Assembly (NCBI GenBank): GCA_008632985.1
Contig: QPGO01000038.1
Location: 25,939 to 89,938 of the forward strand
Reading direction: 5' to 3'
Length of the DNA stretch: 64,000 nt
Source: Psammoneis japonica
Taxonomy: Eukaryota
Positions 1 through 64,000 of the stretch are shown here, piece by piece. Made by a program: the position numbers and the translations under genes. Each line of letters opens with the position of its first letter. Positions within the stretch are counted from its first letter, which is position 1. The notes beneath the pieces are model-generated. The model saw only the letters and a list, made by a program, of their open reading frames with translations. It was not told the origin of the DNA and did not search any database.

Positions 1-225
1 GACATGTTTGTTTTCCTTGAAAAGACACGTTTGTTTTCCTTGAAATGTCATGTTTGTTTTCCTTGAAAAGACACATTTTTTTTCTTTGAAACGACATGTT
101 TTTTTTTATGACATGTTTGTTTTCCTTGAAACAACACGCTGGCTTTCCTCAAAATGACACGTTTGTTTTCCTTGAAATGACTTTTTTTTTTGAAACGACG
201 TGTTTGTTTTTCTTGAAACAACATG
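1..225 (-). repeat. 23-bp satellite array (unit TCTTTTCAAGGAAAACAAACATG on the minus strand), runs off the window start
   Basis: Tandem copies of catgtttgttttccttgaaaaga; reverse complement of the arrays at 6.1 kb and 10.6-17.4 kb. Confidence 0.9.
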
Positions 226-1380
226 AGTTTGCCTTGAATTCTGCGCAAGAATGCACTGACGGAAGCAAACCAATGCGATTCCATGTGCAGGAGAACAGCA
301 TCTGCATCCCACAAGAAGCTCACGCCTGTCCCCAAGTTCAGTTGGATTCATGAGACTGCAATGTGCAGCAATTTGTTGGGTTGATCCTCTCCCAGATGAA
401 GATGTGTGACACCTCTGGAATGCTTGAACAGCACCCGCAACTGAGCAACTCCTTGTTTGATGTCTGGCGGTCAAAATCCTCCACCGCCAAGAGCTTGTGG
501 GCCACACAAGATGAGTTGTTTTGTGTTTCAGCTGCACCCACATTTGACAATGTGAGCCGCACTGCTTTCTGTCGAGCGGCTTGGGGAGAAAGTTCTTGTC
601 AGGGAGAGCACAGGCCATTGAGGAGAGATGACGTGCATGGCAGCATCTCCATGTTTCCGCATGATCAAGTGAACAAGATCAAAGGAAAAGAGCTGCAGTG
701 TCGCTCTTGTGTCGGAGTTTCTTCAGCTGAGTTTTCTGGGCGCCAATTGGAGCCAAGCAGTGTCCAAGGGTTTTGTGTGGAGCACAAGCTGAGAGTTGAG
801 TGCCGACGTGTTCCAGCCCTGGGTGGGAGCTCGCAGTGCTGACGTGTGACAACAATGATTTTTGTCATCCGTCGCATGTTTCGTGCGCAGATTTCTGCGT
901 GTGACATTTAAAAACAATTGTCCAGACTCGCTGTTTTGTGAAGCCCCAGACATTTTGCACAACAAATTTATAGAAACAACAATGCGCCAGTTGCATTCTT
1001 CAATGTCTGAAGAATGTAACTGGCCAAGTAAAAAATGATGCACTTCAATCATGTGCGAGTTTGTGCGTTCGCAAAATTGCCTCATTTTCTGTTGGCGATC
1101 ATTGACATTTTAATTGCCGCACAATTTTGCCACGGAGCTCGCACGTAGAAGTCTGCGGGCCCAATGTCACACGGATTCCCACCTGCATCTGGAACGCGTC
1201 TGCCAGAGCGGGACTTGGGCCTGTCTGCAGAGAAGATTTCAATGTCAAGGTCTTCATGGTGAGGGCGAATGCATGGCTCTCTGCACTCAGTGAAGTCCCG
1301 CTCAATGGCATGGAAAGAACACTTTGGCAGCTCAAGTTCATGCCCAGCTGCGCCCAGCAAAACACACCAGAGTTGATTGT
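226..1380 (-). mobile_element. Degenerate non-LTR retrotransposon RT C-terminal fragment; inverted copy of ~16510-17260, interrupted by a MITE
   Basis: Minus translation QLWCVLLGAAGHELELPKCSFHAIERDF and HTKPLDTAW align to the 16.5-17.2 kb copy; resembles diatom non-LTR RT C-terminal motifs. Confidence 0.65.
805..1200. mobile_element. MITE, family A subfamily 1 (396 bp), 4-bp TSD TGCC
   Basis: Ends GACGTGTTCCAG...CTGGAACGCGTC; TGCC at 801-804 and 1201-1204; empty site in the paralog near 16690-16705. Confidence 0.92.
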
Positions 1381-1384
1381 CAGG

Positions 1385-1734
1385 CCATGTCTTCAATTTA
1401 GACAACAAAGTGGTGGAAAACAAAGAGTTGCTCACAGCTGGAGGTGTGCATTGATGGAGGTGCCAGACAAGCAACGAGGCAGCAAGATTCAACCAACTGA
1501 CGTCATGCTCCCCATCCAACATCAGCTCTGCTGTGACAGTGTTCCCCTCATGCCCCAAGTCCACGGACATGGGAGGGACAGCAGGAGGCGCACCTTTGGC
1601 CTGTCCAAAATGATGTTGACTCTGTGTCCAAAGTGCTGCTGCTGCATCCTCCGGAGCATCTGCTGTCATCCAATGTTTGCATGTCTTCGGATTGTCTTGA
1701 GGACCAACTGGCACTTGAATGGTCTTGATGCTTG
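1385..1734 (-). mobile_element. Degenerate non-LTR retrotransposon ORF fragment (region upstream of RT)
   Basis: Translation LWTQSQHHFGQAKGAPPAVPPMSVDLG resembles the RN..HFGQA.GTPF motif of diatom non-LTR elements. Confidence 0.45.
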
Positions 1735-2152
1735 AGTCTGCTTTCTCCTTGAAAGCGTCAATCTTTTGGATCACTCTCTTTGTCTCTTCTGCTTCTGCAC
1801 ACTGCAGCTTGCAGCAGAGACCGCTGTTGGACGAAAACATGCCAAGATCTGGCAGCCGGTTTGCGGGGCTGTTCTTCAGTCTTCCAGCCTTCCATGCTTG
1901 CTTTTGCATGTCCAGCCAATGTCCAAGTCTCTCTCCATTTTCAGTCTGCTTTCTCCTTGAAAGCATCAATCTTTTGGGGCACTCTGTCTCTTCTGCTTCT
2001 GCACACTGCAGCTTGCAGCAGAGACCGCTGTTGGATGAAAACATGCCAAGATCTGGCAGCCGGTTTGTGTTGCTGTTCTTCATTCTTCTTCCAGCCTTCC
2101 ATGCTTGCTTTTGCGTGTCCAGCCAATGTCTAAGTCTCTCTCCATTTTCAGT
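1735..2152 (-). repeat. ~208-bp tandem duplication encoding helicase-associated (HA)-like repeat remnants
   Basis: agtctgctttctccttgaaagc at 1735 and 1943; translation LGHWLDMQKQAWKAGRL twice (HA-like LG.W...Q). Confidence 0.6.
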
Positions 2153-2199
2153 GTGACAATGGGGCACTTTGCAGCTTCCCCCCGTGCACCACAAACTGT

Positions 2200-5100
2200 T
2201 TTAGAAGTCTTCAAAACTGTCTTCCCGGATTCCGTGATGATCCAACAGCACACATCCGATCCGACGTTGTGGGAAATGCCTGGCCACCGTCCAAGTCTCC
2301 TCAGGTCATCTGTTGCACTCGTTTGTCGGGCCTGTCCCACCACCAGACCATGTCACAGAAACCAAAATCCAAGCACCCGCCTGTTTCGGGTGTCTGACCA
2401 GTCACCTCTTCATGCCCAGTCCTCTTGTCACGACCTCTTGCCATGCAAGATGCCAGCTCCGATTCACACACAAGACCAAAATCCCACAGTCGTTTTGGCA
2501 CCTTTTTCTTTGTCATGCGCAGACGCCAACACTTGGCTGGGAACCCAATCTCTCTTTCTGCAGCATGATTCTGATTCTTGCAACCTTGTTCTGTCGTCCT
2601 AAGTTGGATCCTCATTCGGCGTGCATGCTTGACAAACTTGGCATTTCGTCCGGCAAACTCTCCAGCTCCATCCGACATGAGATGTTCTGGCGCACCCATG
2701 TCATCTGCAAAATCAATGAGAGACAGACCTGCCTCCGACCTTGCGGTCATTGGCACAACCTTTGCGAATTTGCCCTGAGCACAAACATTGGCACAAGTGT
2801 TGCCGAGCAAAGACTTCACCTTAGACATCAACGTGTCCACAAACCATGTCCCTTTTGGTCGCTTCCGGTGCAAGTCCAGGTGGTCGACCCCAACTCTCCT
2901 TGACATTGGTTGAGTCACCGTCCGCACACCACGTTGTGTGGTTGCATTGATGGTGTCCTCAGCCGTTTCCAAGCTGCGTCGATCTTGGAGTGATGGTCCT
3001 TGCTGCGTGGCTCCTTGACAGATCTTGCCTTCTCATCCACGTCAGACCCACACGTGCAAGCCACATTGACTGAACTGATGAGCCTGTCACAGAAGGTTTG
3101 AAGGTGACAAAGTGGAGACAATCGGGCCAGTTCAGTTTCAACCTCGCCCCATTGGACTGCTTGAGACTTGGCCCTGTCGCTCATCATTTCTGAAATTTGT
3201 TCCTGTTGCATGCCAGATGTCATTGATCGGATGGCGCGCATTTCAGATTGCTCCCGTGTGCGCTGTGGCAAACCCATGTCGACTTCTGTTGGTTCCCATG
3301 CATCTCCTGTTAGCAGCATGACTGGTGAGTTCTTCTCCTCCCAATCCGTCGGAACGCAAGACTTGAAAGATGCGATTGTCCCTGTGGAATTGAAAGGGAT
3401 GAAAGCCTCATCAGCTTTGACTCCAAACCCATTTCGAGTGTCGCAGGGGTTGTCATGTGCAGGTGTGTTGCGTGCTTGCAATTGATTGGGGTTCAACAGT
3501 GAATGCTGCATGTCAGTGCCAAACCACAACATTTGGTCTCCGACCAGTGAATGCTCGCGACTCGTCTCCGGATCTGTCCATGCCGTGCAACAATGCGCCA
3601 CAGGGACCTGTTCAATCGGCTCACAAGAGTCTAGGAATGGGTGCACTCAACAGATTTCGTTTGACAATTCCACAAGTTTCCAGTTGGCTCCAGCACAACA
3701 AGCACCCGCATGGGTGTCACATTCATTCCTCGCCATGAAACCAGGTGTCGTCACATTCGTTGTTGCAGTTGAAGTCATTGACCTCATTGCACGTCTCGAC
3801 GTCACAGTGACGCGCCTTTTCGTCGTCTTTTCTTGCAAATGAAACATCGGGTGGGGTTCAGTTAACAACACAATGAGCAACATGAATGCAAATGACATGT
3901 GCACAAGATGCGCCAACGCTCCCGCAGCTGAAACCACCCCAATCAGTCAAGCGTGGCCTTGATGGGCTCCTCGACCGAAAGCATGCCCATTCCCACCACC
4001 ACGATCACGGTCAGCTCCGCGACCGCGGCCGCCGCCTTGACCTTGTTGCTGCTCTTGGCCATGACAATCTTGGACCTGAGCTTCGGCTGCCTGCCTGTTG
4101 TCTCCGTCGCGTCCACCTCTTCCTGCAGCACCTCCGCGGCCACCGCGACCATGCATCCTTTCACGAGCTTGAAAGACGCTGTCGAGGCCTCCGTTGAAGC
4201 GCAACCTTTCCCATTCCTGGTCGGTGAAGTTCCTCGCAGGATCTGATGCATCTGCTCTGTTGATCATGGTTGCATGATCTCCACCTCTTCCATGTTGTCC
4301 ACCGCGTCCCCCGCCGCGGCCGAATCTTCCTCCACGTCCACGACCGCCGCAATGGAAACCACGGCCACCGCTGCCACCTCGGCTGACCTGAGAGATCTTG
4401 CATTTCGTGTGACGCCGGGCTTCCAACTGAGCACCTGCATGCAAACGAGAGACTTCGGATGAGAAATGAGCACATGCCCCCGCGAAGACGCGAGGGCACT
4501 GGTTGCCAACAACGGCCGCAGCCACCACAAGACGAGCATCATCCGACTTGATGCCCTTTTGAAGGATCTCAACCTTCTGCCGAGAGGATGCACATTCATC
4601 TGGGATCTCATCCAAGGTGGCAAAGGCACTGGCAAGTTTCTCCGTGAACTTCTCGAACGCAAGTGCTGCTTCCTTCTTGTGGAACAGTGTTTCGATGTTG
4701 GCCTTCGCCAGATGAACCCACTCACTCAATTCTCCTTCTCCATTGCAATGATTGACCCATGCCCAGAATGCTGCATGCCCATTTTCAGTTGCATTGTGCG
4801 GTTCAATCCAAGCCCATCCAGCCGCATCAATCAAACATTCCTTTGACATGTGGCAAACACGACGATTGTCCACATCAAACGCGTCTCTGGCGAGTGGCAG
4901 TTGACACATGCATTGTTCCTGAGTGTCCGCAAACACAGCCGGTGCAGGCATCCTCATCACGACACATTTCAATGGTTCCTTCAGTGTGCCAAGTTTCTGT
5001 GCCAACAGATTCAAGAAGGCATCCTCGCACACGTCGAAATCATCCATCTTGAATTTGGTGAGGTCACCAACCGCTGCAGTTGACTCCGTAAATTCCTTTT

Positions 5101-5461
5101 CAATGCGCCTGCCGTCCCCAGCCACCGCCACAGCTGCATTGTTAAAGTTCCCCACGACCAGCAGTTGACTCCTTTTCGTCAAATCCCTTGACCACCATGC
5201 CAACACCTGCAAGTTCTTAATTTGAATCGTTCCCAGAATCACGCAACCATCGGCTGCCGTGCGACAAGCTGCCCTCTGAGCTAAGTCCTCCACATCATGA
5301 TCAGTTTCCACAACAGCAACATTCTCAAGAGCAGCAAACCCTTCATAGAAAACAAGCCTCACCCCAGCATTCTGGTCAACAACACCGCAAACCTGCAAAA
5401 CTTCATCTGCGTCAGCCACCACGGCCAAAGCCGCAAGTGCCACTGCAGGTGCCGCTGCCAT
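2200..5461 (-). mobile_element. Ty1/copia (CoDi-like) 5' half: gag, protease, integrase; degenerate
   Basis: Gag ~5461-3947 with RGG-rich tail; protease ECDTHAGACCAGAN (~3700); integrase WFVDT, HLMSDGAGEF, QNHAAEREIG, KKKVPKRLWDFG, GRWPGISHNVGSD. Confidence 0.85.
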
Positions 5462-6079
5462 CCCACAAAAGAAATTAGAGGCAAAAACCCATGCAATGGG
5501 TTGCAATTGAGTGTGAGTGCGCATGGCGCAGGAGGCCACACCGGCCGGTGTTGTGATGACGGGTTCACTTGGCCAACCAACCTTGGGGTGATCAGTCCCG
5601 TGTTGTTTTCGTCGTGAGCACACGCTCGGGCATGCTGCCCAATGCCGCAGTCGCCCCACACCTGTCACCAACATGGAGACATTGACTGTCATGCGAGCAT
5701 TTTCCATTGCAAGCTGTTTCTTGGTTGACACATGCGACACAGATCACACGCTGCATGCAACAACCTCCTTTCGACGCCACGCACATGATTCAGCACATTT
5801 TCTACAGCTGCTTGTTCCATGCACACATTCACAACAAACAACCGTTCACAACGAGTTGTTCCCTTGTCCTTTTCCATCAGCGTCAATGGCTCTGATGAAG
5901 CAAATAAATCCCGATGCAGTGGCGTGAGATGACGTTGCACCTTGAGCCCAAGAGCAGCAGTGACAAACAAAGTGAACCCCACTCCGATTACATCGCTCAA
6001 GATTGTGTGGGAAAGAACAACAGCCAAACCGTGTGCGTCAGCCCCGGACCAGGGACTGACTGCTCCATCCAGATTTGCT

Positions 6080-6470
6080 TGAACAAACATGTTATTTCAA
6101 AGAAAACAAACGAAAACAAACATGTCATTTCAAGGAAAACAAACATGTCATTTCAACGAAAACAAACATGTGTTTTTAAGAAAAACAAACATGTCTTTTC
6201 AAGAAAAACAAACATGTCTTTTCAAGGAAAACAAACGTGTCTTTTCAAAAAAAAACAAACATGTCGTTTCCAGGAAAACAAACATGTCTTTTCAAGGAAA
6301 ACAAACATGTTGTTTCTAGGAAAACAAACATGTCTTTTCAAGGAAAACAAACGTGTCGTTTCAAGGAAAACAAGCACGTGGTTTCAAGGAAAACAAACAT
6401 GTCTTTTCAAGGAAAACAAACATGTCTTTTTGACAAAAACAAACATGTCATTTTTAAAGAAAAACAAACA
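6080..6470 (+). repeat. 23-bp satellite array
   Basis: Tandem (tc)ttttcaaggaaaacaaacatg units. Confidence 0.9.
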
Positions 6471-6474
6471 ACTC

Positions 6475-6800
6475 GGAGCATGCCAACAAAGCCTTGATGG
6501 CATTTTGGCACTCAACTCAGGCGAGCCATCCAGCTCAGGCCTGTGCCCAGGGCTCAAGGGCATCAACGCCTTTCAGTTTTCTTGATCTCCAACTCAGCAT
6601 CAGCCAATGCCCGCTTGACACAAAGGTCAGAGGACATGGCCCAGCGTGCCTTGCTTTCCAAGTCAGACAACTGGCACTTTCTGATCTGGGCGCCCAAGTG
6701 CTCCTTCGGCTCGCAGACACTTCTGTCCTTGAGTGTGCAGCCAGAGCTCATGCAACCCATGATCTTGATGTTGCTGACCACTGCCTGGGTTGTCACTCGG
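6475..6800 (-). mobile_element. Fragment of a second copia lineage (RT C-terminus)
   Basis: EPKEHLGAQI..WAMSSDLCVKRALAD..PLSPGHRPELDGSPEL; homologous to but divergent from the 8.4-8.6 kb RT. Confidence 0.7.
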
Positions 6801-6949
6801 TGGGTGTTCTTGGCGGCCATCAGGCCAATGTCTCACCTCTTGGAGAGCATCTCGGGCGTGACAGTTGATGCACGACTCAAGGTAACAGTGCATGCACCCA
6901 TCTCCACTCGGCACAATCCAGGCGGACGTCCAGATTGTGCCGGTCATGT

Positions 6950-9714
6950 GGCCCGTCTCCCCCAATGTCGTTGTGAGAGACACTCACCTGAGCAACCCAG
7001 TGCCTGCATTCGTGTTGGACGATCTTGCAATTGATGGCAACCCCGGTGTGGAATGTGAGGGCGGCATCACGCCTGAGGACGAGGAACATGGCAACATGCC
7101 ATCACCTGACGAACAACCGGACGATGATGATGAACAGTCAATTGATCAACACCTGGGAATGGAACTCATGTTTGACGTTGGAACCGACGGTGAACGACGC
7201 GGTGTTGCAACGAAATGTGCAAGAGGACAGGATGGGCGTCCAATTGGGACTTGGCATCAAAACCCATTGTTTGACACTCGCGAGTGCGAAGTGGAGTGTG
7301 CCGACGGCACCACAGACAAGCACACAGCCAATGCAATTGCCGAGAACATGTTTGCTCAGGTCAACAGCAAAGGCAACCAGTGTTCTGTCTTGCACAAAAT
7401 GCAAGACCATGAGAGGAGTGACGATGCAGTGTCGGTTGAAGGAGAAGAAGAAAATCACAACAAAAGGATGGAAACCATTGGTCGGATGGAAGGATGGCAG
7501 CTCATCTTGGGGTCAAACTCAAAGATCTGAAGGACTCCAACCCAATTGAAGTTGCTGAGCATGCTGTTGCAAACAGGTTGACTGAGGAACCTGCTTTTGC
7601 TTGGTGGGTCACACATGTCCCACGCAAACGGAATCGCATTGTGTCCAAGGTTAAGAAGAAGCACTGGCGCATGACTCACAAGTTTGGCACCCGATTGCCC
7701 AAGTCAACGGAGGGCACTTTGCAGACAGACCAGGAAACGGGGACAGACCATTGGGCTTGTGCAATCAATGAGGAGATGACAAAAGCAAAGGTGGCGTGGT
7801 GCGAGCATGAGGCTAAAACCCCTCAAGTCATCCAGGAAAGCAAGAGCGCAACTTTGCGTGGTTGTCAGGAGATCAGGTGCCACACGGCATTCGACGTTAA
7901 AATGGATTTCACCAGAAAGGCAAGGTTTGCAGCTGGCGGCCACACGACAGAGGCGCCGGCATCGATTGCTTGTTCCAGCATGGTTTCTAGAGACAGTGTG
8001 TGACTTGGATTCTTGCTGGCAGCTTTGAATGGAATCGACATTGCAGCGATTGATCTGGAGAATGCTTGTCTCAATGCACTGTGCGCAGAGAAGATGTGGT
8101 TCAAGGGCGGAAAGGAGTGCGGCAAGCATGAAGGGAAGGTGCTCATTGTTGCTCGGGCGTTGTGTGGCTTGAAGAGCTTGGGACACTCTTGGAGGTCTGC
8201 ACTGTCATCGGTCCTGCGTGACTTGGGCTTTGAATCAACGAGAGCGGATCCAGATGTTCACTTGCGTGCGGCGACTCGTGAAGATGGGCACGAGCATTGT
8301 GAAATGCTTTTGGCTCATGTCGACAACATGCCAATCATTTCCCATCAAGGGAAGTCCATTGTTGCTGCAATGGGCAAGCACCATGTCGTGAAGCCCGTCA
8401 GTGAAGGAGAGCCAGAGGTTTGTCTTGGAGCCAACGTTGAGAAGGTTCAGACTCAGGATGGGCGCACAATCTGGGCGAGTTCACCGAGGTCATGTGTTGA
8501 ATCGGCGATCAAGACTGTGGAGGGTCTGTTGGATGAAGACGGCAATGGAGAGGCTCTGAAGAACAGTGCAAAGGATCCACTGCCCCCAAAGTGCAAACCG
8601 GAGCTGGACGTGACAGACGAGTTGGGCCCCGACTTGGTGGACAGGCATTGACAGCTGACAGGGATTTGTCGTTGGGCAATCGAGTTGGGTCGTGTCGACA
8701 TCTTACACGAGGTTTCAATCCCATCTCAATGTCAAGCCAATCCAAGGAAAGGACACCTTGAAGCATCGCATCATGTGTTTGCGCATGTGAAGAAGCACCA
8801 GAATATTGGGCGCATTGATTCGATCCGAAGGAACCAGTGAATGATGAATCTGTTTTCAATTCGAATGTGGGCTGGACCGAGTTTTACGGGGACATCAAGG
8901 AGGAACTGCCACTGTGGGCACCAAAGCCTCGTGGCAACCCAACAAACATCTGCGCTTTTGTTGATGCTAACCATGCAGGGAATGTCGTCACTCGCAGGTT
9001 GCATGGCAGAATTCTGATGTTTGTCAATGATGCACCAGTGACATGGTTCAGCAAGCGGCAGAACACGGTGGAATCGGTGACGTTTGGAAGTGAATTGGCT
9101 GCGATGCGGATTTGCAAGGAGTTGATTGTCGCTTTGCGTTGCAAGCTTTGCATGTTTGGAGTTCCCCTTGAAGGACCGGCAAGCATCTTTTGTGATGATT
9201 GTGGTGTTGTGAAGAATGTGAGTGTGCCTGAGTCAGTTTTGTGTGAGAAGCACAGTGCCATCAACCGCCATGTTGTGCGAGAAGCAGTCGCAGCAGGGGT
9301 TGTTGGTGTTGGCAAGGAGGACACGGAAACAAACTTGGCAGACCTGCTTGCGAAAATGGTCACAGGAGAGCGGCGATGGAAGCTTTGCTCGTGTGTCTTT
9401 TGGCAATGTTCTGACACCAAGGCCAGGCACCTGTGGCTTGCACCCACGTGTCTCGGCCTCCCAAGCCAGCATGTCTGGTGGTTTAATTTGGGTTTTGTGG
9501 TTTGCCTCTCTGTGAGAGGATGTTGCAGGTTTAGACAAATTGGCGTTGTCATTGCCGTTTCACGGGGACCGAGTGAATCTGGATGGAGAAGCAAGAGAGG
9601 ACAATGTTGTGATTGGTGGCTGGTTGGCACATGTGAATCGAGTGGTGTTCCAGCAACACACTCACAATCTAATCAGGTTTGGGTTTGAGTTGACAGTGTT
9701 GCAACTTTCCATCA
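6950..9714 (+). mobile_element. Ty1/copia (CoDi-like) 3' half: linker, RT, RNase H, PPT and putative short 3' LTR; degenerate
   Basis: NPLFDTRE, EPAFAWWV, FDVKMDFTRKARFAAGGH, RALCGLKS, RADPDV, AFVDANHAGNVVTRR, WFSKRQNTVES..FGSE, NLADL; purine tract 9581-9604, then TGTTG...CCATCA (9605-9714, LTR call tentative). Confidence 0.88.
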
Positions 9715-10287
9715 GATGCAAGGGAGTTCCCCTTGAAGGACCGGCAAGCATCTTTTGTGATGATTGTGGTGTTGTGAAGAATGTGAGTGTGCACGAGTCG
9801 GTTTTGCGTGAGAAGCACAATGCCATCAACCGCCATGTTGTGCGAGAAGCGGTCGCAGCAGGAGTTGTTGGTGTTGGCAAGGAGGACACGAAAACAAACT
9901 TGGCAGATCTGCTTGCGAAAATGGTCACAGGAGAGCGGCGATGGAAGCTTTGCTCGTGTGTCTTTTGGCAATGTTCTGACACCAAGGCCAGGCACCTGTG
10001 GCTTGCACCCACGTGTCTCGGCCTCCCAAGCCAGCACGTCTGGTGGTTTAATTTGGGTTTTGTGGTTTGCCTCTCTGTGAGAGGATGTTGCAGGTTTAGA
10101 TGAATCGGCATTGTCGTTGCCGTTTCGCGGGGACCGAGTGAATCTGGATGGAGAAGCAAGAGAGGACAATGTTGTGATTGGTGGCTGGCTGGCACATGTG
10201 AATCGAGTGGTGCTCTGGCAACACACTCACAATCCAATCAGGTTTGGGTTTGAGTTGACAGTGTTGTGACTTTCCATCAGATGCAAG
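9158..10287 (+). repeat. 565-bp tandem duplication of the copia RNase H end and 3' region
   Basis: ggagttccccttgaaggacc at 9158 and 9723. Confidence 0.9.
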
Positions 10288-10342
10288 GCATCGTGCTTGT
10301 CCTTTCGTTGCATTGAGATTCACTCGGTTGCAAGGAAAACAA

Positions 10343-10602
10343 GGCCTGTTCCAGCTCCAGGTGCTCCGCGCGGGTTCGATTCCCATCATTTGGAAATTTG
10401 TGCATTTGGCACAGTTGACTTTTTCCAAATCCGTTTTTTGCCAAATCGAATGGTGAGTGTGCAATTTGCGTGCATTTTTGGGTGTGCACTCACCTTTTGA
10501 TTGTTGAAACAATCAAAATTGAAGGAGTCAATTGCGCTAAACTGCGCAGAAAATCGGCCTCTCGAGTGATAAAAAGCAGATCACCTGGAGCTGGAACAGG
10601 CC
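10343..10602. mobile_element. MITE family B (260 bp), 21-bp TIR, 4-bp TSD ACAA, inserted into a satellite unit
   Basis: GGCCTGTTCCAGCTCCAGGTG...CACCTGGAGCTGGAACAGGCC flanked by ACAA on both sides. Confidence 0.92.
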
Positions 10603-11645
10603 ACAAACATGTCTTTTCAAGGAAAACAATCATGTCTTTTCAAGGAAAACAAGCATGTCTTTTCAAGGAAAACAGTCATGTCGTTTCAAGGAAAACAAGC
10701 ACGTCATTTCAAGGAAAACAAACATGCATTTTTAAGCTGCAATGAAAACAAACATGTCTTTTCAATGAAAACAAACGTGATTTCAAGGAAAACAAACACG
10801 TCTTTTCAAGGAAAACAAACACATCTTTTCAAGGAAAACAAACATGTCTTTTTGAGGAAAACAAACATGCTGCACCAAGGAAAACAAACATGTCCTTTCA
10901 AGGAAAACAAACATGTCTTTTCAAGGAAAACAAACGTGTTGTTTCAAGGAAGGAAAAAACAAAATCTTTCAAGGAACACAAACATGTCTTTTTAATTTGC
11001 AAGGAAAACAAACATGTCATTTTAAAGAAAACAAATGTGTCTTTTCAAGGAAAACATGCGTGTCGTTCCAATGAAAACAAACATGTTGTTTCAAGGAAAA
11101 CAAACATGTCGTTTCAAGGAAAACAAACATGTCTTTTCAAGGAAAACAAAAGTGTTGTTTCAAGGAAGGAAAACAAACAACTTCTTTCAAGGAAAACAAG
11201 AAACATGTCTTTTTAAATTGCAAGGAAAACAAACATGTCTTTTCAAAGAAAACAAACATGTTGTTTCAAGGAAAACAAACATGTCGTTTCAAAGAAAACA
11301 AACGTGTTGTTTCAAGGAAAACAAACACATTGGTTCAAAGAAAACAAACATGTCTTTTCAAGCAAAACAAAAGTGTTGTTTCAAGGAAGGAAAACAAACA
11401 AGTCATTTCAACGAAATTGGAAAACAAACATGTCTTTTCAAGGAAAACAAACATGTTGTTTCAAGGAAAACAAACACGTCATTTCAAGGAAAACAAACAC
11501 GTTGTTTCAAGGAAAACAAACATGTCATTTCAAGGAAAACAAGCACGTCATTTCAAGGAAAAAAACATGTTCTTTCAAGACATGTTCTTTCAAGGAAAAC
11601 AAACATGCCATTTCAAAGAAAACAAACAAAGGAAAACAAACACGC
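10603..11645 (+). repeat. 23-bp satellite array
   Basis: Tandem units with higher-order variants shared with the 12.9-14.3 kb array. Confidence 0.92.
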
Positions 11646-12610
11646 ACTGGATTTGATCCGAAGGAACCAGTGAATGACGAATCTGTTTTCAATTCGAACG
11701 CGGGCTGGACCGAGTTTTACGGGGACATTGAGGAGGAGCTGCTGCCACGGGCACCAAAGCCTCGTGGCAACCCGACAAACATCCATGCTTTTGTTGATGC
11801 TGACCATGCAGGGAATGTCATCACTCGCAGGTCGCATGGTGGAATTCTGATGTTTGTCAATGAAGCGCCAGTGACATGGTTCAGCAAGCGGCAGAACACG
11901 GTGGAATCGGCGATGTTTGGAAGTGAGTTGGCTGCGATGCGGACTTGCAAGGAGTTGATTGTCGCTTTGCGTTGCAAGCTTTGCATGTTTGGAGCTCCCC
12001 TTGAAGGACCGGCAAGCATCTTTTGTGATGATCGTGGTGTTGTGAAGAATGTGAGTGTGCCTGAGTCGGTTTTGCATGAGAAGCACAGCGCCATCAACCG
12101 CCATGTTGCGCGAGAAGCGGTCACAGCAGGAACTTTTTGTGTTGGCAAGGAGGACACAGAAACAATCTTGGCAGATCCACTCACAAAAATGGTCACAGGA
12201 GAGCGGCGATGGAAGCTTTGCTCGTGTGTCTTTTGGCAATGTTCCGACACCAAGGCCAGGCACCTGTGGCTTGTGCCCACGTGTCTCGGCCTCCCAAGCC
12301 AGCATGTCTGGTGGCTTAATTTGGGTTTTGTGGTTTGCCTCTCTGTGAGAGGATGTTGCAGGTTTAGACAAATCGGCACCGTCACCGCCGTTTCGCGGGG
12401 ACCGAGTGAATCTGGATGGAGAAGCAAGAGAGGACAATGTTGTGATTGGTGGCTGGTTGGCACATGTGAGTCGAGTGGTGTTCCAGCAACACACTCACAA
12501 TCCAATCAGGTTTGGGTTCAAGTTGACAGTGTTGTGACTTTCCATCAGACGCAAGGCATCGTGCTTGTCCTTTCGTTGCATTGAGATTCACTCGGTTGCA
12601 AGGAAAACAA

Positions 12611-12870
12611 GGCCTGTTCCAGCTCCAGGTGCTCCGCGCGGGTTCGATTCCCATCATTTGGAAATTTGTGCATTTGGCGCAGTTGACTTTTTCCAAATCC
12701 GTTTTTTGCCAAATCGAATGGTGAGTGTGCAATTTGCATGCATTTTTGGGTGTGCACTCACCTTTTGATTTTTGAAACAATCAAAATTGAAGGAGTCAAT
12801 TGCGCTAAACTGCGCAGAAAATCGGCCTCTCGAGTGATAAAAAGCAGATCACCTGGAGCTGGAACAGGCC
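12611..12870. mobile_element. MITE family B copy (260 bp)
   Basis: Same TIRs, TSD and flanks as 10343-10602. Confidence 0.92.
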
Positions 12871-14300
12871 ACAAACATGTCTTTTCAAGGAAAACAATCA
12901 TGTCTTTTCAAGGAAAACAAGCATGTCTTTTCAAGGAAAACAGTCATGTCGTTTCAAGGAAAACAAGCACGTCATTTCAAGGAAAACAAACATGCATTTT
13001 CAAGCTGCAATGAAAACAAACATGTCTTTTCAATTAAAACAAACGTGTCGTTTGAAGAAAGGAAAACAAACATGTTGTTTCATGACATGTTCTTTCAAGG
13101 AAAACAAACATGTCATTTCAAGGAAAACAAACATGTTCTTTCAAGGAAAACAAACATGTCTTTTCAAGAAAAACAAACGTGTCGTTTCAAGGAAAACAAA
13201 CACGTCATTTCAAGGAAAACAAACATGTCATTTCAAGGAAAACAAACATGTCATTTCAAGGAAAACAAACATGTCATTTCAAGGAAAACAAACATGTCCT
13301 TTCAAGGAAAACAAACATGTCCTTTCAAGGAAAACAAACATGTCATTTCAAGGAAAACAAGCATGTCTTTTCAAAGAAAACAAACATGTCTTTTCAAGGA
13401 AAAAAACACGTCATTTCAAGGAAAACAAACACGTCTTTTCAAGGAAAACAAACACATCTTTTCAAGGAAAACAAACATGTCTTTTTCAGGAAAACAAACA
13501 TGCTGCACCAAGGAAAACAAACATGTCCTTTCAAGGAAAACAAACATGTCTTTCAAGGAAAACAAACGTGTTGTTTCAAGGAAGGAAAAAAACAAAATCT
13601 TTCAAGGAACACAAACATGTCTTTTTAATTTGCAAGGAAAACAAACATGTCATTTTAAAGAAAACAAACGTGTCTTTTCAAGGAAAACAAGCGTGTCGTT
13701 CCAATGAAAACAAACATGTTGTTTCAAGGAAAAAAAACATGTCGTTTCAAGGAAAACAAACATGTCTTTTCAAGGAAAACAAAAGTGTTGTTTCAAGGAA
13801 GGAAAACAAACAACTTCTTTCAAGGAAAACAAGAAACATGTCTTTTTAAATTGCAAGGAAAACAAACATGTCTTTTCAAGGAAAACAAACATGTTGTTTC
13901 AAGGAAAACAAACATGTCGTTTCAAAGAAAACAAATGTGTTGTTTCAAGGAAAACAAACATGTCGTTTCAAAGAAAACAAACACGTTGGTTCAAAGAAAA
14001 CAAACATGTCTTTTCAAGCAAAACAAAAGTGTTGTTTCAAGGAAGGAAAACAAACAAGTTCTTTCAACGAAATTGGAAAACAAACATGTCTTTTCAAGGA
14101 AAACAAACATGTTGTTTCAAGGAAAACAAACACGTCATTTCAAGGAAAACAAACATGTTGTTTCAAGGAAAACAAACACATCATTTCAAGGAAAACAAGC
14201 ACATCATTTCAAGGAAAAAAACATGTTCTTTCAAGACATGTTCTTTCAAGGAAAACAAACATGTCATTTCAAAGAAAACAAACAAAGGAAAACAAACACA
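12871..14300 (+). repeat. 23-bp satellite array
   Basis: Tandem units. Confidence 0.92.
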
Positions 14301-14305
14301 CACTG

Positions 14306-16335
14306 GATTTGATCCGAAGGAACCAGTGAATGATGAATCTGGTTTTAATTTGAACGCGGGCTGGACCGAGTTTTACGGGGACATTGAGGAGGAGCTGCCG
14401 CCATGGGCACCAAAGCCTCGTGGCAACCCGACAAACATCCACGCTTTTGTTGACGCTGACCATGCAGGGAATGTCGTCACTCGCAGGTTGCATGGCGGAA
14501 TTCTGATGTTTGTCAATGAAGCGCCAGTGACATGGTTCAGCAAGCGGCAGAACACGGTGGAATTGGCGATGTTTGGAAGTGAGTTGGCTGCGATGCGGAC
14601 TTGCAAGGAGTTGATTGTCACTTTGCGTTGCAAGCTTCGCATGTTTGGAGCTCCCCTTGAAGGACCGGCAAGCATCTTTTGTGATGATCGTGGTGTTGTG
14701 AAGAATGTGAGTGTGCCTGAGTCGGTTTTGCGTGAGAAGCACAATGCCATCAACCGCCATGTTGCGCGAGAAGCGGTCGCAGCAGGAACTTTTTGTGTTG
14801 GCAAGGAGGACACAGAAACAATCTTGGCAGATCCACTCACAAAAATGGTCACAGGAGAGCGGCGATGGAAGCTTTGCTCATGTGTCTTTTGGCAATGTTC
14901 CGACACCAAGGCCAGGCACCTGTGGCTTGTGCCCACGTGTCTCGGCCTCCCAAGCCAGCATGTCTGGTGGCTTAATTTGGGTTTTGTGGTTTGCCTCTCT
15001 GTGAGAGGATGTTGCAGGTTTAGACGAATCGGCACTGTCATTGCCGTTTCGTGGGGACCAAGCGAGTCTGGATGGAGAAGCAAGAGAGGACAATGTTGTG
15101 ATCGGTGGCTGGTTGGCACATGTGAGTCGAGTGGTGTTCCAGCAACACACTCACAATCCAATCAGGTTTGGGCTCAAGTTGACAGTGTTGTGACTTTCCA
15201 TCAGACGCAAGGCATCGTGCTTGTCCTTTCGTTGCATTGAGATTCACTCGGTTGCAAGGAAAACAAGGCCTGTTCCAGCTCCAGGTGCTCCGCGCGGGTT
15301 CGATTCCCATCATTTGGAAATTTGTGCATTTGGCGCAGTTGACTTTTTCCAAATCCGTTTTTTGCCAAATCGAATGGTGAGTGTGCACTTTGCATGCATT
15401 TTTGGGTGTGCACTCACCTTTCGATTTTCGAAACGATCAAAATTGAAGGAGTCAATTGCGCCAAACTGCGCAGAAAATCGGCCTCTCAAGTGATAAAAAG
15501 CAGATCACCTGGAGCTGGAACAGGCCACAAACATGTCTTTTCAAGGAAAACAATCATGTTTTTTCAAGGAAAACAACATGTCTTTTCAAGGAAAACAGTC
15601 ATGTTGTTTCAAGGAAAACAAGCACGTCGTTTCAAGGAAAACAAACATGCATTTTTGAGCTGCAATGAAAACAAACATGTCTTTTCAATGAAAACAAACG
15701 TGTCGTTTCAAGAAAGGAAAACAAACATGTTGTTTCAAGACATGTTCTTTCAAGGAAAACAAACACGTCATTTCAAGGAAAACAAACATGTTCTTTCAAG
15801 GAAAACAAGCATGTCTTTTCAAGAAAAACAAACGTGTCGTTTCAAGGAAAACAAACACGTCATTTCAAGGAAAACAAACATGTCATTTCAAGGAAACAAA
15901 CATGTTTTCAAGGAAAAAAACATTTTCAAGGAAACAAACATGTTTTTCAAGGAAAAAATTCTTCAAGGAAAACAAACATGTCTTTCAAGAAAACAAACAT
16001 GTCTTTTCCAAGAAAACAAACATGTCATTTCAAGGAAAACAAACATGTCATTTCAAGGAAAACAAACACGTCTTTTCAAGGAAAACAAACATGTCTTTTT
16101 GAGGAAAACAAGCACGTCCTTTCAAGGAAAACAAGCACGTTGTTTCCAGGAAGGAAAACAAACATGTTGTTTCAAGGAAGGAAAACAAACATGTTGTTTC
16201 AAGGAAAACAAACACGCTGTTTCAAGGAAAACAAACATGTTGTTTCAAGAAAAACAAACATGTCATTTCAAGGAAAACAACAAGGTTGTTTCAAGGAAAA
16301 CAAACAAGTTGTTCAAAGGAAAACAAACATGTTTT
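14306..16335 (+). repeat. Segmental unit, copy 3 (copia RNase H/3' end + MITE B + satellite 15527-16335)
   Basis: Colinear with 11649 onward. Confidence 0.85.
15267..15526. mobile_element. MITE family B copy (260 bp)
   Basis: Same TIRs, TSD and flanks as the other two copies. Confidence 0.92.
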
Positions 16336-16369
16336 TTTGCAGCCATCTTTTTGACTTTTTTGATGCCAG

Positions 16370-17260
16370 AGTGATTGGAGCTCATTTTGAACCCCCTGAC
16401 GGCCAATTTTGCTTCCGAGTCTGTGACCGAGGATGCACAGATGATGCGTCCAATCATGTCAATGACTTCCAAGCAAGTCCTCGACCTTTGGCGTTTGATC
16501 TGTCCTTTTTTTTGCAACAGGACAATCAACTCTGGTGTGATTTGCTGGGTGCAGCTGGGCATGAACTTGAGCTGCCAAGGTGTTCTTTCCACGCCATTGA
16601 GTGGGATTTCACTGAGTGCAGAGAGCCACGCATTCGCCCTCACCATGAAGACCTGGTTGTTGAAATCTTCTCTGCAGACAGGCCCAAGTCCCGCTCCAGC
16701 ACTCAACTCTCAGCTTGTGCTCTGCACAAAACCCTTGGACACTGCTTGGCTCCAATTGGTGCCCAGAAGACTCAGTTGGAGAAACTCCAACACAAGAGTG
16801 ACGCCGCAGCTCTTTTCCTTTGATCTTGTTCACTTGATCATGCAGAAACATGGAGATGCTGCCACGCATGTCATCTCTCCTTGATGACCTGTGTTCTCCC
16901 TGACTTGACCTTTCTCCCCAAACAGCTGCTCGCTGCTCAACAGAAAGCAATGCACAGGTCACATTTGTCAAATGTGAGTGCAGCTGAAACACAAAACAAC
17001 TCATCTTGTGTGGCCCACAAGCTCTTGGCGGCACCGGCTTTTGATCGCCAGACATCAAACAAGGAGCTGCTCAATTGCAAGTGCTGCTCAAGCATTCCAG
17101 AGGTGTCAGACATCTTCATCTGGGAGAGGATCAACCCCACAAATTGCCGCACATTGCAGTCTCATGGATCCAACTGAACTTGGGGACCGGTGCGAGTTTC
17201 TTGTGGGGCGCAGATGCTGTTCTCCTGCACATGGAATCGTGTTGGTTTGCTTCCGTCAGT
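16370..17260 (+). mobile_element. Degenerate non-LTR retrotransposon RT C-terminal fragment
   Basis: GAHFEPPDG..GCTDD (degenerate G[FY]xDD RT motif)..QLWCDLLGAAGHELELPRCSFH..HKTLG. Confidence 0.7.
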
Positions 17261-17261
17261 G

Positions 17262-17430
17262 ACAAACAAGTTGTTTCAAGGAAAACAAACATGCTCTTTT
17301 GAGGAAAACAAGTGTGTCATTTCAAGGAAAACAAACATGTTCTTTCAAGGAAAACAAACAAGTGGTTTCAAGGAAAACAAATGTGCCCTTTCAAGGAAAA
17401 CAACATGTCTTTTCAAGGAAAACAAATGTG
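17262..17430 (+). repeat. 23-bp satellite, short array
   Basis: Tandem units. Confidence 0.85.
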
Positions 17431-19099
17431 TTGGTTCCACCAGTGGCACGGTGTCAACGCATCAACTACAACATCCGTTCTGCCACAGCTTGACAAGTGA
17501 CCTGCAGCTCCACCATGGCTTCCATTGTCCAGAAAGATTTGTTGCTGGCGCGCTGGCCTGACGACTGCTGGATGAAACTGGCTGAGGTGAAGAGTCTGAA
17601 ACAAGAAACAAGAGAAGAAAAGATGGAGGTGGACTGCAGCACAGCCAGAAAAAGAGCCAATTTGATGGTTGGGCATGGGGAGGAAGGAACCATCCAAGGA
17701 CCCCTGCTTGTGAAGAGACTGCATGGACATGCGTCATTTAGTTGGCTCACGCAGCAAGGTCACATGCGGTGACTTGGGCGATGAGCCCATGGATGTCGTT
17801 GCAATTTGGGAGATTCATTTGAAAAGCATGGAGAGGGATGAACAAACCATCAAGGAGAAATGGAAGGAACTGTGGGAAACCAAATGCAACATCATGAGCC
17901 GGGTGCATGAGAACATGCATGGACAGACCATGGAAGCAAGGGAATGCATGCACGCTGCCCAGGCCATGTTCTCCATTCATGACAAGGACGAGCAATCAAG
18001 TTTGATCATCAAGCAAGCAAGGGATGCTCACAAAACATGGCAGCATTGGAGCTCAACAGCAGCGCACCCAGACAGGGGAGAACAGCATTGTGAAAGCAGT
18101 TGGTCAAACGACCCAAGCGATGAGCTGTTTGATCTTTTGGCAGCTGGATCAAGGGATGGCGAGCTTCATCTGGCAATTGACAAGCAAGATGTTGATGCAT
18201 TGAGAGAGGAATCAACCATCAGCTTGCCCACATGTGGAATGGACCAAAGCAGGAGATGTGGACCGCTTGCACTGGACAATGGTTTGGGAGGTGTGCACTC
18301 ACTGGCCATGGACAGAAAGGGCGTCGTGTTTGATGCCAGGAAGCTGGTGCATTTTTTCGAGTGACAAGTCCAGCGAGACACACCTTGCAGGTTGTGGTGG
18401 TGCGACAAATTGGAGTTCTTTGAGTTGACACCAGGGATGGCCAACGGTTGGATCTTGGAAATCATCAAGAAAATGGATTTGGGTGGGGGTTCCAACTGTC
18501 ATTGTGATGATAAAAAGGAGAGGAAACAACGGAGACAACATCTAAAAATGAAGAAAGAAAAGATCCATCATCATCACATTGAGCATTTCGTTGGCTGTGT
18601 TTGTGAGGTGACAAGCGCGTTTGATCACATGACTGATTGCTCACATGAGGGGAGGCACAGTGATTTTGTCATTGTCCATTTAGAGGAGGATGCAATGGAA
18701 GAAGTGTGTCAGAGATCAATTTTGGCGCCGAGCATCTGTCAGGGGTTAAGAGCACATGGAGCATGGGTGCAAACTTCAGCCCTGTGGGGATCAATGTTCA
18801 TGCACAATTCTGTGCAATTCAAAGTTTCAAATGCAATGATCAAGTTGCACATCAAATTTGTCATTGACAGTTGAAATTGTGATGTTGGGTTGAATGTTTT
18901 GTCTCTTGAACTGAAATGAACACAACCAAGGATGTGGTCTTCAAAGTCAAACGATGAATGTTGCCAACTGTGATTGTAGGGAATGATGTGACAGCCAATG
19001 ATGCACGAGGAAGGGGAGGCAGTGTCGCCATCAGAGTGTTGGGAAACAGGTTTGAAATTTTGTCAAGACGGTCTTCCTCTGAAGAGCTGTTGCACTGCA

Positions 19100-20340
19100 C
19101 ATTGTGGAAGCTGGAGGAACTGACGGCAACACAATGAGATGAGGGCAATGGGAAGGAGGAAGAAAGTGGCAAAGAAGGATGCTGCAGGGGCAGAGGGAGT
19201 GCCAAACAGCCCGAGGCTTGCAGCAGCATTGCAGCGGTCGGGGGCTGCTGCTGATCACCAGTCGCTGAAGAGAGAGGTGGAAGAGGTTGCATGGAGAGAG
19301 CTGTCCCAAAGGCAAAATTCCTTGTGAAGGCGGACATGGCGAGTGGCGGCAAGGTGTCATGGCTGGTGCACAAAAACATGGCAGATGGCAAGTTCAGCAA
19401 GCCCAAACGGGTGAGATCGTGGGAGGACTGGGCCAAAAAAGCGTGCTCAATGCGAACAACGTGAAAAGAAACACCGTGTGTCAGATGACAATGAGGAGTG
19501 CAATGAGCAGTGAGTGAGGTGGAGTGGGGCATTTCCGAAGTGGAAACAGGTGTGGTGCTGCTGATGAATTTCTCGCTTCGCTGCAGTCATCACAACAGAA
19601 AAACAAGCAGGGGAAATCCGCGACAAAAGAAGAAAGAAGCAAGGAAGAAGAAATCCGGAAAGAAGTGGAAAAAGGATGAAGCTGACATTGAAGAAGAGTT
19701 CATTGCGACTTGGGAGGATGGGACGGTGGGCACAATTGTGTTTGAGAAGCAAAAGAACAGGGAGGCGCGCGCACGGTTCTATGACAACATCCTAAAATTC
19801 ACAAAGAGCGCTGCAATGTGGAGGAGGATGGCAGAGTCCGGCAGCACCAAGGCCACAGATCTGGCCACTGCAAGCGACGAGGCACTGGCCCTGTTGATGA
19901 TGGAAAACTGCTGGAAAGTTTGGGAGTGCAAGAAAGTGCAGGAGGGAAATGATGGGGGGAGCGAAGAGGGGAAACTGGCTCCATTGCACACAGACCCATT
20001 GCGACAGCGTGACTCTTGGAAGGATGAAGGAACAGTGCACTTCAATGAACTGCCAAAGGAGGCAAAGGAAGACAGGGCAAGTGAGCAGGGTGTGCATTTC
20101 GACACGTGGCACACAGACAAAAAGAAAAAGGAGAGCAAAGAAAAAGGGAAAAAAAGGGAAGAAACACTCAAGAACCGGCAAAAACAAAGACAAGAAAGCA
20201 AGCAACAACAGAGCTTTCCAGTGACGATGAGGAGGGCGACAAAGCAATGGATGCACCAGGTGGCAAAGGAGATGAGGAGGAAGACGCAGCTGGCCAGGAA
20301 GACAGTGATGAAAGCGATGGAACCAAGACTCCAGCATGAG
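19100..20340 (+). pseudogene. Degenerate transposon-associated accessory ORF
   Basis: SDEALALLMMENCWKVW..LHTD..SWKDEGTVHFNEL..KEDR and acidic tail; homologous to 21.8-23.1 kb; frameshifted and TA-depleted. Confidence 0.55.
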
Positions 20341-20730
20341 CAAATTGGAAATGCAGGACAACCAGGACCGCAGCATCAACTTGGCATTTGTTGACAATGA
20401 ATGTCAAAAAGCCGCAGCGATGTGTCATTGTTGATTGCAAAGAGTGGACTGAATTCATTGTGTTTGTCACTTCAAACAATGAAGCAAGCACACAACGTGA
20501 AAATTGTCAACGACATTGATTGTCAGCTGTTGCAGTGAACAAAGGCACATGCCAAATGGGAAAAGAGGGGGGCGCTCACACAGTTAAAGTTGTTTTGTTG
20601 CAGACAAAAAGAGGTCTCCACAGTTGAAAAAAATCACCCATCACAGATTAAAATTTGTTGCCAGCTGCACAACTGACAAGGTTTGAAACCATGAAAATTT
20701 CATCTGTCAAAGAAATGAAAATCACAATGA

Positions 20731-21495
20731 AAAGGCAAGGCTGGATCACCATGTTGCACCCTCTGATGGACCCCGCAGCATCAAATTTTCTGGTGTCATC
20801 TGTGCTGCGTTCTGTGCTGTGATTTTGATTTGACAATCTTGTGAGCACCCCAAAGAACCATTTGCTTTGCTTTTTTCTTGGGATGACCAAAACCAAATTT
20901 GTCTTTTCTTTTCTGCAAAGGCTGCTGACTCATGATGCATTTCTTTAGGATCTGAGCCAACTTTTGCTCAACCAAGCACAAATGCTCCTGCATCGTGGTG
21001 CTGACCAAGACACCGTTGACCAAATCTGTGGTCAATTTGATCAGCTCCTCACAATGCCAACTTTGGACATGCCAACTTTTGAGCAAAGCTCAGCACACCA
21101 ACTTTCTGGCAAAACTTGGCATGCCAACTTTGGGGCAAAACTTGGCACACCAACTTTGAAGCAACACTTGGCATGCCAACTTTGAAGCAACACTTGGCAT
21201 GCCAACTTTGCTGCAAAACTTGGCATGCCAACTTTGAAGCAAAACTTGGCATGCCAACTTTGGAGCAAAACTTGGCACCCCAACTTTGGGGCTCAGCTTG
21301 GTTTTGCAATGGGATTCCCCAAAATTCCCTGGAATTGCCACCTTTTGCCATGCTTTTCCATGGGAAGCATGAGCTCCCGGGGAGTTGCCACAAATGCTGC
21401 CTTGTCATTGCACATGCTGTTTGAAGAATGACCATTGAGAGCTCAGTTTTGTTTGCTTGCCAAACATCTTGCATGCCAACTTGTGTTGACTTGTG
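20731..21495 (+). repeat. Dispersed repeat, copy 1 (copy 2 at 33927-34725)
   Basis: Direct alignment starting aaaggcaagg..ggatcaccatgttg. Confidence 0.88.
21054..21290. repeat. 26-bp tandem array with palindromic core TTGGCATGCCAA
   Basis: Unit ccaactttgaagcaacacttggcatg, roughly 9 copies. Confidence 0.88.
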
Positions 21496-21799
21496 CATCA
21501 GAGTGCACAAAATGTTAAAAATGTGTAGATTTGCATGATGGCAATTTGTCAAAATGTTGCAAAACATTGTTGTCACACAATGAAAGGCCAACCTCTGGTT
21601 GCAAGTTTGCTGCACCAATGTTGCAATGACTTGTTGAGAATTGTGCATGCCATTTTTCACTGTGTCCACATCGCCACATGTGCCTCCACCTTGTTGCCAC
21701 ACGCCAATGCGCGATTGCATTTCCACACAATCCTTGGTTTGTCAATTTTCACAAACATTGTTTTGAACAAGAAAAGCATTTCATCGGTCAAGTCAATCC

Positions 21800-23090
21800 C
21801 TTGTCATGTCTGCAGTGCAATGACCGAGTGCTGTGCAAACTGTGTGCACATTTTCTTGCTGCAACTCTCTCAAACTAAGCTGACGATCATCATCGGACTC
21901 GTCTCCATTGGACTCGTCTCCTCCATCGTCCGTTTTGCCTTTTGCGCCTTCCTCCTGCTCATCATCGTTGCCATTGTCGTCCCTGCTGCTCTCCACCATT
22001 GGGCTGTTCATTGCCTTCACCTCATCTGCATCACCGGCCGGTGCTTTCTTTTTCTTCTTTTTTGCTTCTCCGGACTTCTCGCACTTGCTTTTCTTGATCT
22101 CCGCGTGCCACTTTTCAAACTCCTTGCCCTCCTTGGAGTCTCTGTCTTTCATCACCTCTTCACATGAATCGTTGAACCGATTGATTCCGTTGTCTCCCCA
22201 AGACACTCATTGTTTCTTTGGCTTCGTGCACCAAGGGGCAGGCCTTGTTTCTTCAGGCTCCATTTCCTCACCCAATTCTTCCACCGCCTCCTCCTTGTTC
22301 CTGCATGCCCACACCTGCCAACAATTCTCCACAGCTGACAGCGCCAAAGCTTCGTCACCGACCGCAAACAACTGTGAGACCTGTGTGTTCCCAGTTTTGA
22401 CGGTGCTGCTCCATGCCTGCTTTTGCTTGGTTTGAGGCAGGATGTGATCACAGAACCACTTGCGCGCCTGCTTGTTCCTTCGTTTGCCGCCGGCGACAGT
22501 GTCCAGGCTGAACGGATCCCATGTCGGCACAAATGGGATGTCATTCTCTTCATTCTTGTCACGGCTTGACTTTTTCCCTTTCCTCCTGTCTGCCGCCTTG
22601 AGTTTCTTTTCTTTTTCCTTTCCCTCTTCCTCAGTGACAACGCCTGTGTAGATGAAGCATCACCGCCATCTTCTTGTGAGATGTGCACAACTCTCCCATC
22701 ACACACATTGGTCACTTGACTTGCGGGCCATTGCCTCCGCCCCAATGGCCGAAAGAACACACCGTGTTTCTGCAATTGTCAATTTGCCTTTTTGCTGCCT
22801 TTTTTGCCCATTCCTCCCAAGTTCCTGACCAATTTGAAGTGTCCATGTTGCCACCAGCAATCTGTTTCTTGACAAACATTGAGACGCTCCCATTGCTTGC
22901 CAACTCTGATGGACTGAGAAACTTCACCTGTGGAAAGAGATCATTTCCAGCCACCTTCTCTGCTTCTGATTTCAATGCACCATGCGCTGCCTGCTCACCT
23001 GTTCTCTTCAACACTGCCTGAAGTCTCAGGCTCATTGGCTCAACAGTCTCATTTTTCTTTCTCTTCTTTGCCGGTTGTGCTGGAGACGAC
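21800..23090 (-). pseudogene. Degenerate transposon accessory ORF, divergent from the Plavaka-like transposase
   Basis: LFPQVKF..GDEALALSAVENCWQVW..WCTK..SWGDNGINRFND..KDR; paralog of 19.1-20.3 kb. Confidence 0.55.
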
Positions 23091-23840
23091 ATCTTGATCT
23101 TTTCATGGCAACAATGAGAGGAGTGGCACTGTTCGACAGTGCAGCTGTCGTTTGGGTCGTGTTGAGACAGCCAGGCACTCCATTTTTCTCTGTGACATTG
23201 CACAAATTGTTGTCAGCAACATTGAAATTTGAAAACATGTTCATGTGCAACAACGAATGGTCCAACTTGCTTTTTGACATGGTTGTCATTGCGTTTGAAT
23301 GGAGATGACATCCTGCATTTTGACAGCAAATAAAAAGCGCAATGTTCATTGTGGATGCCAGATAAAAAATCAAAATGCAGGTGCGTCATGCCTGCAAGAA
23401 TCATCCCAATCTGGAAGACAATGCAATGTTTGCCAGTTTCCGCCATTTTTTGCGTGTTGTTCTTTTTTTCCCTTCTCATCCACAAGACAAGGACGACGAG
23501 CATGAGGCTTGATGAAGGCCCTGTCAACATTGTCTGATTTACAATGGATGGAAACCCTCTTCTCTTTCCCGGTTGTGGCCAAAGTTTTTTGCAAATGGCC
23601 TGCCATTGGAGACACTCGCCGACATGTTGCTCAGTTGCCCAAGAGTTGCAAACCCAAGATCCAATCCCAGATCAAAGCGACATTGCTGCCACAACAGAGG
23701 GGCCACCCAAAGAAAGTGGCAGTTCTTCCTCTTCGTCCTCTGATGATGACGAATCCCATCCGAGGCAATCAACTCGCAGCAGATTCCCAAGATCTTCAAT
23801 GAGTGATCGAGCAGCAGCCCTTTGTTCCCCTCCCCTGATG

Positions 23841-24236
23841 GACACGTTCCAGATGCAGGTGGGAATCCATGTGACATTGGGCCCGCAGACTTCTACGTGC
23901 GAGCTCCGCAGCAAAATTGTGCGGCAATTAAAATGTCAATGATCGCCAACAGAAAATGAGGCAATTTTGCGAATGCACAAACTCGCACATGATTGAAGTG
24001 CATCATTTTTTACTTGGCCAGTTACATTCTTCAGACATTGAAGAATGCAACTGGCGCATTGTTGTCTCCACAAATTTGTCATGTGAAACGTCTGGGGCTT
24101 CGCAAAACAGCGAGTCTGGACAATTTTTTTTAAATGTCACATGCAGAAATCCACGTGCGAAACATGCGACGGATGACAAAAATCATTGTTGTCACATGTC
24201 AGTGCTGCGAGCTCCCACCCAGGGCTGGAACGCGTT
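23841..24236. mobile_element. MITE family A subfamily 1 (396 bp), TSD GATG; inverted relative to 805-1200
   Basis: GACACGTTCCAG...CTGGAACGCGTT with GATG on both sides. Confidence 0.92.
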
Positions 24237-24456
24237 GATGACGCACTGCACGGAATGGATGACATGTCCTCCATTTCATCAAACCACAGCACGCAAGGAG
24301 CGGAACTTTTGGCAATGAACGATTTGGATGTTGGCAGTGTTCAATCCTTTGCTGCAGTGTTGGACGTGACAATGGAGGAGGAAGAGGACATCAACGATGA
24401 GGATCAATGTTCGGGGACCAGGCATGATGCTCCTGCAGAAGAGGCCTTGGCTTCTA

Positions 24457-27182
24457 CCCCATGCACGCACTGGGCGCTGAAAAGAAGATGTGTTGCGACT
24501 TTGTCGACGCGTTCCAGCCCCAGGCGGGACTCCTTGTGACATTGGGCCCGCAGAATTCCACGTGCGAGCTCCGCAGTACGAGAATTTAATCAATGGATGT
24601 GTTTGTCTTCAACATCAAATAAACGGCCAAGTTTGTGGTGCAATTGTGCCTCTTGCCACTCGACGTTTTTGCAACTTCACCTGCCCTGCGCGATTCTTAA
24701 GACATTGTAGAATCGCGCTGCAACAAAAAATGTCAAAAGTTGTTGGACGGATCGCTCAACAAGCGCACCGTAAAATGACACAAAATGTCAAAAAAATCAC
24801 GTAGAAATCTACGTGCGCGACATGCGATGAGACTCAAAAAACTGTCGATGTCACAATTCAGCAGTGCGAGGTCCCACCTGGACCTGGAACGCGTCTGTCG
24901 TTGTGAAAATTGTGAGCTGGTTTAGAGCAGAGAAAGTGGGATCGTGCGAACAGGGAATCTTGCCAAATCCCCATTCGTTCGCATTTGGATCGCATCAAAT
25001 CAATCGTGCGTTCGCATTGTGGATTGTGCGAGTCAAGCCATCACGCGCTGTGCACGAGTGATGTCATCGTGTGGAATCACGCCACCATCGTGGGCCAGAC
25101 GATGGGCTGGTGTGCTTCACACGGATGCTCTCTTGGCGTCCTTCTGGAATTTCCTAAGACCCAGAGCCACGCCCTCCTGTGGTCGTGCTTCCCAGGTGCG
25201 CGTCAACAATGCCACGTTGTCACGCACAAGAGGCTTGTGCACGGTCTCGCCGTGTTGTCCAGTGGCGAGGCATGCTGCACACTCCCCCATGATCAGGGCC
25301 GTTAAGTGACAGGATGTCTTACTGGTGACAGGGTACAATCTGCCGTAGATTGTACGTAGCTATCAGCGCTCCGTTCTGGACACGCAACGTGCCGTTGTCA
25401 CATACACGGACAACTCTGGCGGGTCCTGCATAGCTGTCAGAACCGTATTTAGAGGATTGTTCCTGTTTGATAAGTGCCAATTGCCCTACGGTATGTTGAT
25501 ACTCCTTGCGTTTCTGATTTTCACGCTTGTTATTTTGATTGGATAAGCTTCTGCTTTCTGGTTTCTATGTGCTTCCACTTAGTACGATGAGCAATAGATA
25601 AAACCGCATCGCGTCCGAAGACCAATTGCATGGGACTTGCACGCGTGGTCGTGTGTACCGTAGCTCTAATAGCGAAGGGCAATGGACATTTCCGCACGTG
25701 TCTCACCTGGATGACACAGTGTCTCGTGGCACCATTCAGTTAGCGGAACCTGCAATGACTGCGGCACTGCGATTTTGTCCTTATGACAGATTAACTGTCG
25801 TGATGACCCTCCCCCACGATGCGCGCGAATGGAGTGGTCGGACGAGTCCTTGGCTCGTGAGAGTAGGCGCTTGTCCTTTTGTTGTTCTTTTTGAATGCGC
25901 TTGAAGCTGACAGGCAGAGATGCATCGTCTTGCGCGTCTGCATTAAAAGCTTCATGCAAAGGACGACTCGATGGAGTGCCTTGTGCACCCAGATTGGCCT
26001 CGGAAGGCAAGCTGGGTGCCAGCCGAAGGCGACCAAGAGCGCCAGTGACTGGGTTGTGGGCACCCTCAACACAGCGTGATCAATTCTGGGACCGCATTCT
26101 TCGCATGTCAACCGCCAGCACATGACGCGCTCGGCATTGAACACTTTGCACGTAAGATTTTTATGATCAGTGCATGTGAGCACACAATGACCCAGGAGAG
26201 TCGTTCGAAATTCTTTCAACGTCTCCACAATGGCGAGCAATTCTCTCTCCGTTGTTGCACAATTTAATTGCGCACTGTTGAGCTTTCTGCACAAAAGGCG
26301 ATGGGTTTGTCATCTTGGGACATGGCTGCTCCCAATTGATGTTTAGAGGCATCGGCATGTGTCTCAAAGGGTTCATTAAAATCAGGATGTGATGACAAAA
26401 CATCATCCGACATCACCCGTTTGACGGTTTCGAACGCCTCGTCTTCAACGGACGTCCACTCCCACTTAACAGTCTCGCTTGCGAGTCGTGTTGGCGGAGC
26501 CAAGACTTCAGAACATCTGATCCACGCGTCACGGCAGCAGCTCACCATGCCAACAAATGACCGCAGGTCGCGTTTGTTGGCTGGGGTCGCGATTCGCTCA
26601 ATGGCATCGACTTTGTTGGGCATTGGTCGCACTCCGTCTCTGTTGACCAGACAACCCAAGTGTTCCAATTGGGTTTGACAGAAATGAGATTTGTCGGTCC
26701 TGCCAACATTTCACAGTTTTGTTTCTGCAGATTTCGTTGCAACATCACTGTGCCCCATGCATGCACTGGGCGCTGAAAAGAAGATGTGTTGCGACTTTGT
26801 CGTTGTGAAAATTGTGAGCTAGTTTAGAGCAGAGAAAGTGGGATCGTGCGAACAGGGAATCTTGCCAAATCCCTGTTCGTTCGCATTTGGATTGCATCAA
26901 ATCGATCGTGCCTTCGCATTGTGGATCGTGCGAATCAAGCCATCACGCGCCATGCACGAGTGATGTCATCGTGTGGAATCACGCTGCCATCGTGGGCCAG
27001 ATGATGGGCCAGTGTGCTTCACACGGATGCTCTCTTAGCATCCTTCTGGAATTTCCTAAGACCTGGAGCCATGCCCTCCTGTGGTCGTGCTTCCCAGGCA
27101 CGCGTCAACAATGCTGCGTTGCCACGTGCAAGAGGCTCATGCACGGTCTCGCCGTGTTGTCCAGCAGCAAGGCACACTGCAC
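24457..27182 (-). mobile_element. Internally deleted Ty3/gypsy LTR retrotransposon with two 430-bp LTRs and TSD TTCTA
   Basis: LTRs at 26753-27182 and 24457-25280 (430 bp after removing the MITE); PPT tgggggag next to 25281; RT end HLGCLV..GVRPMPNKV; RNase H HADASKHQLGA, TERELLAIVE, TDHKNL; integrase WCHETLCHPG and C-terminus QLVFGRD..NGTLRV; TTCTA at 24452-24456 and 27183-27187. Confidence 0.9.
24506..24895. mobile_element. MITE family A subfamily 2 (390 bp), TSD TGTC, inside the gypsy 3' LTR
   Basis: GACGCGTTCCAG...CTGGAACGCGTC; empty site in the sister LTR at ~26795-26810. Confidence 0.93.
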
Positions 27183-30100
27183 TTCTACTCCCTCTTTGAC
27201 AAATCTTGACGGAGCTTGTGCAGAGTTGTGCAAGAAGCTCATTGACACACGTGGTGCTCCCCTGCAATTGCACGACTGCATTGTTGATTTCATTGAGAGG
27301 CACACTGGCAACAGCAACATCAAGCTTGGTGCAGTTCTGCCAAGGAGAAAAGAGTTGATGCGCACCTTAAACAAGCATTTCCCTCTTCCACCCAGCGAGT
27401 CTATTCCTGTCACTCTAGAAACAAAAAATTTCAAACCGGTTTGCCAAAACGAGTGTCAGTGCCAAGATGGGATTTCACAAAGGTTTGGGAACAGTTTTTA
27501 CTCGATCCTCACCTGTGGTGCAGCAGAGAGAATGTGGCCAATCCAGACAATCCTTTTGGGAAGTGCAAAGCGAAGGGACCGGATGACAAGTGCCTTTTGG
27601 CAGGTGAGTGGTGCAGGCGCAGTTACGAAGAACGGACAACTGACCCGGAGAAACAATTTCTCGAGTGCAATGTCATTTACATTGACAAGACTGGCAGGAC
27701 ACAAGGGATGGGATCACATTGCTGAGAACCAGTGATCATGACCTCTGCACATGTTGCCTTCAACAAATGGTCAGACAAGAGTGTCTGGAAACCAATTGGT
27801 TGTCTCCCGGATTTGGAAAAGATGTCGTCATCTGCGGCAAAGAATCTCTCAAACAATCGCAAGGCGGAGAAGGGACGCTCGTCAAGAGACTGCCACACTT
27901 GCTTGCGTGTCATTTTGGAGCCACTTTTGGAAGTCATGAGAAAAGGAGGCATGAAAACATGCGTGCGACGAGGGGATGAGATGCGACACCTCCACGCAAT
28001 CCCACTGATCGTTCTCATCATGGGAGACACAAAAAGCGGCGACTGTCTCGTTGGACGATGCAGAGGTCACAACTGTCGTCAACGTTGCTGTCATTTTTGC
28101 CTGACTGGCTTCAACAAACTGGACGACCCATGGATTGAATGCGAGTTCATCTGAGGACTGGATCTCCACCAAGTGCAAACTAAGGCCAACAACGACAACA
28201 GATCAGACCAAGAAAGGAAGCACTGGTTGGGCATCTTGCATTGCCTCAAGCAACACAACGCACCAACCAACTGTCTTTTTGAGGCAGACTTTGGCACACA
28301 ACCATGCGGCATTGCCCTTGCAACAGCAAGCGACATGATGCATCTCTTTGAAAATGCACCTTGAAAAGGGCAATCAATTCATTTGTAGACAGCATGACAC
28401 CTGTGGTTGCAAGTGAGGTGGACAGCATGGTGGAAAGGATTTTCAGCAATCACCGCTCAACTTGCAAAGCATCCTTTTTGCGAACAAACTTCAAAGGAGG
28501 AGCAACGTCGCTCACCTTCCTCAACTCTCACCACTGGGCTGGAATGGCTTTTGTTTTCTACCTTCTCCTGTCAACCAGCGAGGGACGAAACGCATGTGAG
28601 TCATGCTTCCTTGACGAGGATGCAGACGAACCCATTGTTCCAGAGAATCGCAAGACACCCAAAGCAAACTTTGAGAGTTGCTGCCAACCCAGTGAGCACT
28701 TGGACGACTCTGACGATGAAAGGTCGGAGGAGTCCAAAGAGGGTGACTGGGACGAAAATGAGGATGAGAAAGAGGAGAGTGAGGCTGAGGATGGTGACGA
28801 CAACCAAAACAAGAAAAAATGCAAGGGAAAAAGACTCAACTGCAGCATCCGGCAATTCATTCAATTGCTCGAGGACCTTCTTGTCTTCCACGCATGGTGC
28901 AGGCTGGGCAATCCACCCATCACAAGCGTGACTCCCAGTTCATCTGTTCAGAAAACAAACAAGAAAATCCGTCTCCTCATTGACCGGATGGTGCAATTCG
29001 TCCCGCGAACAGAAGGATGCGGGTGGAAGCTTCAAAAGCTTCATGAAACACTCCATCTCCCAGTGTTTCTTTGTTGTCACCGACATGCGATGAACTTTGA
29101 CGCAGGCTTGGGGGAATGTCTCTTGAAAGACTTTTTCAAGCTGCCGTCATCTGCTGCACAACAACGCAACCTCGACAGTTTTCTGAAGCAGGTCGTGTCG
29201 TGCATGGAGGACCAAATGAGGCTCAACGCCGCAATTTCAGCTGACAGTTGGATTTTGCCAACTGGGAAAAAGGAATCATCAAGAGTCAGGATGGACAATC
29301 ACACGCTGGGAGGAAGTGCGTTCACTCTCACCTGCAACCGAGGGATCGGCGCTGTGACATTTGAGTGGAACAGTGAGCATGCTCATTGCCAAGTTCGTCC
29401 GGTGTTGCCAAACTTCATGTTGGAAAAGTGGGAGGATTGTGTTGGTGAAGACAGTGAAAATGCACACCTGACTTGTAAGACAGAGTTTTACAATGCAAGC
29501 GGGAGGGATGCGCACTGTGCACACCCCGATTTCAAAAGCGAAGGACCATGGCATGACTTTGCCCATGTGACCTTTGGCACACGAAAGGGCGATCAACAGT
29601 TTCCCTCCCGTTTGCTGTGTTTCTTCGAACAGGAAGACACAGGATCGATTTTTGCAGTTGTCCATCCAACCACTTGTCAAGCTGACCAGAGAACTGTGAG
29701 GCAACGGCATCAGCACACAGACTTGGTCAGTCGCTGGCAGCTTGATCACAAACGAAACAACTGGCTTTCAATGCCTGAGAAGACTCAGCACTCACCCAAG
29801 TTACGTGTTGTCCCCACAGAAGCAATTGGGGACAATGTTTTGGTTTGTGAAGAATGTCCAGGAGCAGCAGAAGCACAAGAAAAGGCCCTATTTGTTTGGG
29901 CCACACAGGACAGAAGGAAGTGTTGGTCAGATTTGTTTCTAAAACTGGATGCGCACATCAATCCATCATTCACTCACAGTGTGTGCATTTTTAGAGCAAT
30001 TGCTTCCTCACAGATTCTATGCAGTGTCCACTTGCACGGTCCATCTAGTCATCCTGCGCCATGAAATGTTCCCTGGCAGCCACAATCGCCTGCTGAAAGT

Positions 30101-30950
30101 CGGCGCTGTGGTCAGGCTGGTTGACAGCCACCAATTGTGCCTCAATTTGCAATGCCAGCTCATGGATTTCTACATGTGCGTTAAGGTGCGTGAAGAACAT
30201 GTGGGCACCTTCAAGTGACGCATGCAAACAATCATGAAGAAACATTCGGAAATGGGGACAGCACAGAGAGAAGTCAGAAACATGGATCCAAAACAAAGCA
30301 ACACAAGATGAAGGCAACGGCGACGGGATCGATGAAAAGAAGGATTCGGATGGAAAGATGCCGGAGACAGTGAAAACAGGTGGTGCCAAGACAAAGAAGG
30401 AAGAGAAAAACAGGATGGGAAAAATGAAGAAAGAGAAAAAGAAGCAGACGACACGACGTCAAGAGGGGAGCAGCGATGCAATTCTGCGTTTCGAGGGACC
30501 TCTTCCTCTCGATGATGTTCACCCAAATGCAAGAAATGCAGTGTGGCTTTTTTGGAACGGTGACGAGGAAACATCCAACACGGCAGCGGCACGTGCATTT
30601 GAAATTCTTGCAAGAGAGCGGACAAGACACATGGAATGAAAAGGACGATGCGGATGAACAGGCCAATTGGAGCACAGTTGTTGATTGAACAATCAGTGCA
30701 CACTTTACATGATGAAAATTTCATTGCATGCAATTGCAACGTTTGGCTTGTCATCAAAGATCGTCAGTTGTTGTGAAAAAGGCTGAGCATGAAAATTAAA
30801 AAGCATCTGTGTTCAAACATGAAGAACAGCAGGAGATCAACAATTGGCCAAACAACAAAAACCATCATGTGCAGACAAGCAGATTTCACAACATGGCAAC
30901 GCATTTTTGTCATGTGTGCAGATGTTGCGACATCGTGCACTCTGATGTGT

Positions 30951-31476
30951 CATCTCATGTTGACTTTTGTTGACTCGTGTTGACTTTGGTTGACTTGTTT
31001 TGACTCTGCCCAGTTGCATGTGTGTGATGCCCATGCAAAGCTGTCTGCATGCATGATGTTTGTCACATGCGACTGGTGGCAAGCAAGGTGCCAGACTGTC
31101 AGTTTTGTCCAGAGACACTTCTGCACTCATTGATGATTTGTGTTAACTCATGTTGACTCATGTTCCCTTTTGTTGGCTTGTGCTTGCTTTTGTCAACTTT
31201 TGTTGACTTGCGTTGACTCACTTTTGCTTGACAAGTTTTGCGACCACTTTTGGCACATTGGCATTTCACAATTTGGTTGATGATTTTGGCAAGAAAAGAG
31301 AAAGTTGACACTCAGGACAAACCCATTGGGGGCACATGCAAATGCCCACAGCAACAAAAATTTAGCCAAGGAGGGCCCTGGAAGAGAAGGGGGAGGTGGC
31401 ACAGGTGGTGCCATTGGCTCTGGAGTTGGGCATGCTGTGTTGAAAATTCCACAGACAAAGGAGTTGCCTTCGACGA
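30951..31476 (+). repeat. Dispersed repeat, copy 1 (copy 2 at 34727-35248)
   Basis: Direct alignment; contains short (t)gttgact repeats. Confidence 0.85.
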
Positions 31477-31499
31477 TGCGCAAACACGATCACTTGTGC

Positions 31500-32900
31500 T
31501 GCAACCAGGGAACAGTGAGTTTGATGGAGGCCAGCCATTGTCTTGGACATTGGCGTTTGCATCTGTGGCAAGAAGAGTTGGTTGATGCAGATGGATCTGT
31601 CGCCAAGTCTTCAGCGGATTTGATGCCATGTGCCAACGGGTTGAAGACAATCACTCCCCTTCCAGTGGGAGGTTTCAGTGCACCTTTGCATTGGTCATGT
31701 GAACAGGGACAGTCAGCAGGAGCCAGAAAACGAAAAGCGGTGTCGAGCACATTCCAGGGTGCACAAGCCTTGTGTGGACATCTGCCAGAAACAGGAGGAA
31801 CGTTGATTGCACCAGCGCCATTCACCAGCGTTCCTTCTTCCCGTGAACTGTTGGCAACAGCAGAAGGATCCTCGGACATGCTAAAATGGTTGCTCGCATG
31901 TGCTTTGTGACAAAACTGACAATGAGGCAAGCATTGACAGAACAGTTTCCATCTGCAGAACAGGCATGTTCCCAAAACATTGAACAGGTGCCACTGTGGT
32001 CTCCAACACGAAATGTGCAGGAACGTTCAGGCCAATCCACACAAACACTGAGTTTGCCAGCTTCAACCCACACAAGCTTCTGAAGGCCGCCATGGCAAAA
32101 CCAATGACATTCTTCAGACAACGACTGCAGCTTGCACTCAAATGTGTTGTCTCCTCAACTTCATGATTTTCTCCCTTGGACGACATTGCCACAAAGTGGG
32201 TGTGGCATCCACAGGAAGAATTGGGAGGAGGGCAGCAGGTGTGCATGTCAAGCCACACTTGATTGTGTGGCTGCTTTGTGCCATTGGGATTGAAGTCATC
32301 ACACCATTCTTGCACCCACAGATGCAACACAAAGCCAGACGCGTTCCAGGTCTAGGTGGGACCTCGTACCACTGAACTGTGACATCGACAGTTTTTTGAA
32401 TCACGTCGTATGTCGCGCACGTAGATTTCTACGTGATTTTTTCGACATTTTGTGTCATTTTACGGTACACTTATTGAGCGATCCGTCCAACAACTTTTGA
32501 CATTTTTTGTTACAGCGCGATTCTATAATGTCTTAAGAATCGCGTAGGGCAGGCGCATTTGCAAAAACGTCGAGTGGCAAGAGGCATAATTGCCACAAAC
32601 TTGGCAGTTTATTTGATGTTGAAGATAAATGTGTCCATCAATTAAATTCTCGTACTACGGAGCTCGCACGTAGAATTCTACGGGCCCAATGTCACACGGA
32701 GTCCCACCCAGGACTGGAACCCGTCGCCATTGACATCTTCTTTGAGTTAGATGAACAAGGAATGTGCTGCCGGTGTGCATGACATGGCAGGTTGGGAATC
32801 TTGAACAATGACGTCTGCATCAAAAAAGAACTTTTCAAATTGTGCGGCTTTTCCAACTCATTTGCAACCACGTCTTCAAACAAAACACACAGGAATGACT
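31500..32900 (-). mobile_element. Degenerate fragment of a second Plavaka/CACTA-like transposase, interrupted by a MITE
   Basis: EWCDDFNPN..VW..PP..AMSSKGENHEVE and DWPER..GDHSG resemble diatom transposase motifs. Confidence 0.45.
32338..32725. mobile_element. MITE family A subfamily 2 (388 bp), TSD GCCA; least mutated copy
   Basis: GACGCGTTCCAG...CTGGAACCCGTC with GCCA on both sides; reverse complement of 24506-24895. Confidence 0.93.
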
Positions 32901-33884
32901 GCCACTGTCGGTTTTCCTGGGAACAGGATGAGGCAAATTTGGCACAATGGCACGTTTGCTGGAGAAATGCAACATTTCAAAATCTTTCACAGAAGTGGGG
33001 ACACGAGTCCGATGAAAAATGGACAAGTCTGGATCATGGCTGTTTGTGGCTTGCAGCGTGCATTCTGCCCCAACAATTCACGTTGATTGGACTCAATTGG
33101 AGGCATCCTCTGAATGTGGTTGAACAGAGCAAAAATTTGCATTTTGCTCTGATTGTCTTGCACACAGAGCATGTCGCTCTGACTGTGGCTTGAACAGAGC
33201 AAAGCCACAATTGATTTTTTGGCTCTTGTGAACGGAGCAAAATGCTCTGTTTTTTTTTGTTTGGAGCAAAAACAACTCATTTAGAGTGACTCTCATTTGC
33301 AGTGGCAGTGGTGTGTCTTCCCAGACTCAAACGGCACACTTGGTCCACTTTTCACAGTGTTTGCCATGTCTGAGTCTCTGTTGCTTCCAGGAGGTCACAA
33401 TGGCCATCACCGTCATCCCCACGTCCACATGGTTGTGTCCAGAAACTGCAACAACTCAGAACTCCGCTGTCCAGATGACATGTGGTGAGAAGATTCATCT
33501 CAAGGGCATGAATTCCACCCTTCAATGGTGCCTGCAGGCTTTTCACACTGGGTTTCTCTGTCAACCACACACTCGTGGCATGTTGCCCAGTTGCCCGGCC
33601 ACATGGAATCTGCCATGGCTGATGTTGTCTCACCTGCATGCAAAATTGAGGGCCAACCAATGCCAACAATTTCCTTCAGACACAGACATCAAAGATTGCC
33701 AACAAACACTGTGGACAACAGCTGCCCATCCCAACACCTGAGCCCAAATCACTGCCCAAGCCCTGCCCACCTTGGCACCAGCCTTGGCTCTCACAACTTC
33801 CTCTCCCTTTTTCTCTCCCTCTTTGACCCCAACCCCAATGCTGGCCCTGAGACCCCCAACCCCCAAACTCCAACTCTGCCCCCC

Positions 33885-33925
33885 NNNNNNNNNNNNNNNN
33901 NNNNNNNNNNNNNNNNNNNNNNNNN
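33885..33925. other. Assembly gap (41 N)
   Basis: Run of n. Confidence 0.99.
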
Positions 33926-33926
33926 A

Positions 33927-35248
33927 AAAGGCAAGGCCGGATCACCATGTTGCGCCCTCTGATGGACCCCACTGCATCAATTTTTCTGGTGTCATCTGTG
34001 CTGTGTTCTGTGCTGTGACTTTGATTTGACAATCTTGTGAGCACCCCACAGAGCCATTTGCTTTGCTTTTTTTCTTAGAACAACCAAACTAAATTTGTCT
34101 TTTCTTTTCTGCAAAGGCTGCTGACATCCTTGCTGCCACCAGAAGAGGCAAGCTCTCCCTCATGAAGCATTTCTTTAGGATCTGAGCCAACTTTTGCTCA
34201 ACCAAGCACAAATGCTCCTGCATCATGGTGCTGACCAAGACACCGTTGACCAAATCTGTGGTCAATTTGATCAGCTCCTCACAATGCCAACTTTGGACAT
34301 GCCAGCTTTTGAGCAAAGCTCAGCACACCAACTTTCTGGCAAAACTTGGCATGCCAACTTTGGGGCAAAACTTGGCACACCAACTTTGAAGCAACACTTG
34401 GCATGCCAACTTTGAAGCAACACTTGGCATGCCAACTTTGCTGCAAAACTTGGCATGCCAACTTTGAAGCAAAACTTGGCATGCCAACTTTGGAGCAAAA
34501 CTCGGCACCCCAACTTTGGGGCTCAGCTTGGTTTTGCAATGGGATTCCCCAAAATTCCCTGGAATTGCCACCTTTTGCCATGCTTTTCCATGGGAAGCAT
34601 GAGCTCCCAGGGAGTTGACACAAATGCTGCCTTGTCATTGCACCCACTGTTTGAAGAATGACCATTGAGAACTCAGTTTTGTTTGCTTGCCAAACATCTT
34701 GCATGTTGATTTGTGTTGGCTTGTGTCATCTCATGTTGCTTTTGTTGACTCGTGTTGACTTTTGTTGACTTGTTTTGACTCTGCCCAGTTGTTTGTGTGT
34801 GGCACCCATGCAAAGCTGTCTGCATCTGTGATGTTTGTCACATGCGACTGGCAGCAAGCAAGGTGCCAGACTGACAGTTTGTCCAGAGACACTTCTGCAC
34901 TCATTGATGACTTGTGTTAACTCATGTTGACTCACACTCCCTTTTGTTGGCTTGTGCTTGCTTTTGTCAACTTTTGTTGACTTGCATTGACTCACTTTTG
35001 CTTGACAAGTTTTGCGACCACTTTTGGCACATTGGCATTTCACAATTTGGTTGATGATTTTGGCAAAAATCAGAAAGTTGACACTCAGAACAAACCCATT
35101 GGGGGTGCATGTAAATGCCCACAGCAACAAAAAGTCAGCCAAGAAGGGCCCTGGAAGAGAAGGAGGAGGTGGCACAGGTGGTGCCATTGGCTCTGGAGTT
35201 GGGCATGCTGTGTTGAAAATTCCACAGACAAAAGAGTTGCCTTCAATG
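33927..35248 (+). repeat. Composite of repeat copies: 20731-21495 (with the 26-bp array at ~34284-34520) joined to 30951-31476
   Basis: Direct alignment; junction at ~34726. Confidence 0.82.
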
Positions 35249-48491: not shown

Positions 48492-51400
48492 CTAATACCT
48501 TCTTCTCTTACCCTTTTTTCCCTTTTTGGTTGGACTTGGGCTCGGAAGATTTGCGACTTCATTGTTCGATCCCGTAAGACATTCAGAAGAGAGCTCGCAC
48601 ACACCCCAGCTCAAACCATCTTCATGTAAACACCATGGAGTGCCCTTCCAGCCGTCCTCGGTGCAAGCCCAATACACTTTTTTCTTGTGTTCGAATGGGA
48701 AACTACATGGCTGCGAAAAGACGCCATCTTCATGCGTATCAGACAAGCAAACCTTTTCACCAGCTTTGTTTCCCTCAGTCGTTCCCTGACCTTTTGAAGG
48801 TGCAGACGTAGGGGCTCGAGAAGGGGATCTTGTTGGTGTCAGAGACGGTTTCATCGTTGGCGCAGCCGTTGGAGACCTTGTGGGGCTTTTTGAAGGAGGT
48901 GCAGTTGGCGGCGCCGATGGTTGAGCTGTTGGGTTATCAGTTACCCGAGACGTTGGGGCCGGAGTGTTATTAGCTGTCGGAGAAACCGTAGGCGGGGATG
49001 ATGGTGACGGTGTTGGGGCCGGAGAGGGATTCGGTGTCGGAGATCTTGTGGGGCTTTTTGAAGGAGGTGTAGTTGGCGGCGCCGATGGTGGAACTGTTGG
49101 GTTATCAGTTACCCGAGACGTTGGGGCCGGAGAAGAATTAGCTGTCGGAGAAACCGTAGGCGGGGATGAGGGTGACGGTGTTGGGGTTGGAGTGGGATTC
49201 GGTGTCGGTGACGACGTTGGAGACGAGGTTGGCCCACCACTGGGTGAAGGAGTTGGGTTAGAGGTACTATCAGAGGGGGATTGTGTCGGCGGGTCCGTCT
49301 TTGGCGGGGCGAGCACAACGAGCTCGGAAGGCGACGGGGTCGGATCAGCCGTCTCTCTTGAGGTAGGACTAGTTGTTGGAGATGGCGATGGCGACAGCGT
49401 GGGTTGATTCGTTGGCTGCATCGTTGGCTCTCGGGTCGGTGACTTTGTTGGCATCTCTGTAGGCGCCGGAGTTGAAGCGGTGGGAGATGGCGAGGGTGCT
49501 TCCGTGGGCGCATCTGTAGTAGTTCCGGTAGGCACTGGAGTTGAAGTGGATGGCGATGCAGTTGGGGGTCCAGAGGGTGCTGGCGTCGGACTGCCGGTTG
49601 GCGAGGGAGTCGGAGACGGCGTCGGACTCAGCGTTGGACTGGGAGTAGGTAATGAAGTGGGAGAAGGTGATGGAGGTGAGGTCGGAAGCGGCGTAGCGTT
49701 GGGGTCTACGAGACAGGTCCCACAAGCCTCTCGACATGACTGACTGCCTGTCGTTGTTCTGCCTCCGTCTACTCCCTCTAGATGACAGCGATTCTCTGGG
49801 TTGTTTTTCACATAGCGACAAGTCTTTGACAATCCTCCAAACGTTGTATGAATCCAAGTGGCACTATCCTCACATACGTACGATTGCTCTGGGGCTGTAA
49901 AGTCGGTGATTTCTTCACCGCCGAAGACACCTCCGGTCTTGACAATTTCCCCGTCCAAGGAAATCGTATATTCTCCACTGATTTTTTAGTAAAGCAATCA
50001 AGGTGCAGTTTTGAGAAGAGAGAATATTTGACATGCTCAAACAACACACAAGCGGGAACGTACGAGCCGTAGTTACAACAGATACCATCTCCTTCTGAAT
50101 CCTGTATCTTGAAAGTGTAGTCACCGCCTTCCGCAGGCAAGCACTTCTTCTCAATGTACTCCCGCCCGTTGCGGTATCCGTCATGAAACATAATTTCATT
50201 GCCTTCCGCGTCAGAAAGTGACCAGCTAGTCTCTGTTGCCCAGTTGTCAGTTACCAAGGTGAGCTCAAAAGCATTAAATGGGCACTGGAATGCCGTTGGT
50301 GCCGCGCTGGGTGGATAGGTGTAAGACGCGTCCTGGGCGCATCCACCAACCGGCTCGGGAGCAACATCTCCTGCAAGACATCCCTCATTTTGAAGGAGAT
50401 TGTATGCTTCGAGGGCTTGAACCACGCCAAATCCAACATCATCATTACAACCAATATCATCGTCGAGTAGTGCGGTCCTTATCAAGACTTGACGGATCTG
50501 TGCATTAGAGCAAGCCGGAAACTCGCTCCAAACAGCGGCCGCGACACCGGTTACGAAGGGAGCGGCCATACTAGTCCCTATTTAACCATGTTAAAAAAAG
50601 TCAAGACATGCGTATTCAGATTTCGAAGCAACTGATTTTAATGAATTTTGAGGAATTCATCGAACTTACCAGACATTGACCTATACCCAAATGCTGTTCC
50701 TTGACTCAGAGTGAATGTCGAAGCAATGTCAACCCCTGGTGCAGCTATTTCGACTTGATCATTGTATTGCGAAAATGACGCAACACTTGATGTAATCTTA
50801 ACTGCCGCAACAGACATGACAGTAGACAAAGATGCTGGGTAGGAGTAATCAGAGTTTCCGTCATTTCCAGCGGCAGATATGAGAAGAGCTCCAGAGTCCC
50901 ACGCATCTTCACAAGCTCTCTCGACCGTTTCACTGTAGGAAGAGGTACCCAAGCTCATACTTATGATGTTTGCTCCAACGTCAACGCAGTCTTCAATCGC
51001 ATCGACCAGATCTGCTTCTCTCCCATCCCCGACGTCATCCAGCGTTTTGGCAATGCGAATATTGAAGTTCGCTGGGTTCCTCAAAACGCCTGAAATGCCT
51101 ATATTGTTATTCCCAATTGCCGCAATCACACCCGCCTACGAGATAAATTAAGGCATATAAATGTAAGAATCCTCACAAAGCTAGCGATGGCTTGGCTGTC
51201 TAGAATGAATCATGGAAGGAAACCGCCGTACCGTGTGTGTCCCATGACCATATCCTGTTTTTTAAGATATCAAAAGAAACGATATATGTGAGGGGCAACC
51301 AGCCCAATGCTACACTAGCTCTGCTCATACGCATGATGCACTCACCATCCACGTTCCAAGGTCCAGTACTGGTGGTGAAGCCTGTGACATTATGGCTAAG

Positions 51401-51961
51401 GTCAGGTAGGTCTTCATGGCCGAGCCCGTAACCACTGTCAATCACGCACACAGTAAGTTTATTTGCAGGGATTATGTTTCCAAGAACATTCCACAACTCA
51501 GGAGCTTGTACCATATTCAAGCCATAACCAATAGACTCTTCAAGATGGCGGTTGCTCACAACCTTTCCCATAATTTCATCATCGCCCGACTTGAAAGGCA
51601 GGGCTTTAATGTTGTGCTCCGGTTCGACATACCTGATGCTCCTGCTATTTGCTAGAACTTCCAGGGCGGTTGCATTGATCACTCGAATAGAGACTGTCTT
51701 TAGCCTACGTGCGTGATGCTCAAACTTCTTGTTTTTAGCCCACTGCTTCGCGAGCATCCTACCCTTCTTGTTCTGGTATCGTACAAATAAAACAAGGTCG
51801 TCGATAGCCACACTTGACTTTTTTTTGCCGTTGTCCATCAAAGCGGTCATTTTCTCCATGTCCGCTTTGTCCATCTTGCTCGGGAATCCGGCAAAGACTT
51901 CGGATGCACCAAATAGTAGATGAAACGTTGCTACGAAGGGTGAGAACGCGAGAATCCTCAT
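48492..51961 (-). CDS. Secreted S8 subtilisin-like protease with a Pro/Thr/Ser stalk and a C-terminal fibronectin type II-like module; 5 exons (51961-51346, 51254-51232, 51135-50670, 50577-50064, 49977-48492)
   Basis: Signal peptide; VIDSG, HGTHTAG, AAGNDG, SGTSMAAP; DSEGDGICC module; CREACGTC; PTPSP repeats; CSFPF..YWACT..PWC; all introns GT-AG and in phase. Confidence 0.88.
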
Positions 51962-52679
51962 GGTAAAGGTACGCTAGAGGGCGATCCTGCTTCAAAAGTG
52001 ATTTGTGACGACGAACTCACTGCGGTCATAAACAAGAGAAAGAGTCATATAAGAGATAAATCGTGAAAGGCAATTTAATCACTTCATCTCCGTTGAAAGG
52101 ACTGCAGGCTTATATCATGTGCTTTTCTGGAAAAGACATTATGTCCAGGTCATTCATGTGATTAGACATTTTTCTAATGTTGCTGTCACACTACTGTACT
52201 GTACCGGTTCAACTACATAAGCCCCTGGAGATTGTTTCAGGGAGGATAGCTATCGGTACCCCTACTCCTGATTTTCACCGTTCGAGAGAGAGAGAGTTGG
52301 GAAAGAGAGAGAGTGAGAGATGAAGCGATCGTATCGTTCGTTCGAGCTTCGCAGAGAGTTCGAGAGGGAAAATAACAGAACTCATTACTCAGCTTGACAG
52401 ATCTTCCACTGTCAATCCTAGATAATTCATGGAGTAGTGCACCTAAGTTCTGCGCTTCGCGATTGTGCTTTTTTTCTAGACATACAATTGTTTTCTAGCC
52501 ATCTCGTCAAACGAAGAAAAAATACAGAGGTTAGCGCTTAGTCGGCCGAATCGTGACCGCACTGCAATTTCCATTTCTTGTGTGAACCGAAATTCATTGT
52601 AGAAAGTACAATTTTAACTGGTTAATGATAAGTCTCGGGGGACTTTAACAGCTTCAGATAGAATGTCATCTCGTTTCAT

Positions 52680-55600
52680 TTATGTTGAGCCTGACAGAAG
52701 CCTTTCAAAGACTTCTGTGGCATCCCCATTACTTTCGACCGCTAGTCCGCCTCCGACAATTGCCCCATGCGCCCCGGCTTCTTTCAGTTCTTGAAGATAC
52801 TCATGGGCTGACAAAGTACCAGCTTCATCGGGGCGCTCGATGATACCAATTCTTCCTTCTGCAAGAACGGGAACATCAGCGCCGTGCTTACTTCTAAATT
52901 CTTCGAGAGCATCACTTTTCAGAAGGTCGAGTACTCGCTGGCCGCTCATGTCAAAGGTGAAGTCCTCCAATTCTCGGTTGGAGAGAATCAAGCCACTGAC
53001 TGCACCTGGAGAAAGATTTGTAAGGGCTTGAATTTGGACAGCCGAGTTGACGGTTGCCAGTACCTGCAGTTGAAGACTTGATGCGATCTTGGTCAAATAA
53101 AGCAAGTCTTTACTGGCAAGCGCGCCGGCTACCAAGTTGACGGCGTCGGCGCCAGCAAGTCTCAGCTTGTATAGTTGGTACGGATAAAGAATGAGATCGG
53201 ATGCAAGGATTGGTGGTACCACAACACCATCGTCGGTGCTGGTTGAAAGACTCATTGCGGCCGAAGTGGAGGACTCTCTTGCCTTTGTCACATCTTCAAG
53301 AGATCCACCGAACATGACACTGTCACAATTTATGCTAAAGGCTGGTGATCCAGCTATAGTCAGCTGTTTGACAAGCTTGTTCAAGTCGTATCGCTTTCGT
53401 AGGCTGCCGGAGACTGGTTCCATTCTCTTCAGCTCAGGAACAATTACAAAACTTCCGTTTGACCCAGCAGCCCTGACGGCACCGATAAAGCCTCGAGGTT
53501 TAGGCTTCGACGGATCGAGGGTAAAAAGTCGACATTGGCTCACAAGGTTGCTGAGTGGCACGCGCTCCCGTAGTCGATCAACCTCGGTTTCCTTGTCCCA
53601 CATAAATTTCTCCAAGAACGATGTGGGAGTGGCCGTCTTTTCGGCAACGGACCATTCCACTGTACTGACCGTCATGGCACGACCAGAGTGAACTTCGCGC
53701 CTCTTAATGACGAGTTCTCCATCTTCAGACCTTGGAGCTCTTTGTTCTAGCTCCAACGGAGTGCGCGCTCTTTCTGAGCTTCTTTGATCGTCAGCTGTTA
53801 CTGAAGCTTCTGCGGCATCAATTTCCGCTTGTTTCCTCGCAGCAGCAGCTTCATCTGCGGCAGCTTTGGCTGGGGAAAAGAGAGTACGGCGAGATTCTAA
53901 CACGCCAAATGGAAGATTACTCAGATGGAATTAGTGGAGAGAAGGAACAATAGCTCATGCGTGAATTTGAAACACTTACTGCTTCCAAACAAAACATATT
54001 CCGCAGCAGAACCATGAGACATGCTGTCCATGGCACCGGCGTCTGTATCATCGAGTCGCCCAATGATTCCATTAGAATAGATTCCTGATATTGCCGGCAC
54101 TGCTGGTAGAAACGTCGAGATCTTTTCACTTTCATAACCCGGCTTTCCTCCAAAAAGTTTTGTGCCTCGGTCAAGCGTAGAGAAAAGCAAGCAGCCGCTG
54201 GGAGTGAAGGGCGGTTTCTGTTCGCTGTCATTCTCCATGCTCTCTTCAAGAGTTTTCTTCTTATATCCCATCCATATTGCCTTTACTTCTTTCTTGGCAA
54301 ACCCACCTTCACGAACAAAGAAACGTAATCTAGTACCAGGCTGAACTTCCACGCTTCCTAATGGAAGTGTTACGCTGCCGTCCTTCATCCCAGCGCTTGC
54401 CACTTGATGGACCGTGAACCGGTGTCCTTTTCCTTCTGCCAATCGCAGCAGTTCGTTTGGTGTTCGTCCCAATGATCCACCGCGTTCCAAACCCAGCAAC
54501 TAGGTAATAAAAGAAAGTTATTATACTGGTGCAATTGAAACAGAAAGAATCAAAGATCCCAACCAAGTCACTTACCAAAGCCTTTCTCATGAAGGATTGG
54601 TCATCGTCGCTGTATTTCGAGAAATCAAGCGCATCATTAAGAAAAGAAAAGGCGAGAAGTCATCGTCGTATTAGGTAATGCCAACAGTGACTCACCTGAG
54701 TGTCTTCATAATGTAATTCGCTTCCGCCAACACGGGTTTTGGGATTGCTGCCTTTGCATATGCCGCAGCAGCCTGTGCTTTAGCATCGTCTTTCTTTTCG
54801 TCGTCATCGTCGTCTTCATCCAATTGAAAAGTTTGCGCTTCTTCAGTGGCTGCTTCATCGAGAGCAATGGCTTTGATTGTACTCGCCTCACCTGTCACAA
54901 CGCGATAAACGCCACCGACTGGTTTGGCCCCTTGTGCAATTAAGCATTTTACTTCCAAATCTCCAGTGAATCCTACTCCTACACACCCATCTGCTAAGGT
55001 TTGAATACACTGTGGATCCTTGGCATCAAAACGAAAGAGTCGCGCTCTCGACAAGGACGAGACGGTCGACGCACTCCCACCGAACGTTACACTAGAAGGA
55101 AAGGAATAGGCCAACCCTCCGAGAAAGTCATCCAAGTCATTCTTCCATGGCATACAAGTAAGCGAGAGGTGAGAATGAAAAACAACGTACAATACTGGTC
55201 ACAAAATGGTTTGTACATTACCTGGAAAGCTGGAGAGGGAATCAACATGAATGCTGGCGGATCAGAATCGTTCTCTTGCGCATCACCGCCAAAGCCGCGT
55301 AGTCCTACGGAAGCTTTCCATGAGTCGGGTGGTAAACGTCCCACGTCATCTGGAACGTCATCTCCAAGAACATGAAATGTCTAAAAGAAAAGAGTAGAAT
55401 TGGCATCTTGTGGGTGGGTGCTGCTGAGTGTGAAGAATGGCATCGTGACGATTGAACAGCAGAAGCAAGAATATGTCACACTGTCGTCTGCATTCCTCAC
55501 CTTGATGTTTACATCAGGAAGAATGCAAAGCGTAACACTAACACCAGGAACACCTTCAGTCTCGACAGGAATGCATGCTCGTGACTTTTTAATTGATTCT

Positions 55601-56046
55601 TCTTCATCTTCGTCGTTGTCTGCATCTTGCTTCGAAACCACGTCGAGATTTGCCACACTGGAGATTATTCCGCCCGACGTACATCCCACGAGATTCTGAA
55701 CTCCTTTTCCATAAACTGAGCTCGAACTCAAGATTGTTGGAACCACAATACTGGGACTTGCTTGTCCGTCATAGAGTGACGATATCGTGACAATGGCCAA
55801 GTCAATTTGTGAATTTTCCTTTACCTTGGGAAGGGCAAGTAGAGCGCTGTCTGTTGCTTCCTGCAGAGCTTCCAACAAATCCATTTTGGGGGAATATCCA
55901 GTAGCAAATACCTGTGGATCATTTTCATCAAGTGGTGATTGAAACAAACGAGTGGTGGTACTGGCTGTAGCAACGCGACTGATGGACTGGGACGATTGAA
56001 ATGCGCATACCGCCGGAACGAGTGTTATGATCGAAGCGACCTTCAT
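52680..56046 (-). CDS. Predicted plastid-targeted FIST-domain protein fused to a TrpC/IGPS-like barrel; 6 exons (56046-55501, 55380-55222, 55141-54696, 54609-54576, 54499-53980, 53896-52680)
   Basis: Leader MKVASIITLVPAVCA|FQ; FIST-like LVGCTSGGII, FGGSAS, AQGAKPVG, GTRLRFFVR, LFSTLDRG; IGPS-like ELKR, FGGSLEDV, PYQL..AGADAV, NREL; in-phase GT-AG introns. Confidence 0.8.
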
Positions 56047-56671
56047 ACTGCAACTGAGATGCTGCTACTGACACCACTCTCAACCAAGAAATTGAGCTGC
56101 CTTTGATGGTCCTCTACAAAGCTTAAGTGCACTTGGTTCTTGGCATTGCTGGCATTTGACGAACGTGTTGAAGTGTGTTGCTTGTTGCGAGGTTGTTCGT
56201 TGTGAAAATTGAAAAAAAGTGAGGCGCGAGTGACGTGTCGTGTGTCGCTTTTGCCGCGCGCGATCGGAGACGCAAGGTGACGCACGTGATGCGCGAAAAA
56301 GCGCGCGATTGGCTGCACGAAAATTTGTCTCATTGACTGATGGGTGTGCAGTTATCCGACTCAGACAGAAAAGAGCGTTTCTATCTGTCTGTGTATTGGG
56401 ACCCTGTACCCGCACTACACACTCACACACAAACCATGGCCGCCATACCTACCGGCATATCCTTCCAACAGCGGTCTCGTTTTCAGCACAACGGTGAGGC
56501 GGACTTCTTATGATAGCGATACGGCTGCAGTCTTCAATTAATTGATCGAACAGTATTCGGTGTTGTTTTGCAGCCATCGTGTTTGTTCATTGCGTGCTTT
56601 TGATCTTTCATATCACACATCACGTTGAACCTCCTTGAACACCAACGTCCCGTAATAAAAAGCAGGAGAGC

Positions 56672-58330
56672 ATGAGTAAAGCAACCAGTATATCAGAAGA
56701 ACATGATGAGCAAATACAACATACAGATGAGCCACGTTTTAGCAGAAGTTTCAGCAATGATGATGACTTGTCAGTGACGTCTAGCTATCAGGACCCCAGT
56801 GACAACGATCTCAACTTGTTTCAGGGAGCAGCCCTAATCACAGCCGATTGCTTGGGAACGGGTATTCTAGCCTTACCTGCTGACATTCAACTCATGGGAA
56901 CCGCATTTGGAATGGCGTTTTTGATATTCAACCTGCCAGTCAATCTGTATGCAGGAACGTTGCTCTGTTGGTCGGCTGAGCATGTAGAACGCGAGAGTGA
57001 TATAGAAGATGAGAAACGAAAAGAGGAAACAAGTGATGCTGAAATTCTACTTACGAAGCAAAGCAAAAAGAGCTATGCTAGTATCTCACCTCGTGACGAA
57101 GCCCCTTTAGCTCAGATTGACGCAGATGCTTCTGAAAAGGACACTCTGATGCTTGATGTGCATCCCCATCATCATCACTACGAAACGGCAACCTTTGATT
57201 TCATTGGAATGACCCATGCATTGTTTCATCATCCCGTTGCAAGTCGAGTTGTCATGGCAATTTACTATACAAACATATTTCTAGTCTTGGGAAACTACAT
57301 CTTGGTCATGAGTCATGCTGTAGCTGCATTTATTGGAGAAGATCGAATATGCCTTCCTGAAGCTGGTATTGTGGCGTCGACATTAATGTTTGGTGTGTCT
57401 CAGCTACGAACCATGGCGAATCTTGGACGGAGTGCATCCATAATATCCTTGTCAGCTCTCGCTATTGTGGTGGTGCAATGCCTAGTCGCGCTACGAAACG
57501 ATGACAATTACTACCACGCAGAAGAATTGGAGGAACTCGGCTTGAATTCGTCAAGTGTGGCAACCACTGCTGAAGCGGGGGAAAAGTCTGAAAGAGTCAC
57601 CTTGCTACGACAATGCTCCTCTATTGCTTCGATTGGGTTTGCTGTGGGATCCCAAAAGCTACTGTTGAATATTCGACACGAGTTCAGACAAAGGTCGCAG
57701 GCTCCCGCAAGTTTGGGCATTTCCTTGACAGTTTTTGGAGCTGTATACGCTACCATATGCCTTTGTGCAGGAAAGAGTGAGTCAATCACATCTACCGTGC
57801 ATTGTACTTATGCTTCAATTTCTCTAAATTGAGTATTCTCCAGATCCACCGTCCTTTCTTTTGATGCCATCCCTTCTGGCTGGAATCGCAGACTTGCAGG
57901 CTTGTTCCTTTGGATCCACGTTGTTGTCTCCTATGCTATCAATTCTCAAGCAATTTGCTCTTCTATTGACAGATTGTTCTTTCACCGAGTTTCGAGGTGG
58001 AATCTTTACAATTTGCACAAGCTCAGGTGGCTTTTGCTGACGTTGATGTTTGCTGCGTCGTCGTACCTGGTTGCAAACGCCGTGCCTTTTTTCAAAGACT
58101 TGGTCGCTCTCATTGGGGCCTTGACTTCTGTGCCTTTGACGCTGCTGCTACCTGCCGTGTTTCATAGACGTGTTATTGGTGTACCTATTTGGAAGCCAAC
58201 ACGCGAATCGATTGTTTCTTGGTGTCTTGTGATCTTTGCTCTCTTTTTTACAATCGCCGGGTTGGTTGGTGCACTGGGGTCGATTGAGCTTGATTGGCAA
58301 AGTCATGGGCCTCCCTTTGCGTGTCGATAG
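56672..58330 (+). CDS. Amino acid/auxin permease (AAAP, Aa_trans) family transporter; intron 57777-57843 and an apparent 1-bp deletion at ~57860
   Basis: LGTGILALP, multiple hydrophobic helices, AVPFFKDLVALIGAL..LLPA. Confidence 0.85.
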
Positions 58331-58464
58331 CATTTTTTTTTTCTGCGGGCGTTTCTTTGTATGGGTGCTGGGTGCGTGCTGGTAGCGGAACCTTACCAGT
58401 AGGGACCTCGCTCGCTCACGCACACAACATACAGTATTTCAGTCGGACTAATCAAATGATGCAG

Positions 58465-58643
58465 TTTAACGTCTTTAACATACGTTTAACGTCCGAACAA
58501 ACCAACCCTTGAATTTTTAACGGCCGAACAATCGTGGTGCACAAAAATCTCAAAATGGAAACCATCCAAGCAGCCGTTGTTCGGCCGTTAAAACTAAGAG
58601 GGTTCGTTTGTTTGGACGTTAAACGTACGCTAGAGACGTTAAA
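58465..58643. repeat. Foldback inverted repeat (~65-bp imperfect arms), MITE-like
   Basis: tttaacgtc..tttaacgtccgaacaaac..tttaacggccgaacaa versus ttgttcggccgttaaaa..gtttggacgttaaa..gacgttaaa. Confidence 0.7.
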
Positions 58644-61600
58644 TTTATAACACAGAAGCAGGTACAGTCAAGGACACAGTAGTAAGCACGGTACTGTATG
58701 GCTGGAATTTTGCTGCCGCTTTGTGGAGCAGCATTCTACGTAATCTGGTATAAAATGTAATTAGCTCTCAAATGTTGATAGTGAGCAAGATCAACCGTTA
58801 TATCTTTGTCCCCGTACAAATTCTACCGCGGCTACGTGATTTCGAAAATTCATGCCTGATCGCAACGCTTCGAAGCATTATAACATCGCCTTCGGCGACG
58901 CTGTTGATGCAAACTTTAAACCAAAAGCAACAGCACACCGGTGCGTCTTGTCGAGTGCAACGGGTCCAAATCTTACAGACCTCTCAGTTGGGAGTGGGTC
59001 CAAATTCATGGACCCCCTCTTGGTGTCCTCAACATGTCCATTGTCAGTTGCATGGCAAGCCTGGATGCACCGTGGTGCTCTCTTTGCAAACTTACGTGTG
59101 CGCTTCTCTGCACCTCATCCAACAAGCAGTGCCTAACAGATTTCTTGAAATTCTCTTTTCCCATTTCTGTGACAGGAAAAGTTTTTGACACTTGCCTTTT
59201 GCACAAGCCCAAAGACACTCTGCACCTTCCCACGCCAATTCAGAATTCAGAACGACATTTTGGAGTCAAGATCACGCGTGCCGGCACTCCCATGCGATGT
59301 GCATGATGCTGAAGCAGCGCAGTTCCTTTCGAGAAATCTTCACAAGAGGCAAGCATCTCCACAGGAAGAGTGTGCAATGAAGCACTGTCACATCTTTGAA
59401 TTGTGGAACAATTGTCGACAGTTGCTGGTGCCTCAAATGCCGTCGTTGCTTGATGCCACCCTTGGCTTTGCTCTGCACCACGGGGGCAGGTAGACCCATT
59501 CGTTCTTGAATTTAAAAAACCATTCTAGAGCCGTGACAGCAGTGCTTGCACTCCTTTGATTGGTTTGGCAGTGTTGTTTGGGTTGTGCATTCAGAGACGG
59601 AACTTGCACCCGTTCCCATCTGCCAACTGCTCAACCCAAACATGCGTCTGTTGGCAGAGAAGGCACAAGCAGCCAATTCGTTCTTGAAGCATGCAGACGG
59701 CAGTGCAGACAAGCCTCTGGCAGCACAACAACGAGCCATCGTCATTGGCGATTCAAAAGCATGATGCCAATTGATTGACAGGCAGCTGCAATCCTGAAAA
59801 TCGTCTTGTCCTAAATTGCACCCATTGAAAGTGAACCCATGATGCCCTTGCTGATGCTCCGCGGCAAAGAACGACTTGGGTTTGCAAGATGATGGCACAC
59901 ATCAACGGTTTTTGCCAAAGACTTGGATCCGACAAAGTGATTGAGATTCTCGTGTCCAAACGGAGGTTCGGGAGTTTGCAATCCTAAAAAACAGTCTTGC
60001 AGGTCGGTGCAGAACCGGGATGCATGGGCTTTGTCGTCATCCTTGAGCAGCTTCAAGTGATTTGCAAAGAGGGAAAAGGGGTTGGGCTTGACTGCCATGT
60101 TGGCACTCCGTTTCGCACAAATTCACCCCGTCATCAACAATGTTGTTCTCTTCCGTCAAACTCGAAACCCCGTTGATGCTGCCACACGGCTTCTTCAACT
60201 GTCCAACCATGATTTCGACTCTCTTGTCATTGATGTTGAATTTTGCATTGCAGCACTCTGTCCACAGGCCTGCTGGCATCCATCCATTCTGAACGCGAGA
60301 ATCCAAGAACAGTCGATGCATGTGTTTTGATGCGAACGATTTTCTGACATCAGACATGATGGGTTTTTGCACTTCGGCCCTCAGGGAGCTTCACAAGTGG
60401 GTTGGCAAGGTGGGCATGGGTTGCAGCGCAAAAAGCCATGGATTTTCAAGAAGCTGTGAGCATCATTGTCAAGAGACCGGGCACGTGACAATTCTCGTGC
60501 TTTTTGTTTTCCCGCCAATGAAATGAACTTCAACTTGGTGACGTGTCATGCCACTTGCGCAGAAATCTGCTCCAAATTTCAAAAAATCAATTCCAGCCAT
60601 GTGATGACATGTTTTTACGGCATGTGTCCGGTCACGCAGACTGCTCGGAAAAAAAGGAAGAGAAACGTTCAATGAGCACGCACGACGCCCAGACGCCTGA
60701 TGCACCTCAGGGCGATCCAGGAAACTTCAAAGATTTCAAAAGATTCCACATTCCATGACATTTCTGCAAATCATTCTACGTGCAGCGCTCGTAGGTTGTT
60801 GGCACTTTTTAAACAAGGGGCAACAGACAAAAGTTCGAACAAACACGTTGTGTGTTCGAAGCTTTCGAACATTGCCAATTCTGTGCATCCACGGGTGGCG
60901 CAGTTACACAAAATGTACAAAATGACTGCATGCCCGAAAACTTTCACACAATTTGTGCAAAAATGTTCATGGTGCATGACTTGTCTTTTAAACAATCATC
61001 TTCACTTTGTTTGAGTGTCACAATGCTGAACATTTTTTTCCTTTAATTGTTCTCCTGGTGCATGTTCCTGCACAATTTTGCGCACATCTTTTTAACGGTT
61101 GTCAATGCTTTTGTTCACCTGGGACAATGTTCATGAATGCAATGGTTTCCGTTGGTGATTTCCATTGGCGATTTTCCATTGGCGATTGCATGTGCCACCT
61201 GCTGCCACGAACCAGTGGTGTTTTGCCGCAGACGAAAAACATCACTCTGCATCCACACGGCACACCGCATCTGCACAACTCGACCTTTCTTGTTGCTTTT
61301 GTTGTTTGTTGTTTCCTTCTCTCTTCCAGCCCACTCAGGTGTGATGCACCACATCCAATGGTCCTTTGCCAAAAGGGCTGCTCCTCTTTCACTGTTGCCT
61401 TTCTTTCTTTTTTTCTTTTTCACTGTGTTTTCCCACTCGGCGCCATCAATGCGTTTGTGCGGTTGGCGCCGTTGCAGCTCTGCGTCTGTCATTTTTTGCT
61501 CTTTCTTCTTTCTTTCTTTCCTCTTGCTTCTTGTCATCTGCATTTTTGCTTCCTCTCTCTTCTTTGTTTCGTCTTGCTTCTTGCCATCTGCGATTTTGCT

Positions 61601-62057
61601 TCCTCTCTCTTCTTTGTTCTCTCTTTTTTCTTGCTGCCTGCATTTTTGCTTGCTCTCTCTTTTTGTTTTCTCTGTTGTTTCTTGTTTTTGTTGCTCTCTC
61701 CTTTGCCCATTCCACTTCTTTTTCTCATTTCTGCCAACCCTTTCTCTTTGCATTTTTTTGTGTTGTTCCCATTTTGACGTTTGGTGCAGTGCAATGAGCG
61801 ACTGCTGTGGTGCCCCCACCCGTGTCAATCGCTCCAAGCGGCTTTCTCGATGGGGCCAACCGCCAAAGAACCGACCTCCGGGTCCGGCTTTTGTTTCAAG
61901 TCCTGCTGCTTCTTTTGGCCACACAAGCCTGTCTGCCGCTGGCTCCCCCTCGATGGACACGAAAGCACCCTCGCTTCATCGTCGTTCTCGTTGGAGTGAC
62001 CCCCGATTCTCCCACAACAGCCAGCAATTCTGCATCATCCCATCGTTGTTCTCGCTG

Positions 62058-64000: not shown

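Follow-up and report, generated by a model that had tools for sequence, protein, structure and literature searches.

Probable domain-targeted A:T-to-G:C conversion at TA dinucleotides in transposon and satellite DNA of a diatom-like genome

The window analyzed here, a stretch of 64,000 nucleotides, combines transposon- and satellite-rich DNA that is nearly devoid of the dinucleotide TA with a block of genes that is not. The question raised by this locus is whether TA was lost from the repeats or gained by some of their copies, and by what kind of process. The layout of the window is as follows.

1..36700, no strand assigned: TA-poor domain (TA O/E about 0.05, CA/TG O/E 1.4-2.0) with Copia and Gypsy remnants, MITEs, and 23-bp and 26-bp satellites
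36800..58999, no strand assigned: gene block with ordinary TA content (TA O/E 0.46-0.93)
59000..64000, no strand assigned: second TA-poor domain; its left edge is placed near 59.0 kb, and it includes a TA-normal island at 62400-62800

Most of the 1-kb bins at 1-37 kb and 59-64 kb display a TA O/E of 0.00-0.19 together with CA and TG O/E of 1.3-2.0. Across the first domain, most bins contain 0-9 TA per kb, and higher counts occur solely at TA-normal islands and at one MITE (copy A, below). The borders at about 36.7 and 59.0 kb are sharp, being resolved to about 200 nt, and the purge is confined to selfish DNA (Copia RVT_2, Gypsy RT_RNaseH, MITEs, and satellites) that adjoins normal host DNA. 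The internal baseline was provided by the gene block, where a 6xDEP protein, an ORF resembling IGPS, and an ORF for an amino-acid transporter are found; one intergenic kilobase of this block has a TA O/E of 0.93. No viral genes were found in the TA-poor domain, and the 59 scanned ORFs of the window gave no match to deaminase families. The 64 kb hold 83 ORFs of at least 150 aa, and a 41-N scaffold gap lies within the window.

The question was first raised by two MITE copies in inverted orientation, to which two related copies can be added.

24506..24895, plus strand: MITE copy A, 390 nt, partly purged (8 TA, O/E 0.32), with a TIR that begins GACGCGTTCCAG and a 4-bp TSD, TGTC, at 24502-24505 and 24896-24899
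32338..32725, minus strand: MITE copy B, 388 nt, nearly unpurged (21 TA, O/E 0.73), with the TSD TGGC (minus strand) at 32334-32337 and 32726-32729
23841..24236, plus strand: MITE copy C, of a related family with termini common to A and B, TSD GATG, TA O/E 0.18
805..1200, minus strand: MITE copy D, 94% identical to C, TSD TGCC

These elements of about 390 nt have the small size, the TIRs (12 perfect nucleotides, about 22/25 overall), the TSDs, and the many copies of MITEs, and a paralogous empty site at about 16699-16701 identifies copy D as a true insertion. The 4-bp TSDs, present in 4/4 copies, have no consensus; their sequences may themselves have been altered by the purge, and a TSD of 3 bp instead of 4 is possible. 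No autonomous partner was seen, and a metagenome scan with a 20-nt conserved MITE motif gave 0 matches. When contigs of sequencing runs X1-X3 were placed on positions 23800-33800 at 80% likeness, 11,123 contigs of run X1 were obtained, and their summed depth was highest over the MITEs. The description of A and B as a sister pair in the first-pass annotation is unsupported; both are members of a very abundant family.

Over an alignment of about 390 nt, A and B are 89.8% identical and differ inside the element by 31 transitions, 8 transversions, and 2 gap columns. A scripted count over this alignment reproduced the numbers that the annotation had obtained by hand, with TA in B and TG or CA in A at 13 sites and none in the reverse direction. 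Eleven of these fit TAY->TGY or RTA->RCA, and the misfits are the same two (CTAC->CCAC and CTAG->CTGG). At five other dinucleotide sites one copy has CA and the other TG, and the annotated pair ggaTGTGttt and ggaCACAttt is among them. The dose also differs between the copies, as had been proposed: of 26 inferred ancestral TAs, A lost 18 (about 69%) and B 5 (about 19%), while the 300-nt flanks of B have lost nearly all, with 0 and 1 TA remaining in DNA that is CA/TG-rich. Copy B is thus an unpurged island of exactly element length and was most likely inserted after most of the purge. Copy A lies flush against the outer edge of an LTR.

Because the A/B pair alone cannot show direction, the ancestral TA state rests on outside evidence, part of which comes from the retroelement remnants.

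6961..9419, plus strand: Copia-type pol remnant with RVT_2 at 8013-8651; conserved Tyr codons are now TGY or CAY
2160..3883, minus strand: second Copia-type pol remnant, in which the conserved Tyr columns are 4/4 TGT
24896..27182, no strand assigned: LTR-like element with direct repeats 24896-25280 and 26798-27182
25791-26294, minus strand: Gypsy RT_RNaseH remnant inside the LTR-like element
25300..25800, no strand assigned: TA-normal island in the LTR-like element (29 TA in 25200-25800)

Columns were scored as conserved Tyr when at least 5 homologues were aligned and 70% or more of them have Tyr. In the 28 independent columns of this kind in the Copia remnants, the codon is now TGY in 14 and CAY in 11, with TAC, CGC, and AAG found once each. 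A 212-aa RT ORF has 11/11 conserved Tyr replaced (6 Cys, 4 His, 1 Glu) and contains 0 Tyr, against 5.4% Tyr in its homologues. The Copia family is not intrinsically TA-poor: among the best 80 matches to metagenome relatives of the Copia RT, the TA O/E has a median of 0.70 and a minimum of 0.47, and 0/80 are TA-purged. That search used two patterns, one of them with an intact Tyr, and its 80 loci serve solely as a baseline, being uninformative on other diatoms. Within the LTR-like element, the direct repeats are 91% identical, show CA opposite TG at 11 sites, and have 2 TA in common, and both were purged after insertion; the TA-normal island between them is bordered by 15-nt direct repeats at 25279-25293 and 25806-25820.

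Further evidence comes from the other copies of the MITE. Among the matches listed, X1 contigs carry TA at three of the positions where A and B differ as CA versus TG, namely 32639 (60% of depth), 32633 (32%), and 32631 (33%); this polarization concerns those three sites and not the 13 at which B has TA. The ancestral sequence ggatatattt that had been proposed agrees with the presence of TA at both 32633 and 32631, a partial agreement in that the two places were tabulated separately and no single copy was seen with both. Across 11 non-redundant repeat pairs, 55 CA/TG sites were counted against 17.5 expected under CpG decay (Poisson, 6e-13), with 5 against 0.13 for A/B and 11 against 0.27 for the LTR pair. 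Both this excess and the 13:0 asymmetry are far outside chance, and in the mass balance the TA lost is matched by the TG/CA gained. By parsimony with C and D as outgroup, three of six alignable A/B sites need a TA ancestor; at the other three, C and D share the TG/CA of A, and the TA of B would there count as derived. Parallel changes under the context rule would lead to such agreement with A, but it is not independent proof. The conserved-Tyr columns, 25/28 of which are now TGY or CAY, and the TA of X1 copies at three sites support TA as the probable ancestral state and thereby the direction TA->TG/CA that the annotation had assigned to the mutator.

The loss of TA depends on the base that follows the A. 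With the gene block as baseline, the fitted loss rate k(+1) is 2.6 for T, 1.7 for C, 1.0 for G, and 0.23 for A; with the 80 unpurged Copia loci as baseline, the values are 2.8, 1.8, 0.86, and 0.42. An additive +1 model improves on a single rate with an LRT of 212 (df 3), or 219 with the second baseline. The bases rank as T >= C > G >> A and do not simply divide into Y and R. This upholds the TAY/RTA trinucleotide preference suggested by the first-pass annotation while refining it to a gradient, and the comparison of NTAN tetramers between repeats and gene block that it had proposed indeed reveals strongly unequal loss. Survival is 0.005-0.02 for RTAY, 0.03-0.14 for YTAY/RTAR, 0.35 for CTAA/TTAG, and 0.58 for TTAA.

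The surviving sites also bear on the context. YTAR makes up 99 of the 172 TAs that survive in the TA-poor domain (58%) and 176 of the 912 in the gene block (19%; Fisher p 3e-23), and RTAY survivors number 4 in the domain versus 244 in the baseline (Fisher p 4e-16). In the TA-normal islands RTAY accounts for 20% of TAs, and the TA contexts of copy B are likewise ordinary. The statement that survivors in the repeats are mostly YTAR holds for the domain and fails for the eight TAs kept in both A and B, which comprise 2 YTAR, 4 RTAR, 1 RTAY, and 1 YTAY. Similarly, of the survivor tetramers that had been named, TTAA and CTAA/TTAG do persist, whereas CTAG, with a survival of 0.066 in the TA-poor domain, is not spared.

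The products were also found to follow the rule. In A/B, 8 of 9 informative sites, of the classes YTAY and RTAR, agree with it (binomial p 0.02), the count being smaller than the 11 fitting sites because three of those are RTAY, for which either product fits. Among single-site products, 16/19 informative sites follow TAY->TGY or RTA->RCA, and the mass balance gives 84-87% of YTAY/RTAR sites resolved in this way. Per kb, 20-22 YTAY/RTAR were lost, 22-25 YTGY/RCAR were gained, and about 4 RTGR/YCAY were gained; this difference between the two product classes tells a +1 rule from a -2 rule. The excess of products over the gene block is +23 for TGT, +21 for TGC, +9 for TGG, and +3.5 for TGA per kb, values affected by an imperfect baseline in which CGN losses are unbalanced, and the symmetric comparison of YTGY/RCAR with RTGR/YCAY is the cleaner one. 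For the 44 CA/TG sites whose flanks are conserved, the +1 model and a model with no preference both fail to fit (chi-square p 1e-14 and 4e-4, respectively); six of them are T..A, for which an origin from TCGA is possible in part. When the Tyr codons are taken by themselves, the preceding base has only a marginal effect (8 TG and 2 CA versus 6 TG and 9 CA; one-sided p 0.058).

As read from the sequence, these observations make it likely that transposon and satellite DNA has undergone a domain-targeted conversion of A:T to G:C at 5'-TA-3', graded by the +1 base and with its dose recorded by MITEs. Such conversion would be limited to transposon- and satellite-rich parts and would leave the gene block untouched. 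Either strand would be attacked at each TA, giving TG or CA, and because of this, copies that shared a TA could now have TG in one and CA in the other. If the rate is set by the base that comes after the affected A (T >= C > G >> A), RTAY would be gone first, YTAY would become mostly YTGY and RTAR mostly RCAR, and TTAA and TTAG/CTAA would last longest. The MITEs would then record exposure, from the almost fully purged LTR pair beside A, through A at about 69%, to B at about 19%. The direction, the dinucleotide specificity, the flanking-base rule, the sharp borders, and the unequal doses are each shown by the sequence. An enzyme is presumably behind the process, most likely a TadA/ADAT2-type adenine deaminase that acts on DNA (A to inosine, read as G), and its role would presumably be genome defense against foreign or repeat DNA that is silenced. 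The deaminase hypothesis is directly testable in that any candidate enzyme has to show the flanking-base preference found here.

RIP was long considered peculiar to fungi. The first report of a counterpart directed at TA dates from 2026 and concerns a single alga, studied in mutation-accumulation lines (bioRxiv 10.64898/2026.01.13.699255). According to the available text of this preprint by Mettrop et al., integrated viral DNA of the chlorarachniophyte Bigelowiella natans undergoes TpA hypermutation, and in two such viral regions de novo TpA->TpG/CpA changes occur at a rate of about 6e-7 per site per generation. It further describes 124 TpA-depleted clusters in the genome, with reverse-transcriptase and DDE domains enriched in TpA-depleted genes, and proposes ADAT2/TadA-type adenine deamination. 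As far as that text goes, the two cases share A:T->G:C transitions almost exclusively at TpA, giving TpG or CpA, in discrete regions that adjoin normally mutating DNA, with uneven or episodic activity. They also share TpA depletion with CpA+TpG enrichment, the present window being far past the cluster thresholds of the preprint (Rho TA at most 0.43, CA+TG at least 1.52).

Several features set the present locus apart from the B. natans case as it is described there. The host genes of the window have diatoms as their best named relatives and thus belong to an unrelated lineage; the targets are retrotransposon remnants, MITEs, and satellites rather than giant-virus or virophage insertions; and the loss is near saturation (TA O/E about 0.05, versus 0.45 in the NCLDV region of B. 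natans). Moreover, a +1 rule was found here, while the main text of the preprint gives no flanking-base rule, and the evidence is a fossil record rather than de novo mutations. Apart from this preprint, the literature covered, in which most subscription journals are not included, yielded no description of TpA purging, whether in diatoms or in other organisms.

With fungal RIP the locus has in common that repeated or foreign DNA is hypermutated by dinucleotide-specific transitions and loses its coding capacity, and that compositionally distinct domains, detected by dinucleotide indices, are left beside genes. The chemistry is opposite: RIP, in the descriptions available, acts by C->T at CpA and makes TpA and AT-rich DNA, whereas here TpA is destroyed, the repeats are nearly TA-free, and GC goes up. 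A dependence on duplication is not seen either, given that copy B of a very abundant family is the least mutated and stretches of far lower summed contig depth are purged. ADAR and APOBEC likewise leave deaminase-type, context-biased transitions in retroelements. ADAR prefers a 5' U and a G 3' of the edited A, and RNA or cDNA editing marks only one strand of retro-copies. The 5' T preference observed here parallels the 5' U, but T and C are the best 3' bases, with G intermediate, and both products occur within the same elements. In contrast to ADAR and APOBEC footprints, both strands are hit in place, in a DNA transposon, satellites, and spacer DNA alike.

The A/B pair taken alone, with TA against TG/CA and all changes in one copy, has the exact signature of RIP, and C and D side with A at 3/6 alignable sites; copy B could on these grounds have gained TA by C-to-T at CpA/TpG, the TG/CA of A being ancestral. 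This is nevertheless very improbable. It cannot generate the five CA-versus-TG sites, at three of which other copies, among the matches listed, have TA, and the Copia Tyr codons became Cys or His codons and not the opposite. Moreover, a domain nearly free of TA and rich in CA/TG is unlike RIPped DNA, and copy B has the TA contexts of ordinary DNA within flanks that are CA/TG-rich and almost without TA. Decay of methylated CpG (CG->TG/CA) together with drift would yield a CA/TG excess to which the low TA is unrelated. Such decay is indeed active in the domain, where CG in one copy corresponds to TG/CA in the other at 93 sites (134 are CG in both), where CG O/E drops to 0.08-0.24 at 33-36 kb, and where some T..A CA/TG sites perhaps derive from TCGA. 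As the source of the pattern it is scarcely credible: it predicts less than a third of the CA/TG sites counted, can neither remove TA nor make Cys/His codons from Tyr codons, and would raise YTGY and RTGR equally. The X1 copies, among the matches listed, have TA and not CG at 32639, 32633, and 32631. Two general explanations were rejected, namely biased gene conversion, as AA, TT, and AT remain at O/E 0.85-1.28, and selection against TA, as the targets are dead elements suffering Tyr-to-Cys/His changes.

A regional, near-complete, and strand-random conversion also resembles a systematic miscall at a modified motif, as would arise if a modified base at heterochromatic TpA were misread as TG or CA in sequencing or assembly. 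Such an artifact is most unlikely. A 429-nt X1 contig placed on the TA-poor stretch 31517-31931 differs from it by a single letter (the assembly may itself derive from X1), and the 41-N gap may point to a scaffolded assembly. The doses graded within one family and the shared changes in tandem units that predate duplication argue for inheritance rather than miscalling, and the B. natans case, in the available text, was built on Illumina mutation-accumulation lines (bioRxiv 10.64898/2026.01.13.699255). The same outcome could be reached by another chemistry, in which the thymine of 5'-RTA-3' is attacked (TET/JBP-type oxidation, or a hypermodification that mispairs with G) or T:A at TpA undergoes biased repair. 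Since TAY->TGY is RTA->RCA on the other strand, the attacked base is indistinguishable by sequence, and this alternative, although unlikely, keeps a small share of our confidence. Against thymine chemistry, 5-hydroxymethyluracil opposite A is only weakly mutagenic, while inosine is copied as G in each round of replication. The T-A-pyrimidine preference is also similar to the U33-A34-C35 loop context of bacterial TadA and to the YAC bias of early TadA-derived base editors.

With adenine deamination as the preferred reading, what is new here is the same footprint at saturation in transposon and satellite DNA of a diatom-like genome, with a quantified preference, T-A-T >= T-A-C > T-A-G >> T-A-A, and a natural dose series in the form of MITE copies of different age. 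Tentatively, and with confidence falling slightly short of even, we propose that diatoms, or this one, have an "inverse RIP," an adenine-deaminating defense at T-A-pyrimidine in silenced domains that spares genes across borders of ~200 bp, is either SAR-ancient or spread among secondary algae, and employs a TadA/ADAT2-derived natural editor. If true, such a defense would leave hardly any TA, and all Tyr codons and TAA/TAG stops would be lost along with it. For the base-editing field, a natural editor of adenine in DNA would be of interest. The building of transposable element consensus sequences and their dating would be misled in such DNA, where a majority consensus understates ancestral TA, since copies that mutated independently arrive at the same TG or CA. 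Likewise, the loss of TAA and TAG will lead ORF finders to call too many frames in purged DNA.

TA content splits the window in two: a TA-poor domain (1 to ~36.7 kb and ~59.0 to 64 kb) and the gene block of 36.8 to 59 kb, with borders at 36.7 and 59.0 kb that are sharp at 200-nt resolution. Most 1-kb bins of the TA-poor domain hold 0 to 9 TAs, with an observed/expected ratio (O/E) of ~0.05 for TA and of 1.3 to 2.0 for CA and TG, whereas in the gene block the TA O/E is 0.46 to 0.93, the upper value being that of one intergenic kilobase. The TA-poor domain contains Copia (RVT_2) and Gypsy (RT_RNaseH) remnants, an LTR pair, MITEs, and 23-bp and 26-bp satellites. It is broken by three islands where TA stands at an ordinary level: 25.3 to 25.8 kb, 62.4 to 62.8 kb and MITE copy B, which has 21 TAs against 0 and 1 in its 300-nt flanks. 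The loss of TA that the first-pass annotation described for one MITE pair was confirmed, and its interpretation supported, with the scope widened to a 40-kb domain.

The long ORFs of the gene block encode a six-DEP-domain protein, an IGPS-like protein and an amino-acid transporter. For the DEP protein, a near-identical entry was absent from the protein collection searched; among its 55 matches, the entries named by organism are diatoms (Seminavis, Nitzschia, Bacillariaceae, and Thalassiosira; 32 to 52% identity), one weak Chlamydomonas match being the only non-diatom. An imperfect palindrome of ~180 nt (58465-58643, 76% self-complementary) lies ~400 nt into the gene block at the 59.0-kb TA border. 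The island at 25279-25820 (~500 nt; 29 TAs in 25200-25800) sits inside an otherwise purged LTR-like element, is bounded by the 15-nt direct repeats ACACTCCCCCATGAT and ACCCTCCCCCACGAT, and may either have inserted later or represent a conversion patch from a younger copy; that at 62400-62800, inside the second TA-poor domain, has 15 TAs in 400 nt. A 41-N gap (33885-33925) immediately precedes a repeat (33926-34125) with its partner at 20730-20929, and the scaffold probably bridges a repeat at this point. CpG is strongly depleted too in parts of the TA-poor domain, at 33000-36600 and 16000-22000 (CG O/E of 0.08 to 0.24 at 33 to 36 kb and 0.33 to 0.57 at 16 to 22 kb), and the MITEs are CpG-rich (1.2 to 1.4). 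TpA and CpG are two hypermutable dinucleotides here, each a source of CA/TG.

MITE copies and their target duplications.
A: 24506-24895, + strand; terminal inverted repeats (TIR); 4-bp target duplication TGTC
B: 32338-32725, - strand; TIR; 4-bp target duplication TGGC
C: 23841-24236; related family, termini in common with A and B; target duplication GATG
D: 805-1200; related family, termini in common with A and B; target duplication TGCC

Copies A and B align in inverted orientation with 89.8% identity over ~400 nt, and the TIRs of both start with GACGCGTTCCAG. Copy D splits a repeat whose paralogue at ~16699-16701 is uninterrupted. Both LTRs beside A start with TGTCGTTGTG, so that the right target duplication of A coincides with the 4 nt that open the left LTR; A probably inserted at the edge of the LTR element after that element had arrived. 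A and B had been regarded as sisters, which was not borne out: in the 10 kb around the MITEs, 11,123 contigs of X1, a sequencing run in contig form, aligned at ≥80% likeness, with summed depth peaking over the MITEs, so that the two are members of one very abundant family. The 10-nt word AAGAAGATGT occurs just upstream of both, at 24483-24492 (14 nt from A) and 32741-32750 (7 nt from B), and may reflect chance, a target preference or a common older element.

A script run over the A/B alignment reproduced the earlier hand count exactly: at 13 sites a TA of B corresponds to TG or CA in A, and the opposite is never seen. A reading as TAY→TGY or RTA→RCA (Y, pyrimidine; R, purine) is possible at 11 of the 13, the exceptions being CTAC→CCAC and CTAG→CTGG. 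Three of these 11 are RTAY, which is compatible with any product; this leaves 9 informative YTAY/RTAR sites, of which 8 agree (P = 0.02). At five further dinucleotides one copy has CA and the other TG (CA/TG sites), among them the reported ggaTGTGttt versus ggaCACAttt. The claim that surviving TAs are mostly YTAR fails within this pair, where YTAR accounts for 2 of the 8 shared TAs.

That TA is the ancestral state is supported by four independent lines, namely Tyr polarity, other copies, CA/TG sites and mass balance. Twenty-six homologues of the Copia pol remnants were aligned to the window, giving 28 independent columns in which Tyr is present in ≥70% of ≥5 homologues; the codons now found there are TGY (14), CAY (11), TAC (1), CGC (1), and AAG (1). 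A 212-aa reverse transcriptase ORF has no Tyr at all, with 11 of 11 conserved Tyr replaced (6 Cys, 4 His, and 1 Glu), and what we take to be the Tyr position of the catalytic box is now His. X1 contigs carry TA at three or more of the A/B CA/TG positions: 32639 (60% of depth), 32633 (32%), and 32631 (33%). The latter two are the halves of the ancestor ggatatattt predicted earlier, each listed as a separate place.

CpG decay, with an expectation calculated per pair from the CG/CG and CG/TG-CA counts, predicts 17.5 CA/TG sites in 11 non-redundant repeat pairs, where 55 were observed (Poisson, 6e-13); the figures are 0.13 predicted and 5 observed for A/B, and 0.27 and 11 for the LTR pair. For the mass balance, the YTAY/RTAR deficit of the TA-poor domain is 20 to 22 per kb, and the gains are 22 to 25 per kb for YTGY/RCAR and ~4 per kb for RTGR/YCAY, two classes that CpG decay would feed equally. 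Moreover, related metagenome Copia elements (best 80 loci) have a median TA O/E of 0.70 (minimum, 0.47), which argues that the family was not originally TA-poor. Six A/B sites can be aligned with copies C and D; at 3 of them C and D have the state of A, as parallel, context-driven change predicts, short of proof.

TA survival by tetramer, TA-poor domain relative to gene block.
ATAC/GTAT: 0.005
ATAT: 0.008
GTAC: 0.02
ATAG/CTAT: 0.03
ATAA/TTAT: 0.06
CTAG: 0.066
CTAC/GTAG: 0.08
GTAA/TTAC: 0.14
CTAA/TTAG: 0.35
TTAA: 0.58

Loss is context dependent, as had been proposed. An additive model, where the loss rate of A on each strand depends on its 3' neighbor, fits all 10 tetramer classes with k of 2.6 (T), 1.7 (C), 1.0 (G), and 0.23 (A), and is better than a single rate (LRT 212, df 3). 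With the best 80 metagenome Copia loci as the baseline, k is 2.8, 1.8, 0.86, and 0.42, respectively (LRT 219). Survival alone cannot tell a +1 from a -2 rule, because both are complementary descriptions of one site. Product choice separates them: by class balance, TAY→TGY or RTA→RCA was the outcome at 84 to 87% of YTAY/RTAR sites. Among single sites, 8 of 10 Tyr codons after a pyrimidine obey the rule, giving 16 of 19 together with A/B (P = 0.002); of the Tyr codons after a purine, 6 went to TG and 9 to CA, the mixture expected where both strands are favored. With Tyr codons taken by themselves, the preceding base has a marginal effect (P = 0.058). The TAY/RTA preference of the first-pass annotation is therefore supported by survival and product choice, in the finer form T ≥ C > G >> A; CTAG has no protection. 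The context classes of 44 CA/TG sites with conserved flanks match neither the +1 model nor a model of no preference. Six of the 44 are T..A sites, some of which perhaps derive from TCGA, although 32639 is TTAA in other copies.

The dose differs between copies, as had been suggested. With 26 inferred ancestral TAs tallied (shared, B-only and CA/TG sites), the loss is 18 (69%) for A and 5 (19%) for B; five sites were lost in both, versus 3.4 expected if losses were independent. The LTR pair beside A, necessarily identical when inserted, now has 11 CA/TG sites, and just 2 TAs are still common to both LTRs. In the simplest order of events, the LTR element arrived first and A followed; most of the purge came next, and B came last. 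Three tandem macro-units of ~2.65 to 2.8 kb each (8811-16340) consist of a Copia pol fragment and long 23-bp satellite arrays, the transposon fragment being amplified jointly with satellite DNA; this satellite recurs at 1-250 and 6070-6600. Changed codons are common to the tandem 2.65-kb units at paralogous Tyr sites (TGC in three units, CGC in four), and the units also differ from one another at many CA/TG sites, so the process was active both before and after the duplications. The purge is weakest in the abundant copy B, and 31.1 to 32.1 kb and 32.8 to 33.8 kb are purged at far lower summed contig depth, which suggests that targeting is by domain rather than triggered by duplication.

The process converts A:T to G:C and is TA-specific, strand-symmetric, context-graded and domain-limited. 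An enzyme would drive this loss, and the most economical candidate would be a TadA/ADAT2-type adenine deaminase that acts on DNA. The natural RNA loop context of the bacterial enzymes of this kind is U-A-C, which resembles the T-A-Y preference seen here. ADAR-like editing fits less well, since ADARs prefer a 3' G and since a DNA transposon and satellites are altered here in place and on both strands. Judged from sequence, the attacked base may instead be the thymine of RTA on the opposite strand. An artefact of sequencing at modified TpA would also mimic TA loss, but is unlikely: the TA-poor sequence is reproduced by X1 contigs, doses vary by degree and are inherited through duplications, and the published case in Bigelowiella natans is based on Illumina lines.

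This kind of system is already known, from a single recent preprint on B. natans, the one match to a TpA process in the literature searched. The preprint describes 231 de novo mutations from two integrated viral regions, 230 of them A→G or T→C and all of those 230 on TpA, at a TpA rate of ~6e-7 per site per generation and in only some lines; 124 clusters show depletion of TpA together with enrichment of CpA+TpG, and an ADAT2-like candidate is reported (bioRxiv 10.64898/2026.01.13.699255). The words "trinucleotide," "context," and "flanking" are absent from its main text. In the literature searched, outside which most subscription journals lie, nothing was found on TpA purging in diatoms. In contrast with B. 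natans and its integrated viral regions, the present host belongs to a second, unrelated lineage, the targets are transposons and satellites, and the purge is at saturation; these features and the quantitative flanking-base rule are new here.

A mechanical listing gave 83 ORFs of ≥150 aa in the 64-kb window. Such lists are inflated because TAA and TAG are almost gone from purged DNA; 43 of 47 further ORFs of the TA-poor domain had no match in the family scan, and gene callers may over-predict in TA-purged domains.

What the first reader, a model, noticed from the sequence alone, without database searches (positions are those of the whole stretch)
24457..27182. The two LTRs of one gypsy insertion differ by reciprocal CA/TG swaps, so mutation occurred in the chromosome after integration
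LTRs are identical at insertion (established). These 430-bp LTRs differ at about 11 sites as CA versus TG (cccCAttc/cccTGttc, aggTGcgc/aggCAcgc, gcaTGct/gcaCAct), retain many CpGs and have almost no TA. Inference: ancestral TA was hit independently on either strand, which argues against RNA editing or RT errors as the source and would inflate LTR-based age estimates. A CG ancestor cannot be excluded for individual sites.
Basis: partly seen in the sequence, partly recalled or inferred. Interest (0 to 1): 0.72.

Follow-up and report, generated by a model that had tools for sequence, protein, structure and literature searches.

The report
TA-erasing mutation between retrotransposon twin ends
The two originally identical ends of a jumping gene in a diatom differ mainly because an unusual process turned TA letter pairs into TG or CA after it landed in the chromosome; sister copies confirm that TA was the original state and show two internal zones that repeatedly escaped this process.

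Summary
Confirmed. The two 431-bp LTRs of one internally deleted Ty3/Gypsy insertion (4-bp TSD) differ at 35 of 429 aligned bases; 22 of these form 11 CA/TG swaps. Among 29 sister LTRs, every swap site reads TA in 2-10 copies and CG in none, and lightly mutated copies read TA at 9-11 of 11. So TA was changed to TG or CA on either strand, in the chromosome, after insertion. The process prefers TAY, shows no strand runs, and explains 72% of the differences in 25 further LTR pairs, so raw LTR dating is invalid here. The signature was published for viral inserts of Bigelowiella natans (2026 preprint), and this scan noted it before on other DNA of this genome. Added here: two zones of the element recurrently escape both TA loss and CpG decay. 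One has the same edge within 47 bp in 7 copies. The spared stretches mostly keep their own copy's subfamily markers, which favours sparing in place over pasting-in; the window's own 390-bp patch stays ambiguous. The enzyme is unknown; a TadA/ADAT-like DNA deaminase acting on silenced chromatin fits best.

The parts
24451..24454 (.). Target-site duplication CTTC, left copy
   Evidence: family TSD length is 4 bp in L031, L032, L033; empty-site joint
24455..24505 (-). 3' LTR, outer 51-bp piece (terminal dinucleotide reads TA on +; other copies read TG)
24506..24895 (.). 390-bp TIR element inserted into the 3' LTR after integration, TSD TGTC (24502-24505 and 24896-24899); itself TA-eroded relative to its sister at 32326-32735
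24900..25279 (-). 3' LTR, main 380-bp piece; carries the left allele of all 11 swaps
25280..25289 (-). Polypurine tract next to the 3' LTR
   Evidence: sequence
25290..25678 (-). TA- and CpG-spared patch (integrase C-terminal region and short 3' UTR): 19 of 28 easily mutated TA sites kept versus 3 of 94 in the rest of the element; 24 of 24 CG kept versus 117 of 135
25677..25678 (.). Deletion junction: about 550 bp (integrase core) missing relative to longer copies
25679..26692 (-). End of RT, RNase H and integrase zinc finger, heavily TA-mutated (Tyr columns read His/Cys)
26685..26750 (-). 66-bp leader after the 5' LTR, joined to RT by a second deletion (about 2.1 kb relative to L032: nearly all gag, protease and most of RT)
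26751..27181 (-). 5' LTR, 431 bp, TG...CA ends; carries the right allele of all 11 swaps
27182..27185 (.). Target-site duplication CTTC, right copy

Best explanation
SHOWN (about 0.93): after this Ty3/Gypsy element integrated, a chromosomal process changed A:T pairs of TpA steps to G:C, on either strand, one site at a time and independently in each LTR and each copy. TA became TG or CA; opposite choices in the two LTRs give the swaps. A site stops being a substrate once changed. SHOWN: in this family two internal zones recurrently escape both this process and CpG decay. INFERRED (about 0.6): the process acts on silenced, CG-methylated chromatin, and the spared zones are stretches that stayed unmethylated or open in some copies. 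INFERRED (about 0.55): the chemistry is adenine deamination to hypoxanthine in DNA by a TadA/ADAT-fold enzyme that needs a 5' T and prefers a 3' pyrimidine, fixed as G at replication. The likely effect is permanent inactivation of repeats, a chemically inverted counterpart of RIP. The number given is for the whole chain.
For: Ancestral TA. Spectrum over 297 TA sites in the heavily mutated parts of 32 copies: TA 961, TG 1816, CA 1880, CG 14. CG is about 0.3%, against roughly 30% if the two columns changed independently (my arithmetic from the 21% kept). Fitted hazards: TAC 2.41, TAT 2.66, TAG 1.06, TAA 0.69, with a 5' A about twice as favourable. Non-TA A>G changes are about 100-fold rarer (AA 0.91%, CA 0.76%, GA 0.41%) but show the same 3' pyrimidine bias (1.0-1.1% versus 0.23-0.26%). 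A TAC preference is described for TadA and TadA-derived editors (PMC8065034, passages). No strand runs: 0.498 versus 0.495 +/- 0.007. Repeat-restricted: TpA o/e 0.05 in 1-24450, 0.60 in the gene block 37000-58500. CpG loss is 11/785 and 15/708 in the spared zones versus 940/7147 outside. Spared stretches keep their copy's subfamily transversion markers: 60 of 90 pairs sharing a marker inside also share one outside, against 158 of 213 in controls and 0.42 +/- 0.11 for random donors, 10 of 500 simulations reaching the observed value. The genome holds TadA/ADAT-like HAE/PCxxC frames and at least five near-complete C5-methyltransferase domains. The same TpA spectrum was measured de novo in B. natans mutation-accumulation lines (10.64898/2026.01.13.699255).
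Against: No enzyme is identified. TadA/ADAT genes are expected in any eukaryote for tRNA editing, so their presence is weak evidence. Sequence cannot tell an A lesion from a lesion of the paired T. Methylation was not measured; CpG decay is a proxy. Lightly mutated copies lose about 9% of CG (139 of 1490, summed) but only about 14-27% of TA, so CpG decay and TA loss are not tightly coupled. The window's own patch shares one transversion (ref 1000) and one transition (ref 1044) with L072 only, and no transversion marker outside it, which fits pasting-in. The marker test rests on 47 markers and non-independent pairs. Zone-1 copies were picked by similarity to the window's patch, so their frequency is unknown. 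The only read set gave contigs of at most 71 bp laid here, so single sites were not confirmed in reads.
Confidence: 0.6

Rival explanations
1. Same mutation pattern, other chemistry: the T of TpA (in R-T-A, best R-T-A-T) is modified, for example oxidised to a form that pairs with G, by a chromatin-guided enzyme.
For: TA>TG on one strand is T>C on the other, so all counts fit equally.
Against: No Tet_JBP match in G000, but the control rang nowhere, so this is not absence. The T-A-Y rule matches a known adenine-deaminase preference.
Confidence: 0.2
2. The spared zones were pasted in later from little-mutated sister copies or from cDNA (gene conversion), not protected in place. For zone 1 the fixed edge could be the end of a sub-genomic or stalled cDNA.
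For: Sharp edges, and a fixed edge at the RNase H-integrase linker in 7 copies. The window patch ends at a deletion junction, the adjoining ref 1692-1879 stretch is not spared (1 of 10), and it shares two alleles with L072 only.
Against: Patches differ from each other by about 2% and fall in several subfamilies, so there is no common donor. Marker linkage across patch edges is near the control level and above random donors. Patches have less CpG loss (1.4-2.1%) than the lightly mutated copies that could be donors (about 9%). Zone-2 edges vary on both sides around a shared core.
Confidence: 0.3
3. Error-prone gap filling by a Pol-eta-like polymerase after excision of methylated or deaminated cytosines produces A>G at WA motifs.
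For: WA is an A:T hotspot of somatic hypermutation linked to Pol eta (PMC6423074, passages). AA>AG is the highest non-TA class (0.91%), and TA loss co-varies with CpG loss across patch edges.
Against: About 79% of TA sites changed against 0.91% of A in AA, and A transversions are only 0.15%. There is no strand clustering, which patch synthesis should leave. That Pol eta's TA:AA ratio is only a few-fold is recalled, not from a call.
Confidence: 0.07
4. Assembly or base-calling artefact: modified bases misread, or reads of different copies mixed.
For: Run X1 holds only 0.41 of the sampled words.
Against: Column-wise miscalls would give CG often; it is 14 of 4671. A majority consensus would erase minor subfamily alleles, yet patches carry them. 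All 30 bins are covered, with 987 of 1327 laid contigs at least 99% alike. The spectrum equals one measured de novo in another alga.
Confidence: 0.03
5. Ancestral CG with ordinary 5mC deamination gave the swaps.
For: CG>TG/CA decay is real here: 6 of the 35 differences and 13% of CG sites.
Against: CG at 0 of 11 swap sites in 29 copies. True CG sites keep CG in 885 of 959 cells and produce no swap. Tyr columns read His/Cys.
Confidence: 0.01
6. RNA editing (ADAR-like), cDNA editing or RT errors before integration.
For: ADAR prefers a 5' U (stated in the preprint's discussion).
Against: It would mark one strand and be copied into both LTRs. Here both strands are hit equally and interleaved, the LTRs differ, and non-LTR DNA (the TIR element, the flanks) has the same signature.
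Confidence: 0.01

Closest known systems
TpA-specific hypermutation of integrated NCLDV and virophage DNA in Bigelowiella natans (Mettrop et al., bioRxiv 10.64898/2026.01.13.699255; parts 1-3 of 5 read, plus term search)
   Same: A>G / T>C confined to TpA, giving TpG or CpA by strand; local, in silent foreign DNA; TpA-poor coding sequences there are enriched for RT and DDE domains; an ADAT-like deaminase is proposed but untested.
   Different: There: a rhizarian alga, a single-copy viral region and a virophage region, de novo rates from MA lines, NCLDV-region TpA only moderately depleted (Rho 0.45). Here: a diatom, multicopy LTR and TIR elements, near saturation (o/e 0.05), polarised by LTR pairs and sister copies, with a TAY rule, and with recurrent zones spared from both TA and CpG loss. 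The preprint's main text has no occurrence of 'diatom', 'LTR', 'CpG' or 'retrotranspos'.
Repeat-induced point mutation (RIP) of ascomycetes (RIPCAL abstract opening seen in search listing; rest recalled)
   Same: Repeat-restricted, dinucleotide-specific, chromosomal transitions on both strands that kill mobile elements and distort LTR dating.
   Different: Opposite direction (RIP makes TpA from CpA; this destroys TpA). No strand runs. Copies of one family range from lightly to almost fully mutated, and zones are spared despite full homology, so homology alone does not look like the trigger.
TadA / ADAT2-3 adenosine deaminases and TadA-derived adenine base editors (PMC8065034, passages)
   Same: A>G outcome, 5' T requirement, TAC-type preference.
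   Different: Natural substrates are tRNA. No natural chromatin-guided genomic activity of this scale is established in what I read; no activity is shown here.
VANC anti-silencing of VANDAL transposons in Arabidopsis (PMC5735166, abstract and outline)
   Same: Parts of transposon copies lose methylation in a sequence-dependent way.
   Different: No element-encoded factor is known here. No shared motif between the two zones was found. The zones lie mainly in coding sequence. Methylation is inferred only from CpG retention.
Ty3/Gypsy LTR retrotransposons
   Same: Paired TG...CA LTRs, 4-bp TSD, PPT, PR-RT-RH-INT order in longer copies.
   Different: This copy is non-autonomous: two internal deletions and a TIR insertion in its 3' LTR.

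Membership tests
Ty3/Gypsy LTR retrotransposon | Two direct LTRs with TG...CA ends and a short TSD | tested here: met
   431-bp LTRs, TSD CTTC; the left outer end reads TA instead of TG
Ty3/Gypsy LTR retrotransposon | Domain order protease-RT-RNase H-integrase | tested here: met
   Pfam on stop-free stretches of family member L074: protease (below cut-off), RVT_1, RT_RNaseH, then Integrase_H2C2 and rve (rve below cut-off); RT_RNaseH_2 in the window
Ty3/Gypsy LTR retrotransposon | Polypurine tract before the 3' LTR | tested here: met
   25280-25289
Ty3/Gypsy LTR retrotransposon | tRNA primer-binding site | not tested
   66-bp leader present; not compared with tRNAs
B. natans-type TpA hypermutation | Changes almost only A>G/T>C at TpA, both strands | tested here: met
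B. natans-type TpA hypermutation | Local, in foreign or silent DNA, sparing host genes | tested here: met
   TpA o/e 0.05-0.13 in repeat blocks versus 0.60 in the gene block; silence itself not measured
B. natans-type TpA hypermutation | De novo rate about 1000-fold raised, active in some lines only | not testable with these tools
   needs mutation-accumulation lines
B. natans-type TpA hypermutation | Same enzyme or pathway | not testable with these tools
   enzyme unknown in both organisms
RIP | C:G>T:A transitions, mostly at CpA, raising TpA | tested here: not met
   direction is TA>TG/CA
RIP | Triggered by sequence duplication as such | tested here: inconclusive
   repeats are the targets, but equally homologous copies and zones differ widely in load
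RIP | Strand-coordinated changes per round (recalled) | tested here: not met
   1803 of 3620 adjacent pairs same-strand, 0.498 versus 0.495 +/- 0.007 in 300 shuffles
ADAR/APOBEC editing of retroelement RNA or cDNA | One strand marked; LTRs identical at integration | tested here: not met
   TG 1816 versus CA 1880; 11 swaps between LTRs
Pol eta WA mutagenesis | Both AA and TA are hotspots | tested here: not met
   about 79% of TA sites versus 0.91% at AA
TadA/ADAT-type deaminase as the mutator | 5' T requirement and TAC-like preference | tested here: met
   hazards TAC 2.41, TAT 2.66, TAG 1.06, TAA 0.69; reference preference
TadA/ADAT-type deaminase as the mutator | A candidate gene with HxE and PCxxC motifs | tested here: inconclusive
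   9 PF00383 and 5 PF14437 matches; L081 and L083 carry both motifs; expected anyway for tRNA editing
TadA/ADAT-type deaminase as the mutator | Activity on chromosomal DNA | not testable with these tools
   needs assay or knockout
VANC-type anti-silencing (spared zones) | Repeated target motif in non-coding parts of the element | tested here: not met
   only 9-bp chance matches (E 3.3) between zones; zones mainly coding
VANC-type anti-silencing (spared zones) | Local loss of DNA methylation | tested here: inconclusive
   CpG retention 98% in zones versus 87% outside is only a proxy

The most novel reading that the evidence does not exclude
Diatoms have a chromatin-guided DNA adenine-editing genome defence (a 'reverse RIP', possibly shared with chlorarachniophytes) that reads the silenced, methylated state. 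This retrotransposon family has two built-in zones (protease/RT linker; integrase to U3, with a fixed edge at the RNase H-integrase linker) that can switch heritably to an open state. Retained TA steps would then be a fossil, base-resolution map of past epigenetic state in each transposon copy.
Probability: 0.35. Interest if true: 0.87.

Novelty: new variant of a known kind. Interest (0 to 1): 0.68.

Why it matters
It gives directly polarised evidence (LTR twins plus sister copies plus protein outgroups) that TpA>TpG/CpA hypermutation acts on chromosomal DNA after integration, on ordinary retrotransposons, in a lineage far from the one alga where it was reported. It yields an enzyme fingerprint (T-A-Y, about 100-fold over other A, no strand runs) that makes a search for a natural DNA adenine editor testable. 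In practice, LTR divergence overstates neutral divergence 3.2- to 7-fold in this pair and 3.6- to 13.7-fold over 25 other pairs, and it saturates near 4-8%, so TE age landscapes in such genomes need TA and CG sites masked. The spared zones give exact coordinates where methylation and chromatin maps should flip if the process follows silencing.

Tried and rejected
(1) A word-index homolog search with the RT/RNase H piece found nothing (123 candidates, none at E <= 0.001). The HMMER search of representatives was used instead.
(2) Reads: no RNA holder listed. X1 gave only short contigs (longest listed 71 bp) and X2 nothing, so single swap alleles and the patch edge were neither confirmed nor refuted.
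(3) Private transversions as a clock for patch age: equal inside and outside (17/8965 versus 35/15513, P = 0.67; 17 of the 35 come from L071). I first read this as protection, then rejected it as a discriminator, because a same-age donor carries the same clock.
(4) 'Lightly mutated copies are as old as heavy ones' is not supported: the LTR pairs of L032 and L075 have 0 non-TA, non-CG differences in 862 bp versus 47 in 9688 bp. They may be younger.
(5) 'Patch edge lies at a fixed distance from the LTR' was dropped: L069's patch joins zones 1 and 2 across a deletion.
(6) 'Mosaic copies form one subfamily' was rejected: no diagnostic allele.
(7) 'Only low-copy DNA is spared' was rejected: the patch sequence has 129 candidates, 40 scored.
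(8) Processive same-strand runs: none.
(9) A shared motif between zones: none above chance.
(10) Tet_JBP search blank with a silent control; not evidence.
(11) Literature: searches listed no paper on TpA hypermutation in diatoms or between LTRs; one search found only the B. natans preprint. The library lacks most subscription journals, and the preprint's supplements were not seen.
Rows left out: L033, L077, L054, L058, plus L095; L033, L054, L058, L077. The weak patches of L088, L094 and L107 were counted among controls.
Full report
Setting. The window lies in a 91-Mb, 597-contig eukaryotic assembly. A host gene (IGPS family) has diatom proteins as its only hits that show an organism (Attheya at 59% identity; a CCRYP-prefixed protein at 57%, which I recall as Cyclotella cryptica), so I treat the host as a diatom. 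The window splits into repeat blocks almost free of TpA (o/e 0.05 in 1-24450, 0.09 in 27182-36500, 0.13 in 59000-64000) and a gene block with ordinary TpA (0.60 in 37000-58500).

Anatomy. The element lies on the minus strand. The 5' LTR is 26751-27181. The 3' LTR is 24455-25279, split by a 390-bp TIR element (24506-24895, TSD TGTC). The TSD is CTTC, and the PPT is at 25280-25289. Against a longer family member (L032) it lacks about 550 bp of integrase core and about 2.1 kb covering nearly all gag, protease and most of RT. A longer copy shows the order protease-RT-RNase H-integrase, so the family is Ty3/Gypsy. The family TSD is 4 bp in 3 of 3 copies where it could be read, and read contigs contain the empty site, so the two LTRs belong to one insertion.

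Observation. The LTRs differ at 35 of 429 aligned bases: 11 CA/TG swaps (22 bases), 2 TG/TA, 6 CG-derived, 5 others. Of 29 TA-type sites, 11 are swapped, 14 changed to the same state in both LTRs, 2 changed in one LTR and 2 are kept. Two independent heavy copies would show 7.0 +/- 2.1 swaps, so the pair behaves like two independent draws.

The own-genome search gave 259 candidates, 40 scored, 30 fetched. In the 29 other LTRs every swap site reads TA in 2-10 copies and CG in none. By contrast, the six CG-derived differences sit at sites with CG in 25-27 of 29 copies. These copies were ranked by likeness to the right LTR, which biases them towards its state but not towards TA. Lightly mutated copies read TA at 10, 10, 11, 9 and 9 of the 11 sites. 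As an outside check, in 149 of 150 homologs aligned, the four columns with at least 40% Tyr read His or Cys here (positions 17, 58, 59, 108), and the stretch has 0 Tyr in 148 residues against 3.3% in the hits. The ancestral state is TA.

Spectrum. Over 297 TA sites in the heavily mutated parts of 32 copies: TA 961, TG 1816, CA 1880, CG 14. The near absence of CG shows that the first change removes the substrate. It also argues against column-wise miscalling. Hazards are highest for TAC and TAT (2.4-2.7), lower for TAG (1.1) and TAA (0.7), and about doubled by a 5' A. Other adenines change about 100-fold less (AA 0.91%, CA 0.76%, GA 0.41%) but keep the 3' pyrimidine bias. Neighbouring changes fall on the same strand no more than in shuffles (1803 of 3620; 0.498 versus 0.495 +/- 0.007). 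CG sites decay by about 13% in the same DNA.

Dating. In 25 of 25 further LTR pairs examined there are 644 differences in 10550 bp: 465 TA-class (137 swaps), 132 CG-class, 47 other (single differences were classed by their neighbouring base, so a few may be misassigned). Raw divergence is 3.6 times the non-TA and 13.7 times the non-TA, non-CG divergence; for the window pair 3.2 and 7 times. The 23 heavy or mosaic pairs all lie at 4.4-8.4%.

Beyond the finding: spared zones. Inside the window element, 25290-25678 keeps 19 of 28 easily mutated TA sites against 3 of 94 elsewhere (P about 1e-12) and 24 of 24 CG against 117 of 135 (P = 0.08). A search with this stretch brought up nine more copies that are heavily mutated except for a 1.1-1.6-kb stretch over integrase, 3' UTR and part of the 3' LTR (zone 1). 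These were selected for that property, so their frequency is unknown. Their inner edge, however, was not selected. In the 7 copies that contain it, site 1879 of the reference is kept in 6 and site 1926 changed in all 7, while heavy copies keep neither (0 of 21). The edge is thus fixed within 47 bp, in an A-rich linker between RNase H and integrase. A second zone, over the protease and PR-RT linker, is spared in 10 of 22 copies not selected for it (some lack that part), plus L066 and L069. Its edges vary on both sides. CpG loss is 11/785 in zone 1, 15/708 in zone 2 and 940/7147 outside.

Protection or pasting-in? Patches differ from each other by about 2% and belong to several subfamilies. With 47 transversion markers, pairs sharing a marker inside a patch also share one outside in 60 of 90 cases (0.67). 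Unpatched controls give 158 of 213 (0.74) and random donors 0.42 +/- 0.11, with 10 of 500 simulations reaching the observed value. Clear cases are L071, L072, L092/L098 and L103. This favours sparing in place, modestly, since pairs are not independent. Against it: the window's own patch shares two alleles with L072 only, ends at a deletion junction, and the adjoining stretch that is spared in other copies is not (1 of 10). Also, lightly mutated whole copies lose about 9% of CG but only 14-27% of TA, so CpG decay does not simply track TA loss. Equal private transversion rates do not discriminate.

Mechanism. Shown: post-integration, chromosomal, two-stranded, non-processive TA>TG/CA change with a T-A-Y rule, confined to repeat blocks, with zones co-spared from CpG decay. 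Inferred: targeting by silenced, methylated chromatin; the genome has at least five near-complete C5-methyltransferase domains among 27 matches, but methylation was not measured. Inferred: adenine deamination by a TadA/ADAT-fold enzyme, because a TAC preference is described for that family (PMC8065034, passages) and candidates exist. A lesion on the paired T cannot be excluded from sequence (one search is uninformative). A Pol-eta-type WA process fits poorly: WA is its hotspot (PMC6423074, passages), but AA is about 100-fold colder than TA here.

Comparison and novelty. Notes of this scan pointed to Mettrop et al. (bioRxiv 10.64898/2026.01.13.699255). I read parts 1-3 of 5 (abstract to conclusion) and searched its text; methods, references and supplements were not read. 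It measures the same TpA spectrum de novo in viral inserts of B. natans and proposes an ADAT-like enzyme; it does not mention diatoms, LTRs or CpG. So the kind is known. Its action on diatom retrotransposons, polarised by LTR twins, with a context rule and recurrent spared zones, was not found, within a library that lacks most subscription journals. It works like RIP in outcome but fails RIP's defining direction. The scan has noted the TA-erasing signature many times on other DNA of this genome (24 findings), the TAY rule, and single spared patches.

Verdict. Observation confirmed, interpretation supported. A new variant of a recently described kind; interest 0.68.

Noticed in passing
window 24506-24895, 32326-32735, 23836-24245, 806-1200: TIR (MITE-like) elements with GACGCGTTCCAG-type ends. 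The copy in the LTR is 89.9% identical to the inverted sister at 32.3-32.7 kb: 13 sites that are TA in the sister read TG or CA here, none the reverse, plus 5 swaps. It inserted after the LTR yet is already eroded, a nested clock. 23836-24245 matches only over 71 bp and pairs with 806-1200 at 94%.
   Followed up: partly
window 24455-24456: The outer end of the 3' LTR reads TA where all other copies checked read TG, extending the apparent target duplication to 7 bases in the read joint. A rare change in the opposite direction, or a local repair event.
   Followed up: no
L032 (C267), L074/L075 (C196), L076 (C406), L078 (C265): Uniformly lightly mutated copies sit on short contigs, often in tandem or nested arrays with intermediate TA levels in their surroundings; younger insertions or a less targeted compartment.
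   Followed up: partly
L088, L094 (ref2 105-316), L005: Small spared spots of 7-9 TA sites inside the 3' LTR of otherwise heavy copies, near the variable outer edge of zone 1.
   Followed up: no
window 1-214, 6070-6576, 10557-16291; 8817-14946: Arrays of a 23-bp satellite in both orientations, and about 2.3-2.8-kb tandem units, all TA-free.
   Followed up: no
window 20730-21327 and 33926-34557; 30964-31476 and 34739-35249: Local duplications (91-99% identical, one with a 26-bp array) inside TA-depleted DNA; 33-36 kb also has the lowest CpG of the window (o/e 0.08-0.25).
   Followed up: no
window 37571-41257 (-): Host gene with six DEP domains in a 1228-aa frame.
   Followed up: no
G000 C43, C10, C59, C78, C27, C297, C301: Many C5 DNA methyltransferase domains (27 matches), several broken copies clustered on C297, C10 and C28; possibly a mobile or expanded methyltransferase family.
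   Followed up: no
L071, L033, L078: Family copies inserted into each other in opposite orientation; in L071 the nested piece covering the zone-1 sequence is fully mutated while the host copy's zone 1 is spared.
   Followed up: no
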